The notes beneath the pieces were generated by a model. That model was not told where the DNA came from, ran no database searches, and saw only the letters and a list, made by a program, of their open reading frames with translations. A program made the position numbers and the translations under genes. DNA of 64,000 nt from an uncultured Bacteroidota bacterium. GTDB lineage: Bacteria; Bacteroidota; Bacteroidia; Bacteroidales; UBA932. This document shows, in pieces, positions 1 through 64,000 of this stretch (the first letter of the stretch is position 1; the number at the start of each line of letters is the position of its first letter). The stretch spans positions 83,775-147,774 of the forward strand of contig CALGSW010000010.1 of NCBI GenBank assembly GCA_937901965.1, written 5' to 3'.

Positions 1-1180
1 AAATTTGATTATCTGCTCCATGAACGAAGGGGTATTTCCGGCAAGAAATTTTAACACTTCATTTATTCCTGTAAATTTAAGAAGGGCATTCTCACTTCCA
101 GACAATGAATATGCCGACGCTGTCTCTTCGTATAATTTTTACAGAACAATTTACAGGGCTAAACGTGTTTGGTTATTACACGATACAAGGAGCGAGGGAC
201 TTCTGAGTGGTGAGCAAAGCAGATTTATCCTTCAGTTAAAATATCACTATCGGTTACCTCTGATTGAAAAGGTATCATCCGGAGTTGTTACAAGAAAAGT
301 AAAAAAGAGGATAATTATTGAAAAGAGTACAAGAATAATTAAACAACTCAACTCTTTTGTCAATGGGGAGAGAAGCTTTTCTGCATCATCATTATCTACT
401 TACATCACATGTCCGCTTAAATTTTATTTTTCACAAATTGAGGATGTTAAAGAGGAGGATGAATTGACTGAATCTGTTGAGGCTAAAACGTTTGGTACCA
501 TTTTGCACAATTCAATGGCAATTCTCTATAAAGACTTTGAGGGGAAGATTGTAACAGCAGATGATATTAAGCAAAAGATAGCCGGGAGTTCTTCTATCAG
601 ATCGCTAATTGACTCAGAGTTCAAAAAAGAAAAAGGCATTAATGAGATTAAGGGTTACAACTATATTATTTGCGGCTTAATAGAAAGATATATTCAAAAA
701 ATTCTGCAATATGATTTGTCACTAACTTCATTCAAATACATTGAATCTGAAAAGAGAGTCAATAATGTAATTAAATTGAAAGATGGTAATAATGCCTATC
801 TGAAAGCATTTATTGACAGGATGGACAGACAGGAAGGGGTGCTGAGAATTGTGGATTACAAGACAGGAGGGAGCCCGGACAGTATGGAGTCTATTGCATC
901 TCTTTTTGAACCCAACTCAAACAAAAAGACATCTGTATTTTTTCAACTATTTCTTTATGCTTCTATGGTTGCACCCGAAGAGAACACAATACTCTCTCCA
1001 TATTTCTTGCGGGAATTGGGAAGTAAATATGATAAATCATCAGGTTCTGCAGAGGTTTCAGAGTTCAGGGAACTTCTAACAGAAAAAATATCAGAAATAC
1101 TAAGTCCAAGTATACCTTTTGTACAGACAGAGAATCTTAAGAGTTGTGAATATTGTCCGTTTAAACAAATATGCAGATAA
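1..1180 (+). CDS. addB: AddB-like PD-(D/E)XK nuclease subunit (5' partial)
   Basis: C-terminal RecB-family nuclease motifs (FIDRMD...IVDYKTG); four Cys (TCPLKF and CEYCPFKQIC) typical of the AddB Fe-S staple; directly upstream of AddA. The frame is open to the left window edge. Confidence 0.85.
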   Translation, partial: NLIICSMNEGVFPARNFNTSFIPVNLRRAFSLPDNEYADAVSSYNFYRTIYRAKRVWLLHDTRSEGLLSGEQSRFILQLKYHYRLPLIEKVSSGVVTRKVKKRIIIEKSTRIIKQLNSFVNGERSFSASSLSTYITCPLKFYFSQIEDVKEEDELTESVEAKTFGTILHNSMAILYKDFEGKIVTADDIKQKIAGSSSIRSLIDSEFKKEKGINEIKGYNYIICGLIERYIQKILQYDLSLTSFKYIESEKRVNNVIKLKDGNNAYLKAFIDRMDRQEGVLRIVDYKTGGSPDSMESIASLFEPNSNKKTSVFFQLFLYASMVAPEENTILSPYFLRELGSKYDKSSGSAEVSEFRELLTEKISEILSPSIPFVQTENLKSCEYCPFKQICR

Positions 1181-1181
1181 G

Positions 1182-4175
1182 ATGGGAGAGATAAAGATAT
1201 ACAGAGCATCTGCAGGTTCAGGTAAAACACACAGGCTTACTCAGGAATATCTGAGACTCCTGAGGGGTGACGACAGGGCATACAGAAAAATTCTTGCGGT
1301 CACATTTACAAATAAAGCAACAGAAGAGATGAAGAGGAGGGTCATTGAATATCTTTTTACAGAAGCAACAAAAGGGGACCATTCGGCTGATATGCTTCTT
1401 AAAAATATATTGCATGATTATTCGTCTTTTAATATAAGTACAATTGATAAGTTTTTCCAGCAAACGTTAAGAGCCTTTGCTCGTGAAATAGGAAAAAACA
1501 CATCCTATGGAGTAGAACTGAATAGTGACATGATTCTTATTCAAGCTATTGACAGAATTCTTTATAATCTTGACAACGAAGAAAACAGGAGACTTATTGA
1601 ATGGATTATGGAGCTCTCCGTGCAAAGAATTGATTCAGGGAAAAGCTGGGATGTTAAATCTACAATAATTAGCTCTGCTTCTCAACTTTTTAAAGAGGCA
1701 TTTAAATCAGCGGTTAAAGGGGAGGGAACAAACTTTCTTGACAAGGAGATAATTGCAGATTACTCATCTGTGTTAAGAGATATTTCCAGGAGGTATGAAG
1801 ATCAGTTAAGAGAATTTGCATTGGCCGGATCTAGTATTCTTAAACAATCAAATTTAAGAGCCGATGATTTCAATGGGAAGGGAAGATCATTTGCACATAG
1901 ATTTAAAAAAATACTTAATGGTGATTATTCTGCATCAAAATCTGCATTTTACAAGGCTGCAGAGGGATTTGATGCCTGGTTTACCAAAAGTAACCTTAAA
2001 GATTATCCGGAATTATCTGCTAAGGGAAGATTAGCTGAAAGGTTGAAATTAGGGGAGTTAATAAATAATATTATTGAATTTGAAGAGAGTAGTTACAGAG
2101 ATTATTCAACAGCATGTGTTATCATTGATAATCTTTACGCACTAGGACTCTTAACAGATGTTCAGGAGAGTGTTAACGCTGTCACAGCAGAAAATGGGGT
2201 CATGCTCATATCTGAAACATCAGAGCTTTTAAATTCAATAATAGATGGCAGTGATACTCCCTTTATATTTGAAAAGATTGGTTCAAGAACAGACCATTTT
2301 ATGCTTGATGAGTTTCAGGATACCTCTCTGATGCAGTGGGAGAACTTTAGACCCTTGCTGTTAAACAGTTTGTCGTCCGGATTTACGAACTTAATTGTTG
2401 GTGATGAAAAGCAGAGTATATACAGATTCAGGGGCTCAGACTGGACCTTATTGAATAAGGGTGTTTTTAATGACTTTAGGGAGGATGAGATTAGTTATTC
2501 ATCTTTAACTGAGAACTGGAGATCAGGAAAAGAGATTATTGAGTTTATCAATGAGTTCTTCCCTTTTGCTGCAAAATCATGTGATAAACTCCTGGAAATA
2601 GAATTTGCTGAAGAAGAGAGCGTTGCTTCAATCTACTCCTCGGTTGAACAAAGGCAGCCAAAATCCCGTGAAAACAGGAAAGGCTATGTAGAGATCAAGT
2701 TAATTTCAAATCAGATTGATGAACCGGTTGATGCAGCACTTTCATTTGTCAGGGAATCTGTTGAATCAGTAGTGAAATGTGGCGGAAGATTAAGTGATAT
2801 TGCAGTTTTGGTTAGAAAGAATACCGAAGGATCTTTAGTTGCAGAATATCTGATTGATTCAGGTTATAAAGTAATTTCAGGTGACTCACTTTTTTTGTCG
2901 TCAGCATCATCGGTCTCAGCAATAGTGTCTCAGCTAAAGTATTTTAGTAATCCGTCAGATGCAGTCAATAATATATATGCAAAATTTTCCGGATTTGATT
3001 TAGATGTGGTAAACAGTCTGTCATATTTGCCATTATATGAAATGTGTGAAAGCCTTGCCGAATTGCTGCCCGTAGAGATTAAAATCTCTGAATCTGCATA
3101 TATAATCTCATTTATTGACCAGGTAAAAGACTATATTAAAACAAACCGGGCAGATATTGCCTCCTTCCTTGAATGGTGGAATACAAATTCAGCCAAATTA
3201 ACTGTCCCGGCACCTGAGGGGGATGAAGCTGTAAGAGTAATTACCATCCATAAATCAAAAGGATTGGGATTTTCAACAGTTATTGTGCCATTCACTGATT
3301 TTGAGTTCAAAGGTAAGTCTGATATTATCTGGTGTAAACCCAACCTTGAACCGTTTAACAAATTGTCGATAGTACCTGTTTTGAAAAGTGAAAAGCTTGC
3401 CGACACTCATTTCTTTGACGATCTTAAACGTGAAGATTTTCTAAGGGTAGTTGATAATATGAATTTAGCCTACGTGTCATTTACCAGGGCAAAAGATAAC
3501 ATGTATATATGCGTGAAGGAGCCATCCGGATCTGCAAAAAAAGTTAAGGGAGTTGGAGATATTCTCTACTCTTTTTATTCACAAAGAGCTTCTGGTAGCG
3601 ACAAAGTTGTCATCGGCAGATCTGTCATCATTCCTGAAACAGAGAGTAAATTGGCAAATATTAAATTAATGCCACTATTCAAATCTAACTATAACTCTGA
3701 AAATCTGAAGCTAACTTTAAGATCCGAAGAGTTTTTTAACAAAGAGGAGATTTCAAGGGCAAGAGGAGTAACTATTCACTCAATACTGTCTCAAGTTATT
3801 AGTGAAAATGACATAGAATTTGCTGTAAAGCAGGCAGTATCATCAGGAGAGCTAGAGAGATCTGAGGAAAAAGCCATGATTAAGTTTTTATCAGAACTGA
3901 TTAAATCTGTAGAAATATATGGTTGGTTTAATTCTGAATCTGTAATTATGAATGAGCCGGAAATAATCTTGCCCGGAGGGAAAATTTTCAGACCGGACAG
4001 AGTATTGATTTCAGAAGAAGTTACATTAGTAGATTTTAAAACCGGAAAATTCAAATCAACATCGCATTATACTCAAATGAAAAAGTATTCTGAGTCTTTA
4101 CGGCTAATAACAAATAGAAAAATCCGTCCATTTTTGTGGTATCTTGATATGGGAGAGGTTGAGGAGGTTATTTAG
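1182..4175 (+). CDS. addA: AddA/RecB-like UvrD helicase-nuclease
   Basis: Walker A ASAGSGKT, LAVTFTNKAT, Walker B LDEFQD, VGDEKQSIYRFRG, TIHKSKGL, YVSFTRA, and a C-terminal nuclease (RPDRV...VDFKTG). Start moved to the ATG at 1182, 1 nt after the addB stop. Confidence 0.92.
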   Translation: MGEIKIYRASAGSGKTHRLTQEYLRLLRGDDRAYRKILAVTFTNKATEEMKRRVIEYLFTEATKGDHSADMLLKNILHDYSSFNISTIDKFFQQTLRAFAREIGKNTSYGVELNSDMILIQAIDRILYNLDNEENRRLIEWIMELSVQRIDSGKSWDVKSTIISSASQLFKEAFKSAVKGEGTNFLDKEIIADYSSVLRDISRRYEDQLREFALAGSSILKQSNLRADDFNGKGRSFAHRFKKILNGDYSASKSAFYKAAEGFDAWFTKSNLKDYPELSAKGRLAERLKLGELINNIIEFEESSYRDYSTACVIIDNLYALGLLTDVQESVNAVTAENGVMLISETSELLNSIIDGSDTPFIFEKIGSRTDHFMLDEFQDTSLMQWENFRPLLLNSLSSGFTNLIVGDEKQSIYRFRGSDWTLLNKGVFNDFREDEISYSSLTENWRSGKEIIEFINEFFPFAAKSCDKLLEIEFAEEESVASIYSSVEQRQPKSRENRKGYVEIKLISNQIDEPVDAALSFVRESVESVVKCGGRLSDIAVLVRKNTEGSLVAEYLIDSGYKVISGDSLFLSSASSVSAIVSQLKYFSNPSDAVNNIYAKFSGFDLDVVNSLSYLPLYEMCESLAELLPVEIKISESAYIISFIDQVKDYIKTNRADIASFLEWWNTNSAKLTVPAPEGDEAVRVITIHKSKGLGFSTVIVPFTDFEFKGKSDIIWCKPNLEPFNKLSIVPVLKSEKLADTHFFDDLKREDFLRVVDNMNLAYVSFTRAKDNMYICVKEPSGSAKKVKGVGDILYSFYSQRASGSDKVVIGRSVIIPETESKLANIKLMPLFKSNYNSENLKLTLRSEEFFNKEEISRARGVTIHSILSQVISENDIEFAVKQAVSSGELERSEEKAMIKFLSELIKSVEIYGWFNSESVIMNEPEIILPGGKIFRPDRVLISEEVTLVDFKTGKFKSTSHYTQMKKYSESLRLITNRKIRPFLWYLDMGEVEEVI

Positions 4176-5070
4176 TCAAGATAATGTTTATCAACTCTTC
4201 TGCGCTTTTAATGTCTCCGTCTTTCATAAGAACTTTTTTATCTTTATCAAGTATATATACAGAGGGTGACGCTCTGCGATCATAGAGTCTTTTAACAGTA
4301 ATAGTATTATTCAAATCTTGACCTACTTTCCAGCCAGCCGGAAAACTATGTGCCACCTTTTCATATGATGAGATATCCTGACCTGTATATATTGCAATAA
4401 TTTGATATCTGTCTTTGAAAATGTTTATAGCTTGAGAGTTATTTGCATAATTTATTGACTCTTTACATACGCTGCAATCTGGTTCAAAAAAGAAAATTAA
4501 TGTATAATCTGATAATATTGAATGGAGGGATTGTACTGGTCCGTTGTAAAAAACAATTTGAAAATCTTCAGCTAAATCGCCAATTCTATTTTTAATGAGG
4601 AGATCTCTGTCCCATAAAAGCTTATTCTTTGCAGGATTACTTTCATCTAGGTTTTTTATATATACTTCAATCACAGATATATATAGTTTTTCTTGTCTCA
4701 TAGGAGAATTTGGATGATCAAGACTCTCTTCAAAAAGAGATAAAAAAGATTCAGAGATATCTTTTGAAGAATTTGAGGTTTTTTCAGCCAGCTCAGATAA
4801 TCTATCCTGGGCTTTTGATAATCCAAGTCCGTTAATAACAGATAGATACTCGTAATAAGGCTGTCTTAAATCTTTTTCATTTATGTTTATAGTAGAGTCA
4901 TTCCAAGGCATGCTATCCCAGAAATGATGTGACAAATACTCCCTCTGTTCCGCTTTGTCCTGAATAACAGATGGAATATGGACATGTTCAAAAACAAATC
5001 TGGTCTCATCTGTTTTACACCCTGTAGTAAGTATAAATAGTGAAACAATAATCAGCAGGCCTTTTTTCAT
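4168..5070 (-). CDS. Lipoprotein with a thioredoxin-like C-terminal domain (DUF5106/AhpC-TSA-like)
   Basis: Lipobox ILTTGC; HFWD motif; FFFEPDCSVC (CxxC); SPSVYILDKDKKV thioredoxin-fold tail. Confidence 0.7.
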   Translation of the reverse strand: MKKGLLIIVSLFILTTGCKTDETRFVFEHVHIPSVIQDKAEQREYLSHHFWDSMPWNDSTININEKDLRQPYYEYLSVINGLGLSKAQDRLSELAEKTSNSSKDISESFLSLFEESLDHPNSPMRQEKLYISVIEVYIKNLDESNPAKNKLLWDRDLLIKNRIGDLAEDFQIVFYNGPVQSLHSILSDYTLIFFFEPDCSVCKESINYANNSQAINIFKDRYQIIAIYTGQDISSYEKVAHSFPAGWKVGQDLNNTITVKRLYDRRASPSVYILDKDKKVLMKDGDIKSAEELINIILTK

Positions 5071-5147
5071 AGATCCGGTTATAATAAACTTGTTGTTATA
5101 AAGTTTGTTTATGACTATATTTATGCAAATGTAGACAAATTAAAAAA

Positions 5148-6590
5148 ATGGAAAAATCAGATATAGGATTGATAGGTCTTGCGGTAATGGGAGAGAATCT
5201 CGTGCTGAATATGGAGAGTAAAGGATTCAGGGTATCTGTTTACAACAGAACCTTTGATGTAACACAGAAATTCATTAAAGGAAGGGCCTCCGGTAAGCAA
5301 ATTATGGGGTATGAAAATATCCAGGACATGGTTTATTCTCTTAAATCACCAAGGAAGATAATGTTGATGGTAAGAGCAGGAGCAGTTGTTGATACTGTTA
5401 TTGAGCAAGTTATTCCATATATGGATTCCGGAGATATTATAATTGACGGGGGAAATTCTCACTATCTTGATAGTGAGAGAAGAGAGAGTTATCTTTCCTC
5501 AAAGGGTATTCTGTTTATTGGAACGGGTGTCTCAGGAGGTGAGGAGGGGGCGTTAAAGGGGCCATCAATTATGCCGGGAGGTTCAACAGAAGCTTGGCCT
5601 TTAGTTCAGCCGATACTCAGCTCGGTTTCAGCAGTTGCAGAAGATGGAGAGGCTTGTTGCGCCTGGACAGGAAAGGGGGGAGCCGGCCATTTTGTAAAAA
5701 TGGTTCACAACGGAATTGAATATGCAGATATGCAGCTGATTTCAGAGGCATACTCTTTCATGAAGAGTGTAATGGAAATGGATAATGAGGAGATATCAGC
5801 CACTTTCAGTGAGTGGAACAAAGGAAAACTCAAAAGTTACCTTATTGAGATAACAGCTAAAATCATTAACCATAAAGATTCAGATGGCAGTTATCTTTTG
5901 GATAATATTCTGGATGCGGCCGGACAGAAGGGAACTGGAAAATGGAGTGTTGAAAGTGCAATGGAATATGGAATCCCTTTAAATTTAATAGCTACTTCAG
6001 TATTTGAGAGATCACTCTCTGCTATGAAGGAAAAAAGAGAACTTGCATCTTCACTATTTCCCGGAAAAGTAAATCCAATAGATAGACCTCACCTGGATGA
6101 CGTAAGAGACGCACTGTTTGCTTCTAAATTAATTTCTTACACTCAGGGATTTGAGCTGATGCAAAGTGTCTCAGATGAGAAGGGATGGAGTCTGAATCTA
6201 TCTTCAATTGCGAAAATATGGAGAAACGGATGTATAATAAGATCCTCTTTTTTGAATAACATTGCAGATTCATACTTGAAGAATCCAAATCTTAAAACAC
6301 CGCTTTTCTCAGAGTATTTTATTAATGAAATAAAAATCTCCATGGAAGGGTGGAAAACAGTTGTTGCTAAAGCTGCAATATCCGGTATACCTCTTCCTGC
6401 ATTTAGCAGTGCATTAAACTATTATTACTCATACACATCAAAGAAATTGCCTGCAAACCTTATACAAGCTCAGAGAGATTTTTTTGGAGCCCATACATTT
6501 GAACGGACAGATTATCCACGAGGTCAATTTTTTCATGAAAACTGGACCGGAGAGGGAGGAGAGACAAAATCCGGAGTTTACACCGTTTAA
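5148..6590 (+). CDS. gnd: 6-phosphogluconate dehydrogenase, decarboxylating
   Basis: IGLIGLAVMG, IDGGNS, KMVHNGIEY, QAQRDFFGAHTFER. Confidence 0.98.
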   Translation: MEKSDIGLIGLAVMGENLVLNMESKGFRVSVYNRTFDVTQKFIKGRASGKQIMGYENIQDMVYSLKSPRKIMLMVRAGAVVDTVIEQVIPYMDSGDIIIDGGNSHYLDSERRESYLSSKGILFIGTGVSGGEEGALKGPSIMPGGSTEAWPLVQPILSSVSAVAEDGEACCAWTGKGGAGHFVKMVHNGIEYADMQLISEAYSFMKSVMEMDNEEISATFSEWNKGKLKSYLIEITAKIINHKDSDGSYLLDNILDAAGQKGTGKWSVESAMEYGIPLNLIATSVFERSLSAMKEKRELASSLFPGKVNPIDRPHLDDVRDALFASKLISYTQGFELMQSVSDEKGWSLNLSSIAKIWRNGCIIRSSFLNNIADSYLKNPNLKTPLFSEYFINEIKISMEGWKTVVAKAAISGIPLPAFSSALNYYYSYTSKKLPANLIQAQRDFFGAHTFERTDYPRGQFFHENWTGEGGETKSGVYTV

Positions 6591-6593
6591 TGT

Positions 6594-8102
6594 ATGCAAA
6601 AAATGAAAAGCAAAACCATGGTTATTTTTGGAGGATCAGGAGATCTTGCAAAAAGGAAATTGATTCCTGCGCTGTACATGCTCCATAAAAAATCATCACT
6701 TGACCCTGACTTTACTATTGTTGCAACGGGCAGAACCTCAATTTCGGTTAATGAATACAGAATCAGAGCAAATGAAGCATTGAACAGGTATCTTAATGCT
6801 TATGATATTGATGATTCTCAGGTCTCTTCTTTCCTTAGTCGTTTAAATTACTTTATCTCTGATCCAGAAAAGCTTTCTGACACAATTCAGTTAGGTGATT
6901 TTATAAAGAGCATCAGTGAAAATAAGCATAATGTACTTTACTACCTGGCAACTCCTCCGTCATTATACGGTGTAATACCTGCCAATCTTAAAGCTGCCGG
7001 GTTAATCTCATCAGAAAGCAGAATAATTGTTGAAAAGCCCTTTGGTTATGACCTCTCTTCGGCAAAGAGAATGAATGATCAATTAAGAGAGGTATTTGAA
7101 GAGAAACAGATATTCAGGATTGATCACTTTCTTGGCAAAGAGACAGTTCAGAATATACTTGCACTGCGGTTTGCAAATGGAATATTTGAACCTTTGTGGA
7201 ATAGAAATTATATTGAGAGAGTGGAGATTACAGCCGTTGAGAACATGGGCGTTGAAAACAGAGGAGGATTCTATGATAATACTGGAGCATTGAGAGATAT
7301 GGTTCAGAATCATCTTATACAGCTTCTTGCATTAGTTGCAATGGAACCGCCCATTGCGTTTAACGAGAAAGAATTCAGGAATGAGGTTGTAAAGGTGTAC
7401 AGATCTTTGAGACCTCTTACAGAAGATGAAATATGCCATAATGTAGTAAGGGGACAGTATATTGAATCTCATTTCTCCGGAGGTAAGAGGGTCGCCCCAT
7501 ACAGGGAGGAGAAAAATATAAATCCAGCATCTATGACAGAGACTTTTCTGGCCATGAAGGTAAATATATCTAACTGGAGATGGGAGGGTGTCCCTTTTTA
7601 TATAAGAACCGGAAAACAAATGCCTACTAAGGTTACAGAGATTGTAATTCATTTCAGGCAGACACCTCACAGTCTATTTAGTAGCAGAGACAATCAACCG
7701 GCGCAGAATCAGTTGATAATTAGGCTGCAACCTAATGAAGGTGCCGTTCTGAAATTTGATGTTAAAATTCCCGGGTCAGGTTTTGAAATTAAACAGGTTC
7801 CTATGGAATTCACTTACGATAAATTGGGGGGAGTTCAATCTGGTGATGCATATTCAAGACTTATTGAAGATTGCTTAAATGGTGAATCTGTTCTGTTTAC
7901 GAGAAGTGATGCAGTAGAAGCTAGTTGGTCATATTTTGATCCAATTTTAAGTTATTGGAAAACAAATGAAAAAGTTCCTCTCTATGGCTACCCAGCCGGA
8001 ACGTGGGGACCAGTTGAGAGCGATAAAATAATTGAAAATCAAAAAAAATGGATTAATCCATGCAAGAACCTTACAGACACAGATAAGTATTGCGAATTAT
8101 GA
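6594..8102 (+). CDS. zwf: Glucose-6-phosphate 1-dehydrogenase
   Basis: IFGGSGDLAKRKL, RIDHFLGKE, RDMVQNHL, WEGVPFYIRTGK. Confidence 0.98.
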   Translation: MQKMKSKTMVIFGGSGDLAKRKLIPALYMLHKKSSLDPDFTIVATGRTSISVNEYRIRANEALNRYLNAYDIDDSQVSSFLSRLNYFISDPEKLSDTIQLGDFIKSISENKHNVLYYLATPPSLYGVIPANLKAAGLISSESRIIVEKPFGYDLSSAKRMNDQLREVFEEKQIFRIDHFLGKETVQNILALRFANGIFEPLWNRNYIERVEITAVENMGVENRGGFYDNTGALRDMVQNHLIQLLALVAMEPPIAFNEKEFRNEVVKVYRSLRPLTEDEICHNVVRGQYIESHFSGGKRVAPYREEKNINPASMTETFLAMKVNISNWRWEGVPFYIRTGKQMPTKVTEIVIHFRQTPHSLFSSRDNQPAQNQLIIRLQPNEGAVLKFDVKIPGSGFEIKQVPMEFTYDKLGGVQSGDAYSRLIEDCLNGESVLFTRSDAVEASWSYFDPILSYWKTNEKVPLYGYPAGTWGPVESDKIIENQKKWINPCKNLTDTDKYCEL

Positions 8103-8809
8103 AAACTCCTTCTCAACTGCTAACGGAACGAATAATTGCAATTCATTCAAAATTTAATGTTGAAAACAGAATGAATCTAGCAATTTCCGGTGGAAGTTCA
8201 CCTGACACATTGTTTAACCTTTGGAGTGGAGCGTACTCACAGTTAATTGACTGGAGGGCTATTAATATTTATTGGGTAGATGAGAGATGCGTACCTCCAG
8301 ACCATCCTGAAAGCAATTATGGCAGAGCTTTTTCCAAATTTTTAAGTAAACTGTCTATCCCTGAAAACAATATTTTCAGGATAAAGGGTGAAATAAGCAA
8401 TCTTGATGCGGCTAAAGAATATAATGAAATTATCAGAACCAAACTTGGAGACAAGGGATTTGATATTGTAATACTTGGAGTTGGTGAAGATGGTCATACA
8501 TCTTCAGTATTTCCTGGTCAGACCCAGTTGTATTATTCGGATTATTTTTATATGCCGTCCTTTAACCCCAAAACAGGTCAAAAAAGAATCTCTCTTACAC
8601 TTTCAGGCATTTTAAAGTCAGGAGAGATAGTTTTTTATCTTGAAGGACCATCAAAATTTGGGATTATTAAAGAGATATCAATGAATAGATCCTCAGATAG
8701 TTTCTTACCTGCTGAATTTATTATTAAAAAGGCAGCAAAAACCTGGATTTATTGGGACAATTCTCCATCTCTTGCCAATATTAATATAAATTCTATATTT
8801 GTGATATAG
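8099..8809 (+). CDS. pgl: 6-phosphogluconolactonase
   Basis: AISGGSSP, YWVDERCVPPDHPESNYG, LGVGEDGHTSSVFP, RISLT. The ATG at 8099 overlaps the zwf stop. Confidence 0.95.
   Translation: MKTPSQLLTERIIAIHSKFNVENRMNLAISGGSSPDTLFNLWSGAYSQLIDWRAINIYWVDERCVPPDHPESNYGRAFSKFLSKLSIPENNIFRIKGEISNLDAAKEYNEIIRTKLGDKGFDIVILGVGEDGHTSSVFPGQTQLYYSDYFYMPSFNPKTGQKRISLTLSGILKSGEIVFYLEGPSKFGIIKEISMNRSSDSFLPAEFIIKKAAKTWIYWDNSPSLANININSIFVI
8794..8801 (+). promoter_or_regulatory. Bacteroidota -7 promoter box, inside the 3' end of pgl, for the kinase gene
   Basis: TATATTTG matches TAnnTTTG and ends 11 nt before the ATG at 8813. Confidence 0.5.
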
Positions 8810-8812
8810 ATT

Positions 8813-10423
8813 ATGGAAAACGATAATATCATAATTTCAAACAATTTTGGATGTGATGCAGAGACATTTGAAACTCTGATAGGTGTCCTGCCCGGTTTTG
8901 TGTACAGATGCAAAAATGATGCAGACTGGACTATGCTCTATATCAGCAGCCAGTGTTCAGATATTACCGGCTATTCACCGAATGATATTATCTACAATAA
9001 TAAAATATCTTTTAACGAAATTATTTCACAAGAATACAGAATTTATCTTCATGAAAGATGGCATGGTATATTGAAGATAAGAGGAGTTTTGAAAGAGGAG
9101 TACAAGATTACTACAAAAGATGGAAAAGTTAAGTGGGTGCTTGAACAGGGAAGGGGTGTATTTGATTCTGACGGTAATTTAAAATATTTGGACGGATATA
9201 TTACTGATATAACTTCGCGTAAAGAGGCAGAAGACAGACTTGTACAGAAGAATATTGAACTTCACCTGGCAAAGGAGAGGGCAGAAGAGAGTGAGAAACT
9301 GAAAACTGCTTTTCTTGCTAACCTCTCTCATGAAATAAGAACTCCCATGAATGCTATAATGGGATTTGCAGAGATGCTTAAAGAGAATGATCTTGAAATA
9401 AATCAGCGAGATAGTTTTATTGATATTATAAACAGAAGCGGCACTCATTTACTATCAATTATCAACGATATAATTGAAATGTCAAAAATTGAGTCAAAAC
9501 TTATAACACCAAATTATGAAGAGGTTGATATTGATCTCTTGTTAGATGTTGTATATAAGACAATGCTCGCAACAATAACTAATGATAAAAAGTTAGACTT
9601 AAGATATTTGTCTTCAGACAAACAACTTGAATACAAAATTAGCACAGACCCGGTTAAGTTAAGACAGATTATATCAAATCTTATATCAAATTCAATTAAA
9701 TACACAGATGATGGTTATGTTGAATTCTGGTATGAAATATCAGAATCAGACAAAGAAAAGGATATTGTTTTCTATGTAAAGGACACTGGTATTGGAATTG
9801 ATAAAGCACATCAGGATGAGATATTTGAAAGATTCAGAAGAATTGACAGTGATAAACAAACTATAGGAAGAGGCGGCTCCGGATTGGGGCTGGCTATATC
9901 AAAAGCCTATGTTGAGATGTTGGGAGGGGATATTGAAGTTGAATCAGAATATGGAAAAGGTTCTCTGTTTAAGTTTTCAATACCACTTATAATTTGTGCT
10001 AAAAATAAGAAAGCTAAGGATACAGAACTATTAGAAAAAGGATTTGAGATGAATAATCAAATGAGAATTCTGGTAGCTGAGGATGAGGACACGAATTATT
10101 TATACCTCTCAGCGCTGCTCTCCAAGTGCCATCACACTGTTCTGAGAGCTGTAAACGGACAAGAGGCTGTTGAGATTGTTAAGGAAGATAACAATCTGGA
10201 CCTTGTTCTTATGGATATAAAAATGCCTATACTAAATGGATATGATGCGCTTAGACTTATTAAAAAGTTAAAGCCCGCACTTCCAGTCGTAGCTCAGACT
10301 GCGTATGCTTTATCTGATGATGAACAAAATATTCGTGCAGCCGGTTTTGACGGCTATATCGCAAAGCCAATTATGAAAAATAAACTTGTATCAATACTGG
10401 AATCAATTACCAAACACTTATGA
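8813..10423 (+). CDS. Cytoplasmic PAS-domain hybrid histidine kinase/receiver
   Basis: PAS_3-like domain (PGFVYRCKND...WVLEQG), H-box SHEIRTPMN, N/G boxes (NSIKYT, DTGIGI, GSGLGLAI) and C-terminal REC (DLVLMDIKMP). No TM segment. Confidence 0.92.
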   Translation: MENDNIIISNNFGCDAETFETLIGVLPGFVYRCKNDADWTMLYISSQCSDITGYSPNDIIYNNKISFNEIISQEYRIYLHERWHGILKIRGVLKEEYKITTKDGKVKWVLEQGRGVFDSDGNLKYLDGYITDITSRKEAEDRLVQKNIELHLAKERAEESEKLKTAFLANLSHEIRTPMNAIMGFAEMLKENDLEINQRDSFIDIINRSGTHLLSIINDIIEMSKIESKLITPNYEEVDIDLLLDVVYKTMLATITNDKKLDLRYLSSDKQLEYKISTDPVKLRQIISNLISNSIKYTDDGYVEFWYEISESDKEKDIVFYVKDTGIGIDKAHQDEIFERFRRIDSDKQTIGRGGSGLGLAISKAYVEMLGGDIEVESEYGKGSLFKFSIPLIICAKNKKAKDTELLEKGFEMNNQMRILVAEDEDTNYLYLSALLSKCHHTVLRAVNGQEAVEIVKEDNNLDLVLMDIKMPILNGYDALRLIKKLKPALPVVAQTAYALSDDEQNIRAAGFDGYIAKPIMKNKLVSILESITKHL

Positions 10424-12852
10424 AATTTTCAAAACTCATTTTATTGCTCGTGATTATCTTCATGAACACTGCTCCTTTTGCATCTGTCAATGCACAGGAG
10501 AATGTTAAATTCCAAATCCCCCCTGCTGAAATATTAGAGCTGGCAGATTATGAGAGAGCTCCCTCTGTAATGACAGACTCTAAGAATGAATATTTCATTT
10601 TTACCTACAGAAATACATATAAAAGCTTAGATGAACTAAATCAACCTGAATTAAAGCTTGCCGGCCTCAGAATTAATCCCATTGTTAATATATCTTCAGC
10701 TGTTGTATATGTTAACAATATTAAAATCAGGAAATCTACCGAGTCTACGGAATATCAGCTTGAAGGTCTTCCATCAAATCCAAAAATTTCAAATATTCAA
10801 TTCTCACCGGATGAAAGAAAACTTCTTTTTACAAATACAACGTCAAATGGTGTGGAACTTTGGATTGCAAACCTGGATTCAAAAAATGCAATAAAGCTAT
10901 CAGACAAACTCCTTAATGCAAATATGGGCAATCCGGCAACTTGGTCAAGAGACGGAAGCTATGTTATTGCCCGAATTTTACCTACCGACAGAAAACCTCT
11001 GATTGATGAATCAAAAAATATCCCTGATGGACCGATTGTATCTGTAGGAGAGGGGAAAGTTTCGCAGAACAGAACATATCAGGATTTACTCAAAAACAAA
11101 AATGATGAGCAGAATTTTGAAACGATTGCAACGTCTGAATTATGGAGAATAAATATCTCCGATGGGAGCAGTCAACTTTTTCTGGGAGCTGATATTTATG
11201 CAGGTGAAAGCTTTTCACCTAACGGGGAGTATCTGATGATTACAACAATTCAAAAACCATTTTCTTATATAGTTCCCCTTAGCAGATTTCCCCAGGTTTC
11301 TAAAGTATATTCTAAAGAGGGAGAATTTATAAAAGAGGTTAATAGCGTACCATTGATAGAGATTCAACCAAAGGGATTCAGCTCTACCAGAGTGGGAAAA
11401 AGATCAATGGATTGGAGAGCAGATAAAGCTGCATCTCTGTACTTTGTTGAGGCTCTTGATGGAGGAGACCAATCTGTTGAAGTACCATTCAGAGATCTTT
11501 TGTTTACATGGGACGCCCCATTTAATACAGAACCGAATGAGATTGTTAAAATACCTCAGCGTTTTGCAGGTGTAATCTGGGGAGATGATGCTACTGCAGT
11601 ATTAAGAGATATGTGGTATGATACAAGGATGTCCTCTACATACCTTTTTACACCATCATTGTCAAATCAGGAACCAAAGTTAATTAACAAAAGAAACAGA
11701 CAGGATATTTACTCTGATCCCGGATCTTTTGAAACAAGAAGAAACCAATACGGAAGATATGTTCTGGCAATTGAAAATGGAAACTTACTCCTTATTGGAG
11801 AAGGGTACACTAAAAATGGACAATTCCCATTTATTGATGAATTCAATTTGAAAACACAAAAAACTAAGAGACTATACCAGTCAAACTATACGAATAAAAA
11901 AGAGGATATCCTTTCTGTGACTGATTTTAAAAAAGGGATTGCTTTAGTACGAATTCAATCAAAAACCGAGTATCCTAATTATTATTTTATAAACTTCCGC
12001 AAGAAGACAGATCCTCAGCAACTAACGAATTTTAATAATCCTTTCAAAAAACTTGAAAAAGTTCATAAAGAGGTTATAAAATATAAAAGGAGTGATGGTG
12101 TTATTCTTTCAGGGACTCTTTATATACCGGAAGGATTTGATAGAACAAAAGATAATAAATTACCATTGCTAATCTGGGCATATCCAGAAGAATTTAAGGA
12201 TGCTGCCTCTGCAAGTCAAAGCACACATAATCCTAATGAATTTACTGCTCCGTCATATGGATCTTTCGTTTACTGGGCAGCAAAAGGTTATGCTGTTCTG
12301 GATGATGCATCCTTCCCTATAATTGGTGAGGGAAATAAGGAGCCTAATGATACTTTTATACAGCAGTTGGTTGATAATGCAAAAGCAGCAATTGATGCTG
12401 TCGATTCACTTGGATATATTGACAGAACAAGAGTAGGTGTGGGCGGGCACTCATATGGTGCCTTCATGACGGCAAACCTTTTGACTCATTCAGATCTATT
12501 TGCTGTTGGTATTGCAAGAAGCGGCGCTTACAACAGAACCCTCACTCCATTTGGATTCCAGAATGAACAAAGAAATTACTGGGATGTCCCTGAAGTGTAT
12601 AATACTATGTCTCCATTTATGAATGCATCAAAGATGAAAACTCCATTACTTCTTGTTCATGGAGAGGCCGATAATAATCCGGGAACATTCACTCTTCAGA
12701 CTGAGCGATATTTTCAGGCTTTAAAGGGCCTTGGTGCTCCTGTCAGAATGGTAATTCTACCAAAGGAGTCGCATGGTTATTCAGCAAGAGAAAATATTCT
12801 TCATTTGCTTTGGGAACAGGATCAGTTTTTTGAGAAGTATCTTAAAAAGTAA
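10420..12852 (+). CDS. Secreted S9 family peptidase, S9D/glutamyl-endopeptidase-like
   Basis: Signal peptide; beta-propeller region; GGHSYGAFMTANLL catalytic Ser; ARSGAYNRTLTPFGFQ; HGEADNN (Asp); ESHGY (His). Confidence 0.9.
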   Translation: MKFSKLILLLVIIFMNTAPFASVNAQENVKFQIPPAEILELADYERAPSVMTDSKNEYFIFTYRNTYKSLDELNQPELKLAGLRINPIVNISSAVVYVNNIKIRKSTESTEYQLEGLPSNPKISNIQFSPDERKLLFTNTTSNGVELWIANLDSKNAIKLSDKLLNANMGNPATWSRDGSYVIARILPTDRKPLIDESKNIPDGPIVSVGEGKVSQNRTYQDLLKNKNDEQNFETIATSELWRINISDGSSQLFLGADIYAGESFSPNGEYLMITTIQKPFSYIVPLSRFPQVSKVYSKEGEFIKEVNSVPLIEIQPKGFSSTRVGKRSMDWRADKAASLYFVEALDGGDQSVEVPFRDLLFTWDAPFNTEPNEIVKIPQRFAGVIWGDDATAVLRDMWYDTRMSSTYLFTPSLSNQEPKLINKRNRQDIYSDPGSFETRRNQYGRYVLAIENGNLLLIGEGYTKNGQFPFIDEFNLKTQKTKRLYQSNYTNKKEDILSVTDFKKGIALVRIQSKTEYPNYYFINFRKKTDPQQLTNFNNPFKKLEKVHKEVIKYKRSDGVILSGTLYIPEGFDRTKDNKLPLLIWAYPEEFKDAASASQSTHNPNEFTAPSYGSFVYWAAKGYAVLDDASFPIIGEGNKEPNDTFIQQLVDNAKAAIDAVDSLGYIDRTRVGVGGHSYGAFMTANLLTHSDLFAVGIARSGAYNRTLTPFGFQNEQRNYWDVPEVYNTMSPFMNASKMKTPLLLVHGEADNNPGTFTLQTERYFQALKGLGAPVRMVILPKESHGYSARENILHLLWEQDQFFEKYLKK

Positions 12853-12866
12853 AGTGCTAAAAAATG

Positions 12867-12899
12867 AAGGGTGATATTTAATGTCACCCTTTATTTTAT
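12867..12899 (+). terminator. Rho-independent terminator after the S9 peptidase gene
   Basis: AAGGGTGATAT/ATGTCACCCTT stem followed by TATTTTAT. Confidence 0.8.
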
Positions 12900-12907
12900 T
12901 ACTTTTG
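12900..12907 (+). promoter_or_regulatory. -7 promoter box for the uORF-TBDR unit
   Basis: TACTTTTG (TAnnTTTG) right after the terminator and 14 nt before the ATG at 12922. Confidence 0.65.
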
Positions 12908-12921
12908 CGCTCTGCTGATTT

Positions 12922-13272
12922 ATGGAACAGATTAGAAAAAGTTTTCTAAAATATCTTGTCTTAATATCGTTTATCACTTATTATAGTGGTGCTACGATGT
13001 TTTATCATGCACACATTCAGGGAGACGGTAAGATTGTCCATTCTCATTTTTATCTTACAGGTGATGCCTCAGCTCCATCCCACTCCCATTCAAATTCATC
13101 TCTTTCATTACTAGCTCTATTACTTTCGTCATTAAATTTTATAGTTTCATCTCTGTTATTACAGTCTGTATACAATAAAATACAATCAATTATCAGTATC
13201 AGTGATCAGCGAAAGCCATCATTATACTTTAATTTACAAATTCAATCAAGGGCACCTCCGGCAGTTAGTTAG
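12922..13272 (+). CDS. His-rich membrane-type leader ORF with a C-terminal RAPP motif (candidate arrest peptide, analogous to DUF2946/CruR)
   Basis: Two hydrophobic segments flank three HxH motifs; the protein ends QSRAPPAVS; it has its own promoter box and lies 46 nt upstream of a TBDR gene. Confidence 0.75.
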   Translation: MEQIRKSFLKYLVLISFITYYSGATMFYHAHIQGDGKIVHSHFYLTGDASAPSHSHSNSSLSLLALLLSSLNFIVSSLLLQSVYNKIQSIISISDQRKPSLYFNLQIQSRAPPAVS

Positions 13273-13318
13273 CTTGCTATAATTAAATTCTTCAACTAAC
13301 TAATTAACATATATTTAA

Positions 13319-15622
13319 ATGAATTTTAAAAATATTTATTTAACAATAATCATATTGTTATGCTATGGTGTTGTAAAATCACAGCCAAATTCAAACAAAG
13401 ACAAGATATCTTCAATAGCGGGTCACATTATTGAAAAAGAGACAGGAGAGCATATACCATTTGCCACAATAAAGATAGAAGAACTGCGAATAAACTTTTC
13501 AGCAGATGCATCGGGACATTTTCACAGAAACAATATTCCGTCAGGAAGATATAAATTCAGTGCATCTGCGCTAGGATACTTAATAAATGATACTATTATA
13601 GAAATTCAACCAGGCAGATTATCAACAATAAACTTTGAAATGAGCCAGAGCTCGTTTAATGTTGATGAAGTTGTTGTTACTGCAACGAGAAATGAATCCA
13701 AGAGAAAAGAATCCCCTTCTGTTATAAACGTTATAGGTAAGAGGTTGTTTGAACAATCAGCTTCAACGAACCTGAGTCAGGTTCTAAATTTTCAGCCGGG
13801 TGTAAGAGTTGAGGTTAGCTGCCAGAATTGTGCTGTCACTCAGGTTAGAATTAATGGTCTTGAAGGTCAATATTCTCAGATTTTACTTGACAGCAGACCT
13901 GTTTTCAGCTCACTGGCAGCTGTATACGGTATAGAACAACTTCCTGCAAGTATGATTGAAAGAGTAGAGGTTTTAAGGGGCGGTGGTTCTGCTGTATTTG
14001 GCTCAAATGCTATTGGAGGGGTTATTAATATAATAACAAAAGAACCAATTAAAAACACTCTCTCAATTTCAAATCAAACCGGTTTAACTGGTAAAGGTTC
14101 AATGGATTATACAACTTCATTAAATAGTTCGTATGTTACTAGTGATTTTAATACAGGTGTTTATCTATTTGGAATGATAAGAGACAGATCTCCTTATGAC
14201 AGAGATGGAGATGGATTTAGCGACATACCTGTTCTGGATGCTGAAACTATCGGTTTTAGAGGATATCATAAGTTTGCTCCAAATTCAAAACTAACATTGG
14301 AGTATCATCATATGAACGAGTTCAGAAGAGGTGGAGATTCTCTTTCTAAACCTCCGCATGAGGTGACCGTTGCAGAGCAGGTTAAACACAAAATTAATGG
14401 AGGTGCAGCAAAATTTGATGTAAACTCAAAAGATTATAAACATAAGATTTCAATATTTACTGCAGCTCAAAAAATTGGAAGAGACAGTTATTTTGGAACG
14501 AATAAAGATTATAACGCATACGGAAGAACTGATGATATTACAATCTCAGCAGGTACACAATACTCAACTCAAATAAAGAGACTAATATTTATGCCCTCGG
14601 AATTTACGGCAGGGTTTGAGTATAATTATAATTTTCTTAAAGATGCAATGCTGGGATATGATCGGATCTTAGAACAAGAAGCAATAACATTTGGTGGTTA
14701 TATACAGAATGAGTGGAAAAGTGAAAATGTTAGTGTCTTAATAGGTGCCAGGCTGGATAAAAATAATCATGTTAGTAAACCAATATTTTCTCCCAGACTC
14801 AATTTAAGGTATACTCCAAAGGAGAACCTTATTTTTAGGGGTAGTTTCTCCAGCGGTTACAGAGCTCCTCAAGCCTATAGTGAAGATCTCCACGTAGAAG
14901 CAGTTGGTGGATATGTAACTTTAATAGTAATTGATCCATTGCTAAAACCAGAATATTCAAATAGCTTAAGCGCATCAGCCGACTACTCCTTCTTTGCCGG
15001 GCCGATTCAGATGAATCTATTGGCTGAAGTTTTTCATACTAGTTTAAAGGATGTCTTTGCTCTTGAGGCAATTGGCAGAGATGAGGCGGGAAATATCTTA
15101 CTACTTAGAAAAAACGAAAAAGGGGCATTAATATCTGGTGCTAATATTGAATTAAAAGCAAATTATGGTAATTCTCTTTCTGCACAGGCCGGTTTCACAG
15201 TTCAGTCCAGCAGATATAAAGAGCTTTATAAATGGTCAGAAGATCCTAGCCTAACAGCTGATAAGCGCATGCATAAAACTCCTGGAAAATACGGTTATCT
15301 GACAGTTTCCTGGAACCCTTATACTCGTTTTAATACTTCATTCACATGTGTTTATACTGGTAGTATGTTAATGCCGCATTTTGCCGGTTATATTGACAAG
15401 GACAGACTACAAGTAACGCCTTCATTTCTTGATCTAGGTATAAAATTTTCATACGATATAAATATAAGTGGCGACCATATTATTCAGTTAAACGCAGGAA
15501 TAAAAAACTTTTTGGACTCTTACCAAACAGATTTAGACAGAGGTGAATTCAGAGATGCAGGATATGTATATGGACCGGGTAATCCCAGAACCTTTTTTGC
15601 AGGAATTAAAATTGATTTATAA
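13319..15622 (+). CDS. TonB-dependent outer-membrane receptor (CirA-like, not SusC type)
   Basis: Signal peptide; carboxypeptidase-regulatory-like N-domain (IIEKETGEHIPFATI); TonB box EVVVTATR; plug motif ERVEVLRGGGSAVFGSNAIGGVINIIT; SCQNC in the plug; C-terminal RTFFAGIKIDL beta-signal. Confidence 0.93.
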   Translation: MNFKNIYLTIIILLCYGVVKSQPNSNKDKISSIAGHIIEKETGEHIPFATIKIEELRINFSADASGHFHRNNIPSGRYKFSASALGYLINDTIIEIQPGRLSTINFEMSQSSFNVDEVVVTATRNESKRKESPSVINVIGKRLFEQSASTNLSQVLNFQPGVRVEVSCQNCAVTQVRINGLEGQYSQILLDSRPVFSSLAAVYGIEQLPASMIERVEVLRGGGSAVFGSNAIGGVINIITKEPIKNTLSISNQTGLTGKGSMDYTTSLNSSYVTSDFNTGVYLFGMIRDRSPYDRDGDGFSDIPVLDAETIGFRGYHKFAPNSKLTLEYHHMNEFRRGGDSLSKPPHEVTVAEQVKHKINGGAAKFDVNSKDYKHKISIFTAAQKIGRDSYFGTNKDYNAYGRTDDITISAGTQYSTQIKRLIFMPSEFTAGFEYNYNFLKDAMLGYDRILEQEAITFGGYIQNEWKSENVSVLIGARLDKNNHVSKPIFSPRLNLRYTPKENLIFRGSFSSGYRAPQAYSEDLHVEAVGGYVTLIVIDPLLKPEYSNSLSASADYSFFAGPIQMNLLAEVFHTSLKDVFALEAIGRDEAGNILLLRKNEKGALISGANIELKANYGNSLSAQAGFTVQSSRYKELYKWSEDPSLTADKRMHKTPGKYGYLTVSWNPYTRFNTSFTCVYTGSMLMPHFAGYIDKDRLQVTPSFLDLGIKFSYDINISGDHIIQLNAGIKNFLDSYQTDLDRGEFRDAGYVYGPGNPRTFFAGIKIDL

Positions 15623-16363
15623 GTCTAATGCTCTGCTCATTGCATCATATCCCATTTTAAATATTATATCCACTTTTTTAAGATCAAAAGTTTTAAATTG
15701 CATAGCGCTCTCAACTTCAACAAGGATATCACACATCTTTTTATCCTCCAGAGTATTTGCTCTGAACATAAAGTGATATGAACGCTCTGCAATTCCAACA
15801 ATATTCTTTGAGTATTTTTCAGTGACGAGGGGGCTTGCGTTGACGCCAATAACTTTATCGCATTCACCCCTTATTACTGAAACCGGGAAATTTTTAAAGA
15901 TCCCGCCGTCTGCATAAAGCTTACCGTTAATCTCAACAGGGTTAAATATAACCGGAACGCATGCAGATGCAGTAATTTTTTTTATTAACTCTCCTTCAGA
16001 GAATACTTCATACCTGCCATCATCAAGATTTGTAGCAACAACTTTTACAGGTATTTTTAACTCCTCAAATGTTTTTACAGAAATACTCGATTTAAGAAGT
16101 TTAATAAAACCTGTAGGTTTGAAGAGTCCTTTATTGGGAATATTTAATTCTACGAAGTAATTAAAATCCTTATCGTTGAATAGTTCAACAATTTTTTCCG
16201 GAGAATTTCCACCAGCATAAAGAGCAGCTACAATTGCTCCTGCACTTGTACCTGCAATAATATCCGGAATTATGCCTCTCTCTTCAAGAGCTTTGATTGC
16301 TCCCGCATGAGCAAATCCTTTTACACCACCTCCAGATAAAACAAGCCCTAAAGGATATTTCAT
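15617..16363 (-). CDS. Patatin-like phospholipase
   Basis: SGGGVKG (GxGxxG), GTSAG nucleophile elbow and DGG motif. Confidence 0.93.
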   Translation of the reverse strand: MKYPLGLVLSGGGVKGFAHAGAIKALEERGIIPDIIAGTSAGAIVAALYAGGNSPEKIVELFNDKDFNYFVELNIPNKGLFKPTGFIKLLKSSISVKTFEELKIPVKVVATNLDDGRYEVFSEGELIKKITASACVPVIFNPVEINGKLYADGGIFKNFPVSVIRGECDKVIGVNASPLVTEKYSKNIVGIAERSYHFMFRANTLEDKKMCDILVEVESAMQFKTFDLKKVDIIFKMGYDAMSRALDL

Positions 16364-16366
16364 TGC

Positions 16367-17623
16367 TTAGCTGATAGTAAAGAAAAATCTGGCTCCTTTG
16401 CCTATTTGTGATTCAGCCCACACACTGCCACCATGCCGCTCAATAACTCTTTTTACTGTTGATAAACCAACGCCGGTTCCACTGAAATCATCACCATGAT
16501 ACCTGACAAATGGTTTAAATAATTCATCTGCTTTATCTGAATCAAAGCCCGCTCCATTATCTTCAACACAAAAAACCACACTTCCCAGACTCTCTTCTGA
16601 ATAAAATTTAATTACCGGAGAAACAGTTTTTGAACTGTATTTAACAGCATTCCCCAACATATTATCTAATACAATACGGATTAAATTTGGGTCCGCATTT
16701 GCTTTGAGCCCGTCTTGTATTTCAATAGTTGGTTTAACCTCCGAGTATCTCAGTAAAAGATTATCTATTACATCTCTTGCCATGCTTGAAAGATTAACAT
16801 CTTCTCTTCTCAGCTCGGTTGTTCCGGATTGTGAAAATGCTAGCAAATCTTTGATGAGTTGTGCCATCTCCTCTGCCGAATCCTTTATGTATCCCATAAA
16901 CTCCTTATCATCTGAAGACATTTTACTGTCTGGATTATCAAGCATTGCAGATGCAAACCCCATTATTACAGAGAGGGGTGATCGCAGATCATGGGAAACA
17001 GAACGCGAAAATGATTCCAAATCACTGTTTGCCTGCTTAAGTTCAGTGTTAGATCTCTCTAGTTGTAACTTTATATCTGTAAGTTCATTGTTTCTTTTTG
17101 TTGCGGTCTCATAAACAGAGATTAGAAGATCAATAATTTGTCTTTTGGAAGATGTTATGGAGTATTCGTTACCTCTGAATTTTAATCTGATAACGTCATT
17201 ATCTCTTATCTCTGTTGCAATCTCTGCATTTATTAAAAGATGTTCGATTCTTTCCAGTATCTCTCTCTCCTCATAGGGCTTTGTAACAAAATTATCAGCT
17301 CCACACTGCAGCCCTTTGATAATATCGTCAGGATCTTGAAGTGCAGTGAGTAGCATTACCGGAATATCCTTTAATTTATCATCAGCTTTTATTTTACTGC
17401 AATAACCAAAACCATTCATTCCAGGCATTATGACATCACTTATAATTAATGCCGGCTTTGAAAGACAAATTGCTTCATAAGCATCTGATGCATTGTAAAA
17501 GATTTTGTATTTTATTTCGTTCTTCTTAAACAGATATTCAAGTCGTTTTGCCTGGACCAATGAATCTTCAGTCGCAACAATATGTCTGTCTCCAAGTAAT
17601 CTTGATATACTGCTATTGCTCAT
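16367..17623 (-). CDS. Receiver-histidine kinase hybrid (REC-HisKA-HATPase), putative output of the chemosensory operon
   Basis: REC (IISDVIMP, FVTKP), H-box SHDLRSPL, NAVKYS, DNGAGFD, GTGVGLSTV. Confidence 0.9.
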   Translation of the reverse strand: MSNSSISRLLGDRHIVATEDSLVQAKRLEYLFKKNEIKYKIFYNASDAYEAICLSKPALIISDVIMPGMNGFGYCSKIKADDKLKDIPVMLLTALQDPDDIIKGLQCGADNFVTKPYEEREILERIEHLLINAEIATEIRDNDVIRLKFRGNEYSITSSKRQIIDLLISVYETATKRNNELTDIKLQLERSNTELKQANSDLESFSRSVSHDLRSPLSVIMGFASAMLDNPDSKMSSDDKEFMGYIKDSAEEMAQLIKDLLAFSQSGTTELRREDVNLSSMARDVIDNLLLRYSEVKPTIEIQDGLKANADPNLIRIVLDNMLGNAVKYSSKTVSPVIKFYSEESLGSVVFCVEDNGAGFDSDKADELFKPFVRYHGDDFSGTGVGLSTVKRVIERHGGSVWAESQIGKGARFFFTIS

Positions 17624-18693
17624 TTTATATAAATATGATTTAGTTTTCTTGCAATTTCATCTGGATTGAGTACAGCACAGGCAGCTCCAAGTTTAAGAGC
17701 TTCTCCGGGCATACCATAAATTAAAGCAGAGCTGATATCCTGAATAAATGTAAAAGCACCGGTGTCTTTCATGAATTTTAATCCTGATGCTCCATCTCGT
17801 CCCATCCCCGACAGAATTATACCAACAGAGTTTTCACCGTAATATTTTGCAATACTTTTAAAAAGAATATCAACAGATGGTTTGTGAAGTGAATCAATAT
17901 CATTCCCGTTCAATATTGAAATAACTCCATTTTCAATAATCATGTGAGAATCGGGTGGGGGTATATAAATTTTACCGGATAAAGGCTTCTCTCCATTAAT
18001 CGCTATTACTGCTTCAATATTTGAAAAGGTATTAATCCATGTTGTAAATCCCTGTATAAAATTTTGGTCAATGTGTTGTATTAAAAGAATGGGTAACGGG
18101 AAATTTGGAGAGATTTCTGTAAGTAATGTTTTTAAAGCCTCGGGACCACCGGCAGAAGCACCTATTGCAACAATCCTGGCATTCACATTTATTTTACAGG
18201 TTTCGCCAACTGTTGTCATTGATTTTTTTAAATCAAGATTGTATGCTTTACCATTATTGCTCCTTCTTACAACCTTGACTTCTGCCATTAATTTAATTGA
18301 GTTTATGTATTTTACTGCTGATGATTCAAAAGTTTCATGACCTGGACCATGAGGTTTTGGCAGTACCATTACAGCACCTGCCTCTAGCTCACGAATGGCT
18401 GTAAGCACATCATTATCACGATATATGCTACTAACAATTATGACAGGTGCCGGGCATAAACTCATAATTCTTTTTGTAGCTTCAATCCCATCCATTACGG
18501 GCATATTAATATCCATGCTTACTACATCCGGCTTGTGCTTCATAGCCATTTCCACTGCCTCTTTCCCATCTGTTGCCGTAGCAACTACATCAATCATTGG
18601 ATCTTCAGACAGGATACCGGCGAGTAACCTTCTACCCACAGAAGAGTCGTCTGCAATTAATACCCTTATAGGTGATCTGATCTCCTTTTTCAT
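17620..18693 (-). CDS. cheB: Chemotaxis response regulator/methylesterase CheB
   Basis: N-terminal REC (SMDINMP); catalytic GASAGGP (Ser), IQHI (His), KPSVD and ILSGMGRDGA (Asp); YGMPGEA. Confidence 0.95.
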   Translation of the reverse strand: MKKEIRSPIRVLIADDSSVGRRLLAGILSEDPMIDVVATATDGKEAVEMAMKHKPDVVSMDINMPVMDGIEATKRIMSLCPAPVIIVSSIYRDNDVLTAIRELEAGAVMVLPKPHGPGHETFESSAVKYINSIKLMAEVKVVRRSNNGKAYNLDLKKSMTTVGETCKINVNARIVAIGASAGGPEALKTLLTEISPNFPLPILLIQHIDQNFIQGFTTWINTFSNIEAVIAINGEKPLSGKIYIPPPDSHMIIENGVISILNGNDIDSLHKPSVDILFKSIAKYYGENSVGIILSGMGRDGASGLKFMKDTGAFTFIQDISSALIYGMPGEALKLGAACAVLNPDEIARKLNHIYIK

Positions 18694-18703
18694 CCCTAAA
18701 ATG

Positions 18704-20833
18704 TTAAATCAATCTTCTTATAGTATCTGTAAGGTTACTCTTCTCAAAACTTCCTTTAACTATATATGCATTTGCACCTGCATCTAACCCTCTTTGCATA
18801 TCTTTAGGAGACTCAAGTGTTGTTACCAAAATTACAGGTATTTCTGAATATCTGCTATCTCCACGGATTTTAGTTGTTAGTTCAAAACCATTCATATTTG
18901 GCATCTCAATGTCCGTTACCACAGCATCATAAGTTGTTTCCTGAAGCATTTTATATGCTTCAACACCATCAACAGCAACATCTGTTTCGTAACCTGCATT
19001 TTCCACAATACTTTTAAGCATGCTCCTTACAGTTATTGAGTCCTCAACGACCAGGATTCTCTGTTTTTGATCCAAAGTAGTTGTAATTTTGGAGGTGTCA
19101 GTGAAACCTCCAAAATCTCCTCCGGTAGCCCCTTCAATAAGTTCATTGACGTTAACAACAGGGATCAGCACTCCATTGCCCACCATTGTAACGCCTGTAA
19201 TTTTTTTTATACCTTTCAACTGTTTCCCAAGTGGTTTGATAATACCTTCAACCTCTTCAATAATTTTATCAACTTTAAAGGCCATCCTTTTATGATTAGA
19301 ATTAAGAATGAGTGCAGGTTTAAATTTTGAATCGTTTTGAACAGTTTCAGTAAGTCCCAGAGATTTACCTAAATCCATAAGTCCTACGTAATCACCGGAA
19401 ATAAGTACAGATGTCCTGTGACCTGAGTTAATTATTTCACTATCAACTACTCCAATAACTTTTTCAATAAAATTTGATGGGATAAGAAATTGCTGATTGA
19501 AACTTGTAACTAATAAACCTCTGAACGTGGCAATCGTCTGAGGTATTTTAATTATAAACTTAGTCCCTTTACCATACTCAGAGTCAACAGAAACTGTTCC
19601 GCCAAGATTGCATATTTTCTCAGAAACAATTGCCATCCCAAGCCCTCTGCCGGAAATTTCAGTAATCATATCGCTGGATGAAACTCCAGAAGAAAATATC
19701 AGGTTCATCTTTTCATGTGAAGAAAGAAGTTCAGCCCGCTCGTGATCAATAATACCATTCTTGATTGCAGATTTTATAACCTTATCAATTTTTATTCCTC
19801 CTCCATCATCACAAACTGATATTGATAGTTTTGCATCAGCATCCTTTGATATTACTATTGAGATTTTGCCAGTAGTAGACTTCCCTGAGAGAGATCTCTC
19901 TTTGGGACTCTCTATTCCATGATCTGCACAATTCCTGATTAAATGGATAAGAGGGTCTTTCAACTCCTCAAGTATACGTTTATCAATTTCATAGAAATCT
20001 CCTTTAATCTCAACCTCAATCTCTTTTCCATTATCTCTAGTCAGGTCTCTGACAACTCTTGGAACAATATTTAAAATAGTTGAAAAAGGCAAAAGAAGTG
20101 TTGACTTTACATCAATTATTATATCATCAACCATCCTGTTTGCAACATGAATAAATCTGGTTAAATCTCCATAAAGATATTCCAGTTTATCATCTTTAAT
20201 TCTGACTCTGATTTCTTCCAGCTCACTTTTATAAAAGGCTAAAGTTGTTTTAAAAGCTATGAAATCTTCACTTTGGGCCAATATTTTATTTAGTTTCTGA
20301 GATGAAATCCTAATAGTTTCGCTTTCTGTTTCAACCTTTTTTGGGACTTCAAGGATTTGGGTATTCTCTTTTCCTGATGTTTTTTGTTTTGTTATTTGTG
20401 ATTCATTTTCTTCTTTTTTTACAACTTCTTTGTGGATGAATTCAAGATTCTTGATTAATAAAGGAAGATTTGGAAGCTTTCTTTCTGTTCCGCTCTCTTT
20501 TATATTTGATAGCATAAACCGTAATGAATCTACTGATTTATGCATAACATCAAACAAAGAGTTAAAGAGACTTCCTTCACCATTCTTAAGGGAGCTCATC
20601 ACGTTTTCCATAAGCATACAGATCTTTTCTGTATCAGTAAGGTTAACAGCTCTAGCAGCACCTTTTAAAGAATGGGTCTCTCTATAAACTTTTTCAAGAA
20701 CTGATTTATCCGGATTTTCACTTCCATTTTCCAGTACAATTAAACCTTCGTCAATAGAAGAAAGATGTTCTTCAGCCTCAATTTCAAAATCCTGAAGCAG
20801 TTCCCGTAAAAGCTCATCCTGGTTAATTGCCAT
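18704..20833 (-). CDS. cheA: Hybrid CheA (Hpt-dimerisation-HATPase-CheW-REC), WspE-like
   Basis: Hpt YRETHSLKGAA, HLIRNCADHGIE, DDGGGI, SGRGLGMAIV, CheW domain and C-terminal REC (VVTDIEMP). Confidence 0.95.
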   Translation of the reverse strand: MAINQDELLRELLQDFEIEAEEHLSSIDEGLIVLENGSENPDKSVLEKVYRETHSLKGAARAVNLTDTEKICMLMENVMSSLKNGEGSLFNSLFDVMHKSVDSLRFMLSNIKESGTERKLPNLPLLIKNLEFIHKEVVKKEENESQITKQKTSGKENTQILEVPKKVETESETIRISSQKLNKILAQSEDFIAFKTTLAFYKSELEEIRVRIKDDKLEYLYGDLTRFIHVANRMVDDIIIDVKSTLLLPFSTILNIVPRVVRDLTRDNGKEIEVEIKGDFYEIDKRILEELKDPLIHLIRNCADHGIESPKERSLSGKSTTGKISIVISKDADAKLSISVCDDGGGIKIDKVIKSAIKNGIIDHERAELLSSHEKMNLIFSSGVSSSDMITEISGRGLGMAIVSEKICNLGGTVSVDSEYGKGTKFIIKIPQTIATFRGLLVTSFNQQFLIPSNFIEKVIGVVDSEIINSGHRTSVLISGDYVGLMDLGKSLGLTETVQNDSKFKPALILNSNHKRMAFKVDKIIEEVEGIIKPLGKQLKGIKKITGVTMVGNGVLIPVVNVNELIEGATGGDFGGFTDTSKITTTLDQKQRILVVEDSITVRSMLKSIVENAGYETDVAVDGVEAYKMLQETTYDAVVTDIEMPNMNGFELTTKIRGDSRYSEIPVILVTTLESPKDMQRGLDAGANAYIVKGSFEKSNLTDTIRRLI

Positions 20834-20838
20834 TTGAA

Positions 20839-22341
20839 TTATAAGTTGTATTTAATTATAATAGTCTTCAAATTTCGTCCGAGCTGATGGATTTTTTGAG
20901 CAGTGTCCTGAGTGTGATTAATTCCAACAACATTTTGTTCGCTAGCCCGTTTAATATTTTCCATCGCAGGGACAATCTGATCCATACCTGCCATTTGCTG
21001 CCTGGTAGAGGATGAAATTTGAATTGCGGCCTCAACTGCATCTTCAACATTGTCGGCTAATATATCTATAACCTCACCACTCTCTTTAACTCTCCTGATT
21101 CCCTCCTCAACACTTTTAGCCCCTTGATCTGTAACGCCAACTGTAGAATTCACCGACTTGTTAATTTCATTCAAAATTTCTTTAACTTGTTGAGTCGCTC
21201 TTTTTGACTGGTCTGCCAACGAGCGTATCTCCTGAGCCACAATAGTGAATCCCCTTCCATGTTCCCCTGCTTTCGCTGCTTCAATTGCTGCATTCACAGC
21301 AAGTAAATTTGACTGATCAGCAATATCCGCAACAGTAGAAGTGATTTCAGCAATTGTCCTGTTTTGCTCTGATAATTTCACAACAGTATCTGAAATGAGA
21401 TGCATTTGATTATCAATATGCTGAATAGCAGATGTAAGCTTCTTTATGGAGTCTCTGCCTTTATCTGCTGAATCAGAGGCTTTTTGAGAACTCTCCATCA
21501 GAGATTGAGCTTTCTGATTTGATACATTTGCAGTCTGCCTTACCTCCTCAATTGTTGTAGTTGTTTCAGTAACAGCAGTTGCAGTCTCAGCTGCACCTGC
21601 TGAAATCTCTGTTACAGCGCTCAAAATATCAGATGATGCATTTCCCAGAATTTCTACTCCAGCTTTAATCTCGGCTGTTATTTTTCTAACTATCCTTAAA
21701 GTCCAGATAGCAATTGCAATAACCAAGAAAACTAAAATGCTGCCTAAAACAAGTAGTTGCCATACTACAATATTTTCAGCTTTCTCGCTAAGAGCATGAG
21801 TTTTAGCCTTCATTTCTAACAAATTTAACTCAATCTGTATTGACTTTTCACGAATTCTCTCATATAAAAGATCTTGCTCCTCTGAAACAACTTTTTTTGC
21901 ATCATCTGTTCTACCTTCAGATATCAGTGTCATCATGATTTTCCGATTTTCAACGTATTTTTCAACGTCAATTTTCAAATCACTCATTAAAATTTCCTGA
22001 TCTGGATATGCATTTAACATACTATCAAGCCCGTTAGTTTTTTTCAGTATATCTATATGTTTCTGTTCAATTTTTTGCTTAAAGTCAATATTGTTAAGTT
22101 TTTCAGGATAAAATAGAGCTTCAAGGCTTAGTGCCCTAAGTCTGTTTTCGTCTGCTCTTAAACCTGTCAATTCATATGCAAGCGTGTCAAGAAGTGAATT
22201 TTCTTTTACAACATTGCTCATTCGTCGGTGATTTGTGTAAGAGATTATGGAGAAGAGTATTGTAGCAACAACTATTACAACAAACCCAATAATCATCTTG
22301 CCTCTGGTTCTAAGTCTTAAGAAGTTTTCCATATTATTCAA
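20839..22341 (-). CDS. Transmembrane methyl-accepting chemotaxis protein
   Basis: TM1 at about aa 16-35, helical periplasmic domain, TM2 at about aa 191-215; hairpin tip QSNLLAVNAAIEAAKAGEHGRGFTIVAQEIRSLA. Confidence 0.95.
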   Translation of the reverse strand: MNNMENFLRLRTRGKMIIGFVVIVVATILFSIISYTNHRRMSNVVKENSLLDTLAYELTGLRADENRLRALSLEALFYPEKLNNIDFKQKIEQKHIDILKKTNGLDSMLNAYPDQEILMSDLKIDVEKYVENRKIMMTLISEGRTDDAKKVVSEEQDLLYERIREKSIQIELNLLEMKAKTHALSEKAENIVVWQLLVLGSILVFLVIAIAIWTLRIVRKITAEIKAGVEILGNASSDILSAVTEISAGAAETATAVTETTTTIEEVRQTANVSNQKAQSLMESSQKASDSADKGRDSIKKLTSAIQHIDNQMHLISDTVVKLSEQNRTIAEITSTVADIADQSNLLAVNAAIEAAKAGEHGRGFTIVAQEIRSLADQSKRATQQVKEILNEINKSVNSTVGVTDQGAKSVEEGIRRVKESGEVIDILADNVEDAVEAAIQISSSTRQQMAGMDQIVPAMENIKRASEQNVVGINHTQDTAQKIHQLGRNLKTIIIKYNL

Positions 22342-22849
22342 TAATTATTTTTTTATTTTCAGTTAAAGCTTTCCCATTTAAAATCAATGCACCTGAATCA
22401 CAAATCCCGGAGATAAACTCTTTATAAAGGCTATTGTAATTATCAGGTACATCTGAAATTGCCGATATTAATTTTTCAGAAAATCCCAGTATTTCATCCG
22501 CCACTATTCCAAATTCAATATCACCATTTGAAATGATAATTAATTTATTTAGCTCAGAAAGTCCATATTCTTTAGATGATAAAAAACGGTTAATATTTAC
22601 TGCGGAATAAATAATCCCCCTGATATTTGCAACACCCACAACAAAGTCTGGAGTCCCCGGAATTGTAGTAAAGGAGCCAACTCTTACGACCTCTTTAATC
22701 CACTTATTCTCTATTGCATATGTTTCTTTTACTACCCTGAATACTAAGTAATTGACGCTATCAAAATGATCTTTAATAATAATTTTTTTAGCATTCTGTT
22801 TAGCCCTGCTCTTTAATAAAATTTTATCCCTGTTCATTTTGTGGTTCAA
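22334..22849 (-). CDS. cheW: CheW adaptor (WspD-like position)
   Basis: LVFRV...YAI...IKEV, IPGTPDFVVGVANIRG, FGIVADEILG. The start may be the ATG at 22837. Confidence 0.9.
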   Translation of the reverse strand: MNHKMNRDKILLKSRAKQNAKKIIIKDHFDSVNYLVFRVVKETYAIENKWIKEVVRVGSFTTIPGTPDFVVGVANIRGIIYSAVNINRFLSSKEYGLSELNKLIIISNGDIEFGIVADEILGFSEKLISAISDVPDNYNSLYKEFISGICDSGALILNGKALTENKKIIIE

Positions 22850-24290
22850 TAAGTTTAATTACCATCTGTTTTAATCGCTCCTTGTTCATACCACCGGTAA
22901 CCTTGATAATATCATCATCTTTAATTTTTTCAGTAATCTGAATTACATTTCTGTAGTGAATTGATGCAGCCCTCTTATTCCCCTCATTATTTAAAATATT
23001 ACCTAGCATAAGGTGAGAAAGCAGATGCTCGGGATTTAAGTACAAACCTTTTCTAAACATTTGTTTAGCCTCTTCAATCTCTTTCAGTTCTGTAAGAACT
23101 GTTCCATAAAGGTAAAAAATATCGTCTGATGAAATATTCTTTGATATTAATTTATCCAACACAAAAATTGACTCCTTGTACTTTCCTGTATTTGCATAAC
23201 TTCTTGCCAGGAAGCTTAATAAAGTACTGTCTTCATTACCTTTTTCAACCTCCTTTAAAGCAATATCTATACATTTTGAATATTTTCCTTCCGAATATAG
23301 TAGCTCAAGTTCACTATTTAGAAAAGATGTATCAATTACCTCTGATTTAATGAATTTTTCAACAGATTTTTGTTGTCTCGGCAGTTTTACAGAAACATGT
23401 GAATTATGCAAAGGTTCTTTTAAAATATGGAAATTGGTTCTCTTAATATTTATGTTGCTGTTTTTTGAATAAAAAACGCCATCATCAAAGTATGACTTTG
23501 TAAAATGGCCAAAAAAAGTGTCGTTTAGCTCTACCTGACTTGTTATCAGCCATCCACCCTCGTTTAATATGTTAAAAAAGCGCTGAGATATATTCTTAAT
23601 TAATTCTTGATTCAGATACATTAAAACATTCCTGCAGAAAATAACATCAAGATACTTCTCTTCTGGGTCCTCGCCAGGAAATGAATCAACAGCAAGATTC
23701 AAATATTCAAATTGTACCAGCTCTTTAACTGAATCAGAAATTTGATAATTATCCCCAATTTTTAGGAAAAATTTTTTTATATAATTTTCAGGAATTTCTC
23801 TGAACGACCACGGAGTGTATAATCCTTTTTTAGCCTTAGCGATTACATTTGGATTTAAATCTGTTCCAACTATTTTCACACTGCCTTTTGGGATATAGGG
23901 GAACATCTCTAAAAGTATCATAGCCAGAGTATACGGTTCCTCTCCGGAGCTGCAGCCAGCACTCCATATCCTAATCACATCTCCCTTTTTCTTTTTAATA
24001 AGTTCAGGAATAATTGTTTTACAAAACATATTGATTGCAGGCTTTTCCCTGAAAAAATATGTTTCATTAACTGTAAGATGCGAAGCAAGCACTTTTCTCT
24101 CATCTGGTGTGAACTTTCCCCCAAATAGTGTTACTTTTGAGTTAAAAGAGTCAATGTCAGCATATCCAAGTGTTTGGACGGCCTCTCTTAAATGCCTTGA
24201 GAATTCCTCAACGCGGTTTGCCTGATAGGCCAGCCCCATTGATGATTCAATTAGTTTAGCCAGATTATGTATTGATCCTTCACACTTCAT
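22824..24290 (-). CDS. cheR: CheR methyltransferase with C-terminal TPRs (WspC-like)
   Basis: LTVNETYFFRE, IWSAGCSSGEEPY, GTDLN, DVIFCRNVLMY; C-terminal TPR repeats (ARSYANTG, FRKGLYLNPEH). Confidence 0.95.
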   Translation of the reverse strand: MKCEGSIHNLAKLIESSMGLAYQANRVEEFSRHLREAVQTLGYADIDSFNSKVTLFGGKFTPDERKVLASHLTVNETYFFREKPAINMFCKTIIPELIKKKKGDVIRIWSAGCSSGEEPYTLAMILLEMFPYIPKGSVKIVGTDLNPNVIAKAKKGLYTPWSFREIPENYIKKFFLKIGDNYQISDSVKELVQFEYLNLAVDSFPGEDPEEKYLDVIFCRNVLMYLNQELIKNISQRFFNILNEGGWLITSQVELNDTFFGHFTKSYFDDGVFYSKNSNINIKRTNFHILKEPLHNSHVSVKLPRQQKSVEKFIKSEVIDTSFLNSELELLYSEGKYSKCIDIALKEVEKGNEDSTLLSFLARSYANTGKYKESIFVLDKLISKNISSDDIFYLYGTVLTELKEIEEAKQMFRKGLYLNPEHLLSHLMLGNILNNEGNKRAASIHYRNVIQITEKIKDDDIIKVTGGMNKERLKQMVIKLIEPQNEQG

Positions 24291-24741
24291 TTGAATATAG
24301 GTTTCTTACAGTCTCCTCTTCCTCCTTACTAAGTAAATTCTCAGCGTTGTAGATATAGTAAATACAATCTGATTTAGTAAAAAATTCAAGTTCACTCATT
24401 CCCGGGAGTATATCCTTGTAAAATTTAATATCAGACATATTAATTACCTCTAGACCTTCAATACAATCTGCAATTAATGCAACCTTTATACTTTTGAAGG
24501 AGATTATTAAAAAGAAGCAAGAAGAGGTCAGATCAGTTTCAGGCAATGAAAATCTTCTTCTTAACGAAACAACCGGGATAACTTCACCATGTAAATTAAT
24601 TAATCCCATTACATTGCCTTCCGGATTGTTATATGGAATAATTTCCTGAGCAAGTATAACTCTGTTGATCATATCAACAGGGAAAGAAAACTTAAGATCA
24701 GATATGGTAATTAAAAGTACGTTAAGTTGATCTTGATTCAT
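24280..24741 (-). CDS. cheW: CheW adaptor (WspB-like)
   Basis: GLINLHGEVIPVVSLRRRF, VALIADCIEG. Start moved to the ATG at 24741; the upstream extension would run into the divergent gene. Confidence 0.88.
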   Translation of the reverse strand: MNQDQLNVLLITISDLKFSFPVDMINRVILAQEIIPYNNPEGNVMGLINLHGEVIPVVSLRRRFSLPETDLTSSCFFLIISFKSIKVALIADCIEGLEVINMSDIKFYKDILPGMSELEFFTKSDCIYYIYNAENLLSKEEEETVRNLYSNEV

Positions 24742-24791
24742 ATTGTTCTTAAATACATCGGTAAATATAAACAAAAGATTTGTAAACTTTT

Positions 24792-24813
24792 CTTTATAAC
24801 TAATGTTATAAAG
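24792..24813. promoter_or_regulatory. Perfect inverted repeat, candidate operator between the che operon and hemerythrin-LuxR
   Basis: CTTTATAAC-TAAT-GTTATAAAG: 9-bp arms with a 4-nt spacer in a divergent intergenic region. Confidence 0.45.
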
Positions 24814-24814
24814 C

Positions 24815-25540
24815 ATGTTAATGGATTTAAAGATGTCTGAATTTTTTACTGTTGAGAGGAAGCTCTCATCAATAGTTGAAGAGAATTTTAAAATTGTAAG
24901 AATACTTAAAAGATTTGGGATAATGCCCGGATTTGGGGAAAAGAGTGTAAAAGATGTTTGCGCTGCCTACACTATCTCTCCTCAATTATTCCTTACTATT
25001 GCAAACATGACCACTTTTAATGACTATGTACCGGATATTGAGTATGTTAAACAACTGCCAACGCTTCAGCTTGTAAATTATCTAAAAGCATCACATAGTG
25101 AGTTTATTATACGGGATATACCTTTAGTAGAGAATTCAATAAATGAAATTGCAGCCAGCAAAGATTTCTCAGACTCACATTCTTCTGTATTTGTGAATTT
25201 CTTTAAAGAATACAAGTCAGAACTTTTATCTCACTTTGATTATGAAGACAGGACAGTGTTCCCATATATTTCAAGCATTACTGAAGGGAAATCTTATCCA
25301 GGATACTCAATTGAGAAGTTTGAAGAAAATCATACTAATATAGAATCAAAGATCAGTGACTTAAAAAATATACTCCTTAAGTATTTTCCATCGGTCAAAC
25401 CTCATCCTCAACTATATGATTTGATTGAGAAGCTCTATATTCTCCAGGCTGAATTTGAAAATCATGCAAATCTTGAAGACAGAATCCTTGTCCCTCATGT
25501 AGAGTATCTTGAGCTAATTTCAAAATCAGAAAAGAGATGA
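24815..25540 (+). CDS. Hemerythrin-like/RIC (YtfE/ScdA-like) di-iron protein
   Basis: His/Glu pattern ASHSEF, SHFDYED, ENHTNIE, ENHANLED; N-terminal ScdA_N-like segment without the CC motif. The true start may be 24833. Confidence 0.8.
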   Translation: MLMDLKMSEFFTVERKLSSIVEENFKIVRILKRFGIMPGFGEKSVKDVCAAYTISPQLFLTIANMTTFNDYVPDIEYVKQLPTLQLVNYLKASHSEFIIRDIPLVENSINEIAASKDFSDSHSSVFVNFFKEYKSELLSHFDYEDRTVFPYISSITEGKSYPGYSIEKFEENHTNIESKISDLKNILLKYFPSVKPHPQLYDLIEKLYILQAEFENHANLEDRILVPHVEYLELISKSEKR

Positions 25541-26130
25541 AAAAATCAATATGTTTAGCTATTGTAGATCCATCACTTTTGATTAGGGAGGGCCTTTCGA
25601 AAGTAATTAATGATGCTTCCTCTCTTTTTTACCCTTTGTTGAAATTTGAATCTGCTGAACATTTTTTAGGTCATAACTCAAGTGAAGGATCTTTTGTTTT
25701 AATTATAAATCCAGTTTTATTACATGGCGATGCTTCTTTAATTAAAAAGATTAAAGAGAATGAATCCGATTCAAAGATTGTCGCACTAATCTCTGCATGT
25801 GTACCTCAATCTCTTTTGGCCGGTTTTGATACATCCATTAATATTTATATGTCTGGCTCTCAAATTACTCATATCCTTAGGAATATTGCTGAACCGGATG
25901 AAGATGTGAAGAATGATTCAAATTTAGAACAGTATGATCTATCTGAGAGAGAAAACGAGATTTTAGTAATGGTTGCAAAAGGAAAAACGAATAAAGAAAT
26001 TGCCCAGATGTTTAACATTTCTGTTCATACAGTCATGTCTCACAGAAAGAATATTGCAAAAAAGACCGGAATAAAAAGTATATCCGGTCTGACCGTGTAT
26101 GCAATGCTTAATGGATTAATTGAGAATTAA
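25537..26130 (+). CDS. LuxR-family regulator with an atypical receiver-like N-domain
   Basis: C-terminal LuxR HTH LSERENEILVMVAKGKTNKEIAQMFNISVHTVMSHRKNI; ATGA overlap with the hemerythrin gene. Confidence 0.9.
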   Translation: MKKSICLAIVDPSLLIREGLSKVINDASSLFYPLLKFESAEHFLGHNSSEGSFVLIINPVLLHGDASLIKKIKENESDSKIVALISACVPQSLLAGFDTSINIYMSGSQITHILRNIAEPDEDVKNDSNLEQYDLSERENEILVMVAKGKTNKEIAQMFNISVHTVMSHRKNIAKKTGIKSISGLTVYAMLNGLIEN

Positions 26131-26143
26131 TTAGTCTCTAATT

Positions 26144-27292
26144 TTATAATACTTGTTCTAGAATTTCTTTTGCAATAATTGAATTCACACTTCTATTCTC
26201 TCCATATCGTGCATTCCTTTCTCTAAACCTTCTTTCAATCTCATCAATCGTTGATTTTCCGCCACCATTCTCAGAGAGTTTTGTCTTTAACCCCAGTGAG
26301 TTAAAAAACGATTCCGTTTTAGCTATAATTAACCTGATGGTTGAGTCTCTGTCATCGCCCTCAATTCCCCATACTCTTTTCCCATATTGTAGAATTTTAT
26401 CACCTTTCTCCTCTCTTAATACCCACATTGTCCCGGGTAATACAATAGTTAATGTATGTCCATGAGTTATGCCAAGGAGAGCAGTTAACTCATGACCAAT
26501 CATGTGAGTAGCCCAGTCCTGAGTTACCCCCATAGAGACAAAACCATTAAGAGCCATAGTGGCAGAGAGCATAAACGTAGACATAGCATCATAATCTTTT
26601 TCACCTGAAAGTGCTTTTGGAGAAATTTCAATTATTGTCTGAAGTATGCCCTCAGCCCATCTGTCCATTAAAGGTGACTGCCCCGTTGTTGTAAGATATT
26701 GTTCTATAACATGAATAAATGTATCTGCCAATCCACATGCAATTTGATGTTTTGGAAGAGTGTACGTTGTCTCTGGATCAAGAATTGAGAAAACGGGATG
26801 TTTTGAATAGAAAGCAAATTTCTCTTTATTCGCTCTGTTTGAGATTACCGCTCCGCTATTCATTTCAGAACCGGTAGCCGGAAGTGTAATAACAGATGCA
26901 ATTGGCAAAGATATCTCTTTTGTCCAGTCTCTCTTCAAAACAATATCCCAGGCATCACCTTCGTAAAGAATTCCTGATGCGATAAGTTTAGAGCCATCAA
27001 CAACTGATCCGCCACCAACAGCCAGAACAAAATTGCAATTCTCTTTTTTCCCAATCTCTATAGCCTTTCTAAGAGTGTTAATATCAGGATTAGCTTCAAT
27101 TCCCCAGAATTCAATAAAATTATGATTTTTTAGAGAATCAATTACTTGATTATAAACTCCGTTTGTTTTGACGCTCCCTCCTCCAAATGTAATTAATACT
27201 TTTTTGTCAATAGGAATCTCCTCTTTCAATTGAGAAATTGTACCTTTTCCAAAAATAATCTTAGTGGGATTTTGAAATATGAAATTTGTCAT
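26144..27292 (-). CDS. Iron-containing alcohol dehydrogenase (YqhD/BdhA-like, NADPH-dependent)
   Basis: NPTKIIFGKG, FGGGS, AVGGGSVVD, TLPATGSEMN, DTFIHVIEQY, HMIGHELT, HGHTL. Confidence 0.92.
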   Translation of the reverse strand: MTNFIFQNPTKIIFGKGTISQLKEEIPIDKKVLITFGGGSVKTNGVYNQVIDSLKNHNFIEFWGIEANPDINTLRKAIEIGKKENCNFVLAVGGGSVVDGSKLIASGILYEGDAWDIVLKRDWTKEISLPIASVITLPATGSEMNSGAVISNRANKEKFAFYSKHPVFSILDPETTYTLPKHQIACGLADTFIHVIEQYLTTTGQSPLMDRWAEGILQTIIEISPKALSGEKDYDAMSTFMLSATMALNGFVSMGVTQDWATHMIGHELTALLGITHGHTLTIVLPGTMWVLREEKGDKILQYGKRVWGIEGDDRDSTIRLIIAKTESFFNSLGLKTKLSENGGGKSTIDEIERRFRERNARYGENRSVNSIIAKEILEQVL

Positions 27293-27340
27293 GACTATTT
27301 GTTTTCACTGATAACAAAATACAGAAACAGATTGTTCAAG

Positions 27341-27367
27341 AAAAAAGCCGAAGTAAACCTCGGCTTT
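27341..27367 (-). terminator. Terminator downstream of tRNA-Lys(CTT)
   Basis: AAAGCCGA/TCGGCTTT stem with an A-run on the + strand, i.e. a U-tract on the - strand. Confidence 0.75.
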
Positions 27368-27370
27368 ATG

Positions 27371-27443
27371 TGGTCCCGGTGGGGATCGAACCCACGACCC
27401 CAACATTAAGAGTGTCGTGCTCTACCAACTGAGCTACAGAACC
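27371..27443 (-). tRNA. tRNA-Lys (anticodon CTT)
   Basis: Reverse complement GGTTCTGTAGCTCAGTTGGTAGAGCACGACACTCTTAATGTTGGGGTCGTGGGTTCGATCCCCACCGGGACCA folds as a 73-nt cloverleaf with a TTCGA T-loop; CCA is not encoded. Confidence 0.97.
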
Positions 27444-27462
27444 ATTTTTTTAATTCTGGCTG

Positions 27463-27470
27463 CAAAGGTA
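27463..27470 (-). promoter_or_regulatory. -7 promoter box for tRNA-Lys(CTT)
   Basis: The - strand reads TACCTTTG(CA), about 20 nt upstream of the tRNA. Confidence 0.7.
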
Positions 27471-27498
27471 GAAAAAATCCATCCACAGGCTAATATTT

Positions 27499-27924
27499 TT
27501 ATTGTTTTTTTAACAGATCCCTTATTTCCTTGAGTAAAACTACATCTTCAGGGGGAGGAGGAGGGGTTGCCGGTGCAGTTGGTTCAGCCTCTCTTTTGCG
27601 AGTAAGATTATTCATAAATTTAATCATCATAAATATTGCAAATGCAATAATTATGAAATCAAAAGTAACCTGTATAAAGTTGCCGTAATTAATTGTAACA
27701 GATGGTATTATTTCACCAGCAGCATCAAGAGCCTGATCTTTTATAGTGATTTTTAAATCTGTAAAATTTACACCGCCAATAAGTAACCCCAAAGGAGGCA
27801 TTATTACATCGGAAACAAATGAAGAGACAATTTTACCAAAAGCACCACCTATTATAATACCTACAGCCATATCCATCACATTTCCGCGCATGGCAAACTG
27901 TTTAAATTCGTTTAGCATTTTCAT
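27499..27924 (-). CDS. mscL: Large-conductance mechanosensitive channel
   Basis: [45 protein letters not shown]. Confidence 0.98.
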
Positions 27925-27950
27925 AGAATTAGATTTTAATTGATTGTTAT

Positions 27951-27978
27951 CAAATATAGATATTTAATCTTATTTTTG
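27951..27978. promoter_or_regulatory. Divergent -7 boxes for mscL and the transporter gene
   Basis: CAAATATA at 27951-27958 (TATATTTG on the - strand) and TATTTTTG at 27971-27978 (+). Confidence 0.55.
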
Positions 27979-27992
27979 AAAAAAATAGTGAC

Positions 27993-29660
27993 ATGGAATG
28001 GATTTCAAAACTTCTTTTCAGTGAGGGTATTGCGCAGACGATTTTGGTTTTGTCATTAGTTATTTCATCAGGTATAATACTCTCAAAATTTAAGATAAAA
28101 GGAGTTTCTCTTGGAATAACCTGGATACTGTTTGCAGGTATAATTATTTCAAAAGCAGGATTTAACCCATCATCTGAAATCCTCCATTTTATAAAGGAGT
28201 TTGGACTAATTCTATTTGTATATTCAATAGGTCTGCAAGTTGGCCCCGGTTTCTTCTCATCTTTCAGAAAAGGTGGTATTAAATTAAATTTATTATCAGC
28301 ATCCATAGTTATACTTGGTGTAATAACTACAATTTTGATACATTATATTTCAGGAATTCCATTACACACTATGACAGGTATAATGTCAGGAGCAATCACA
28401 AATACGCCCGGTCTTGGTGCTGCTCAACAGGCATTTATTGATATTAATGGCATAAATGATCCCTCTATAGCCACAGGTTATGCGGTAGCTTATCCACTTG
28501 GAGTTGTCGGAATAATTCTTTCAATCATCTTTTTAAAGTTTATTTTTAAAATTGATAACTCCGATGAACACAAAAAATATTTGGAAAGTGATGGGGATAA
28601 TCCGGAGGAGACCATTAAGTCATCTTTTAAAATCCTAAATCCTGTAATTATCGGAAAAAATATAAGTAGCATAAAAAGATATTCCGACAGGCCTTTTGTA
28701 ATATCAAGATATAAAAATTCTGAAGGAGAAATAATTATTGCAGGTGCCGAAACGATTTTGCAGGAAGGTGGAGAGGTTCTGGTGATACTCAGAAAGTCTG
28801 ATAAAGATAATCTGTCAGCTCTTTTTGGTGGCGAGTCTATGCTAAAAGATGAAGATTGGATGACATATGATTTTAATGTTGCTCCAAGAAGAGTACTTGT
28901 AACAAAGGAGCAGATAAATGGTAAAAGTCTTGCCAATCTTAAGCTTGGTAAAGCATTCGGAATAATTGTAACTAGAATTAACAGAGCTGGCGTTGACCTT
29001 CTTGCTAGGCCAGACTTTAAACTTCAGATAGGAGACCGCCTGACAGTACTAGGAACACCTGAAGCTGTTGAGGCTGCAGCAAAAATTATCGGCAATTCAC
29101 AAAAAAGACTTAAAGAGCCAAATCTAATAGCAATATTTCTTGGTATAGCAGCTGGTATAATCCTCGGTAGTATCCCCTTTGTTCTTCCTGGAATCCCACA
29201 ACCCGTAAAGCTTGGGCTTGCGGGAGGACCTTTAATTGTTGCAATCCTGATTAGCATATTCGGACATAAGTTAAAGCTTATAACCTATACTACTACTAGT
29301 GCAAATCTTATGCTAAGAGAGGTTGGAATCTCGCTTTTCCTCGCTTGTGTAGGTCTTGAGGCCGGTAAAGGATTTTTTGACACTCTTGTTTATGGGGATG
29401 GATTAATTTGGATACTCTTAGGTCTTATTATAACAATACTCCCTATACTTTTTACAGGAATAGTTGCCAGAAAAATCTTTAAACTGAATTATTTTGCAAT
29501 TATGGGGTTAATAGCAGGCAGTACAACCGATCCTCCGGCTCTTGCATTCTCCGGAAAAACAGCAGGAAATGATATTCCTGCTGTTACCTATGCAACAGTC
29601 TATCCTTTAACGATGTTTTTAAGAGTTCTTTTTGCCCAGCTACTCATAATGTTCTCCTAA
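27993..29660 (+). CDS. AspT/YidE/YbjL-family putative antiporter with TrkA-C domains
   Basis: Duplicated TM halves (GAITNTPGLGAAQ...YAVAYPLG and GSTTDPPAL...YATVYPL) around a soluble TrkA-C region (LQIGDRLTVLG). Confidence 0.9.
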   Translation: MEWISKLLFSEGIAQTILVLSLVISSGIILSKFKIKGVSLGITWILFAGIIISKAGFNPSSEILHFIKEFGLILFVYSIGLQVGPGFFSSFRKGGIKLNLLSASIVILGVITTILIHYISGIPLHTMTGIMSGAITNTPGLGAAQQAFIDINGINDPSIATGYAVAYPLGVVGIILSIIFLKFIFKIDNSDEHKKYLESDGDNPEETIKSSFKILNPVIIGKNISSIKRYSDRPFVISRYKNSEGEIIIAGAETILQEGGEVLVILRKSDKDNLSALFGGESMLKDEDWMTYDFNVAPRRVLVTKEQINGKSLANLKLGKAFGIIVTRINRAGVDLLARPDFKLQIGDRLTVLGTPEAVEAAAKIIGNSQKRLKEPNLIAIFLGIAAGIILGSIPFVLPGIPQPVKLGLAGGPLIVAILISIFGHKLKLITYTTTSANLMLREVGISLFLACVGLEAGKGFFDTLVYGDGLIWILLGLIITILPILFTGIVARKIFKLNYFAIMGLIAGSTTDPPALAFSGKTAGNDIPAVTYATVYPLTMFLRVLFAQLLIMFS

Positions 29661-29665
29661 TTATT

Positions 29666-31288
29666 CTATCTTAATACAATATTAACTCCCTCATTCTGAG
29701 AGAAGCTTATATTAAGCACTCTTCCGGCATCAGTTGTCATTTGTATTGATTTTCCCTCTTTTTCCTTAAGATTAAACCCAGATGCAGATGCAAATTCTGA
29801 TAGAGCAATTGCAATATCCGTCTCTTTTCCTTTTAGCTTTCCAAGCAGCTTAATATTTGCATAGATATCCTGGAGAGATGAATTTTCGTTAAATGCATAT
29901 CCTTTTATTACATTATCCCAATAAGCTCTTCCCCACATATCTCTTAACATCTCTCTCTCAGTTATCGGAAGAGAAATCTCTGAAGAGAAACCAACTGTTA
30001 TAGACGATTCAATATCTTCAGCAACTCTTTTTGTACTCAGCGTTCGGGTAGATTTAAGGAGTTCAGCACTTCCGGAACCAAGAATACCAGTCACTTCCTC
30101 TGCCGGGGTTCCAATTTTAAGTCTCCATAACTGACCTGGAGCAACAACCTGAAATAAATCAGATATTGACTTTCTGAAGTTTAAAAGACTTAATTTAACT
30201 GAGTAGGGAGGCAGATTTCTGATAACCTCAGAGTACTCTCCTTCACTGTTTCTCACTCCTTTTGAATTGACTGATATAAACTTATCTCTTACTTTAATAA
30301 AAAGGTTACCGTTTATATTTCCTGTATGTTCTGTAAAATCGGAGCTGCCTGTCTCTTTATTTTCTTTGTTTACAATGTACCATACATCCCCTTTTTTAAC
30401 CAAAAAGTGACTTTTACCTGAATGTTCAATATCATCATAATCAGCAGGGAGAACTCTTTCTCCCTTTATACCGGCTACTCCAATTTTACTTCCGTCACTA
30501 TAGATGAATTTGTTGAATAGTACTGGTCTGACATTATAATAATCCCTGGATGGTTTAACAACCTCTTCTCCATTTGTTGAAATAAAACCCCATGAATCTG
30601 AATTGACGGAATTTGTAAAGCCAAGTAAAGAAGATGATATTAAATTATGAGTGTCATACGTTTCTGAACTAAGCTCATATATAATTTCTCCCTTTTTATT
30701 GATTATCTGCCAGTATTTTTTTTCAGACTCCTTTTTTAAAATAACTGCAAATCCAGACTTAAAATCACTTGCTTCATCATACTGCGGCGCAATAATCACC
30801 CTCCCTTTTTTGTCAATGAAGCCTTTTAAACCATTTTCATCTTCAATAAGAGCGATTCCATTTGAATAAGAGGAGCAGGAGACAATCTTTTTTCCATTAA
30901 CCTCTTCTAATGAAAACACGACTTCACCTTTAGCGTTTATAACAGAAATCAAATCCTCTTTTTCCAGTACTGGAGCTAAAGACTCACTAAATGCTGCAGC
31001 CTTAATATACTCTCCTCCAATTTTAACAGGAGAAGATTCAGCTTTATAATACTCAAACTTTCCGTTTTGGGCTCTTAAAATAAAAATCCCATCAGATGCG
31101 GCATATGGAGGATTTTCATATGCTCCAGATATGATAATTTTCCCACTAGTGGATATTACTCCCCAGTCTCCACCTTCAGAGATACGAAAGGGCAGGTGTG
31201 TAATGTGTGACCTATTTTCAAGCGTACATGAAAACAGCAGTGTGACTTCTATAATGAGTAACACTGCCCATTTGATTAAATTTTTCAT
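29666..31288 (-). CDS. WG-repeat (beta-repeat) lipoprotein
   Basis: Lipobox LLFSC; repeated WG/KGFID motifs (DWGVISTSG, KGFIDKKG, SWGFISTNG, KIGVAGIKG). Confidence 0.8.
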   Translation of the reverse strand: MKNLIKWAVLLIIEVTLLFSCTLENRSHITHLPFRISEGGDWGVISTSGKIIISGAYENPPYAASDGIFILRAQNGKFEYYKAESSPVKIGGEYIKAAAFSESLAPVLEKEDLISVINAKGEVVFSLEEVNGKKIVSCSSYSNGIALIEDENGLKGFIDKKGRVIIAPQYDEASDFKSGFAVILKKESEKKYWQIINKKGEIIYELSSETYDTHNLISSSLLGFTNSVNSDSWGFISTNGEEVVKPSRDYYNVRPVLFNKFIYSDGSKIGVAGIKGERVLPADYDDIEHSGKSHFLVKKGDVWYIVNKENKETGSSDFTEHTGNINGNLFIKVRDKFISVNSKGVRNSEGEYSEVIRNLPPYSVKLSLLNFRKSISDLFQVVAPGQLWRLKIGTPAEEVTGILGSGSAELLKSTRTLSTKRVAEDIESSITVGFSSEISLPITEREMLRDMWGRAYWDNVIKGYAFNENSSLQDIYANIKLLGKLKGKETDIAIALSEFASASGFNLKEKEGKSIQMTTDAGRVLNISFSQNEGVNIVLR

Positions 31289-31370
31289 AATAAAGGGGTT
31301 TAGCTACTCAAATTTAATTAATTATTTGATTAAAATAAAGATTCTTTATTTTTCGCTATTGTATAAAATT

Positions 31371-31402
31371 AAAGAAGCCAAACTGATGCGCTTGGCTTCT
31401 TT
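31371..31402 (-). terminator. Hairpin terminator downstream of tRNA-Lys(TTT)
   Basis: AAAGAAGCCAA/TTGGCTTCTTT, an 11-bp stem. Confidence 0.75.
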
Positions 31403-31406
31403 TTTG

Positions 31407-31479
31407 TGATCCAGCTGGGGCTCGAACCCAGGACCCCAACATTAAAAGTGTTGTGCTCTACCTGCTGAGCTACTGAATC
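31407..31479 (-). tRNA. tRNA-Lys (anticodon TTT)
   Basis: Reverse complement GATTCAGTAGCTCAGCAGGTAGAGCACAACACTTTTAATGTTGGGGTCCTGGGTTCGAGCCCCAGCTGGATCA forms a 73-nt cloverleaf. Confidence 0.97.
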
Positions 31480-31495
31480 TTCCGTTTTGGGAGTG

Positions 31496-31563
31496 CAAAG
31501 ATATGCCAACAGAATTATATTTCCAAATTTCTTTCAAGAATTATTGCCAAACCCTTAACTTTG
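31496..31563. promoter_or_regulatory. Divergent -7 boxes for tRNA-Lys(TTT) and the GNAT-like gene
   Basis: CAAAGATA at 31496-31503 (TATCTTTG on -) and TAACTTTG at 31556-31563 (+), just before the ATG at 31570. Confidence 0.65.
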
Positions 31564-31569
31564 CAAGCG

Positions 31570-32361
31570 ATGGAGACTCTTTTCCCTTTAGAATTCAGAT
31601 CATTCCTTGATAATAGTAGAATTTGCTATTCTCAAGAAAAAAATCTTTTTATAATAAACAGGGGTTCGTTTTCCATAAAACTTATTACCAGAGAAGATTT
31701 GAACAATAATGATTTTGCTTATAATGCAGTAAAATCAGATTTAACTTTACATTTTGACAGATGGAATACCAGGAGAGAGATTGTACAAAGCATGATAATG
31801 GTGAAAGCCGGCTTATACGAATCAGTATTTGCCAGAAACTGCTTTGTAAGAAAAATTGACAAGATTTCAGCAAGTTTATTTCATTTAGAAAACCATCTGC
31901 TTGGAGCGGCAAATGCAAAATATTATTACGCACTTTTCAGAAAATCAGATTTTAAGATAGTTGCAGTTTCTTCTTTTTCAAATTCACGGCGTTTATCAAG
32001 AGGAGACGAAACTTTACAATCTTACGAGTGGGTTAGATATTCATCCCTTAAAGGAGTCAGAGTGGTTGGTGGAATGAGCAAATTATTAAATTATTTTATA
32101 AAAGAGGTTTCACCTGATGAGGTTATGACCTACTGTGATTCTGACTGGTCTTACGGTACTTCATATGAAAAATTAGATTTTAAAATATATTCTAAACCTC
32201 AGGAGTCAATGTATTTTATTGATAAAGTTACATTTGAACGAATGAGTTTAAATAAAATCCGGCGAAAGTTTAACTCACTAACGCCGGATATAATGGATGA
32301 AAAATACTACTGTTTAAGAACCAAGGGTAACTACAAGTTTCTTAGAAGGATCACCCTCTGA
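31570..32361 (+). CDS. Hypothetical protein with a probable GNAT/Mom-like domain of phage-type proteins
   Basis: VFARNC, NHLLG, YEWVRY, VVGGMSKLL, TYCDSDWSYGTSYEKLDF. Start moved to the ATG at 31570 because the TTG at 31561 lies in the promoter box. The family call is from motif recall. Confidence 0.55.
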   Translation: METLFPLEFRSFLDNSRICYSQEKNLFIINRGSFSIKLITREDLNNNDFAYNAVKSDLTLHFDRWNTRREIVQSMIMVKAGLYESVFARNCFVRKIDKISASLFHLENHLLGAANAKYYYALFRKSDFKIVAVSSFSNSRRLSRGDETLQSYEWVRYSSLKGVRVVGGMSKLLNYFIKEVSPDEVMTYCDSDWSYGTSYEKLDFKIYSKPQESMYFIDKVTFERMSLNKIRRKFNSLTPDIMDEKYYCLRTKGNYKFLRRITL

Positions 32362-34833
32362 CTCTTGTGTGGCAGCGTCTATAAGAAGTTTATCTCCCTG
32401 TTTAAATTTCCCGCTGATTATTGCCTCTGCAACAAGATCTTCAATATTGCGCTGAATAGCCCTTTTAAGAGGCCTTGCCCCAAATTGTGGGTCATAACCC
32501 TCCTCAGCAACTATCTCTTTGGCCTTATCAGTAATATCCAGGCTATAACCGGCTGTTTTAATCCTTTTTAGGAGATCATCAAGTTCAATGTCAATTATTT
32601 TACATAAATCTTCTCTGCCTAAAGTATTGAATAGTATCTGTTCATCTAATCTGTTCAGAAATTCAGGAGAGAAAGTTTTTTTCAGAGCCTTTTCTATAAT
32701 GTGTTTGGTATTATCGTTTACATTACGTTTTGTTGCATTTGAAAACCCAAGACCAGCCCCAAAATCCTTGACCTCTCTGCTGCCAATATTAGATGTAAGA
32801 ATCATTAGAGTGTTTCTGAAGTCAATATGCCTTCCGTTGCTGTCTGTAAGTCTACCCTCATCCATCACCTGAAGCAACAGATTAAATATATCCGGATGTG
32901 CTTTTTCAATTTCATCAAGAAGCACAACAGAATATGGACGTCTTCTTACCTTTTCACTCAATTGTCCACCCTCTTCATAGCCTACATATCCCGGAGGGGC
33001 ACCAATGAGCCTGCTTACCGCAAACTTTTCCATAAATTCACTCATGTCAATTCTAATCAGATTATCAACAGAGTCAAAAAGATATTCAGTAAGAATTTTA
33101 GCAAGTTGTGTTTTACCAACGCCGGTAGGGCCTAGAAACAGGAAGCTCCCGATTGGTTTATTCGGATCCTTTAGACCTGCTCTGTTTCTCTGTATGGCTC
33201 GTACTATTTTGTCAACAGCCTCATCTTGTCCGATTAGCCTCTTTTTCAGGTTATCTCCCATTTTAGCGAGTTTATCTCCCTCTTTTTCAGCTAATTTTTG
33301 TATTGGTACGCTTGTTATCATTGACAATACTTCCGCTACATCATTTTCATCAACTATCTGAGGATGTAGATTTTGTTCTTCATTCCATGACTTCTGAGCA
33401 AGCTCCAGCTCTTCCAGTTTTTGTTTTTCAAGGTCTCTAAGCTGGGCAGCCTTTTCATACAAGCTTTGACTAACAGCAAGTCGTTTCTCTACTCTTATTG
33501 GTTCAATCTCTTTTTCTATTGCTGATATAAAGTCAGGCACCTTGAGATGCATAAGATGCACTCTTGATCCCGCTTCGTCCAGAGCATCTATAGCCTTGTC
33601 CGGCAGACATCTGTCAGTAATATATCTTTGAGATAATCTAATGCAGGCAATTAATGCTTCGTCAGTATACTTTACGTTGTGATGTTTCTCATACCTCTCT
33701 TTAATATTTTGAAGTATTACATGAGTCTCATCAAAATCAGTAGGATCAACCATTATTTTCTGGAATCTCCTTTCCAGCGCACCATCCTTTTCAATGTGCT
33801 CACGGTACTCGTCCAACGTAGTTGCACCTATACACTGTATTTCACCTCTGGAAAGTGCAGGTTTTAACATATTTGCAGCATCCAGAGACCCGGAAGCACC
33901 GCCGGCTCCCACTAAAGTGTGAAGCTCGTCAATAAATAGTATTATATCAGGATTCTTTGTAATTTCATTTAAAATAGATTTCATCCTCTCTTCAAACTGG
34001 CCTCTGTACTTAGTACCGGCTACAATAGATCCAATGTCAAGAGTAATAATCCTTTTATTAAGTAGTGCTCTGGAGACTTTTCGCTGAGCGACCCTTAATG
34101 CAAGACCCTCTGCAATAGCCGATTTTCCAACACCCGGCTCACCTATCAGTACAGGATTGTTCTTTTTCCTTCTTCCCAGAATCTGTGCTAAACGCTCAAT
34201 CTCTTTGTCTCTTCCTACAACTGGATCCAGTTTGCCATCAGAGGCCGCAGCAGTTAAGTCAAAACCGAAACTATCCAGCACAGGAGTGTCACTTTGAGGT
34301 TTTGAAGATTTTGCAGGTCTTACTCTTCCTTCACCTTCAACATCGGCACCAGTATTATATGTATCTTCAACTCCGGAACCTGACAGAGGTCTTCCAGAAT
34401 CCTTCCCTTTAATTAAATCTTTTACCCGCTCATAGGTCATACTGTGTTCTCTGAGGATTGTCATACCAACACCCTCATCACTTCTTAGAATTGCGAGAAA
34501 CAGGTGGAGTGGCCCCGGCTTTGTCTCTTTAAGGGATCTTGCTTCAAGGTACATAATCTTTAGTGCACTTTCAGCACCTTTTGACAGGTTTAGCTTTTCA
34601 GCCTGATCAAAAGGTACAACCTGTCCACTTTTAAGTTGCTCTTCAATTTTTGACTTAAGAACTTTGTAATTGATTCCAAATGTAACAATCGCTTCAAAAG
34701 CAGCATTATCCTGATGCCTGATAATTCCCAGCAAAAGATGGTCAACACCAATCGTATAGCTCCCCATTCTCATGGCCTCTTCTCTGCTGTATGAGATAAT
34801 TTCATTTAATTCGTTTGATAATATAAGATTCAT
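32314..34833 (-). CDS. clpC: ATP-dependent Clp protease ATP-binding subunit ClpC
   Basis: Clp_N repeats, two AAA+ modules ([16 protein letters not shown]), [13 protein letters not shown]-like middle region. Confidence 0.96.
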
Positions 34834-34855
34834 CTTGTAATTGTAGAATAATGTG

Positions 34856-34863
34856 CAAATTTA
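34856..34863 (-). promoter_or_regulatory. -7 promoter box for clpC
   Basis: CAAATTTA reads TAAATTTG on the - strand, about 22 nt upstream of the ATG. Confidence 0.55.
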
Positions 34864-34954
34864 CTCATTTTAGACAAATAGAATTTCAATTTGTTCAATC
34901 TATTTTTTATTCCTAATTTTACACCTCATTTTTTCAAGGAAAGATTAATCTACA

Positions 34955-37447
34955 ATGATGCAAGAGTCTGAAAATAACCAAAGAATAATTAAAATCAACA
35001 TAGAGGACGAAATGAAAAGCGCATACATCGATTATTCGATGTCTGTGATAGTTTCGCGTGCACTGCCGGATGTTAGAGATGGATTGAAACCTGTCCACAG
35101 AAGAGTCCTTTTTGGGATGTCTGAACTAGGTCTGACATCTGGTGCCTCATATAAAAAATCAGCACGTATAGTGGGAGAGGTTTTGGGTAAGTTCCACCCC
35201 CATGGAGACTCAAGTGTATACGAAGCAATGGTTAGGATGGCTCAGGACTGGAGCATGAGATATATGCTTGTAGATGGTCAGGGAAACTACGGCTCAATTG
35301 ACGGAGACTCGGCTGCCGCTATGAGGTATACAGAGGCAAGATTCAAGAAAATAGCTGAAGAGGTGTTAGCAGATCTTGATAAGAATACAGTTGACTTTAA
35401 ACTGAATTTTGACGACTCACTCCAGGAGCCCACCGTATTACCTGCAAAAGCACCACTATTGCTCCTAAACGGAGCCTCCGGGATTGCAGTAGGGATGGCT
35501 ACAAATATGCCTCCCCACAATTTAGGAGAGGTGGTAGATGCTATATCGGCATATATTGATAATAATGACATTTCTACAGAGGAACTATTACAATATATTA
35601 AAGGTCCGGATTTCCCTACAGGAGGAATTATAACAGGTATCCAGGGAATCAAAGATGCCTTTGAAACCGGCAAGGGAAGAGTTGTAGTAAGAGCAAAAAC
35701 AGAAATTGAGGTAAGTGAGAGTGGAAGAGAGACAATTGTAGTAACTGAAATCCCTTATATGGTTAATAAAAGGGAGCTTATTGAGAAGATTGCCGAGCTT
35801 GTCGAAGAGAAAAGGGTTGAGGGCATTGCTTATATCAATGATGAGAGCGACAGGAGAGGAATGAGGATTGTAATAAAGTTAAAGATTGGAACGGTTGCAA
35901 ATGTTGTTCTGAATACTCTTTACAAATATACACAGCTTCAGTCCAGTTTTTCAGTAAACAATATTGCACTTGTTGACGGAAGACCAAGACTCCTTAACTT
36001 AAGGCAGATTATAAAGTATTTTATCAGGCACAGACATGATGTAATTGTAAGAAGAGCCAAATATGAACTAGAACAGGCAGAGAAAAGAGCTCATATTCTT
36101 GAGGCACTTCTGAAAGCTCTTGATCACATTGATGAAATCATAACATTAATCAGGGAGTCTAAAACTGTTGATGAAGCTAAGAGCAGATTAATTGAGAGAT
36201 TCGCATTTTCTGAGATACAGGCGACAGCAATCGTTGAGATGAGGCTGAGACAGCTCACAGGGCTTGAAAGATCAAAATTGCAAGCTGAGTACGATGAACT
36301 TATTAAACTAATAAATCACCTAAAAGAGATACTCGCAGATTTTTCTCTTCAGATGCAAATTATTAAAGATGAACTGGCAGATCTTAAAAACAGATTTGGA
36401 GATTCTAGAAGAACTGAAATACAGCCATCTGCAGAAGACTTTAATCCTGAAGACTTTTATCCTGATGAGGATGTCGTTATAACAATTTCGCATTTAGGCT
36501 ATATCAAAAGAACTCCACTGGCAGAGTACAGAATCCAGAACCGGGGAGGGGTAGGAGCAAAGGGCAGCACCACTCGTGATGAGGATTTTATACAACATAT
36601 TTATGTTGCGAATATGCATAGCACTATGCTGTTCTTTACCCAGAAGGGAAGGTGCTTCTGGCTGAAAGTGTATGAGATACCTGAGGGCTCAAAAGCTTCA
36701 AAAGGCAGAGCAATACAAAATGTCCTGAATATTGATTCAGATGACAAGGTTAAGGCTTATATAAATGTCAAGAAGCTTAACGATGAAGAGTACATTAACT
36801 CAAATTATATTATTCTCGCTACAAAAAGAGGAATTGTTAAGAAAACATCTCTTGAAGCCTACTCAAGACCTCGAACAAATGGAGTTAACGCAATTACAAT
36901 CAGGGATAATGATGAGTTACTGGAAGCAGTATTAACAAATGGTAACTGCGATATTCTTCTTGCCGCAAGAGATGGAAAGTGCGTAAGATTTAAGGAAGAA
37001 GATGTTAGAGCAATTGGAAGGACAGCCTCAGGAGTTCGCGGAATTAACATATCAGATGAGGATGAGGTGATTGGTATGATTTGTGTAGATAGCACAGGTA
37101 ATGATGCTGAAGAGAAGCATATATTGGTAGTTAGCGAAAATGGATACGGAAAAAGATCAGACCTTCAGGATTATCGTATTACAAGCAGAGGTGCCAAAGG
37201 TGTTAAAACTATTAACATTACCGATAAGACAGGGGCTCTGATTGCCATAAAAGATGTTAACGATGAAAACGACCTGATGATTATTAATAAATCTGGAATA
37301 ACAATCAGAGTAGCTGTTGAAAATATCAGAGTTGCCGGAAGAGCAACTCAGGGTGTGAAGTTAATTAACCTGCGTGAGGGAGATATGATTGCGGCTGTTT
37401 GCAGGGTTAATAAAAGCGAAGAAAAACCTTTAGAAACGGAAGAATAA
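34955..37447 (+). CDS. gyrA: DNA gyrase subunit A
   Basis: [18 protein letters not shown] (catalytic Tyr) and GyrA-box QNRGGVG. Confidence 0.98.
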
Positions 37448-37490
37448 GACAACAATAATAACAACGATTAATCAAATTATCGAAATCTCA

Positions 37491-38804
37491 ATGAAAAAAT
37501 TATTATTAGCCCTTACATTGATATTATCAATCTCATTGGGCGCTCAAAACAAAGATGCGGAAAAGGCAATCAAGGATTTAGAGAAGGCTCAGAATGACGC
37601 AAATAATCCTAAAAAAGTATCAAATCCGGCAACTTGGCTTAAGATGTCTGATGCCTATGCAGCTATTTATGATGCACCTATAAAATCTGTTTGGCTTGGA
37701 GCTTCTCAACTGGAGCTTAAAGTTATTCTAAAAGATCAGAGAATTCTCTCTTCTGAAGCTAAAACAGTGAACGGGGTAAACTACAATGTTGATTCATATA
37801 TTGACAAAGATCTTTATTATGGTGCAGACGGAACATTAGCAGCATGGGTAGTCACCAAACCTTATATGGATGGTGATTTACTGAAAAAATCTATGGAATC
37901 GCTGGATAAGGCTCTTGAAACAGCAAAGGGTACTAAAGACAAAGATATTAAAGACAGATTACTGCAGCTTAAAGTAAGACACTATAATGAGGGCATGAAC
38001 AGCTACACACTTGGAGACAATAAATCAGCTTCAGAGCACTTTGAGTCCGCTGCTTTGATTAGTGTTAATCCATTGGTAAACAGTGCTGATACAACTATGA
38101 TGTACTATGCAGGTCTAACAGCAAATATGTATGGTGACCCTAACAGGGCAATAAACTTTTTTGAATTGGCTTTGAAAAACAATTTTGATTCAAATGGTGA
38201 TTTATTCTCAAATCTTTCAGAGGCTTATAAAAAGATTGAGAATCCAGACAAAGCAAAAGAGACATTATTGGCAGGATTTACAAAATACCCACTCAATCAA
38301 AGTATTCTGGTTTCATTGATTAATCTCTATCTGGAGACTAATGACGATCCCAATAAGGTTCTAGATCTGATAAGAAAAGCTCAGGAGAACGAGCCTACTA
38401 ACGCTTCCCTTCATTATGCAGAAGGCAATGTATGGAAGAAGCTTAACAATATGGAGAAAGCTATCGCATGCTATAGAAAATCAGTTGAAGTTGATCCTAG
38501 TTACGTTTTTGGCTCTTTTGCAGTTGGAACAACATACTATGATACAGCTGTTGATATTCAGACCAAAGCAGCTGATGAAATGGATGACAAAAAATATGAG
38601 GCTATGCTTAAGCAATTAGAAGAGTATCTTGAATCTGCTATTGAGCCGTTTGAAAAAGCTTACGCTGTTGCACAGGATTCAGATGTTAAAGCAATTGTAG
38701 CTGAATATCTTAAAAATATTTATTTCCGTTTCCGTGAAAAAGGAGACTCTTATAAAGCTGGTTACGAAAAGTACAATGCTATATACGAAGCTAACAAACA
38801 GTAA
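37491..38804 (+). CDS. Secreted tetratricopeptide-repeat protein
   Basis: Signal peptide; TPR motifs (YYAGLTA, YAEGNVW, AIACYRKSVEVDP). The position after gyrA is typical of Bacteroidota. Confidence 0.85.
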   Translation: MKKLLLALTLILSISLGAQNKDAEKAIKDLEKAQNDANNPKKVSNPATWLKMSDAYAAIYDAPIKSVWLGASQLELKVILKDQRILSSEAKTVNGVNYNVDSYIDKDLYYGADGTLAAWVVTKPYMDGDLLKKSMESLDKALETAKGTKDKDIKDRLLQLKVRHYNEGMNSYTLGDNKSASEHFESAALISVNPLVNSADTTMMYYAGLTANMYGDPNRAINFFELALKNNFDSNGDLFSNLSEAYKKIENPDKAKETLLAGFTKYPLNQSILVSLINLYLETNDDPNKVLDLIRKAQENEPTNASLHYAEGNVWKKLNNMEKAIACYRKSVEVDPSYVFGSFAVGTTYYDTAVDIQTKAADEMDDKKYEAMLKQLEEYLESAIEPFEKAYAVAQDSDVKAIVAEYLKNIYFRFREKGDSYKAGYEKYNAIYEANKQ

Positions 38805-38825
38805 TTCTCAGATTATTATTAACAT

Positions 38826-38855
38826 AAAAAGGTGACCAAGTTGGTCACCTTTTTT
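38826..38855. terminator. Bidirectional terminator
   Basis: AAAAAGGTGACCAA-G-TTGGTCACCTTTTT between convergent genes. Confidence 0.9.
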
Positions 38856-38876
38856 ATTTTGAAAAACATCTAAGTT

Positions 38877-39980
38877 TTATTCAATTTTTTCTGTGAGTTT
38901 TTGTACAAGTTTGAAATTTGAAAAGAACTCCTTTGCAAAAACTCTTATAACAGTATATGCAGGTATAGCAACCAACATTCCTATTATCCCTCCGATACTT
39001 GCAGCTATAAGAATAACAATAAAGATTTCCAGTGGATGTGCCTGGACGCTGTTTGAATATATATAAGGCTGAAATAAAAATATATCAATCATGTGTGTTA
39101 TAAAGAATATAAGAGCCAATGTTATTATTACCACACCTGCATCCGGAATATTAAGTCCAATTTCTGTCATTGATATCAAAACGCCTATGATTCCACCAAG
39201 CCATGGTCCAATATAGGGTATTACATTTAGAATTCCGGAGATTAAGCCCAGTACAATCGCCATTGAGAAATGTACACCTGCAATAAAATAAAGACCAAAC
39301 CCGTTAAGAATTGTAATAAGAACTGTTTCTAGAGATATCCCGATGAAGTATCTGGCGAGAAGATTAAAGACTGAGTCCAGAGCTCTTCTAACATTTTTCT
39401 CATATTTATCAGGAAAAAGAGCAAGTACCATATTTGAAAACATATCTTGCTCTTTTAGAAAAAAGAACGTTATGAAAGAGACTATAAATACGCCAATTGC
39501 AAAGTCAAAAACGAATGATGTTATTGACGTAAAAAAATTGGTAATAGTTTCTGCATTAACTAAATTCTGAAACTCCTTAAAAATGACATTTTCAATCTTA
39601 AAATCAGGTGAAAGTCCTGGAAATGTATTTAATAAGTATGTGTTAAAGTTTGACAAAGGGATACTTATCTTCTCATTAAGTGTATCCATATTCATAGAGC
39701 TAACTGTGGCAATCAAATCTCCAACCAACGGGGCAACAAAAAAGAAAAAGCTGAAGAAAAGTCCGAGAATAATAATAAGAGTCATCGCAGCTGTGAATGT
39801 TACAGGGAGTGCGTGCCCTTTGATTCTGACTTTTGACATGTAAATCATAAGAGGCTTGCCAATCAGTGATAATACTGCAGAAATCAGGATGTAAATCAAA
39901 ATATCAGCAAAAAACCAGGCAAGAAAAGCAATGATTAGAGCCCCGGCTATACCGGCAATGAATTTGGCCAATTTGTTCAT
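38877..39980 (-). CDS. AI-2E family transporter (PerM/UPF0118)
   Basis: Multiple TM segments; LNVIPYIGP, QPYIYSNSVQAHPLEI, GIIGMLVAIP. Confidence 0.9.
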   Translation of the reverse strand: MNKLAKFIAGIAGALIIAFLAWFFADILIYILISAVLSLIGKPLMIYMSKVRIKGHALPVTFTAAMTLIIILGLFFSFFFFVAPLVGDLIATVSSMNMDTLNEKISIPLSNFNTYLLNTFPGLSPDFKIENVIFKEFQNLVNAETITNFFTSITSFVFDFAIGVFIVSFITFFFLKEQDMFSNMVLALFPDKYEKNVRRALDSVFNLLARYFIGISLETVLITILNGFGLYFIAGVHFSMAIVLGLISGILNVIPYIGPWLGGIIGVLISMTEIGLNIPDAGVVIITLALIFFITHMIDIFLFQPYIYSNSVQAHPLEIFIVILIAASIGGIIGMLVAIPAYTVIRVFAKEFFSNFKLVQKLTEKIE

Positions 39981-39994
39981 TTTCCACTTTTCTT

Positions 39995-40021
39995 CAAAAG
40001 TAAGAATTTTTCGTAATTTTG
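39995..40021. promoter_or_regulatory. Divergent -7 boxes for the AI-2E and S46 genes
   Basis: CAAAAGTA at 39995-40002 (TACTTTTG on -) and TAATTTTG at 40014-40021 (+). Confidence 0.6.
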
Positions 40022-40054
40022 TGATTAATGTTAAATAATAATCAATTACACCAA

Positions 40055-42175
40055 ATGAAGAGATTTTTAATAATTACTCTGTTTTTAACAACGGCATTTT
40101 CTAATATACGGGCAGATGAAGGAATGTGGTTACCCTCTCTTATTAAGGAGAGGATAGTTGATATGCAAAAGAATGGATTTAAACTTACTGCCAGTGATTT
40201 ATACGATATAAACAAAGCTTCTCTCAAAGATGCTATTGTTCACTTTGGTGGTGGTTGTACAGGTGAGCTGATATCTCGGGATGGACTTATTATTACAAAT
40301 CATCATTGCGGATTTGGTCAGATTCAATCGCACAGCAGTGTTGAAAATGACTACCTGAGAGATGGCTTCTGGGCAATGTCCAGAGAAGAGGAGTTGCCTA
40401 ATAAAGGATTAACTGTTAGGTTTCTAGTACGAATGGATGATGTTACTTCAGAAATTCTGAATGGTTGTAATGAAGGATTAAGTGAAACTGAGCGTAATGA
40501 AATTATATCTAATAATTCTTCATCTTTGATTGAAAAAGCTAAGAAGGGTACGCATTATGATGCCAGGGTTGAGTCACTGTATTATGGTAACCAATACTTT
40601 CTTTTTATATATGAGACATTTACAGATGTAAGGCTGGTAGGAGCCCCACCTTCATCAATCGGTAAATTTGGCGGAGATACAGATAACTGGATGTGGCCAA
40701 GACATACCGGCGATTTCTCATTGTTCAGGATTTATGCCGATAAAAACAATTTACCTGCTCCTTACTCAAAAGACAATGTACCGTATAAAGCAAAGAAATT
40801 CTTTGCGATATCTACATCTGGCGTAAATGAAGGAGATTTCACACTAGTTTACGGCTTTCCCGGAAGAACCCAGGAATATCTTCACAGTGAGGCTGTAAGA
40901 TACATATCAGAAATTTCTAATCCTCACAAAATTCATTTAAGAACCCTAAGACTGAACATTCAGCAAGAGGAGATGTCAAAAAGCCAGGAGGTGAGAATAA
41001 AATATGCTTCAAAAAATGCATCAGTTGCAAATGCATGGAAAAAATGGCAGGGAGAGACTAAGGGAATAATTAAAATGAATGCTGTTGATAAAAAAAGAGA
41101 TTTTGAAAGTAATTTTAAAACATGGTCGGCTTCTAACGATGAATATTATGGACTTGTTGACTCTCTGTATTCTATATATATCAAACTGGAACCATATAAT
41201 TTTGCGAGTGACTATTTAACAGAAGCTATTAACTCAAACGAGATTATAAGATTTGCAGGAAGTGTAAAGAGTGCGCTTAACAGAAATTCAAAAATGACCC
41301 CGGAGGTTAGTGCCCAAAATATATCAGATTTAGCAGACAGATTCTTTAAAGATTATCATACAAATATTGACGAACGTTCATTTAAAGCTCTGCTTAATGA
41401 GTACAATAAAAATGTTCCTGCTGAATTTCAACCTGAGTTGTTTAAAGAATTACTACATAAATTTGGGAGTACAGATAATATTGTAGCAGATATTTTCACT
41501 AACTCAGTTTTCGTTTCTAGAGAAAAACTAATTGAGTCGCTTAAAAATAGTGCATCATTAACAATGTTTGAGAATGATCCGGCCCTTTTGTTTTATCAGT
41601 TATTTAATGATCACTTTACCCATGATATAAAACCGGTAATTGACAGTTATACAACCAGGCTGAATCTGCTATATAGAAAATTCATGAAAGGGCAAATGGA
41701 CTTTAACTCAAATAAAGTTTTTTATCCCGATGCAAATTCAACTTTAAGAATAACATATGGTAAAGTCAAGGGATATAGTCCGTCTGATGGTGTATACTAC
41801 AAACATTTATCAACCCTAGAAGGGATTATGGAGAAAGATAATCCGGAAATTTATGACTATAATATACCTCAAAAGTTGAGGGATGTATATAAGACTAAAG
41901 ATTTTGGAAGATGGAGTGTCAATGGCACAATTCCTGTCTGTTTTATAGCATCAAATCACACTTCAGGTGGAAATTCAGGAAGTCCTGTTATTAACTCAAT
42001 GGGCAATTTAGTAGGAATTAATTTTGATAGGGTATGGGAAGGTACTATGAGTGACATCGTGTATGATCCGGAAATTTGCAGAAATATTTCTTTAGATGTA
42101 AGGTACGTACTTTTTATAATAGATAAAGTTGCCGGTGCAGGTCACTTATTAGAAGAGATGAGTCTTGTAAAATAG
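40055..42175 (+). CDS. dpp11: S46 dipeptidyl-peptidase, DPP11-type (Asp/Glu-specific signature)
   Basis: ADEGMWLP, TNHHCG, GGDTDNWMWPRHTGDF, GGNSGSP, NFDRVWEG (Arg at the S1 position). The signal peptide starts at the ATG at 40055. Confidence 0.85.
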   Translation: MKRFLIITLFLTTAFSNIRADEGMWLPSLIKERIVDMQKNGFKLTASDLYDINKASLKDAIVHFGGGCTGELISRDGLIITNHHCGFGQIQSHSSVENDYLRDGFWAMSREEELPNKGLTVRFLVRMDDVTSEILNGCNEGLSETERNEIISNNSSSLIEKAKKGTHYDARVESLYYGNQYFLFIYETFTDVRLVGAPPSSIGKFGGDTDNWMWPRHTGDFSLFRIYADKNNLPAPYSKDNVPYKAKKFFAISTSGVNEGDFTLVYGFPGRTQEYLHSEAVRYISEISNPHKIHLRTLRLNIQQEEMSKSQEVRIKYASKNASVANAWKKWQGETKGIIKMNAVDKKRDFESNFKTWSASNDEYYGLVDSLYSIYIKLEPYNFASDYLTEAINSNEIIRFAGSVKSALNRNSKMTPEVSAQNISDLADRFFKDYHTNIDERSFKALLNEYNKNVPAEFQPELFKELLHKFGSTDNIVADIFTNSVFVSREKLIESLKNSASLTMFENDPALLFYQLFNDHFTHDIKPVIDSYTTRLNLLYRKFMKGQMDFNSNKVFYPDANSTLRITYGKVKGYSPSDGVYYKHLSTLEGIMEKDNPEIYDYNIPQKLRDVYKTKDFGRWSVNGTIPVCFIASNHTSGGNSGSPVINSMGNLVGINFDRVWEGTMSDIVYDPEICRNISLDVRYVLFIIDKVAGAGHLLEEMSLVK

Positions 42176-42190
42176 TACTCCTATACTAAT

Positions 42191-42224
42191 AAAAAAGGCT
42201 GCATAAAATTAAGCAGCCTCTTTT
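42191..42224. terminator. Bidirectional terminator
   Basis: AAAAAAGGCTGC...GCAGCCTCTTTT between convergent genes. Confidence 0.85.
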
Positions 42225-42242
42225 ATTAATTATGAATATTAT

Positions 42243-42500
42243 CTACTCTTCTCTGGGAGGCCTTTCGTTTGCAACAGCAACATTAATTGTACGACCCATG
42301 TGTTCAAAGCCGTTCAGTGCTGCAATAGCAGCATTGCCCTCTGATTCATTAGGCATTTCAACGAATCCGTAGCCTTTTGAGCGACGAGTTTCGCGATTGA
42401 AAATTATCCTGGCAGATGTTACTTCGCCGTATGGTGCGAATAGTTCGGCTAAATCTTCTTTTTTAGCACGGAAACTCAAACTTGAAACAAAAATGTTCAT
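42243..42500 (-). CDS. RRM (RNP-1) RNA-binding protein
   Basis: RNP-2 IFVSSL and RNP-1 KGYGFVEM. Start moved to the ATG at 42500 (85 aa). Promoter box TATCTTTG on the - strand at 42546-42553. Confidence 0.93.
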   Translation of the reverse strand: MNIFVSSLSFRAKKEDLAELFAPYGEVTSARIIFNRETRRSKGYGFVEMPNESEGNAAIAALNGFEHMGRTINVAVANERPPREE

Positions 42501-42591
42501 AAGAACCGAAGTGAATAAGGTTAAGAAATTGTTAATTATGCATAACAAAGATAATTAAAAATCTTAAATACCAAAATTTTACGAATTTTTA

Positions 42592-44001
42592 TTAATTACC
42601 ATAGCTTGTCCCATCAAAACAATGTGTACAAATGGAACTTTTATCAAGACCTATTGAGGTTACCAGATCTTCAATAGTGTTAAACTGCAGACTGGATAAT
42701 TTCAGCTCTTTCCTGATATATTCAATCATTTCTTTATGCTCAGATGTTGTGTTATCAGAATATTTACTGAGATAAACTTCGTGATTATTCTCCTTTTGCT
42801 GAATAAATCTGCGGGTAATTAGCTCTAAAGGAGATCTGGATGCTGAAAAATTCAAAAAAGGACAAGGGTAAACTAATGGCGGACAACTAATTCTTATGTG
42901 TATTTCACGGGCTCCGTAATCAATCAAAGTTTTTGCATTATCTCCCAGCTGAGTCCCTCGAACGATAGAATCATCGCAAAATGCAATTTTCTTCTCTCTC
43001 AGTAAGCTTATATTAGGGATTAGCTTCATTTTGGCAACAAGGTTTCTTACAGACTGATCAGATGGCATAAAACTCCTTGGCCAAGTAGGTGTGTATTTTA
43101 CAATGGCGCACCTGTAAGGTATGTTTTTACCACTGGCAAAACCAATCGCCATACAAGTTCCGGAATCGGGAATTGCAGAGGATATATCAAGTTCTGTATT
43201 ATCCTTTTTTCCAAGTAAATATCCTAGTGAAAACCTTACATCATCAACATTAATTTTTTCATAAGAGCTTGTTGGATATCCATAGTATACCCATAAGAAT
43301 GAACATATCTGCATTTTTTTACCTGGAGGGGAGAGTTGTTTAAAGCCATTTTCATTAATTAAAACAATTTCACCCGGGCCAAGATAGTACTCCTCTTCGT
43401 AACCCAAATTTAAAAACGAACAAGTTTCAGAGGCGACAGAATATGAACCGTCTTTTTTACCAATAATCAGTGGAGTTCTTCCATATTTATCTCTTGATGC
43501 AATTATTCCCTCTTCACATAAAAGAAGTAATGTTGACGACCCCTTGATTTTATTTTGTGAATTAATAATACCGCTTGTAAAACTATCTCCTTCCGTTATA
43601 AGGATTGATGTTAATTCAGTTGGGTTTGTTTTTCCAGAGCTTAATTCAGTAAAGTTTTTACCCTTTTCAATTAAATCATTTTCAAGTTCCTGAATATTGT
43701 TAATTTTTCCGACGGTAGCTACTGCAAATTTCCCAAGATGGGAATTTAAAATCATAGGTTGTGGGTCTGAATCGCTTATAACCCCTATACCTGAATTACC
43801 GTCAAATTTCTTTAGATCATCTTCAAATTTTGCTCTAAAGTGAGAATTTTCAAGATTGTGAATAGATCTGGAAAAGTGCCCCTCTGAATTTCTAGTCACT
43901 AGTCCACCTCTTCTTGTACCGAGATGGGAATGATAATCTGTTCCATAAAAGAGGTCCGTTGCACATCTCCCGTTAGAAATGACACCAAAAAGTCCGCCCA
44001 T
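42592..44001 (-). CDS. purF: Amidophosphoribosyltransferase-like protein lacking the N-terminal Cys
   Basis: Ntn-fold N-domain, SAIPDSG, PRT motif FCDDSIVRGTQL, CPP...C and CTHCF Fe-S cysteines. The N-terminus reads MGGLFG. Confidence 0.88.
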   Translation of the reverse strand: MGGLFGVISNGRCATDLFYGTDYHSHLGTRRGGLVTRNSEGHFSRSIHNLENSHFRAKFEDDLKKFDGNSGIGVISDSDPQPMILNSHLGKFAVATVGKINNIQELENDLIEKGKNFTELSSGKTNPTELTSILITEGDSFTSGIINSQNKIKGSSTLLLLCEEGIIASRDKYGRTPLIIGKKDGSYSVASETCSFLNLGYEEEYYLGPGEIVLINENGFKQLSPPGKKMQICSFLWVYYGYPTSSYEKINVDDVRFSLGYLLGKKDNTELDISSAIPDSGTCMAIGFASGKNIPYRCAIVKYTPTWPRSFMPSDQSVRNLVAKMKLIPNISLLREKKIAFCDDSIVRGTQLGDNAKTLIDYGAREIHIRISCPPLVYPCPFLNFSASRSPLELITRRFIQQKENNHEVYLSKYSDNTTSEHKEMIEYIRKELKLSSLQFNTIEDLVTSIGLDKSSICTHCFDGTSYGN

Positions 44002-44080
44002 GATTTATTATTTGAATTGACGGACACAAAAGTATATATTTTAAGTTTTATCTTCGCACTAATTTATCAACATAAATATT

Positions 44081-44962
44081 ATGAATCTTTTTTATCTTAT
44101 AATTCACATAATTTTTGCAATTGGGATGTTTCTATCCCTCAAGGTAGTAAACTCAAAAAATATTAACAAGTATCAAGCAATAACAATAAACTATATTATT
44201 GCATTTGTTCTGACTGCACTTTTTTACGGAAAACCATTGTCTTTTGCAATATCTTCTATGAGCCAGTCACTAATGATTGCTTCATTATGGGTTGGATTCC
44301 TCTTCATTTTTTCTTTTATATTGATGTCATTCTCTACAATAAAAGCGGGTATCGGGATAACTACAGCTCTGAATAAAATGTCTGTTGTGATTCCAGTGTT
44401 GGTAGGGATGCTGTATCTTAACCAAACTGATGAACTTCTGCTGAAAATTGCAGGTATAATTCTTGCCGTAATCTCTTTTGTTTTAATTCTCTTTAATTCA
44501 AAAGATGATAAAGTAGGTTTAAAGGCACTTTACTTGCCTCTTTCTGTTTTCCTTGTCTCTGGACTTATTGATACATCAATGGAGATTGTTAACAAGAAAC
44601 TTATAAATCCTGATACTCCCCAGGAACTATTCTTATTGGGTATTTTTGCTACAGCATCAATTATAGGAGTTTTATCAATTATATTTGATTTGTTTAAGAA
44701 AGGGAATAACTCAAAACTAACCATGAATCCTATTTTATGGGGAACTGTAATGGGGATTTTTAATTTCCTCGTATCAAAAATGATTCTTGTAAACGTTGGA
44801 TTAATGGGTGGTTCTGTAGTTTTCCCTGTTCATAACGCCTCTGTTGTTATGATTACTGCCCTTTCCGGTGTTGTTTTTTTTAAAGAAAAATTTACAAAAC
44901 GTCAGTGGATTGGTGTTGGAGTTGCAATTATATCCGTTGTTTTAATAGCAACTACTATTTGA
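44081..44962 (+). CDS. EamA/DMT-family membrane transporter
   Basis: About 10 TM segments in two repeats; KMSVVIPV and FFKEKF...WIGVGVA motifs. Confidence 0.8.
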   Translation: MNLFYLIIHIIFAIGMFLSLKVVNSKNINKYQAITINYIIAFVLTALFYGKPLSFAISSMSQSLMIASLWVGFLFIFSFILMSFSTIKAGIGITTALNKMSVVIPVLVGMLYLNQTDELLLKIAGIILAVISFVLILFNSKDDKVGLKALYLPLSVFLVSGLIDTSMEIVNKKLINPDTPQELFLLGIFATASIIGVLSIIFDLFKKGNNSKLTMNPILWGTVMGIFNFLVSKMILVNVGLMGGSVVFPVHNASVVMITALSGVVFFKEKFTKRQWIGVGVAIISVVLIATTI

Positions 44963-46379
44963 AATTTATAGTTGCGTATGGCAATGATTCAACTGTTTTC
45001 ACAACCCATAATAAAAGGCTGCATAGGTTATCAAGCAATATAATGGAATAATCACAAACTATGCCATCAGGTAGTACCAGAGAGATGGCTGTGAAAACGA
45101 TTATTAAAGCACTCAATGGTATTGCAGCTAAATTACATATCATAAAGTATACCGGCAGGTATCCAAAATATGTCAATGTCAAAGGGAAAGTTCCTAACTG
45201 ACAACTTATTGATATTGAAATGCTATTCCATAAATACTTGAATATTTTACTCTTAAAATCCCAGAGTTTGACAAATTTCACGTGAATAATAATAATTGAC
45301 AACGTAGCAAGAAAAGAGAGTCTGAATCCGGCATCATAGAATGATTCCGGGTCAATTATACATATAAGCAAAAATGCAAATGAAAGAGAATTAAGACTTC
45401 TGTTACTTCTAGCAGATTGTTTTGAAATTTCTAAACAACTGATCATTATTGAAGCTCTTAAAATGCTTGCAGCCATCCCTGTAAAAATAGTATAGAACCA
45501 TATACAGGCAAGAATAATTATTGTTTTTAAATATCTTAGCCATCTTGTATTTCCAAAAAAATACAAGATGTAGCTAAGGAGCAGGTATATGTAATTAACG
45601 TGTAGACCTGAGACGGCCATTAAGTGCATGGAACCGGATTTTGAAAAGGCCATGATTGTCTCTCTATCCAGCTCTCCTTTATAGCCTGAGGTTAGAGCAA
45701 TAATTACAGAAGCATTTTCTTTGTTTGTAAACTTTGATTTTACGATATCTGCAAAAATAAATTTTAAATTATTTATCCAATCTTTTTCATTAAGTGAGAT
45801 GCATTTTTTTACGTTGTATACTCCCGGAAAAATGTATGCAGTTGTGTATATCTGTTTTAAAGCCATATAATTTTTGTATCCGGAACCCTTTGAGTTGCCT
45901 CTTATTGGATATATGTAGATTGTCCCTGTAATTGTATCACCAACTTTTATATCATCACGATTCTCTTTTATAATAAGCCTTACTCTTTCTTTATACTTTA
46001 AGATTTTGGCTTTGTAATAAGTATTATTGCCTTCACTTTTTTCAACTTCCTCAATAATCAGTTGAGTATATTTCATCTTCCCTGAAGGAATTGAACTAAT
46101 TTTTGTAATTTTGTATTGGTAACTACTAAAGTTCAGGTTTAACTGGGCTAGCAGAAAAAATGAAATAACAAAAACTGCTGCCAGGATTTTGTCATTTACC
46201 CTGTCTTTGATAATGTTACAACCGGAGTATATCAGGTAGAATATCATAATTGAAGCTAATACTGCCGATGATACCACAGCTGTAAGAGAGTCAGTATCTG
46301 ATTTAATCTTTGAAGCTAAAATTAACCCGGTCAGATATGAAAGTGACGCAAGTAGTAATGGAAATCTTAAAAACATCAT
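44955..46379 (-). CDS. comEC: ComEC/Rec2-family competence membrane protein (no MBL domain)
   Basis: HLMAVSGLHV, SILRASIM, GFRLSF, QLGTFPL...YFG. Confidence 0.88.
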   Translation of the reverse strand: MMFLRFPLLLASLSYLTGLILASKIKSDTDSLTAVVSSAVLASIMIFYLIYSGCNIIKDRVNDKILAAVFVISFFLLAQLNLNFSSYQYKITKISSIPSGKMKYTQLIIEEVEKSEGNNTYYKAKILKYKERVRLIIKENRDDIKVGDTITGTIYIYPIRGNSKGSGYKNYMALKQIYTTAYIFPGVYNVKKCISLNEKDWINNLKFIFADIVKSKFTNKENASVIIALTSGYKGELDRETIMAFSKSGSMHLMAVSGLHVNYIYLLLSYILYFFGNTRWLRYLKTIIILACIWFYTIFTGMAASILRASIMISCLEISKQSARSNRSLNSLSFAFLLICIIDPESFYDAGFRLSFLATLSIIIIHVKFVKLWDFKSKIFKYLWNSISISISCQLGTFPLTLTYFGYLPVYFMICNLAAIPLSALIIVFTAISLVLPDGIVCDYSIILLDNLCSLLLWVVKTVESLPYATINFK

Positions 46380-46435
46380 TTAGTTTAAATGATGAAATTT
46401 ATGATAATTTATAACTAAATTAAGCCATTTGTGAT

Positions 46436-46443
46436 TATATTTG
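46436..46443 (+). promoter_or_regulatory. -7 promoter box for ackA-ptb-buk
   Basis: TATATTTG, 46 nt upstream of the ackA ATG. Confidence 0.6.
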
Positions 46444-46489
46444 TACGATTTTAGACAATAATTAAACAAATTCATAAATAAAACCAGTA

Positions 46490-47692
46490 ATGATAATTCT
46501 AGTATTGAACTGCGGGAGTTCATCCCTGAAGTACCAGGTACTTGACATGCAAAGTGAAACACAATTTAAACTTCTGGCCAAGGGCCTGGTAGAAAGAATT
46601 GGCCTTGAAATGGGTATACTTTCACATAGGGTAGAGGGGAGAGATAAATTTGAATCGGAGTCTCCAATTCCTAACCATACAGTTGGGATTAAAAAAGTTC
46701 TGGATATACTTGTTGATACAGAACTTGGAGTTCTTTCATCACTTTCTCAGATAAATGCAGTTGGTCACAGAGTTGCTCATGGAGGTGAACTATTCAAACA
46801 GAGTACTGTAATAGACAATAATGTTATTGAGGGTATTAAGCAATTATGCGAGCTTGCACCTCTTCACAATCCTGCTAACCTATTAGGCATAGAAGCTGTT
46901 AATACTTTAATGCCAAACGTTCCTCAGGTAGCTGTTTTTGATACATCTTTTCACCAGACAATGCCTGATTATGCTTATATGTATGCTATCCCATACGAGT
47001 ATTATACTCAGCATAAGATTAGAAGATATGGATTTCATGGCACAAGTCATAAGTTTGTAGCTAAAAAGGCATGTGATCTTGCTGGTTTGGAATTTGAGAA
47101 ATCTAAAGTTATTACTTGTCACTTGGGCAATGGAAGTTCAATTACTGCAATTAAAAATGGAGTCTCGTTAGACACTTCTATGGGATTCACACCACTTGAG
47201 GGTTTGATAATGGGGACAAGAAGTGGTGATATTGATGCTGGTATTATCTCTTACATTATGGAGAGAGAAAATCTTGATGCTGCGGGAATAAACTCTTTGT
47301 TAAATAAGAAAAGCGGATTTTTAGGTGTATTTGGTAAATCCTCAGATGCGAGAGATATTGAAAATGCTGCAGCACAAGGAGATAAAAGAGCAATTTTAAC
47401 TTTGAATCTTCTTTATTATAGAGTGCTAAAGTATATTGGATCATATACCGCTGTGATGAATGGATGTGATTTAGTTGTTTTTACAGGAGGAATTGGTGAA
47501 AATGACCCACATATAAGAGAGATGGTTGGAACTCACCTTGAATACCTTGGAGTTGAATTTGATAAAAGTGCTAATGATGGTGTAAGAGGAAAGGATGTAA
47601 TTCTTACAAAAAAATCATCAAGGGTAAAAATGGCAACAGTTACAACAAATGAAGAGCTTGTTATTGCTCAGGACACGATGAAGCTTATTTAA
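46490..47692 (+). CDS. ackA: Acetate kinase
   Basis: LVLNCGSSSLKY, GHRVAHGG, APLHNP, FDTSFH, RRYGFHGTSH, HLGNGSS, TNEELVIA. Confidence 0.97.
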   Translation: MIILVLNCGSSSLKYQVLDMQSETQFKLLAKGLVERIGLEMGILSHRVEGRDKFESESPIPNHTVGIKKVLDILVDTELGVLSSLSQINAVGHRVAHGGELFKQSTVIDNNVIEGIKQLCELAPLHNPANLLGIEAVNTLMPNVPQVAVFDTSFHQTMPDYAYMYAIPYEYYTQHKIRRYGFHGTSHKFVAKKACDLAGLEFEKSKVITCHLGNGSSITAIKNGVSLDTSMGFTPLEGLIMGTRSGDIDAGIISYIMERENLDAAGINSLLNKKSGFLGVFGKSSDARDIENAAAQGDKRAILTLNLLYYRVLKYIGSYTAVMNGCDLVVFTGGIGENDPHIREMVGTHLEYLGVEFDKSANDGVRGKDVILTKKSSRVKMATVTTNEELVIAQDTMKLI

Positions 47693-47715
47693 TAATATTA
47701 ATTATAAATAATAGT

Positions 47716-48621
47716 ATGATTACAACTTTTGAACAGATTTATGATAAACTGAGGTCAAAGCCCAAGAAGAGATTAGTTGCTGCATGGGCTGTTGATGATC
47801 ACACAATTAATGCTGTGAAACTTGCTGTTGAAGCCGGTATTGTTGATGCAACATTAGTTGGTGACGAAAAAATAATTCGCCAGGTCTGCGCTCATGAAAA
47901 AATTGACCCTTCAATTTTCAGAATAGTACCCAATGATGACGAGATAAAAGCAGTTTCTATGGCTGTGGATTTAGTTAATTCAGGAGAGGGAGATATATTA
48001 ATGAAAGGCTTATGCAGTACAGATAAGTATATGAGAGCAATCCTCAATAAAGAGCGTGGACTTCTACCTCCAAAAGCAGTTTTAAGTCATGTTACAGTTA
48101 TGTCTAATACTCAGTATCATAAGCTACTAGTTTTAGGAGATATTGCGGTTATACCTGCACCGGATCTTTCGCAGAAAGTAGCTATAACAAACTATGTTGT
48201 AAAAACGGCCCATGCTCTTGGCATTCAAAAACCTAAAGTTGCTGTTATTGCCGCAACTGAGCAGATGTTACCTGGAATGCAGGCATGTGTTGATGCTGCA
48301 ATTATCTCAAAAATGGCAGATAGAGGACAAATCACTGGATGTTTTGTTGATGGCCCTCTTGCATTAGATGTGGCAATATCAGCAGAAGCTTGTGCTGTAA
48401 AAAAATTAGTGAGCCCTGTAGCTGGAGATGCAGACTGCCTTGTTTTTCCTAATCTTGAGTCAGCTAATGTTTTTTATAAAGTCAATTCGCAGTTATGCAC
48501 AGGTAGCCGCCAAGCAGCTATTGTCGCGGGAGCGAAAGCACCATGTGTTTTATCCAGCAGAGCAGATAGCATAGATACAAAGCTATATTCTATTGCTCTT
48601 GCTGCTTTAACAGCTAAATAA
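47716..48621 (+). CDS. ptb: Phosphate butyryl-/acyltransferase
   Basis: DILMKG, KPKVAVIAATE, DGPLALDVAIS, VAGDADCLVFPNLESAN, LSSRADS; directly upstream of buk. Confidence 0.9.
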   Translation: MITTFEQIYDKLRSKPKKRLVAAWAVDDHTINAVKLAVEAGIVDATLVGDEKIIRQVCAHEKIDPSIFRIVPNDDEIKAVSMAVDLVNSGEGDILMKGLCSTDKYMRAILNKERGLLPPKAVLSHVTVMSNTQYHKLLVLGDIAVIPAPDLSQKVAITNYVVKTAHALGIQKPKVAVIAATEQMLPGMQACVDAAIISKMADRGQITGCFVDGPLALDVAISAEACAVKKLVSPVAGDADCLVFPNLESANVFYKVNSQLCTGSRQAAIVAGAKAPCVLSSRADSIDTKLYSIALAALTAK

Positions 48622-48628
48622 TTAACAT

Positions 48629-49699
48629 ATGCGATATAAAATATTGGCTATTAATCCGGGATCAACTTCTACAAAAATTGCTGTTTTTGAGAACCATAAT
48701 CAAATATTCACACATACCCTAAGGCATTCAAACGAGGAGCTCTCTCAGTTTGAAAAAATATCTGATCAGTATGAGTTTAGAAAAAATGCAATTGTCAAAA
48801 CACTACATGACAATAGTATTGCTCTTGATGAACTTTCTGTTATTGTTGGAAGAGGTGGGCTGCTTAGGCCAATTAAGTCCGGTGTATATGAAGTGAACGA
48901 GAAAATGGTTGAAGATTTGAAGAATGGGGTTTCCGGAGAACATGCAAGTAATCTTGGAGGCCTGATTGCAGCAAATCTTGCAAAAGAATCGGGTAGGTGT
49001 AAGGCCTATATCGCAGATCCTGTTGTTGTTGATGAACTTGAGCCAGTCGCAAGAATTAGCGGACACCCGCTTTTACCAAGAGTATCAATTTTTCATGCAT
49101 TAAATCAGAAAGCTATTGCCAAGATGTATGCAAATTCAGAAGGTCAAAAATATGAGAATCTTAATCTGATAGTAGTGCACTTGGGTGGAGGAGTATCCGT
49201 AGGAGTTCATAAGGAAGGAAGAGTAGTTGATGTAAATAATGCCCTAAACGGAGAGGGCCCGTTCTCCCCTGAAAGATCTGGAACCTTACCGGCTCTGGGG
49301 TTGGCTGAGATTTGCTTTTCAGGGAAATATACATTTTCTCAGGTTAAAAAGATGATAACAGGAGAGGGAGGACTAGTCGCTCACCTTGGCACAAATTCAT
49401 TTAACGAAGTTGAAAAAAGAGTAGCAGAGGGTGATGAAAAATTTTCTCTTATTTCAGATGCTTTCGGTTATAACGTTGCAAAAGCAATAGGTGCTGCATC
49501 AACAGTACTTTCGGGTAATGTTGATGCAATTCTTTTAACAGGTGGAATAGCATATAACACAAAGCTTATGGAGAAAATATCTGATATGGTCTCCTTCATT
49601 GCTCCTGTAAAGATATATCCGGGAGAGGATGAAATGGCAGCATTGGCGATGAATGGTCTTGCTGTTATTTCCGGAGAGGAGAAGCCATCAGTCTATTAA
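48629..49699 (+). CDS. buk: Butyrate (branched-chain acid) kinase
   Basis: LAINPGSTSTK, GRGG, HASNLG, FHALNQKA, HLGGG, GPFSPERSG, YPGEDEM. Confidence 0.96.
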   Translation: MRYKILAINPGSTSTKIAVFENHNQIFTHTLRHSNEELSQFEKISDQYEFRKNAIVKTLHDNSIALDELSVIVGRGGLLRPIKSGVYEVNEKMVEDLKNGVSGEHASNLGGLIAANLAKESGRCKAYIADPVVVDELEPVARISGHPLLPRVSIFHALNQKAIAKMYANSEGQKYENLNLIVVHLGGGVSVGVHKEGRVVDVNNALNGEGPFSPERSGTLPALGLAEICFSGKYTFSQVKKMITGEGGLVAHLGTNSFNEVEKRVAEGDEKFSLISDAFGYNVAKAIGAASTVLSGNVDAILLTGGIAYNTKLMEKISDMVSFIAPVKIYPGEDEMAALAMNGLAVISGEEKPSVY

Positions 49700-49722
49700 A
49701 TGTTGAACAATTTCTTAGTTAG

Positions 49723-49755
49723 TAAAGCATTCTGTTAATAAGTCAGAATGCTTTA
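49723..49755. terminator. Bidirectional hairpin between buk and the substrate-binding protein gene
   Basis: TAAAGCATTCTG...CAGAATGCTTTA, a 12-bp stem. Confidence 0.75.
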
Positions 49756-50841
49756 TTATTTTAAATGGATGTAATATTTAGGGATGTAATTTTTTAAAAT
49801 ATCAGGATGAAGAATTGATATTAAATCTTTTAAGATGATATCTGGTTCAATTACGCCACTTTCCCAAAACTGACTTCCCCCATCAGGAGTACTTAGTTTA
49901 ATATTATTATAAACTCTCTTATTAGTAACTGGATATATATTACTGAATAGAGGAGTAGCATTTGTAAGTTCTTTCATTGAGGAAATTGAATTTGGATTAA
50001 CCCAAACTTCAGCATCTTTTGAGAGAATAAAGACCTCTTCAATACTAAATGCCTGAGTGTAAGAAGAATTATCGGCAGCACCCAGAATCATTCCACCGGC
50101 ATCTTCTATTAATAAATTCATATAACTCTCTTTGCCAGGAATATACCATACCTCTTTCCAGGGTGCATTTATTAATACCTTTGTTCTATTAAGATCAGAT
50201 GTAATCTTTTTTAAATCTAAGTATTGTAACTTTTTTTCATTGTAGATGGAATCTGCCTCGTTCTCTTTGTTCAGCAAGGCACCGAACAGTTTAATGTATT
50301 CAAGCTTTCCCAGAGGATGATTTTCCAAATAATCACCGAGAGCAATGACGTTTATGTCAAATTGTTTAATTTTATCAATGTATTGATTGTTTTCACCATC
50401 AATACCATATGTCAATACAAGATCAGGGTTAAGAGATAATAAAAGTTCATAATTTAATGAACCTTCATAGCCAATATCTGCTATCCTGCCGTCTGAAAGT
50501 CCTTGTCTAATGTAACTACTTGACACGTATTGTCCACCAGAAACACCAACAATTCTTGAAGCCTCACCTAAAGCCTCAATATATGAAATATGACTTGTAG
50601 ACATGCAAACAATCCTATTATACTCTATATCAGTATTCAATACAGTCCAACCTTCACTTCTCCCTTTCTCAGGCATTGACTTTATAGATATTTGAGAGTG
50701 ATCAGATTTCTTATGAATGCCAAAGTTTGCAGCGTATTCACAATTTGGACCTGCAGAATTGGTCGTTTTGTTTTCGCCGGCTCTAATGCATGAAGAGAGG
50801 GAAATAATGATAAAATATATAATGAACGGATATAATTTCAT
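49756..50841 (-). CDS. Fe-siderophore/cobalamin-type ABC substrate-binding lipoprotein (BtuF-like)
   Basis: Lipobox SLSSC; RIVCMSTS, NYELLLSLNPDLV, ENHPLGKLEY, FWESG...PDIILKDL. Promoter box TAACTTTG on the - strand at 50858-50865. Confidence 0.85.
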   Translation of the reverse strand: MKLYPFIIYFIIISLSSCIRAGENKTTNSAGPNCEYAANFGIHKKSDHSQISIKSMPEKGRSEGWTVLNTDIEYNRIVCMSTSHISYIEALGEASRIVGVSGGQYVSSSYIRQGLSDGRIADIGYEGSLNYELLLSLNPDLVLTYGIDGENNQYIDKIKQFDINVIALGDYLENHPLGKLEYIKLFGALLNKENEADSIYNEKKLQYLDLKKITSDLNRTKVLINAPWKEVWYIPGKESYMNLLIEDAGGMILGAADNSSYTQAFSIEEVFILSKDAEVWVNPNSISSMKELTNATPLFSNIYPVTNKRVYNNIKLSTPDGGSQFWESGVIEPDIILKDLISILHPDILKNYIPKYYIHLK

Positions 50842-50888
50842 TACTCTAAATTTTATCCAAAGTTACTAATATTTACTTTCTTTGCATT

Positions 50889-52163
50889 ATGAATGATTAT
50901 GATATAGTAGTTGCAGGAGCAGGAGCAGCCGGTCTTATGGCATCAATAGCTGCTTCTCAGATGGGAATGAGGGTGCTTCTTCTTGAAAAAATGGAGAGAC
51001 CCGGAAGAAAAATTTTAATCACAGGAAAGGGGAGATGTAATATTACAAATACAAAAGTTTGGAACGAATTTTCAAGACATATATATCCAAATTCCAGTTT
51101 TTTTAAACCTGCTTTCAAATCATTTTCAAACAAAAAATTAATAGAATTTTTTGAGGAAATTGGACTAAAATTAGTTATTGAAAGAGGAGACCGGGTTTAT
51201 CCATCATCAGGAAAGTCTCAAGATGTTGTAAATGTGTTAATTAATAAATTAAACTCGCTTGGGGTTGATCTAAAAACTCATTCTAAACTTACTAATATTG
51301 AGATAAAAGAAAACAGGATTACTGAAGTTAAATATGAAACTCCGGAAGGCTCTTTGGCTATTTCCCCTAAAGCATTAATTATTTCTACCGGAGGATTTTC
51401 ATACCCATTAACAGGTTCAACTGGTGATGGCTATATAATTGCAAAAAAGTCTGGAATTGAATGTACTAAATGCCTGCCTTCATTAACTGCATTGATGCCA
51501 TTTAAATACAATAGAAAACTTGAAAAGTTGGTACTTAAGAACGTTAAAGTAAGACTTTTTATTGGCAAAGATTTGGTCCAGGAAGAATTTGGTGACGCAG
51601 AATTTACAAATAATGGTTTTGAGGGTCCAATCGGATTAAAAATCAGCAGAAAAGCTGTAAAAGCATTTTCAGATGGAAACAAAGTCTCTCTCTTAATAGA
51701 CTTAAAACCTTCGTTAGATGAGACTCAGCTTATTAATAGAATTATTAGAGAGTTCGCTGACAGTGACAAAATTCATATAAATACATTGTTGAGAAGACTC
51801 CTTCCAATTCAATTGGTCGACCAATTTATTAATGAGCTAGGGATGGGTAAATCAAAAATACTATCAAAAAATTTACCTGGGGAGATTCATAAAATAGTTG
51901 ATTTAATTAAAAATTGGACGTTAAATATTTCTTCATATACAGGATTTGAAAGATGTGTTATCACTTCTGGAGGTATTGCTCTTGATGAATTAATCTCTAA
52001 ATCAATGGCTTCAAAAAGAATTAACAATCTCTTTTTTGCTGGGGAGGTAATTGATTTAGATGGAGATACTGGTGGATATAACCTTCAGATTGCCTTTTCA
52101 ACAGGACATCTCGCAGGTATATCTGCGGCTTATTTAATTGAAAAATCGAGGAGTTTCGTATAA
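50889..52163 (+). CDS. HI0933/BaiN/YhiN-family FAD-dependent oxidoreductase
   Basis: GAGAAG, GRKILITGKGRCNITN, TGGFSYPLTGSTGDGY, TSGGI, GGYNLQIAFSTG. Confidence 0.93.
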   Translation: MNDYDIVVAGAGAAGLMASIAASQMGMRVLLLEKMERPGRKILITGKGRCNITNTKVWNEFSRHIYPNSSFFKPAFKSFSNKKLIEFFEEIGLKLVIERGDRVYPSSGKSQDVVNVLINKLNSLGVDLKTHSKLTNIEIKENRITEVKYETPEGSLAISPKALIISTGGFSYPLTGSTGDGYIIAKKSGIECTKCLPSLTALMPFKYNRKLEKLVLKNVKVRLFIGKDLVQEEFGDAEFTNNGFEGPIGLKISRKAVKAFSDGNKVSLLIDLKPSLDETQLINRIIREFADSDKIHINTLLRRLLPIQLVDQFINELGMGKSKILSKNLPGEIHKIVDLIKNWTLNISSYTGFERCVITSGGIALDELISKSMASKRINNLFFAGEVIDLDGDTGGYNLQIAFSTGHLAGISAAYLIEKSRSFV

Positions 52164-52705
52164 TCCTCTCTCATATTACTTTTAAATAATGTAATTAAGT
52201 TTCCCTTATTTATATCAAGGTATACATTATCAACCAGCACTACCAGGTCTCCACTTTTAAGAATAAATACTCTTGATATTTTTTCAATAGCAAGGTTAAT
52301 CTTATTTGTAATATTTGAATCAAGATTTAATTTAACAGTATTTATGCCATTTGAAAGTAAGATACATTCGTTACCATAATTTTCTGTTAAATCCATATTG
52401 ATATCAATATGATAGAGACTTTTTTCCAGAGATGAAAAGTGTGTAAGCTCCTCAAGGACTATGTGCTTTTTAAGTAAACTTGAATGAATAATATTTGCAG
52501 CAAAATCTATTTGATTGTAATATCTTTCTGAAAACTTTGCGTTGATTCCTTTTCCACTTTTCGTAATCCTTACTGCAAACCCCGGTTGAATTATTAAGTC
52601 GTTAATATAATCAGGGTAATAAAAATCATCATTGTTATTACACAAACACGTATCTGGCTTAAAATAAAAGTTTCCGTCAGTATTATTTAGAATGAATAAA
52701 TTCAT
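52130..52705 (-). CDS. Degenerate fumarylacetoacetate-hydrolase-family protein
   Basis: YFKPD, FYYPDY, RITKSGKGI..KFSERYY, LKSGDLV; sits in the conserved position after the dnaN-exonuclease pair. Start moved to the ATG at 52705. Confidence 0.7.
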   Translation of the reverse strand: MNLFILNNTDGNFYFKPDTCLCNNNDDFYYPDYINDLIIQPGFAVRITKSGKGINAKFSERYYNQIDFAANIIHSSLLKKHIVLEELTHFSSLEKSLYHIDINMDLTENYGNECILLSNGINTVKLNLDSNITNKINLAIEKISRVFILKSGDLVVLVDNVYLDINKGNLITLFKSNMREDYTKLLDFSIK

Positions 52706-53456
52706 AATACAACCTTGTGAGAACTTGTTTTGTGTCAAGCGTGAAGTCACCTTTCATCATCCAATCGTAATAACTTTGTTCATTTTTGAAGATTTCAAAC
52801 ACTGGTTTTCCCTTATGCTTACCAAAGTTAAATACAGGCACTTCCTTTTCGTTAAGAGCAATTCTTCCGGCATAATCTAACAAGTTGCTTCTAGTTGAAA
52901 ATTTAGATAAAAAGTCAACATTATTCTCAAGAGTTGTTGAATACATGTCAAGCTGTGACTCAAGTATTTCAAATGTTGCAACTGTGTCAGCTTCTGCAGA
53001 GTGTGCATTGTCAAGATTTTTGTTACAATAAAACTTATAAGCAGCTGACAGAGTCCTTTGCTCCATTTTATGGAAAATTACCTGGACATCTACCAGCTTT
53101 CTTTTTCTGAAATCAAAATCAATACCAGCTCTCAGAAATTCTTCAGCAAGCATTGGTATATCAAATTTAATTGAGTTGTATCCTGCAAAATCACAACCTT
53201 TCATCCAGGTTGCCAGACTTTTTGCTACCTCTTTAAATGTAGGACAATCCTTGACATCGGCATCTGAAATTCCATGAATTGCCTGAGCTTCAGGGGAAAT
53301 AGGGATTGTGGGATTTAACCTTCTGGTTTTTAGTTCTTGATCTCCGTTTGGTAATATTTTTAAAGCACTAAGTTCAACTATCCTGTCAGAAGATATGTTT
53401 AAGCCCGTACTCTCTATATCAAAAAAAACAATTGGATTTTTTAAGTCAATCTTCAT
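52683..53456 (-). CDS. dnaQ: DEDDh 3'-5' exonuclease (DNA polymerase III epsilon-like)
   Basis: FFDIESTG, AGYNSIKFD, AHSAEAD; C-terminal FGKHKG domain. Confidence 0.88.
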   Translation of the reverse strand: MKIDLKNPIVFFDIESTGLNISSDRIVELSALKILPNGDQELKTRRLNPTIPISPEAQAIHGISDADVKDCPTFKEVAKSLATWMKGCDFAGYNSIKFDIPMLAEEFLRAGIDFDFRKRKLVDVQVIFHKMEQRTLSAAYKFYCNKNLDNAHSAEADTVATFEILESQLDMYSTTLENNVDFLSKFSTRSNLLDYAGRIALNEKEVPVFNFGKHKGKPVFEIFKNEQSYYDWMMKGDFTLDTKQVLTRLYYEFIHSK

Positions 53457-53467
53457 TTAAGGATACT

Positions 53468-54595
53468 TTATGCATTAACCATCATTGGCATGAGAAGTGC
53501 TAAAATTTCCTCTTGAGGATCCACCGGTCCGGCAGCTAATATTAACGCAGCCCTTGATGGTTCGGATAATTCAAGTGAGATATCTGTATATGGTAAATTT
53601 GTCAGAATTTCTATAAGGAATGTAGACTTAAATGCAATTTCCATGTTATCACCCTCATACTGGCAAATTAAATTTTCGTTTGCAGATATAGAGAAATCAA
53701 GATCCTGAGCGGAGAGTGTTAAAGTATTATATGTTAACTTGAGCCTTACCTGGCTGCTAGCCTGATTTGAACAAACTGCAACTCTTCTTGCTGAATTCAG
53801 AAAATCAAGTCTGTTTATAACAAGTTTGTTAGTGTTGTTTTTAGGTATGACTGATTTATATGCCGGATAGTTGCCTTCCACAAGCCTACAAACCAGATTG
53901 AATGACTCAAAAACAAAAGTGGCATTGCGATTATCAAATTTTATGATAACATCTTCGTCCGCTTTTCCAAGGATGTTTTTTAGTACAGATGATGGTTTCT
54001 TTGGCAGTATGAATGAGGAGCGACTCTCTGACTTTATGTCATGCCTTGTGTAACATACAAGTTTATGAGCATCTGATGCAACCAGAGTCGTGTTTGATTC
54101 ATCAATATCAAAGTAAATTCCATTCATTACTGGTCTAAGTTCCTCTTCAGCTGTGGCATATAATGTTCTGTTAATGCCTTCAAGAAGTATTCGGGAATTA
54201 ATTGTAATAGTTGTGCAACTTTCATCCAGCTCTGGAATAGATGGATAATCTTCAGCTGTAGTATATGGAAGCTTTGCATTACCTGTTGCCCAGGTAATGT
54301 CAAGAATTAATTGATTATCATTTGTTTTAAATTCAAGTGGCTGGTCAGCAAATTCCCGGAGGGAATCAACAAGAAGTTTAGCAGGAACTGTTATCTCTCC
54401 CTCTTCAGAAACATTCTCAATAGTCATACTTGTCTTAAGTGTAGTCTCAAGATCAGATGCTGTAATTGATAATGTTGAATCCTTTAATATGAAAAGGAAA
54501 TTGTCAAGTATGGGTAGTGAGTTTTTTGAAGATATAACTCTGGTAACTGATTGAAGTCTTGCAAGAAGTTCAGTGCTCGATACAACGAATTTCAT
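53468..54595 (-). CDS. dnaN: DNA polymerase III beta clamp
   Basis: LPILDNFL, ASDLE, RPVMNGI, VASDAHKL, RLVEGNYP, LLMPM. Promoter box TATCTTTG on the - strand at 54613-54620. Confidence 0.97.
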   Translation of the reverse strand: MKFVVSSTELLARLQSVTRVISSKNSLPILDNFLFILKDSTLSITASDLETTLKTSMTIENVSEEGEITVPAKLLVDSLREFADQPLEFKTNDNQLILDITWATGNAKLPYTTAEDYPSIPELDESCTTITINSRILLEGINRTLYATAEEELRPVMNGIYFDIDESNTTLVASDAHKLVCYTRHDIKSESRSSFILPKKPSSVLKNILGKADEDVIIKFDNRNATFVFESFNLVCRLVEGNYPAYKSVIPKNNTNKLVINRLDFLNSARRVAVCSNQASSQVRLKLTYNTLTLSAQDLDFSISANENLICQYEGDNMEIAFKSTFLIEILTNLPYTDISLELSEPSRAALILAAGPVDPQEEILALLMPMMVNA

Positions 54596-54675
54596 ATTAT
54601 TCCAATTTTAAACAAAGATAATAAAAAATAGTTATGGCATATAATTTGATTTTCCCACTAAAAAAAGAGATATGT

Positions 54676-56106
54676 ATGAAAAAAGTATTTGTTTATTTAT
54701 TAGCTACAGCATTAGTAAGTGCAATTACAGCATTTGCAGTTGTTAAACTAACAGACACAAAAAACAGACATTTTAATGAGAGAGAGAGTAATGTTCCTAT
54801 TCACAATGTAACCCTTTCAGATCAGTTGTATCCCGATTTTACATTTGCGGCTGAAACTGCAGTTAAGGCAGTTGTACATGTTAAAGTAACTAAAAAGGGG
54901 AATGAGCAACCATTTACCATTTATGATTTCTTTTTTGGTTACGGAAACCCCGGAATGGCACCAAGAAGCCAGATAAATTCCGGCTCAGGAGTAATTATTA
55001 CATCTGATGGTTATATTATTACAAATAACCATGTTATTGATGGAGCGGACGAAATTCTTGTAACATTAGACGATAACAAATCATACAATGCAAAACTAAT
55101 TGGAAAAGATCCAGTTACAGATATAGCACTACTTAAAATAAATGAAGATAATCTTCCATACCTGTCCTTTGGAAATTCTGATTCTCTTAGATTAGGAGAA
55201 TGGGTTATTGCAATTGGAAATCCATATAATCTAAGATCTACCATAACTGCAGGAATCGTGAGTGCCAAGGCAAGAAGTATGCCTGATGGCGGTGAAGATT
55301 TTAAAATAGAGTCATTTATACAAACAGATGCTGCCGTCAATCCTGGGAACAGTGGTGGAGCGCTTGTAAATACAAAGGGAGAACTAGTTGGAATTAATAC
55401 TGCTATAGCCTCAAGAACAGGGTCATATACAGGTTATTCTTTTGCGGTCCCATCTTCAATTGCTAAAAAAGTAGTTGAAGACTTAATTGACTTTGGAGTT
55501 GTTCAAAGAGCACTATTAGGAATATCAATGCAGGACATTGACGGACAATTGGCAAAAGAGAAAGGGTTATCAAGTACCTCAGGTGTATTTATCGCAGAAG
55601 TCGTCAGAGGTGGTGCCGCAGAAAAGGCCGGCGTTAAGGAGGGAGATGTTCTAACAGCAATAAACGGTGTTAAAGTTAATTCCGGACCTGCTGTTCAGGA
55701 GCAGATTAGTAAATTCAGACCAAAAGACAAAGTTGATTTAACTCTAAATAGAGATACTAAACAAATCAGTCTCACTGTTGTTTTACAAAGCAAGTCAGGG
55801 TCAGATGGTGCTGTATCGGACAGTAATGATGGTTTATATAATCTGTTTGGAGCACAACTTAAGACTGCCAACCCTGAAAAATTAAAGAAGCTGTCACTTA
55901 AAAATGGTGTTGAAATTGTCTCAGTATCAGGGGGTAAATTCAAAGCTACAGGCATAAAGAGTGGATTCATTATAACATATGTAAACCAAACTCCTGTATA
56001 TAAACCTTCTGATATTGAATTAATAGCTCAGTCCAGCAGACGTTCTCTGTTAATTGAGGGTGTATACCCAGACGGTTCAGTTGTTTATTATGGAATGGGG
56101 CTTTAA
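54676..56106 (+). CDS. degP: HtrA/DegP serine protease with two PDZ domains
   Basis: SGSGVII, TNNHV (His), DIA (Asp), NPGNSGG (Ser). Start moved to the ATG at 54676. Confidence 0.93.
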   Translation: MKKVFVYLLATALVSAITAFAVVKLTDTKNRHFNERESNVPIHNVTLSDQLYPDFTFAAETAVKAVVHVKVTKKGNEQPFTIYDFFFGYGNPGMAPRSQINSGSGVIITSDGYIITNNHVIDGADEILVTLDDNKSYNAKLIGKDPVTDIALLKINEDNLPYLSFGNSDSLRLGEWVIAIGNPYNLRSTITAGIVSAKARSMPDGGEDFKIESFIQTDAAVNPGNSGGALVNTKGELVGINTAIASRTGSYTGYSFAVPSSIAKKVVEDLIDFGVVQRALLGISMQDIDGQLAKEKGLSSTSGVFIAEVVRGGAAEKAGVKEGDVLTAINGVKVNSGPAVQEQISKFRPKDKVDLTLNRDTKQISLTVVLQSKSGSDGAVSDSNDGLYNLFGAQLKTANPEKLKKLSLKNGVEIVSVSGGKFKATGIKSGFIITYVNQTPVYKPSDIELIAQSSRRSLLIEGVYPDGSVVYYGMGL

Positions 56107-56132
56107 TTTTTGCTGCTTCTCTCATTTTTTTA

Positions 56133-56140
56133 TAGCTTTG
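56133..56140 (+). promoter_or_regulatory. -7 promoter box for rpoD
   Basis: TAGCTTTG, 17 nt upstream of the ATG. Confidence 0.65.
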
Positions 56141-56157
56141 CAAGATAATATGTATAC

Positions 56158-57018
56158 ATGAGACAACTTAAGATTACAAAATCAATTACAAACAGAGAGA
56201 GTGCCTCTTTAGATAAATATTTACAAGAAATAGGAAGAGAGGAACTTATAACTGTTGAGGACGAAGTAGAATTAGCCCAAAGAATAAGGAAAGGAGATCA
56301 GGAAGCCCTGGAAAAATTGACCAGGGCTAATCTTCGTTTTGTGGTTTCTGTTGCGAAACAGTATCAAAACCAGGGACTTAGTCTCCCAGATCTTATAAAT
56401 GAAGGAAACTTAGGTTTGATAAAAGCGGCCGAGAAATTTGACGAAACCAGAGGATTTAAATTTATATCTTATGCTGTATGGTGGATCAGACAATCAATTC
56501 TGCAGGCCCTGGCAGAGCAATCAAGAATTGTCAGACTTCCTCTTAATCAGGTAGGTTCGCTTAATAAAATTAATAAAGCACTTTCTAAGTTTGAGCAGGA
56601 AAATGAGAGACTTCCTTCTCCTGAGGAGTTGGCGGTAATATTGGATATTCCCAGAGAAAAAATTGCTGATACACTCAGAGTATCGGGGCGTCATGTTTCA
56701 GTAGATGCTCCTTTTGTAGATGGTGAAGATAATAATTTGCTGGATGTTCTCCCAAATACAGACTCACCTAATGCAGACAGAGGACTACTAAACGAGTCTT
56801 TAAATAAAGAGATTGAGAGAGCTCTGTCTACACTTACTGAAAGGGAACGTGATATTGTTAAATATTTCTTTGGAATAGGCACAACTGAGATGACTCTTGA
56901 AGAGATTGGGGAACATTTTGGTTTGACAAGAGAGAGAGTAAGGCAAATTAAGGAGAAGGCAATCAGAAGACTCAGGCATAGCGCCAGAAGTAAACTGCTT
57001 AAATCTTATCTTGGCTAA
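56158..57018 (+). CDS. rpoD: Primary sigma-70 factor, Bacteroidota type (no region 1.1)
   Basis: [58 protein letters not shown]. Confidence 0.97.
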
Positions 57019-57045
57019 TTAATAACAATAATAACCTAATTATTT

Positions 57046-59154
57046 ATGAAAAAACTTCTATTTGCTATGGTTGCTGCCGGAGCACTTTTTACTTCCTGCG
57101 GTCCCAAATCGGAAACCAATCCTCTGCTTGAAGATTGGAACACACCATTTGGAATTCCACCTTTTGAGAAAATTAAAATTGAGCACTTTATGCCTGCTTT
57201 TGTTGAGGCAATGAATCAACATAAGCTAGAGATTGATGCAATAGTAAACAATACAGAAGAGCCAACATTTGAGAATACAATTATTGCTTATGACAATGCT
57301 GGCGCACTTCTTGACAAGATTTCACCGGTATTTTCACATATAAGTGGCACAGATTCTAATGATGATGTCTTAGCATTAGAAAAAGAATTATCTCCATTGA
57401 GAAGCAAACACTTCAATGAAATTAGCCTCAATCAGGGACTTTTTGAAAGAGTAAAGGCTGTATACAATAAAAAAGACTCTCTCGGTCTGGATGCAGAGCA
57501 AATGAGACTCTTGGATGAGATGTACAAAGGTTTTGTAAGGAATGGTGCTGATCTTCCTGAAGACAAAAAAGCTGAATTGAAGAAAATTAATGAAGAAATC
57601 TCTGCACTTCAACTTCAATTTGGTCAGAATCTACTGGCGGAAACCGGTTCCTACAAGCTCATCATAGATAATGAGGCCGATCTATCTGGCTTATCTGATG
57701 CTATGAAGGCTGCAGCTGCTGCAAGAGGAGACAAGGATTCAACTACAATGGGAAAATGGGTTTTTGGTCTTGATAATCCAAGTATAATCCCATTCCTTCA
57801 GCAGGCAGACAACAGAGAGTTAAGAAAAGAGATTTTAAATGCATACCTCAACAGATGCAACAACAATAACGAGTTTGACAATAAAGAAGTCATAAAAAAA
57901 CTCATAGACTTAAGGCTTAAGAGAGCTAAATTGCTTGGTTTTGAAAATTTTGCACAATACCAGCTTGAGTCCAGAATGGCTAAAACTGAAGAGAACGTTT
58001 ATAATCTTCTTAATCAACTTTGGACACCGGCACTGGAATCTGCTAAAAGAGAACTCTCGGATATGAGTATAATAGCAAAAGAGAGTGGTCTTAGCGGAAA
58101 TCTTGAGGCATCTGACTGGAGGTACTATTTTGAAAAGGCAATGGCGAAAAAATTTGATCTAAGTGATTCTCAGCTTAGGCCATATTTCAAACTAGAAAAT
58201 GTGAGAGATGGTATATTTTATGTTGCAAATCAACTTTACGGGATAACATTCACACAACTTTCAGATGTTCCTATGCCTCACGCTGAGTCCACTGTATATG
58301 AATGCAAGGACGCAGATGGATCTCACCTTGGTATTATTTATATGGACATGTTTGCCCGTCCCGGGGCAAAAAGGGGTGGCGCATGGTGTAGTGGTTTCCG
58401 TTCACAAACTTATAAGAATGGAGAGAGAGTTGCTCCTTTAGTTCTTATTGTTGGTAACTTTACAAGACCTGCTGCAGAAGGACAACCGGCACTTCTTAGC
58501 ACTGACGAGGTTGAAACATACTTCCACGAGTTTGGTCATGCTCTTGCCAGCTTACTTAAAGACGTACATTATTATGGAGTTGGAGGTATGACAAGAGATT
58601 TTGTTGAACTTCCTTCACAGATAATGGAGCACTGGGCTTTTGAACCACAGGTTTTGAAAGAGTATGCAAAACACTATGAAACAGGTGAAGTGATTCCACA
58701 AGACCTTGTTGAAAAGATAGTTAACGCAGGGAAATATGGTCAGGGGTTTGCTACAGTTGAGTACCTGGCAGCTTCTCTTCTTGATATGGATTATCATATT
58801 CTTAAGGAGATACCTGCAGATCTGGACGTTACCAAGTTTGAGGCAAAAGTACTTGGAGATAGGGGGTTGGTGTCTCAGATTCCACCAAGATACAGAAGCA
58901 CATATTTTAGTCATACATTTGGAGGTGGTTACACTGCTGGATACTATTCATATATTTGGGCGGAAGTTCTTGACAGTGATGCATATCAAGCCTTTGTTGA
59001 AACCGGTGATATTTTTAACAAAGAGGTTGCAACTAAATTCAGAAAAGAAATTTTAGCCAGAGCAGGCCAGGACGAAGCTATGAATTTATATGTTAATTTC
59101 AGAGGAAAAGAGCCTGGAATTGAACCACTACTTAAAAATAGAGGTTTAAAGTAA
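57046..59154 (+). CDS. dcp: M3 metallopeptidase lipoprotein (peptidyl-dipeptidase Dcp-like)
   Basis: Lipobox ALFTSC; FHEFGH zinc motif; DFVELPSQ; YTAGYYSYIWAEVLD. Confidence 0.9.
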   Translation: MKKLLFAMVAAGALFTSCGPKSETNPLLEDWNTPFGIPPFEKIKIEHFMPAFVEAMNQHKLEIDAIVNNTEEPTFENTIIAYDNAGALLDKISPVFSHISGTDSNDDVLALEKELSPLRSKHFNEISLNQGLFERVKAVYNKKDSLGLDAEQMRLLDEMYKGFVRNGADLPEDKKAELKKINEEISALQLQFGQNLLAETGSYKLIIDNEADLSGLSDAMKAAAAARGDKDSTTMGKWVFGLDNPSIIPFLQQADNRELRKEILNAYLNRCNNNNEFDNKEVIKKLIDLRLKRAKLLGFENFAQYQLESRMAKTEENVYNLLNQLWTPALESAKRELSDMSIIAKESGLSGNLEASDWRYYFEKAMAKKFDLSDSQLRPYFKLENVRDGIFYVANQLYGITFTQLSDVPMPHAESTVYECKDADGSHLGIIYMDMFARPGAKRGGAWCSGFRSQTYKNGERVAPLVLIVGNFTRPAAEGQPALLSTDEVETYFHEFGHALASLLKDVHYYGVGGMTRDFVELPSQIMEHWAFEPQVLKEYAKHYETGEVIPQDLVEKIVNAGKYGQGFATVEYLAASLLDMDYHILKEIPADLDVTKFEAKVLGDRGLVSQIPPRYRSTYFSHTFGGGYTAGYYSYIWAEVLDSDAYQAFVETGDIFNKEVATKFRKEILARAGQDEAMNLYVNFRGKEPGIEPLLKNRGLK

Positions 59155-59170
59155 AATATTATAAGAGTTT

Positions 59171-59197
59171 AAGGGCCGGAATTTTCCGGCCTTTTTT
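59171..59197 (+). terminator. Rho-independent terminator
   Basis: GGCCGGAA/TTCCGGCC stem plus TTTTTT; the TATATTTG promoter box follows at 59200-59207. Confidence 0.88.
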
Positions 59198-59212
59198 ATT
59201 ATATTTGTAATT

Positions 59213-60430
59213 ATGCAATTGACAGCTGAGAACATTTTACTTATTGGTTCTGTACTTATATTTGTCAGCATTGTTGCCGGAAAGGCAGCTTACAAATTCG
59301 GCGTACCGTTACTACTTCTCTTTTTGATGGTAGGTATGGTTTTCGGTAGTGATGGAATAGGCATCAAGTTTGACAGTCCTTACATTGCTCAATTTATTGG
59401 AAATGTAGCTCTCAGTATCATTCTCTTTTCCGGAGGTATGGATACTCAGTTTAAAGACATAAGACCTGTAATAGCTCCCGGGATTTTGCTCTCTACTCTA
59501 GGAGTTTTATTGACAACACTTTTTACAGGAATGCTTATATATTTAATTACAGCAATGTTGTCATTTTTCCCCGGACTTACCATTGCTGAATCCATGCTAC
59601 TGGCTTCTGTAATGTCTTCTACTGATTCTGCATCTGTATTCTCAATTCTACGATCTAAAGGAATTAGATTAAAAGAGAATCTTAAGCCTCTTCTTGAACT
59701 AGAGAGCGGGAGTAATGATCCAATGGCTTACATGCTAATGTTGATATTTCTTAACATGGTTGTTACAGGAGATTCTTCGGCATCTTCATTTATATCTTCT
59801 TTTCTCATCCAATTTTCTTTAGGAGCAGTTTGCGGTTATGGTTTTGCAAAGCTTGCCCTGTTCTTTATTAAAAGATTAAATACTGAAAATAGATCTTTAT
59901 ACCATGTTTTACTTCTGGCAACATTGTTTTTTGTCCAATCTGCAACTGGTCTCATAGGCGGTAACGGATTCCTTGCTGTCTATATTGCCGGATTAGTCAT
60001 AGGAAACAATAAAATACAATGCGATCCTACTGCATATACATTTTTTGACAGCATTGCATGGTTGAGTCAATTAGTTTTATTTCTCACTTTAGGATTGTTT
60101 GTTAATCCTAATGAGTTGATTGATATAGCTATTCCAGGTATTTTAATTGCATTCTCTCTAACTGTTATCTCAAGACCTCTCTCTGTTTTTATTACTCTTC
60201 TGCCATTTAGAAATTTCTCTTTGAAGGCAAGACATTTTGTATCCTGGATAGGCTTAAGAGGGGCTGTCCCAATTGTCTTTGCAACATATCCATTAATTGC
60301 GGGTATAGAAAACGGGCAATTTATGTTTGATATTGTGTTTTTTGTTACTATAGTCTCTCTATTATTACAGGGTACTTCAGTTAGTTTATCTGCAAGAAAA
60401 TTATCTTTATCTGAAGAATCAGATTCATAA
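59213..60430 (+). CDS. CPA1 K+/H+ antiporter (CvrA/NhaP2-like), membrane domain only
   Basis: GVPLLLLFL, ILFSGG, SSTDSASVF, LELESGSNDP, WIGLRGAVPI. Confidence 0.88.
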   Translation: MQLTAENILLIGSVLIFVSIVAGKAAYKFGVPLLLLFLMVGMVFGSDGIGIKFDSPYIAQFIGNVALSIILFSGGMDTQFKDIRPVIAPGILLSTLGVLLTTLFTGMLIYLITAMLSFFPGLTIAESMLLASVMSSTDSASVFSILRSKGIRLKENLKPLLELESGSNDPMAYMLMLIFLNMVVTGDSSASSFISSFLIQFSLGAVCGYGFAKLALFFIKRLNTENRSLYHVLLLATLFFVQSATGLIGGNGFLAVYIAGLVIGNNKIQCDPTAYTFFDSIAWLSQLVLFLTLGLFVNPNELIDIAIPGILIAFSLTVISRPLSVFITLLPFRNFSLKARHFVSWIGLRGAVPIVFATYPLIAGIENGQFMFDIVFFVTIVSLLLQGTSVSLSARKLSLSEESDS

Positions 60431-60454
60431 AGAGAATCATTAGCTTCTTAATAT

Positions 60455-60462
60455 TATCTTTG
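60455..60462 (+). promoter_or_regulatory. -7 promoter box for the symporter-argS unit
   Basis: TATCTTTG, 22 nt upstream of the ATG. Confidence 0.65.
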
Positions 60463-60484
60463 CAGAAATCTAAAAAGATTATAT

Positions 60485-61849
60485 ATGTCTCAACTTTTAA
60501 ATGAAGTGGGAGTTATGATTGTCTCATTTGGCAACTGGCTCTGGGGGCTTCCCCTATTTTTACTGCTGATTGGAGGCGGTCTTTGGTTTCTCGTTTACTC
60601 TGGCTTTGTTCCATTCAGATACTTTGGAAGAGCTATAAAATCTTTAAGGAAGAAGGAGGATAGTGCACCCGGACAGATTAGTTCATTTGAAGCACTGGCA
60701 AGTGCTATTGCGTCTACTGTTGGAATGGGAAACATATCTGGTGTCGCCGTTGCAATTACAATGGGAGGACCAGGTACTATATTTTGGATGTGGGTAAGTG
60801 CTGTTGTTGGTATGGCAACAAAATTCTTTGAAGGAACACTTACAATTATGTTTAAAGGTAAGGATTCATCCGGAGAGGTACAGGGCGGACCAATGTATAT
60901 GATTACTGAGGGATTAGGGAAATCATGGAAGCCCTTAGCCGTCTTTTTCTCTATTTTCGGATTGATTGGGACATTATGTTTAATGCAGGCTAATCAATTA
61001 ACAGAAGCAATAACAACAGTTATTACTACCCCTATGGGTATTGAAAGCAGCATGTTATTAAAGTTTATAATTGGTCTCTCAATGACTATTATAGTTGCAG
61101 TAGTTGTACTGGGTGGAATTAAAAGAATATCTAGAGTTGCTGCAAAATTAGTCCCCACTATGGTACTCATGTATTTTTTACTTGTAGGATACATTTTAAT
61201 AACTCATATTTCATCAGTACCTGAAGTTTTTGCATCAATATTCAGAGAGGCTTTTCAGTTTAAAGCAGGATTAGGCGGACTGGCCGGATCGGCTATTATC
61301 ATCGGAGCAAGAAGAGCTGCTTTTGTAAATGAAGCTGGTGTGGGAACTGCCTCAATGATGCATGGAGCTTCAAAAAATACTGAACCTGTAAGGGAGGGAC
61401 TGGTTGCAATGATTGGTCCAGCTATTGATTCAGGATTAGTGTGTACACTTACAGCCCTTGCAATCCTGATTAACGGAGATTATGAAGTTTCAAAGTTGCA
61501 GGGAATTCAGATGGCAATGAACTCTTTTGAGCAGTCAATTCCCGGAATTGGTCAATACCTGTTATTGGGAATGGCTGTAATATTTGCATTTTCAACAATG
61601 TTTTCTTATTCGTACTATGGAGTAAAGTGTACAAACTACCTTTTTGGTGCGAAGTATGCCCATTTTTATAATTATTTCTTTCTGATAATGTTGGTAGTTG
61701 GAGCTGTTATATCGTTAGATGTTGTTGTTGGTGTTATTGATAGTGCGTATGCTCTTATGGCAATACCAACAATGTTTACCTTATTAGTTCTGTCTCCAAA
61801 GGTAAAGAGAGAGATGAAGATTTATTTCAATAATCAAAAAACAAAGTGA
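60485..61849 (+). CDS. Alanine/glycine:cation symporter (AGCS family)
   Basis: ASTVGMGNISGVA, GGPGTIFWMW, GGPMY, GARRAAFVNEAGVG, FSTMFSYSYYG. Confidence 0.92.
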   Translation: MSQLLNEVGVMIVSFGNWLWGLPLFLLLIGGGLWFLVYSGFVPFRYFGRAIKSLRKKEDSAPGQISSFEALASAIASTVGMGNISGVAVAITMGGPGTIFWMWVSAVVGMATKFFEGTLTIMFKGKDSSGEVQGGPMYMITEGLGKSWKPLAVFFSIFGLIGTLCLMQANQLTEAITTVITTPMGIESSMLLKFIIGLSMTIIVAVVVLGGIKRISRVAAKLVPTMVLMYFLLVGYILITHISSVPEVFASIFREAFQFKAGLGGLAGSAIIIGARRAAFVNEAGVGTASMMHGASKNTEPVREGLVAMIGPAIDSGLVCTLTALAILINGDYEVSKLQGIQMAMNSFEQSIPGIGQYLLLGMAVIFAFSTMFSYSYYGVKCTNYLFGAKYAHFYNYFFLIMLVVGAVISLDVVVGVIDSAYALMAIPTMFTLLVLSPKVKREMKIYFNNQKTK

Positions 61850-63627
61850 TGAGTTTAGAGTTTCATATAGCTAATAAATTAACGGAAGCAGTCAAAGTCT
61901 TGTACGGATATGAAGTTTCAGGAGAAATACTTCAAGTTCAAACAACTAGAAAAGAATTTGAGGGTGATTTAACTACAGTTATCTTTCCTCTATTAAAGAT
62001 TTCAAAAAAATCGCCAGAAGAGACTGGTCATGAAATTGGAAAATTCCTCTTTGAAAATGTGACAGAAATTTCTTCTTACAATGTAGTAAAGGGTTTTTTG
62101 AATCTTACAATATCGGATGAGTACTGGATTAATTCTCTTAAAACAATCATCTCTTCTGAAAACTGGGGCACATTTCCAAGGTCAGGTAAAAAAGTGATGG
62201 TTGAATTTTCTTCGCCAAACACTAATAAACCGCTCCATTTAGGTCATATTAGAAATAATTTACTGGGATGGTCTGTCGCAAAATTACTTGAATGTAACGG
62301 ACATGAAGTAATTAAGGTTAATTTAGTTAATGACAGAGGTATTCATATCTGCAAATCTATGCTTGCTTGGAAAAGAGAATCCAATGGAGAAACTCCAGAC
62401 ACTTCAGGATTAAAAGGAGATCATTTGGTAGGGAAGTATTATGTAATCTTTAATGATCTGCTTAAAAAAGAGATTGAGACACTGGCAGAGTCCGGGATGA
62501 CAAAAGAGGAGGCAGAGAAATCTTCACAATTATTAAAAGATGCCCAGCAAATGCTTTTAAAGTGGGAACAGGGAGACAAAGAGACTGTTAACCTGTGGAA
62601 GAAAATGAATGGCTGGGTTTATGATGGATTTGATCAAACTTACAACAGGCTGGGAGTTTCATTTGATAAAACTTATTATGAATCTAACACTTATCTTCTT
62701 GGCAAAGAGATAGTTAACAAAGGATTGAGTCAAAACGTTTTTACAAGAAAAGATAATGGATCTGTCTGGTGTGATTTAACATCTGATGGACTTGATGAAA
62801 AATTACTATTAAGATCAGATGGAACTTCAGTATACATGACTCAGGATTTAGGTACTGCTCACCAACGTTATTCTGAATATTCTTTTGATGAACATATATA
62901 TGTTGTTGGAAATGAACAGAATTATCATTTTCAAGTTTTAAAACTCATCCTTAAAAAGCTCGGTTATAAATGGGCTGACAATATTTATCATCTCTCATAT
63001 GGTATGGTAGAATTACCCCAAGGAAAGATGAAATCAAGAGAGGGTACCGTTGTAGATGCAGATGATCTTATTCAAAATATGGTTACAACAGCAAAAGAGA
63101 CATCTATGGAACTGGGCAAACTTGAAAACATGGATGAAGATTATAAATCTACTCTATTTGAACTACTTGGGCTTGGAGCATTAAAATATTTTATACTGAA
63201 GGTAGACCCAAAAAAAACGATGCTTTTTGATCCAAAAGAATCTATTGATTTCAATGGAAATACTGGTCCATTTATTCAGTATACACATGCAAGGATTAAA
63301 TCAATATTAAGAAAAGCAGAGGAACAAAACATCAAAGCGGTTTTCAATTCGGCCCCTGTTAATCCAATTGAAATTGAAATAATTAAGCTTCTTAATAGTT
63401 TTCCGGCAAAAATTAAGGAGGCTGGTGATGCCCACTCTCCAGCTTTAGTTGCAAATTACTGTTATGATTTGGCAAAAGAGTTTAATCATTACTATCATGA
63501 AATTCCAATTTTAAAGGAGAGTGATCTCTCTGTAAGGTCTCAAAGACTTGTTTTAATTGATACTATTGCAAAAATTCTTTCCAGAGGTATGGCAATTCTA
63601 GGAATTACCCTTCCGGAGAGGATGTAA
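61846..63627 (+). CDS. argS: Arginine--tRNA ligase
   Basis: EFSSPNTNKPLHLGH (HIGH-like), KMKSREG, GNTGPFIQYTHAR, PERM C-terminus. Confidence 0.97.
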   Translation: MMSLEFHIANKLTEAVKVLYGYEVSGEILQVQTTRKEFEGDLTTVIFPLLKISKKSPEETGHEIGKFLFENVTEISSYNVVKGFLNLTISDEYWINSLKTIISSENWGTFPRSGKKVMVEFSSPNTNKPLHLGHIRNNLLGWSVAKLLECNGHEVIKVNLVNDRGIHICKSMLAWKRESNGETPDTSGLKGDHLVGKYYVIFNDLLKKEIETLAESGMTKEEAEKSSQLLKDAQQMLLKWEQGDKETVNLWKKMNGWVYDGFDQTYNRLGVSFDKTYYESNTYLLGKEIVNKGLSQNVFTRKDNGSVWCDLTSDGLDEKLLLRSDGTSVYMTQDLGTAHQRYSEYSFDEHIYVVGNEQNYHFQVLKLILKKLGYKWADNIYHLSYGMVELPQGKMKSREGTVVDADDLIQNMVTTAKETSMELGKLENMDEDYKSTLFELLGLGALKYFILKVDPKKTMLFDPKESIDFNGNTGPFIQYTHARIKSILRKAEEQNIKAVFNSAPVNPIEIEIIKLLNSFPAKIKEAGDAHSPALVANYCYDLAKEFNHYYHEIPILKESDLSVRSQRLVLIDTIAKILSRGMAILGITLPERM

Positions 63628-63635
63628 TTATTATA

Positions 63636-64000
63636 ATGGTTCTAAAAGACAGAGATATATTTCCGATTCCTACATCTAAAAAGGAGATGGAGGCCCTTGG
63701 GTGGGACTCTGCTGATATTATACTTTTTTCAGGAGATGCCTTTATAGACCATCCATCTTTTGGAACAGCCGTTATTGCAAGAGTACTTCTTGATAACGGA
63801 TACAAAGTTGCTGTAGTTCCACAACCAAACTGGAGAGATGATTTAAGGGACTTTATAAAACTTGGAGAACCAAAGCTGTTCTTTGGTGTAAATGCAGGTG
63901 TAATGGATTCAATGATTAACCATTACACTGCAAATAAAAGATTAAGAAGTAATGATGCTTATACTCCCGGAGGAGAATCCGGTAGGAGACCTGACTATGC
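63636..64000 (+). CDS. YgiQ (UPF0313) family radical SAM protein, 3' partial
   Basis: Not in the ORF track. Manual translation gives MVLKDRDIFPIPTSKKEMEALGWDSADIILFSGDAFIDHPSFGTAVIARVL...PQPNWRDD...GVMDSMINHYTANKRLRSNDAYTPGG. Confidence 0.9.
   Translation, partial: MVLKDRDIFPIPTSKKEMEALGWDSADIILFSGDAFIDHPSFGTAVIARVLLDNGYKVAVVPQPNWRDDLRDFIKLGEPKLFFGVNAGVMDSMINHYTANKRLRSNDAYTPGGESGRRPDY

Follow-up and report, generated by a model that had tools for sequence, protein, structure and literature searches.

To our knowledge, the metal-sensing arrest leaders demonstrated so far, CruR and CutF, respond to copper only, employ cysteine motifs only, and come from Proteobacteria only. CruR (Bp2923) of Bordetella pertussis belongs to Pfam DUF2946 (Roy et al. 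2022, PMC9426467). As the first-pass annotation of the present DNA had correctly stated, it is a RAPP upstream ORF (uORF) with a CxxC motif that regulates a downstream TonB-dependent receptor (TBDR) in response to copper (PMC9426467); stalling at its RAPP has been confirmed by toeprint (PMC12992588). CutF of Rhodobacter capsulatus, also of DUF2946, and the CutF-like proteins are the subject of Öztürk et al. 2023 (PMC9973294) and of bioRxiv 10.1101/2025.02.05.636593. The CutF-like proteins are defined operationally: each has fewer than 150 aa, with PP among its last 15 residues and a hydrophobic signal at the N-terminus, and its gene has a neighbor on the same strand less than 1 kb away (Öztürk 2023). 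Many Bacteroidota members appear in that survey, His-only clusters included (PMC9973294). Finally, work from the Chiba laboratory (EMBO J 2025, PMC12992588) describes a class of RAPP/RGPP uORFs upstream of TBDRs, reports RAPP and RGPP as the strongest arrest motifs, finds RAPP-like tetrapeptides depleted in Bacteroidota generally (bias 0.14-0.17), and lists DUF6769 as another Bacteroidota RAPP leader family.

We discuss a leader ORF and its neighboring receptor gene in a window of 64,000 nucleotides (the whole stretch of DNA that was analyzed) from an uncultured Bacteroidota bacterium. We favor, with a probability of roughly 0.6, a reading in which a RAPP-type arrest leader acts in cis and controls the TBDR via an mRNA hairpin, the stall being set by metal. 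The proposed logic is that of CruR and CutF because of the RAPP motif, the conservation of the leader, the fixed distance between its sensor and its arrest motif, the placement of the promoter, and an RNA coupling computed in silico.

The leader and its operon

The features of the locus, in window coordinates, are as follows.

12861-12897, + strand: terminator-like hairpin and T run after the upstream S9-peptidase gene (17-pair stem, then ATTACTTTTG)
12900-12907, + strand: -7 promoter box TACTTTTG, a motif match to the Bacteroidota consensus TAnnTTTG, 22 nt before the leader ATG
12922-13272, + strand: leader ORF (P0001), 116 aa, candidate RAPP-type arrest peptide (ORF and translation, family conservation)
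12943-13005, + strand: N-terminal hydrophobic helix, aa 8-28, either a signal anchor or a signal peptide; F17, Y20, and F27 conserved (AF2, alignment)
13006-13089, + strand: candidate sensor module, H29-x-H31 ... H40-S-H42 ... H54-x-H56 (conserved columns, AF2)
13096-13161, + strand: second hydrophobic helix, aa 59-80 (Kyte-Doolittle, AF2)
13162-13248, + strand: spacer, variable in sequence and fixed in length (family distance counts)
13249-13260, + strand: predicted arrest motif R110-A-P-P113, AGG GCA CCT CCG (translation, family conservation)
13263-13276, + strand: 5' arm of the hairpin, comprising the last two codons, the stop, and 4 nt (computed fold, pairing probability)
13293-13305, + strand: 3' arm of the hairpin; its end lies 14 nt ahead of the receptor AUG (computed fold)
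13319-15622, + strand: TonB-dependent receptor (P0002), 767 aa (domain scan: CarbopepD_reg, Plug, and barrel)

The first-pass annotation had credited the leader with its own -7 box and an upstream terminator, and both are in place: TACTTTTG lies at 12900-12907, and the upstream S9-peptidase ORF ends at 12852, followed by a hairpin with a T run at 12861-12897 that insulates the leader from that gene. The box starts 22 nt before the ATG, which implies a very short 5' UTR. Of 48 loci, 30 carry the same motif with its start 12-42 nt ahead of the leader ATG and 35 carry it within 100 nt, the genome background being 0.06 per 100 nt; the spacer between leader and receptor carries it in only 2 of the 48. 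At this locus, the gap from leader to TBDR is 46 nt and very AT-rich. A convergent gene stands downstream of the TBDR, so the operon ends there.

Each element of the 116-aa layout described earlier (a first transmembrane segment, three HxH pairs, a second hydrophobic segment, RAPP, a stop, and the TBDR 46 nt on) was confirmed in the sequence. P0001 contains exactly six His, at 29/31, 40/42, and 54/56, and no cysteine. Its hydrophobic stretches span aa ~8-28 and 59-80, the latter with a Kyte-Doolittle value of 2.1 (19-residue window), and are followed by a 29-aa spacer; together, the second helix (TM2) and the spacer form a 56-residue "ruler" from H54 to R110. After RAPP come A-V-S and TAG, placing the stop 3 codons past the motif. 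The precedents of CruR and ApdP predict a stall with Pro112 in the P site and Pro113 in the A site.

The AF2 model of P0001 (pLDDT 83) consists of a helix (2-25, pLDDT >90), a beta-hairpin (26-33/36-43) bearing four of the His, a second helix (58-95), and a disordered RAPP tail; the His module is predicted to face the periplasm. Foldseek returned no PDB match to this model below E = 2.7, and scans of P0001 against Pfam and NCBIfam matched no family. This confident fold, unlike the disorder predicted for CruR, also fits a stable protein with a function of its own. The six His could sense pH or haem instead of free metal.

The receptor P0002 has an N-terminal CarbopepD_reg domain and a plug with an invariant C168-Q-N-C171; no SusD partner is present at the locus. 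A PDB sequence search with the TBDR gave plug-level matches only (CirA, BtuB, and PhuR), from which a substrate is not assignable; the plug is similar to that of haem, B12, and catecholate receptors.

A leader family in Bacteroidota

An exhaustive HMMER search with the leader yielded ~314 homologous representative protein clusters; a word-indexed search from P0001 alone returned only P0001 itself. The leader is a member of a large, unnamed Bacteroidota family that is carried by, among others, Alistipes, Bacteroides, Phocaeicola, and Prevotella of the gut. Across Bacteroidales and Marinilabiliales, the R-[AG]-P-P motif and the three HxH pairs are conserved together with a TBDR downstream, which is the pattern that the first-pass annotation had proposed to look for among homologues.

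Conservation is concentrated in a few positions and distances. The invariant alignment columns are H29, H31, H40, H42, H56, R110, P112, and P113. Among 150 representatives, 139 have R-x-P-P within 1-13 residues of the C-terminus, as RAPP in 94 and RGPP in 36; the tails that follow are variable in sequence, and no residue conservation was found at positions -14 to -2 before the motif. The distance from the third HxH to the Arg is 55-58 residues in 113 of 132 homologues, and the first and second His pairs are spaced by 11 in 116 of 132. The second hydrophobic segment with a spacer of ~30 aa, proposed earlier as part of the design, holds for P0001 and fails as a family rule: the segment is present in 93 of 132 homologues and weak or absent in 26, and what is conserved is the 55-58-residue distance. 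Of 235 homologues, 93% have a net positive charge in the N-terminal stretch, which suggests an N-in orientation.

Outside the leader, this genome shuns the motif. Among its other long ORFs (1768 ORFs of at least 150 aa), RAPP, RGPP, RSPP, and RPPP were observed 0 times vs ~11 expected.

The gene neighborhoods are of two kinds. The pair of leader and TBDR recurs in many unrelated neighborhoods; related loci were collected with the TBDR alignment as query, and this TBDR-centered search placed RxPP-type leaders upstream of 34 of 80 TBDR homologues. The family also occurs upstream of CzcCBA-type efflux operons, and one leader locus adjoins NikR; none of the loci examined has sec or yidC downstream. 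Since CzcCBA-type efflux needs the opposite metal response, the direction of control is unreadable from sequence.

RNA pairing, proposed mechanism, and alternatives

A ribosome positioned at RAPP would cover the 5' arm of the hairpin. The hairpin is in register with the stall site and supplies a plausible output mechanism that the first-pass annotation lacks. At this locus, the pairing probability of the 5' arm is 0.82 vs 0.47 in shuffles (rank 3 of 40). Over the family, the 12 nt after RxPP pair downstream above shuffles, with 18 of 47 loci at rank <=2 of 40 (p = 2e-9; p = 2e-7 once close relatives are dropped), and in 21 of the 24 strong cases the pairing partner maps between -20 and +30 nt relative to the receptor start (p = 3e-4). 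When a ribosome footprint is placed over the stall site, the energy computed for opening the receptor start at this locus drops from 7.95 to 3.63 kcal/mol; with a control footprint 40 nt upstream, it is 8.09 kcal/mol. The stall footprint improves opening by >1 kcal/mol in 16 of 44 loci and worsens it in 4 (Wilcoxon p = 0.005), such that a stall that opens the start is computed in only about one-third of loci. The hairpin at this locus is AU-rich, and the whole-sequence fold of its spacer does not stand out (z = -0.87; 40 of 200 shuffles reach an equally good fold). In an RNAalifold analysis of five same-genus sequences, in which L005 is misaligned, only 2 pairs show compensatory change, and covariation is minimal.

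For the leader, we infer stalling, periplasmic exposure, metal binding, and a direction of control, in the following scheme. Leader and TBDR would form a two-gene operon transcribed from the -7 box at 12900. The nascent chain would be targeted N-in to the inner membrane, presenting the six-His cluster on the periplasmic face, and the ribosome would arrest at R110-A-P-P113. At arrest, the third HxH would sit ~58 residues from the peptidyl-transferase center, just out on the periplasmic side of the translocon, and TM2 of P0001 would have reached the tunnel exit or the translocon. The arrested ribosome would mask 13263-13272, the leader portion of the 5' arm, leaving the receptor start open and the receptor translated; upon release of the stall, termination would follow 3 codons on, the hairpin would reform, and receptor translation would drop. 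How long the stall lasts would depend on whether the His cluster has bound a divalent metal (Ni, Co, Zn, or Cu). With an uptake receptor downstream, the expectation is that metal-induced folding pulls the chain and frees the arrest, turning the receptor OFF when metal is plentiful, as in CruR.

The same arrest leader could instead have a transcriptional output. In such a case, the stall would block Rho or premature termination in the 3' end of the leader and the spacer, its release would produce polarity on the receptor, and the hairpin would be secondary or irrelevant. CruR operates so (PMC9426467). In the 3' half of the leader and the spacer, C exceeds G (17-28 vs 9-13 per 100 nt), many spacers measure 100-270 nt, and the roughly two-thirds of loci that lack a computed stall-dependent opening of the start would be accommodated; the spacer at this locus, however, is only 46 nt and very AT-rich, and the pairing of stall site and receptor start is statistically enriched and position-specific. 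We consider this output unlikely, although it is the strongest of the alternatives.

Further down in probability is a leader that works in trans, as a stable small inner-membrane metal-binding protein partnering the receptor or efflux pump (for example, in periplasmic metal hand-off or as a signaling partner), with RAPP a mere pause or a cytoplasmic motif. A length of 116 aa, the lack of Cys, the conserved aromatics in TM1, and the confident AF2 fold (pLDDT 83), a helical hairpin whose His cluster sits on a beta-hairpin, would suit such a protein. It is made improbable by an R-x-P-P that is conserved near the stop, mostly with A or G at x, amid variable tails; by the avoidance of this motif in the rest of the proteome (0 vs ~11 expected); by the position of the leader, first in the operon and right behind the promoter; by its joining to two unrelated downstream gene classes; and by a 56-residue ruler fixed over unconserved sequence. 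A role in trans and a role as arrest leader are mutually compatible for P0001.

Slightly less probable again is an arrest leader with a signal other than metal: Sec/YidC insertion capacity, as for MifM and SecM, or periplasmic pH or haem read through the His. Membrane targeting with TM2 ~32 residues from the P site is the classical layout of a force-sensing arrest peptide, His titrates near pH 6, and the receptor plug is of the type seen in haem, B12, and catecholate receptors. Yet the downstream genes encode a CxxC-plug TBDR or CzcCBA-type RND pumps, with NikR beside one locus, and never Sec or YidC; the conserved His stand in HxH pairs, a typical transition-metal ligand set; and the logic of CruR and CutF is metal-driven. 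Lastly, a chance ORF without function, for which the small size and the lack of a Pfam or NCBIfam match might speak, is ruled out by the 314 homologous clusters, the invariant residues, and the conserved synteny.

Returning to the metal-set arrest leader in cis, its strongest form can be put forward only tentatively. The leader would then be the first nascent-chain sensor to detect a metal other than copper and to do so through histidines: its six-His beta-hairpin would fold round Ni, Co, or Zn on the periplasmic side of the translocon, exactly 56 residues from RAPP; the folding force, or its absence, would time the opening of the mRNA hairpin, and the device would be wired both to an uptake receptor and to CzcCBA-type efflux. 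If true, it would constitute a translational metal switch for Shine-Dalgarno-less Bacteroidota, gut genera among them. The family would give a function to several hundred "hypothetical protein" clusters and a regulatory clue for an uncharacterized TBDR clade with a CxxC plug. It offers testable handles (eight invariant residues, the 56-residue ruler, and a short hairpin), and its uptake-linked and efflux-linked copies provide a natural comparison.

Comparison with known systems

The likeness to CruR is one of architecture. Both are small, exported or membrane-targeted uORFs, first in the operon with a TBDR next, and both end in RAPP 3 residues before the stop at a fixed distance from the ligand motif. 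They differ in sequence and in detail: CruR has CxxC, binds Cu, and keeps a CxxC-RAPP spacing of 45 +/- 2, whereas P0001 has three HxH, zero Cys, and a 56-residue ruler (55-58 in the family); CruR has a cleavable signal peptide and predicted disorder, P0001 two predicted helices and a beta-hairpin; and CruR acts by Rho-dependent termination over a 162-nt GC-rich spacer, in contrast to the 46-nt AT-rich spacer with a hairpin here. The DUF2946 (PF11162) profile did not match P0001 at E <= 1 and reached only 3 of 101 leader homologues, at E ~0.02 and far under the gathering score. The word "analogue," as applied earlier to the relation with CruR, is therefore the right one. The DUF6769 (PF20558) profile likewise gave no match to P0001, and 1 of 101 homologues at E = 0.035.

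With CutF, the proposed leader would share both input and output: an exported nascent chain that senses periplasmic metal co-translationally, and a C-terminal Pro-rich stall that melts a stem-loop over the start of the next gene. P0001 falls within the operational definition of a CutF-like protein (116 aa, PP at 112-113, an N-terminal hydrophobic helix, and a TBDR 46 nt downstream), signal-peptide cleavage aside. CutF itself carries CxxxC, and in its case Cu prolongs the stall and switches a detoxifying oxidase ON. The His-only CutF-like clusters adjoin HupE/UreJ, whereas the leader family adjoins a TBDR or an RND pump. Bacteroidota do without Shine-Dalgarno-driven initiation; CutF shields a Shine-Dalgarno sequence, and the leader hairpin would shield an unstructured AU-rich start region.

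The claim that this is an undescribed system proved too strong: Bacteroidota CutF-like and RAPP uORFs have been surveyed, and the leader family is listed in the EMBO J 2025 source data. The file uORF_List_RAPP (PMC12992588) includes NLX80570.1, WP_028727253.1, WP_118464004.1, and WP_136498457.1, among other members, each located ahead of a gene for a TBDR or an RND adaptor. These rows share the C-terminal motif position and the N-terminal localization signal; they are labeled "hypothetical protein," nothing is said there of their His motifs, ruler, promoter, or RNA pairing, and no Bacteroidota member is among those tested. The family is thus less novel than was claimed, and no member has been characterized.

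SecM, MifM, ApdA, and ApdP resemble the leader in their RAPP- or RAGP-type core, in a pulling force derived from targeting, and in a stall that unmasks a downstream start. They monitor Sec/YidC and control sec/yidC genes, whereas the leader bears a conserved His cluster and precedes transport genes. Set beside these systems, the leader family would extend the arrest-leader design in three directions: to a His sensor on a predicted folded membrane hairpin; to Bacteroidota, where initiation proceeds without Shine-Dalgarno pairing; and to abundant gut genera.

Architecture of the leader and its receptor locus

The 116-aa open reading frame (ORF) that precedes the TonB-dependent receptor (TBDR) gene is best read as a RAPP-type arrest leader controlling receptor translation in cis. 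The first-pass annotation had proposed a His-based, metal-sensing arrest leader, and the elements on which it built (the ORF, six His, hydrophobic stretches, RAPP, gap to the TBDR, terminator hairpin, and -7 box) were all found where it had placed them.

Features of the locus in the window
10420-12852: upstream S9-family peptidase gene
12861-12897: terminator-like hairpin and T run, after the S9-peptidase gene
12900-12907: -7 box TACTTTTG, fitting the Bacteroidota consensus TAnnTTTG
12922..13272, plus strand: leader ORF, 116 aa, with hydrophobic stretches at aa ~8-28 and ~59-80, then a 29-residue spacer
13249-13260, plus strand: R110-A-P-P113, then A-V-S and a TAG stop
13319..15622: TBDR gene, 46 nt past the leader, 767 aa, with CarbopepD_reg, Plug, and barrel domains
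13820-13831: C168-Q-N-C171 of the TBDR

The leader's histidines number exactly six and form three pairs: H29-A-H31, H40-S-H42, and H54-S-H56. Tightly packed minus-strand ORFs (15617-24816) converge on the TBDR. Of 48 loci, 30 have a -7 box that starts 12-42 nt before the leader ATG and 35 have one within 100 nt (background 0.06 per 100 nt); only 2 of the 48 have the box inside the leader-receptor spacer. The promoter therefore directly precedes the leader, and the receptor has none of its own.

The AlphaFold2 model built with the family alignment (mean pLDDT 83) consists of a helix (2-25), a beta-hairpin (26-33/36-43) bearing H29, H31, H40, and H42, a loop with H54 and H56, a second helix (58-95), and a low-confidence tail that contains RAPP. 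No structural neighbors of the model were found in the PDB. In 93% of leaders the N-terminal stretch carries a net positive charge, and the positive-inside rule would place the His cluster on the periplasmic side.

A conserved leader family and its genomic associations

The leader matches no Pfam or NCBIfam model. An exhaustive HMMER search collected 314 clusters (representatives at 50% identity, E <= 1e-3), nearly all of 105-135 aa and all named "hypothetical protein" at source; they come from Alistipes, Rikenellaceae, Tannerellaceae, Paludibacter, Proteiniphilum, and Muribaculaceae. An even sample of the phylum yielded one leader copy in 14 of 401 genomes; the carriers include four others of the order to which the window belongs, five of the same class but different orders, and four of a single family in another class. 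Of 61 genomes more closely related to the window, 15 carry it.

Both motifs central to the original proposal are conserved in these homologues. Among the best 150 of the 314 clusters, 139 have R-x-P-P 1-13 residues before the C-terminus (RAPP 94, RGPP 36, RPPP 3, RSPP 3); most of the others are frameshifted or truncated predictions, or carry RAPG or KAPP. Alignment of 101 sequences leaves just eight columns invariant (H29, H31, H40, H42, H56, R110, P112, and P113); F17, Y20, F27, S41, and H54 are conserved at >=90%. Across the family, the x of R-x-P-P is Ala in 70% and Gly in 26%, and Leu precedes the Arg in 78%. Spacing is constrained too: the first and second HxH lie 11 residues apart in 116 of 132 leaders, and the third HxH lies 55-58 residues from the Arg in 113 of 132. 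Because this latter distance is fixed while the sequence between is unconserved, the stretch acts as a length ruler. The idea that the second hydrophobic segment sits at the ribosome tunnel exit during arrest suits the window protein, where the segment ends ~32 residues from the P site, but it does not extend to the whole family, in which the segment is clear in 93 of 132 leaders and weak or absent in 26.

The expected association with a downstream receptor was borne out from two directions. In 15 related whole-genome loci, the leader is followed by a TBDR of the same type 14 times and by an RND adaptor once. A receptor-centered search blind to the leader collected 80 homologous receptors, 34 of them behind a small ORF that carries two or more HxH motifs and has R-x-P-P/G at its C-terminal end; these cluster among receptors >=40% identical, in Bacteroidales and Marinilabiliales. 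Within the genus the pair always follows the same S9-family peptidase gene (window and loci L003-L007). On named contigs, leader and TBDR form a self-contained pair amid unrelated neighborhoods; in other genera, too, the pair has unrelated neighbors, as if it had moved as a two-gene module. The family also heads CzcB/CzcA/OEP-type RND efflux operons (L022 6001-12311; L026 6001-11959; L009 1366-1734 and 3-977, minus strand), where the spacer measures 139-438 nt. The leader in L022 neighbors another TBDR and a NikR_C regulator gene in divergent orientation, faintly hinting at nickel or cobalt.

Other receptors of the clade have different RAPP leaders, or none. In Prevotella (L048 155-520; L050 3358-3723) the leaders are His/Cys-rich (HHH..CYDCAHHIHH..CALC..TRAPP); of those in Alistipes (L055 3598-3921; L039 3593-3925), one has HTH, CPIC, and RAPP and another RAPP with no His/Cys cluster. 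The stall module thus appears to be combined with exchangeable sensor modules. Two otherwise leaderless receptors follow short ORFs, one of 46 aa ending in SRAPPYLY with no His cluster (L086 3736-3876) and one short or degenerate, containing GEAPPV (L029 3766-3918); these may be remnants of decayed leaders. The receptors themselves share a plug motif with two Cys three residues apart, NC[QGS]NCGF.QVR[IM]NGL[ED]G, present in 73 of 80 across Bacteroidota with or without a leader (loci L027-L104) and invariant in a 14-sequence receptor alignment. It marks an uncharacterized TBDR clade with no close solved structure; the Cys pair could form a thiophilic metal site or a disulfide.

Predicted coupling of the stall site to receptor translation

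The predicted fold of the window contains a hairpin whose 5' arm, 13263-13276, spans the final two leader codons, the stop, and 4 nt more; its 3' arm, 13293-13305, ends 14 nt before the receptor AUG. Four congeners have the same hairpin. In one related locus (L005), with a different stem sequence and a stop 10 codons after RAPP, the 5' arm still begins 3 nt past the last Pro codon; the hairpin is therefore in register with the stall site, not the stop. The window fold alone is unexceptional (z = -0.87), and the genus shows minimal covariation. Across the family, the 12 nt after RxPP show more downstream pairing than dinucleotide shuffles (18 of 47 loci rank <=2 of 40, binomial p = 2e-9; 15 of 43 without close relatives, p = 2e-7). 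Pairing is strong in 24 cases, and 21 of these have their partner segment between -20 and +30 nt relative to the receptor start, irrespective of spacer length (p = 3e-4).

We modeled the stall by forcing a 28-nt ribosome footprint unpaired, with the P site at the first Pro codon. In the window ensemble, the energy of opening the receptor start from -18 to +9 falls from 7.95 to 3.63 kcal/mol; a control footprint 40 nt upstream gives 8.09 kcal/mol. Over 44 loci, the stall footprint gains >1 kcal/mol in 16 and loses in 4 (Wilcoxon p = 0.005), compared with 3 and 4 for the control. These calculations predict the coupling in the window's genus and in roughly one third of the family, and the remaining loci probably use a different output. 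Polarity of the Rho type, known from CruR of Bordetella pertussis, is one possible output of the stall, and the excess of C over G in the leader's 3' half and spacer fits it.

As an arrest leader acting in cis, the system would work as follows: a ribosome stalled at RAPP would occupy the hairpin's 5' arm and open the receptor start, and the six-His module, predicted to be periplasmic, would tune stall lifetime, most plausibly through metal binding.

The proteome of the window's own genome (G000; 2.31 Mb, 40% GC) strongly avoids Pro-Pro stall motifs. In its 1768 ORFs of >=150 aa, RAPP, RGPP, RSPP, and RPPP occur 0 times against ~11 expected by composition; these four, RAGP, KAPP, and AGPP are each absent (1.6-5.7 of each expected), and AAPP occurs once. 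The leader is the sole credible gene bearing the RAPP-type motif. Across Bacteroidota, RAPP has a reported frequency bias of 0.14 and RGPP one of 0.17 (source data of PMC12992588).

Relation to known arrest leaders

We found no publication that describes or tests this family; to call the system undescribed nevertheless goes too far, as surveys have anticipated it. The EMBO J 2025 survey reported RAPP/RGPP uORFs upstream of TBDRs throughout Gram-negative bacteria, with RAPP and RGPP as the strongest-arresting variants (PMC12992588), and its source table includes family members, labeled hypothetical, upstream of TBDRs or RND adaptors. In source file 24, an RND adaptor is also preceded by a "DUF6769 family protein" with a RAPP ending, and a His/Cys-rich RAPP protein (MRAKKH...HHHHSNG...CGCNGH...GGLRAPPVL) shares a genome with a family member; several kinds of RAPP leader can therefore coexist in one Bacteroidales genome. 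Öztürk et al. listed 5,334 "CutF-like" proteins, 19% from Bacteroidota (40% normalized), with Cys, His, or mixed motifs, the His-only clusters adjoining HupE/UreJ. The system is solid, testable, and relevant to gut Bacteroidota, yet foreshadowed by these surveys.

Two characterized leaders, both DUF2946, provide the closest parallels. CruR is a RAPP uORF whose arrest is relieved by Cu acting via CxxC, so that Rho can terminate ahead of the TBDR gene bfrG (PMC9426467); the arrest is confirmed by toeprint (PMC12992588). CutF of Rhodobacter capsulatus senses periplasmic Cu during export. The leader would work like both but, unlike them, is not a DUF2946 member. It shares with CruR a fixed ligand-to-RAPP spacing, 45 residues from CxxC in CruR and 55-58 here, and its family stands before both uptake and efflux genes, mirroring the opposite logics of CruR and CutF.

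Follow-up and report, generated by a model that had tools for sequence, protein, structure and literature searches.

A seven-gene, probably ACF-type chemosensory operon with a probable histidine-kinase output in a Bacteroidales lineage without detected motility markers

The 64-kb window analysed here (the whole stretch of contig DNA under study) carries a complete seven-gene che operon, which is probably a chromosomally resident pathway of the alternative cellular function (ACF) type, belonging to a Bacteroidota-specific lineage and having as its output a second histidine kinase rather than a motor-binding CheY. Chemosensory arrays have mostly been studied as steering devices for flagella, and the present operon would place a complete, adaptation-capable array ahead of a second kinase in a small-genome Bacteroidales lineage without a detectable motility machine, a clear-cut non-motile example for a class, ACF, that has received little study.

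Gene content and conserved residues of the operon

The operon lies on the minus strand, running from position 24741 to 16367, and encodes CheW, CheR-TPR, CheW, MCP, CheA-REC, CheB and a REC-HisKA-HATPase protein, as identified using Pfam. A preliminary description of this DNA had claimed exactly this set, complete and tightly coupled, and all seven genes were recovered, packed so tightly that their junctions range from a 26-nt overlap at one extreme to a 10-nt gap at the other. Since the domain E-values are 1e-12 to 1e-55 in seven genes that are adjacent and co-oriented, a chance match is far excluded. The features are as follows:

24742..24832, no strand, presumed operon promoter region, intergenic, ~91 nt, between cheW-1 and a divergent hemerythrin/RIC-like gene
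24280..24741, minus strand, cheW-1, first gene, 153 aa (Pfam CheW, E=6.9e-17)
22824..24290, minus strand, cheR with C-terminal TPR domain, 488 aa (Pfam CheR, E=5.1e-50)
22334..22849, minus strand, cheW-2, 171 aa, TTG start (Pfam CheW, E=9.9e-22)
20839..22341, minus strand, MCP, 500 aa (Pfam 4HB_MCP_1 and MCPsignal)
18704..20833, minus strand, hybrid cheA, Hpt-HATPase-CheW-REC (Pfam Hpt, HATPase_c, CheW and Response_reg)
17620..18693, minus strand, cheB, N-terminal receiver and methylesterase (Pfam CheB_methylest, E=1.8e-55, and Response_reg)
16367..17623, minus strand, terminal receiver-histidine kinase (REC-HK), 418 aa (Pfam Response_reg, HisKA and HATPase_c)
15617..16363, minus strand, patatin-like phospholipase gene (Pfam Patatin, E=4.2e-41)

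The longest ORF for cheW-1 (24280-24816) would collide with the start of the divergent gene, and we placed the start at the internal ATG at 24741, where the preliminary description also ends the operon, because the homologues are 153-155 aa long. The bounds of the intergenic region rest on start positions inferred from homologue lengths in this way, and no promoter motif was confirmed within it. CheR shows TPR_8, TPR_2 and TPR_1 matches in residues 350-455, and the position of cheW-2 within the operon is kept in about 60 related loci. According to hydropathy and motif positions, the MCP consists of a first transmembrane helix (~16-34), a periplasmic four-helix-bundle sensor (35-190) and a second transmembrane helix (~191-217), followed by a cytoplasmic signalling domain of ~283 aa with its hairpin tip at E360; residues 221-469 align near-gaplessly to TM1143/2CH7 (one offsetting single-residue gap pair). 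No HAMP domain was detected in the MCP, and no P2 domain in CheA. The REC-HK gene is the last of the operon, overlapping cheB by 4 nt, and its product has a single REC and a HisKA core without PAS, arranged as REC, beta-hairpin, long helix, DHp and CA (AlphaFold2 model, mean pLDDT 78.5).

The preliminary description had also regarded the catalytic residues as intact, and every catalytic and phospho-acceptor residue was indeed found. CheA has H54, the N-box (301-306), the G1 (342-346) and G2 (395-399) boxes and the receiver aspartate D641; CheB has D61 in its receiver, as well as S180, H207 and D300 inside the GASAGG, QHI and GRDG motifs; the SAM motif of CheR, AGCSSGEE, occupies residues 111-118; and the REC-HK has the phospho-acceptor D63 and, in the DHp, H211. 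H54, D641, D63 and H211 are invariant in two alignments (A1 and A2), as are the N, G1 and G2 boxes of CheA along with H54 and D641 in alignment A1.

Distribution and gene order across genomes

W-R-W-MCP-A-B with a REC-kinase gene behind it is a recurrent order, shared by the majority of about 80 loci that span many phyla and present in six families of Bacteroidales, with gene order and gene lengths kept across families, and REC-HK orthologues of 411-438 aa occupy the same operon position in several phyla. The flanking genes vary from family to family, and therefore the conserved unit ends at the REC-kinase. CheW was detected in more than a third of the sampled genomes of the order (144/401, 36%), spread over 104 of 236 genera, whilst the subtype with the 418-aa receiver-kinase was restricted to 13 of the 401 (~3%), from six families. 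The preliminary description held that such arrays are rarely described in the phylum. This is true of the literature that we searched, where no experimental work in Bacteroidota and no experimental description of this particular che clade were found, but it does not extend to genomes, given the CheW counts above and the MiST-based tables that already list CheA-REC proteins of Bacteroidota as cheaACF. MiST also classes a 784-aa N. multiformis CheA as cheaACF; the CheA of N. multiformis locus L039, likewise of 784 aa, is 37% identical to that of our operon and is encoded in the same operon order.

Predicted phosphate flow and the patatin neighbour

By analogy with the CheA3 to CheS3 transfer of Rhodospirillum centenum, from which we infer the direction of phosphate flow, the terminal kinase is most likely phosphorylated on its receiver by CheA and would then control a response regulator whose gene lies elsewhere. 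In the proposed pathway, the single transmembrane MCP would sense a periplasmic or envelope signal via its four-helix-bundle domain and, together with the two CheW proteins, control how the hybrid CheA autophosphorylates at H54. From there, phosphate could be passed to D61 of CheB, which with CheR-TPR would provide methylation-based adaptation; to D641 in the C-terminal receiver of CheA itself, which would serve as sink or modulator; and to D63 in the receiver of the REC-HK. Phosphorylation of D63 is predicted to switch the kinase/phosphatase state of the DHp-CA core (H211) through the long connecting helix, whereupon the REC-HK may set the phosphorylation of its distant regulator and thereby a non-motility trait, be it gene expression, cell envelope or polysaccharide production. 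Like the direction of flow, the signal at one end of the pathway and the target at the other are inferred. No partner regulator was identified by adjacency, neighbourhood conservation or similarity; the window contains no stand-alone REC protein, in agreement with the preliminary description, which had seen no stand-alone CheY, and the two that the genome encodes are both on contig C7.

The gene behind the operon invites a more direct reading of its output. The patatin gene starts 3 nt past the REC-HK stop on the same strand and is probably co-transcribed with the operon, and patatin genes are likewise found on the same strand 5-18 nt past the REC-HK in three related assemblies (L085, L087 and G152) and directly after it in a fourth (L005). 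In this genus patatin might then be the actual effector arm, with the pathway directly controlling membrane lipid remodelling, which we think unlikely. Unrelated genes, encoding an alpha-galactosidase-like protein, TypA, PDH E1, GAPDH and others, follow the REC-kinase in five further families as well as outside the phylum, and Pfam shows neither a receiver nor any other signalling domain in the patatin protein. Its adjacency may be plain local synteny; because this adjacency is limited to close relatives, its membership of the system is doubtful. There is similarly only a slim chance for the fullest form of the idea, in which a chemoreceptor array with methylation adaptation would have been kept to feed a two-tier kinase cascade in a Bacteroidales family without flagellar, type IV pilus or gliding markers, and its effector arm, including the co-transcribed patatin, would turn an environmental signal into membrane-lipid or envelope remodelling. 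If true, such an arm would be a kind of output not described for any Che-like system.

A sole chemosensory set in a genome without motility markers

Three CheW domains and one MCP were found across the host genome, all within the operon, which is thus the sole chemosensory cluster. The absence of flagellar and pilus genes, noted in the preliminary description for the window, extends to the genome: FHIPEP gave no match for the flagellar export protein FlhA, the best T2SSE match for a PilB/PilT-type ATPase, at 20 bits, was below the cut-off, and GldJ was not matched either, by a model that works in this order, as it matched 304 of the 401 genomes. At a genome completeness of 94% these absences are strong, though not absolute. 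A non-motility output of the operon is well supported by the lack of all three markers, and of a flagellated host, which the preliminary description had named as a finding that would speak against its reading, the FlhA search gave no sign.

With a kinase rather than a CheY-like protein at its end, the operon is also a poor fit to an array for the present or past steering of gliding or T9SS-linked surface motility, a role that che clusters may have in other Bacteroidales, which in this lineage would be left over or rewired. This reading draws on the order as a whole, where the CheW-bearing genomes are enriched in GldJ (127/144 vs 177/257; odds ratio 3.4, Fisher p=1e-5, not corrected for phylogeny), and on the presence of GldJ in 8 of the 13 genomes with the REC-kinase subtype. 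The association bears on whether and how gliding Bacteroidota perform chemotaxis, but for the operon studied here the reading seems quite improbable: GldJ is also absent from all five sampled members of the host's family and from three members of another family (f2) with the same subtype, and even in congeners with a CheA of no more than 48% identity the operon is complete and retains every catalytic residue.

Inheritance and genomic context

The operon is chromosomally resident in its lineage and is not a recent horizontal import, since its GC is in line with that of its flanks, its context is the same in four related assemblies and the clade that holds its CheA is entirely Bacteroidota. The preliminary description had regarded it as horizontally acquired, for which we found no positive evidence. 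The comparison of base composition that it proposed revealed no break (0.350 in the operon vs about 0.355 for the window). The operon is flanked by Fe-ADH upstream and by patatin and pentose-phosphate genes downstream, and the same flanks occur in L085, L087, L005 and G152, where CheA is 48-70% identical. A CheA tree, suggested as a means of finding a donor, instead placed CheA within a 22-member clade (SH-aLRT 100), the members of which are Bacteroidota by name or source name (Bacteroidales, Rikenellaceae, Paludibacter). For nine genomes, the tree of concatenated CheA, CheB and REC-HK agreed with the RpoB tree except for one genome, G223, which groups with G001 (AU p=3.7e-5, for a group named after the tree had been seen), and this conflict implies that transfer within the order does occur. 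The preliminary description had allowed that a cluster common and vertically inherited across Bacteroidales would undo its reading; che clusters are common there and inheritance among the nine genomes looks vertical bar the one conflict, but the exact subtype is sparse.

That the operon is an island gained recently, or a chimera produced by assembly or binning, is largely refuted and very unlikely. Its GC is below the genome mean of 0.401 (3.8th percentile), the subtype has a patchy distribution within the order and one transfer inside the order is indicated, but contig C10 is similarly low in GC throughout its second half, about 70 kb long, and the flanking genes recur in independent assemblies, one contig of which is 2.43 Mb, which also speaks against the chimeric contig that the preliminary description had considered. 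Consistent with its report of no mobility genes, neither transposase, integrase nor flanking tRNA was found at the operon borders. A decaying, non-functional relic, as the missing motility target and the count of che genes in the sister genus of the same family (0/3 genomes) might suggest, is hardly credible when all seven frames are open, no catalytic or phospho-acceptor residue is lost among sequences of 44-81% identity, and order and lengths are conserved between families.

Comparison with known chemosensory systems

The ACF class of chemosensory systems reportedly goes back to Wuichet and Zhulin in 2010. The operon has its core of MCP, CheA and CheW (Pfam), its lack of flagellar or type IV pilus association (by the FHIPEP and T2SSE results above) and, as accessories, CheR-TPR, a CheA-REC that lacks P2 and a multidomain receiver as output, which are typical of ACF systems (PMC3447774, PMC10782961). 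CheR-TPR genes belong for the most part to ACF clusters whose receiver proteins are multidomain, and ~40% of the receiver proteins in CheR-TPR clusters carry a HisKA-HATPase kinase module, exactly the design of our operon (PMC3447774). Published bioinformatic surveys of such clusters list Chloroflexi, Cyanobacteria, Proteobacteria and Archaea and not Bacteroidetes, whereas the operon belongs to a Bacteroidota clade.

The Wsp-type ACF architecture proposed in the preliminary description is correct as a likeness, but not in the strict sense. The ACF archetype, Pseudomonas Wsp (WspA-F, WspR), shares two CheW homologues, CheR (CheR-TPR in the operon), CheA-REC, CheB, a single dedicated MCP and the lack of CheY, and in the operon a multidomain receiver likewise comes last. 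The order, however, is MCP-W-R-W-A-B-R in Wsp and W-R-W-MCP-A-B-HK here, and the Wsp output is REC-GGDEF, for c-di-GMP synthesis, whereas the last gene of the operon encodes Response_reg-HisKA-HATPase_c, with no GGDEF match in Pfam. A synteny-based survey recovered Wsp proper from beta- and gammaproteobacteria alone (PMC8552884).

Among studied systems, R. centenum Che3 and the Burkholderia Wsp H-system come nearest to the operon. Che3 has the same parts list, namely one MCP, two CheW, CheR, CheB, a CheA with C-terminal receiver and a second kinase with N-terminal receiver, and it controls cyst formation, a non-motility output; CheA3 phosphorylates the CheS3 receiver, and CheY3 is phosphorylated only by CheS3 (PMC3868531). 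The donor H54 and acceptor D63 for such a transfer, itself predicted, are both present in our operon. The likeness is one of parts, as CheS3 is REC-REC-PAS-HWE_HK and the REC-HK has one REC, a HisKA-type core and no PAS, the Che3 cluster encodes CheY3 and the operon has no stand-alone receiver nearby, and R. centenum belongs to a different phylum. In the H-system of B. cenocepacia (WspA-F and WspH), which has a Wsp-type core, the output is a receiver plus histidine kinase without GGDEF, which the REC-HK matches at the domain level only. In Burkholderia, wspH stands upstream of the wsp operon as a unit of its own and the MCP gene leads the operon, whereas here the kinase is last and the MCP fourth. 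Its partner regulator is encoded elsewhere (RowR is implicated), its phenotype is biofilm-related, non-motility and c-di-GMP-independent, and no H-system was found outside Burkholderia and other betaproteobacteria (PMC8552884, PMC4324302), in contrast to the Bacteroidales host of the operon. The combination of CheR-TPR, two CheW, hybrid CheA and receiver-kinase output is a catalogued design with studied analogues, which makes the operon a solid find but no surprise to a specialist; it is not a new system but one whose design has already been described for the ACF class.

Gene content of the chemosensory operon

The operon was delineated from the ORF listing and Pfam, which returned seven tightly spaced genes, all on the minus strand.

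Genes of the chemosensory operon, in order of transcription
24280-24741, minus strand, CheW-1 (Pfam CheW; the longest ORF extends to 24816)
22824-24290, minus strand, CheR-TPR (CheR SAM domain with C-terminal TPR; Pfam)
22334-22849, minus strand, CheW-2 (Pfam)
20839-22341, minus strand, MCP (4HB_MCP_1 and MCPsignal; Pfam)
18704-20833, minus strand, CheA (Hpt-HATPase_c-CheW-Response_reg; Pfam)
17620-18693, minus strand, CheB (Response_reg and methylesterase; Pfam)
16367-17623, minus strand, REC-HK (Response_reg-HisKA-HATPase_c, 418 aa; Pfam)

Neighbouring genes overlap by up to 26 nt or are separated by at most 10 nt. For CheW-1, an internal ATG at 24741, the end coordinate given in the preliminary description, gives a protein of 153 aa that matches the lengths of its homologues, while the longer ORF would run into the start of a divergent gene. 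The expected residues are present in CheA (H54, the N/G1/G2 boxes and REC D641), CheB (D61, S180, H207 and D300) and REC-HK (D63, H211 and the N/G boxes), and CheR carries AGCSSGEE. ORFs, Pfam domains and residue checks thus confirm in full the gene set and intact catalytic residues reported in the preliminary description. Two hydrophobic stretches of the MCP lie at about 16-34 and 191-217, and no HAMP domain was detected. In its cytoplasmic domain of ~283 aa, E360 marks the tip and EE/QQ pairs occupy 265-266 and 448-449; this part aligns almost without gaps to the T. maritima receptor TM1143, save for one offsetting pair of single-residue gaps. None of the seven proteins reached the cut-off of an NCBIfam family. 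The promoter and terminator scan gave a chance-level count under its sigma-70 model (37 sites, 37.8 expected), a consensus from which Bacteroidota promoters differ in any case, and no internal minus-strand terminator of note.

Two genes diverge from the operon at 24815-26130 (plus strand), with a 4-nt overlap between them. The first encodes a hemerythrin/RIC-like di-iron protein of 241 aa. The product of the second is a FixJ/NarL-like LuxR regulator that has lost the acceptor Asp, along with the acidic pocket, from its receiver-like half (AIVDPS, IINPV). Both genes occur in L085, the related locus with a 70% identical CheA, and are missing from L087, where CheA identity is 52%. Elsewhere in the window, a 116-aa ORF at 12900-13319, upstream of a TonB-dependent receptor, has a counterpart of equal length among the gene calls of L085, in the corresponding place (L085:17629-17979), and is therefore conserved.

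Genomic context of the operon

The GC content of the operon is 0.350, against a genome mean of 0.401. The whole second half of its contig, C10 (~70 kb, which includes the entire window as well as clpC and purF), lies at 0.35-0.37, against 0.38-0.405 in the first half, so that the low GC is a regional trend without an island boundary at the operon; the GC comparison of operon and flanks suggested in the preliminary description revealed no difference. The same seven genes occur in “Bacteroidetes bacterium 41-46” (CheA 70% identical), on a 2.43-Mb contig (52%) and in the same-genus genome G152 (48%). Each of the three has a patatin gene directly downstream of the operon; an Fe-ADH gene lies upstream in L085 and L087, and pentose-phosphate genes come next in L087 and G152, with small indels. 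No integrase, transposase or bordering tRNA was found at the operon, and together with the flank-like GC and the recurrence of the seven genes with shared flanks this marks it as a stable chromosomal resident and not an assembly artefact, so the earlier view of a horizontally acquired cluster was not borne out. The window’s own patatin gene starts 3 nt past REC-HK, an adjacency limited to close relatives. We also looked for an empty site in the sister genus devoid of che genes, where the patatin query recovered only genes of 36-39% identity, either terminal on their contigs or on a contig of 2.9 kb, so that gain and loss within the family are not separable in this way.

Distribution and phylogeny

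Chemosensory genes are common in Bacteroidales (GTDB sense): of 401 genomes sampled evenly across the order, 144 have CheW domains, as do 104 of 236 genera. The earlier remark that such arrays are rarely described in the phylum is thus not matched by rarity in genomes. The subtype is more restricted: only 13 of the 401 genomes, from six families, encode a full-length orthologue of the 418-aa REC-kinase (42-52% identity). We retrieved the locus for eight of these carriers, and the order W-R-W-MCP(-MCP)-A-B-HK is kept wherever the contig or fetched stretch extends, while the flanks vary (alpha-galactosidase-like protein, TypA, PDH E1, serine dehydratase, GAPDH); the conserved unit is thus the seven genes. 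In some Bacteroidales relatives the operon has two MCP genes in tandem (L006, L099 of genome G001 and L100 of G223), one of which is 70-72% identical to the window’s MCP, and in G347 (L103/L104) a second REC-kinase paralogue lies ~9 kb from the operon. In a phylum-wide survey, 210 of 401 genomes sampled from Bacteroidota had a CheB methylesterase domain. We dropped this figure as a measure of array prevalence because many of the matches belong to ORFs of 1000-2300 aa, which exceeds the size of a plain CheB; judging from their length, these are probably fusion proteins and not array components.

In an unrooted tree of 94 CheA sequences, the window’s CheA falls in a 22-member clade (SH-aLRT 100) whose named members are all Bacteroidota. 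A long branch parts this clade from the CheAs of Pseudomonadota, Thermodesulfobacteriota, Acidobacteriota, Verrucomicrobiota, Ignavibacteriota and others; the operon order is the same in most of the loci outside it, and four other Bacteroidota-labelled CheAs sit elsewhere in the tree. A tree of concatenated CheA, CheB and REC-HK from eight genomes matched the RpoB tree with one exception, namely G223 (family f95), which was sister to G001 (family f2); the AU test rejected the RpoB grouping for G223 (p=3.7e-5), for a group picked after the tree had been viewed. For these few genomes, the trees are compatible with vertical descent and loss within the order, plus at least one transfer between families. 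The W-R-W-MCP-A-B-kinase operon was also seen in archaeal MAG records (L010 and L017), whose contigs are binned as Methanoperedenaceae and ANME-2, and, in the same order, on a contig labelled Klebsiella pneumoniae (L061), whose CheA groups with Comamonadaceae; these occurrences reflect either cross-domain spread or mis-binned and mislabelled contigs.

Motility markers in the host genome

The assembly that holds the operon (2.31 Mb, 16 contigs, 94% complete) encodes one MCP and exactly three CheW domains, all inside the operon. Within this assembly there was no match to the flagellar export marker FHIPEP/FlhA or to the gliding marker GldJ, and the type IV pilus ATPase family T2SSE gave a sub-threshold match alone. 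The GldJ model is valid for the order, matching 304 of the 401 sampled genomes, and was negative in all five genomes sampled from the window’s family. A host without marker genes for flagella, type IV pili and gliding supports a non-motility output and upholds the initial reading on this point.

Across the order, CheW was present in 127 of 304 GldJ-positive and 17 of 97 GldJ-negative genomes or, counted the other way, GldJ in 127 of 144 genomes with CheW and 177 of 257 without (odds ratio 3.4, Fisher p=1e-5, kinship among genomes being ignored). This enrichment may be relevant to a possible use of chemosensory arrays by gliding Bacteroidales. The window’s genome is among the 17 GldJ-negative CheW carriers, and the 13 carriers of the REC-kinase subtype divide into eight with GldJ and five without; there is a small chance that arrays of this subtype talk to gliding in other lineages, though not in that of the window.

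The REC-kinase and its candidate partners

An AlphaFold2 model of REC-HK built from 12 orthologues (mean pLDDT 78.5) comprises the REC domain (15-138), a low-confidence beta-hairpin (145-156) and one long helix (158-229) that continues into the DHp with H211, followed by the CA domain. The segment FRGxxYxITSxKKQILDLLLSVYExA, kept across phyla, corresponds in the model to the hairpin and helix start, with no separate globular domain predicted.

The genome census comprised 25 kinase ORFs and 19 receiver ORFs (18 REC domains by Pfam), the latter including two OmpR-type, two NtrC-type, three LytTR-type and two single-domain regulators. With adjacency as the criterion, several orphan regulators remain and none stands out as the partner, and conserved neighbourhood fails likewise, as the genes past the REC-kinase vary between families. 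Of 74 related loci, 12 have a single-domain receiver after the REC-kinase, as in Che3; similarity to these receivers was generic (28-41% identity) and singled out no orthologue, with C7:51733 often, not decisively, among the top matches. The genome’s only two single-domain receivers, C7:51733 and C7:56648 (124 and 121 aa), both lie outside the window, on contig C7, where they flank a second REC-HisKA-HATPase paralogue of 374 aa, situated between UDP-glucose 6-dehydrogenase and UDP-glucuronate decarboxylase genes. This locus (C7:51733-57013) may represent a phosphorelay linked to polysaccharides and may offer candidate partners to the che-linked kinase.

Comparison with known chemosensory systems

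A 784-aa CheA of N. multiformis is classed as cheaACF in a MiST-based table (PMC10782961), and a related locus from the same species with the same CheA length (L039) has the window’s operon order; Bacteroidota CheA-REC proteins are listed as cheaACF in the same table. The operon is thereby indirectly assigned as ACF-like. It differs from Wsp proper in that it has no GGDEF domain, its MCP gene is fourth where that of Wsp is first, and its host is neither a beta- nor a gammaproteobacterium, so it is not Wsp in the strict sense; of the original “Wsp/ACF-like” label, the second half stands.

By analogy with characterized systems, the MCP and two CheWs would control CheA H54, from which phosphate could pass to CheB D61, acting with CheR-TPR in adaptation, to CheA’s own D641 as a sink or modulator, and to D63 of REC-HK, which would gate H211 and its action on a putative regulator. 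The operon design is already in the literature. CheR-TPR genes occur mostly in ACF clusters, and ~40% of their receiver proteins have a HisKA-HATPase module (PMC3447774). In Burkholderia, the Wsp core acts via WspH, a receiver-kinase, and via a regulator located at a distance, with no dependence on c-di-GMP (PMC8552884). In R. centenum, CheA3 phosphorylates the receiver of a second kinase, CheS3, and CheY3 is phosphorylated by CheS3 only (PMC3868531); the Che3 parts list is that of the window’s operon, plus CheY3, which is Che3’s own.
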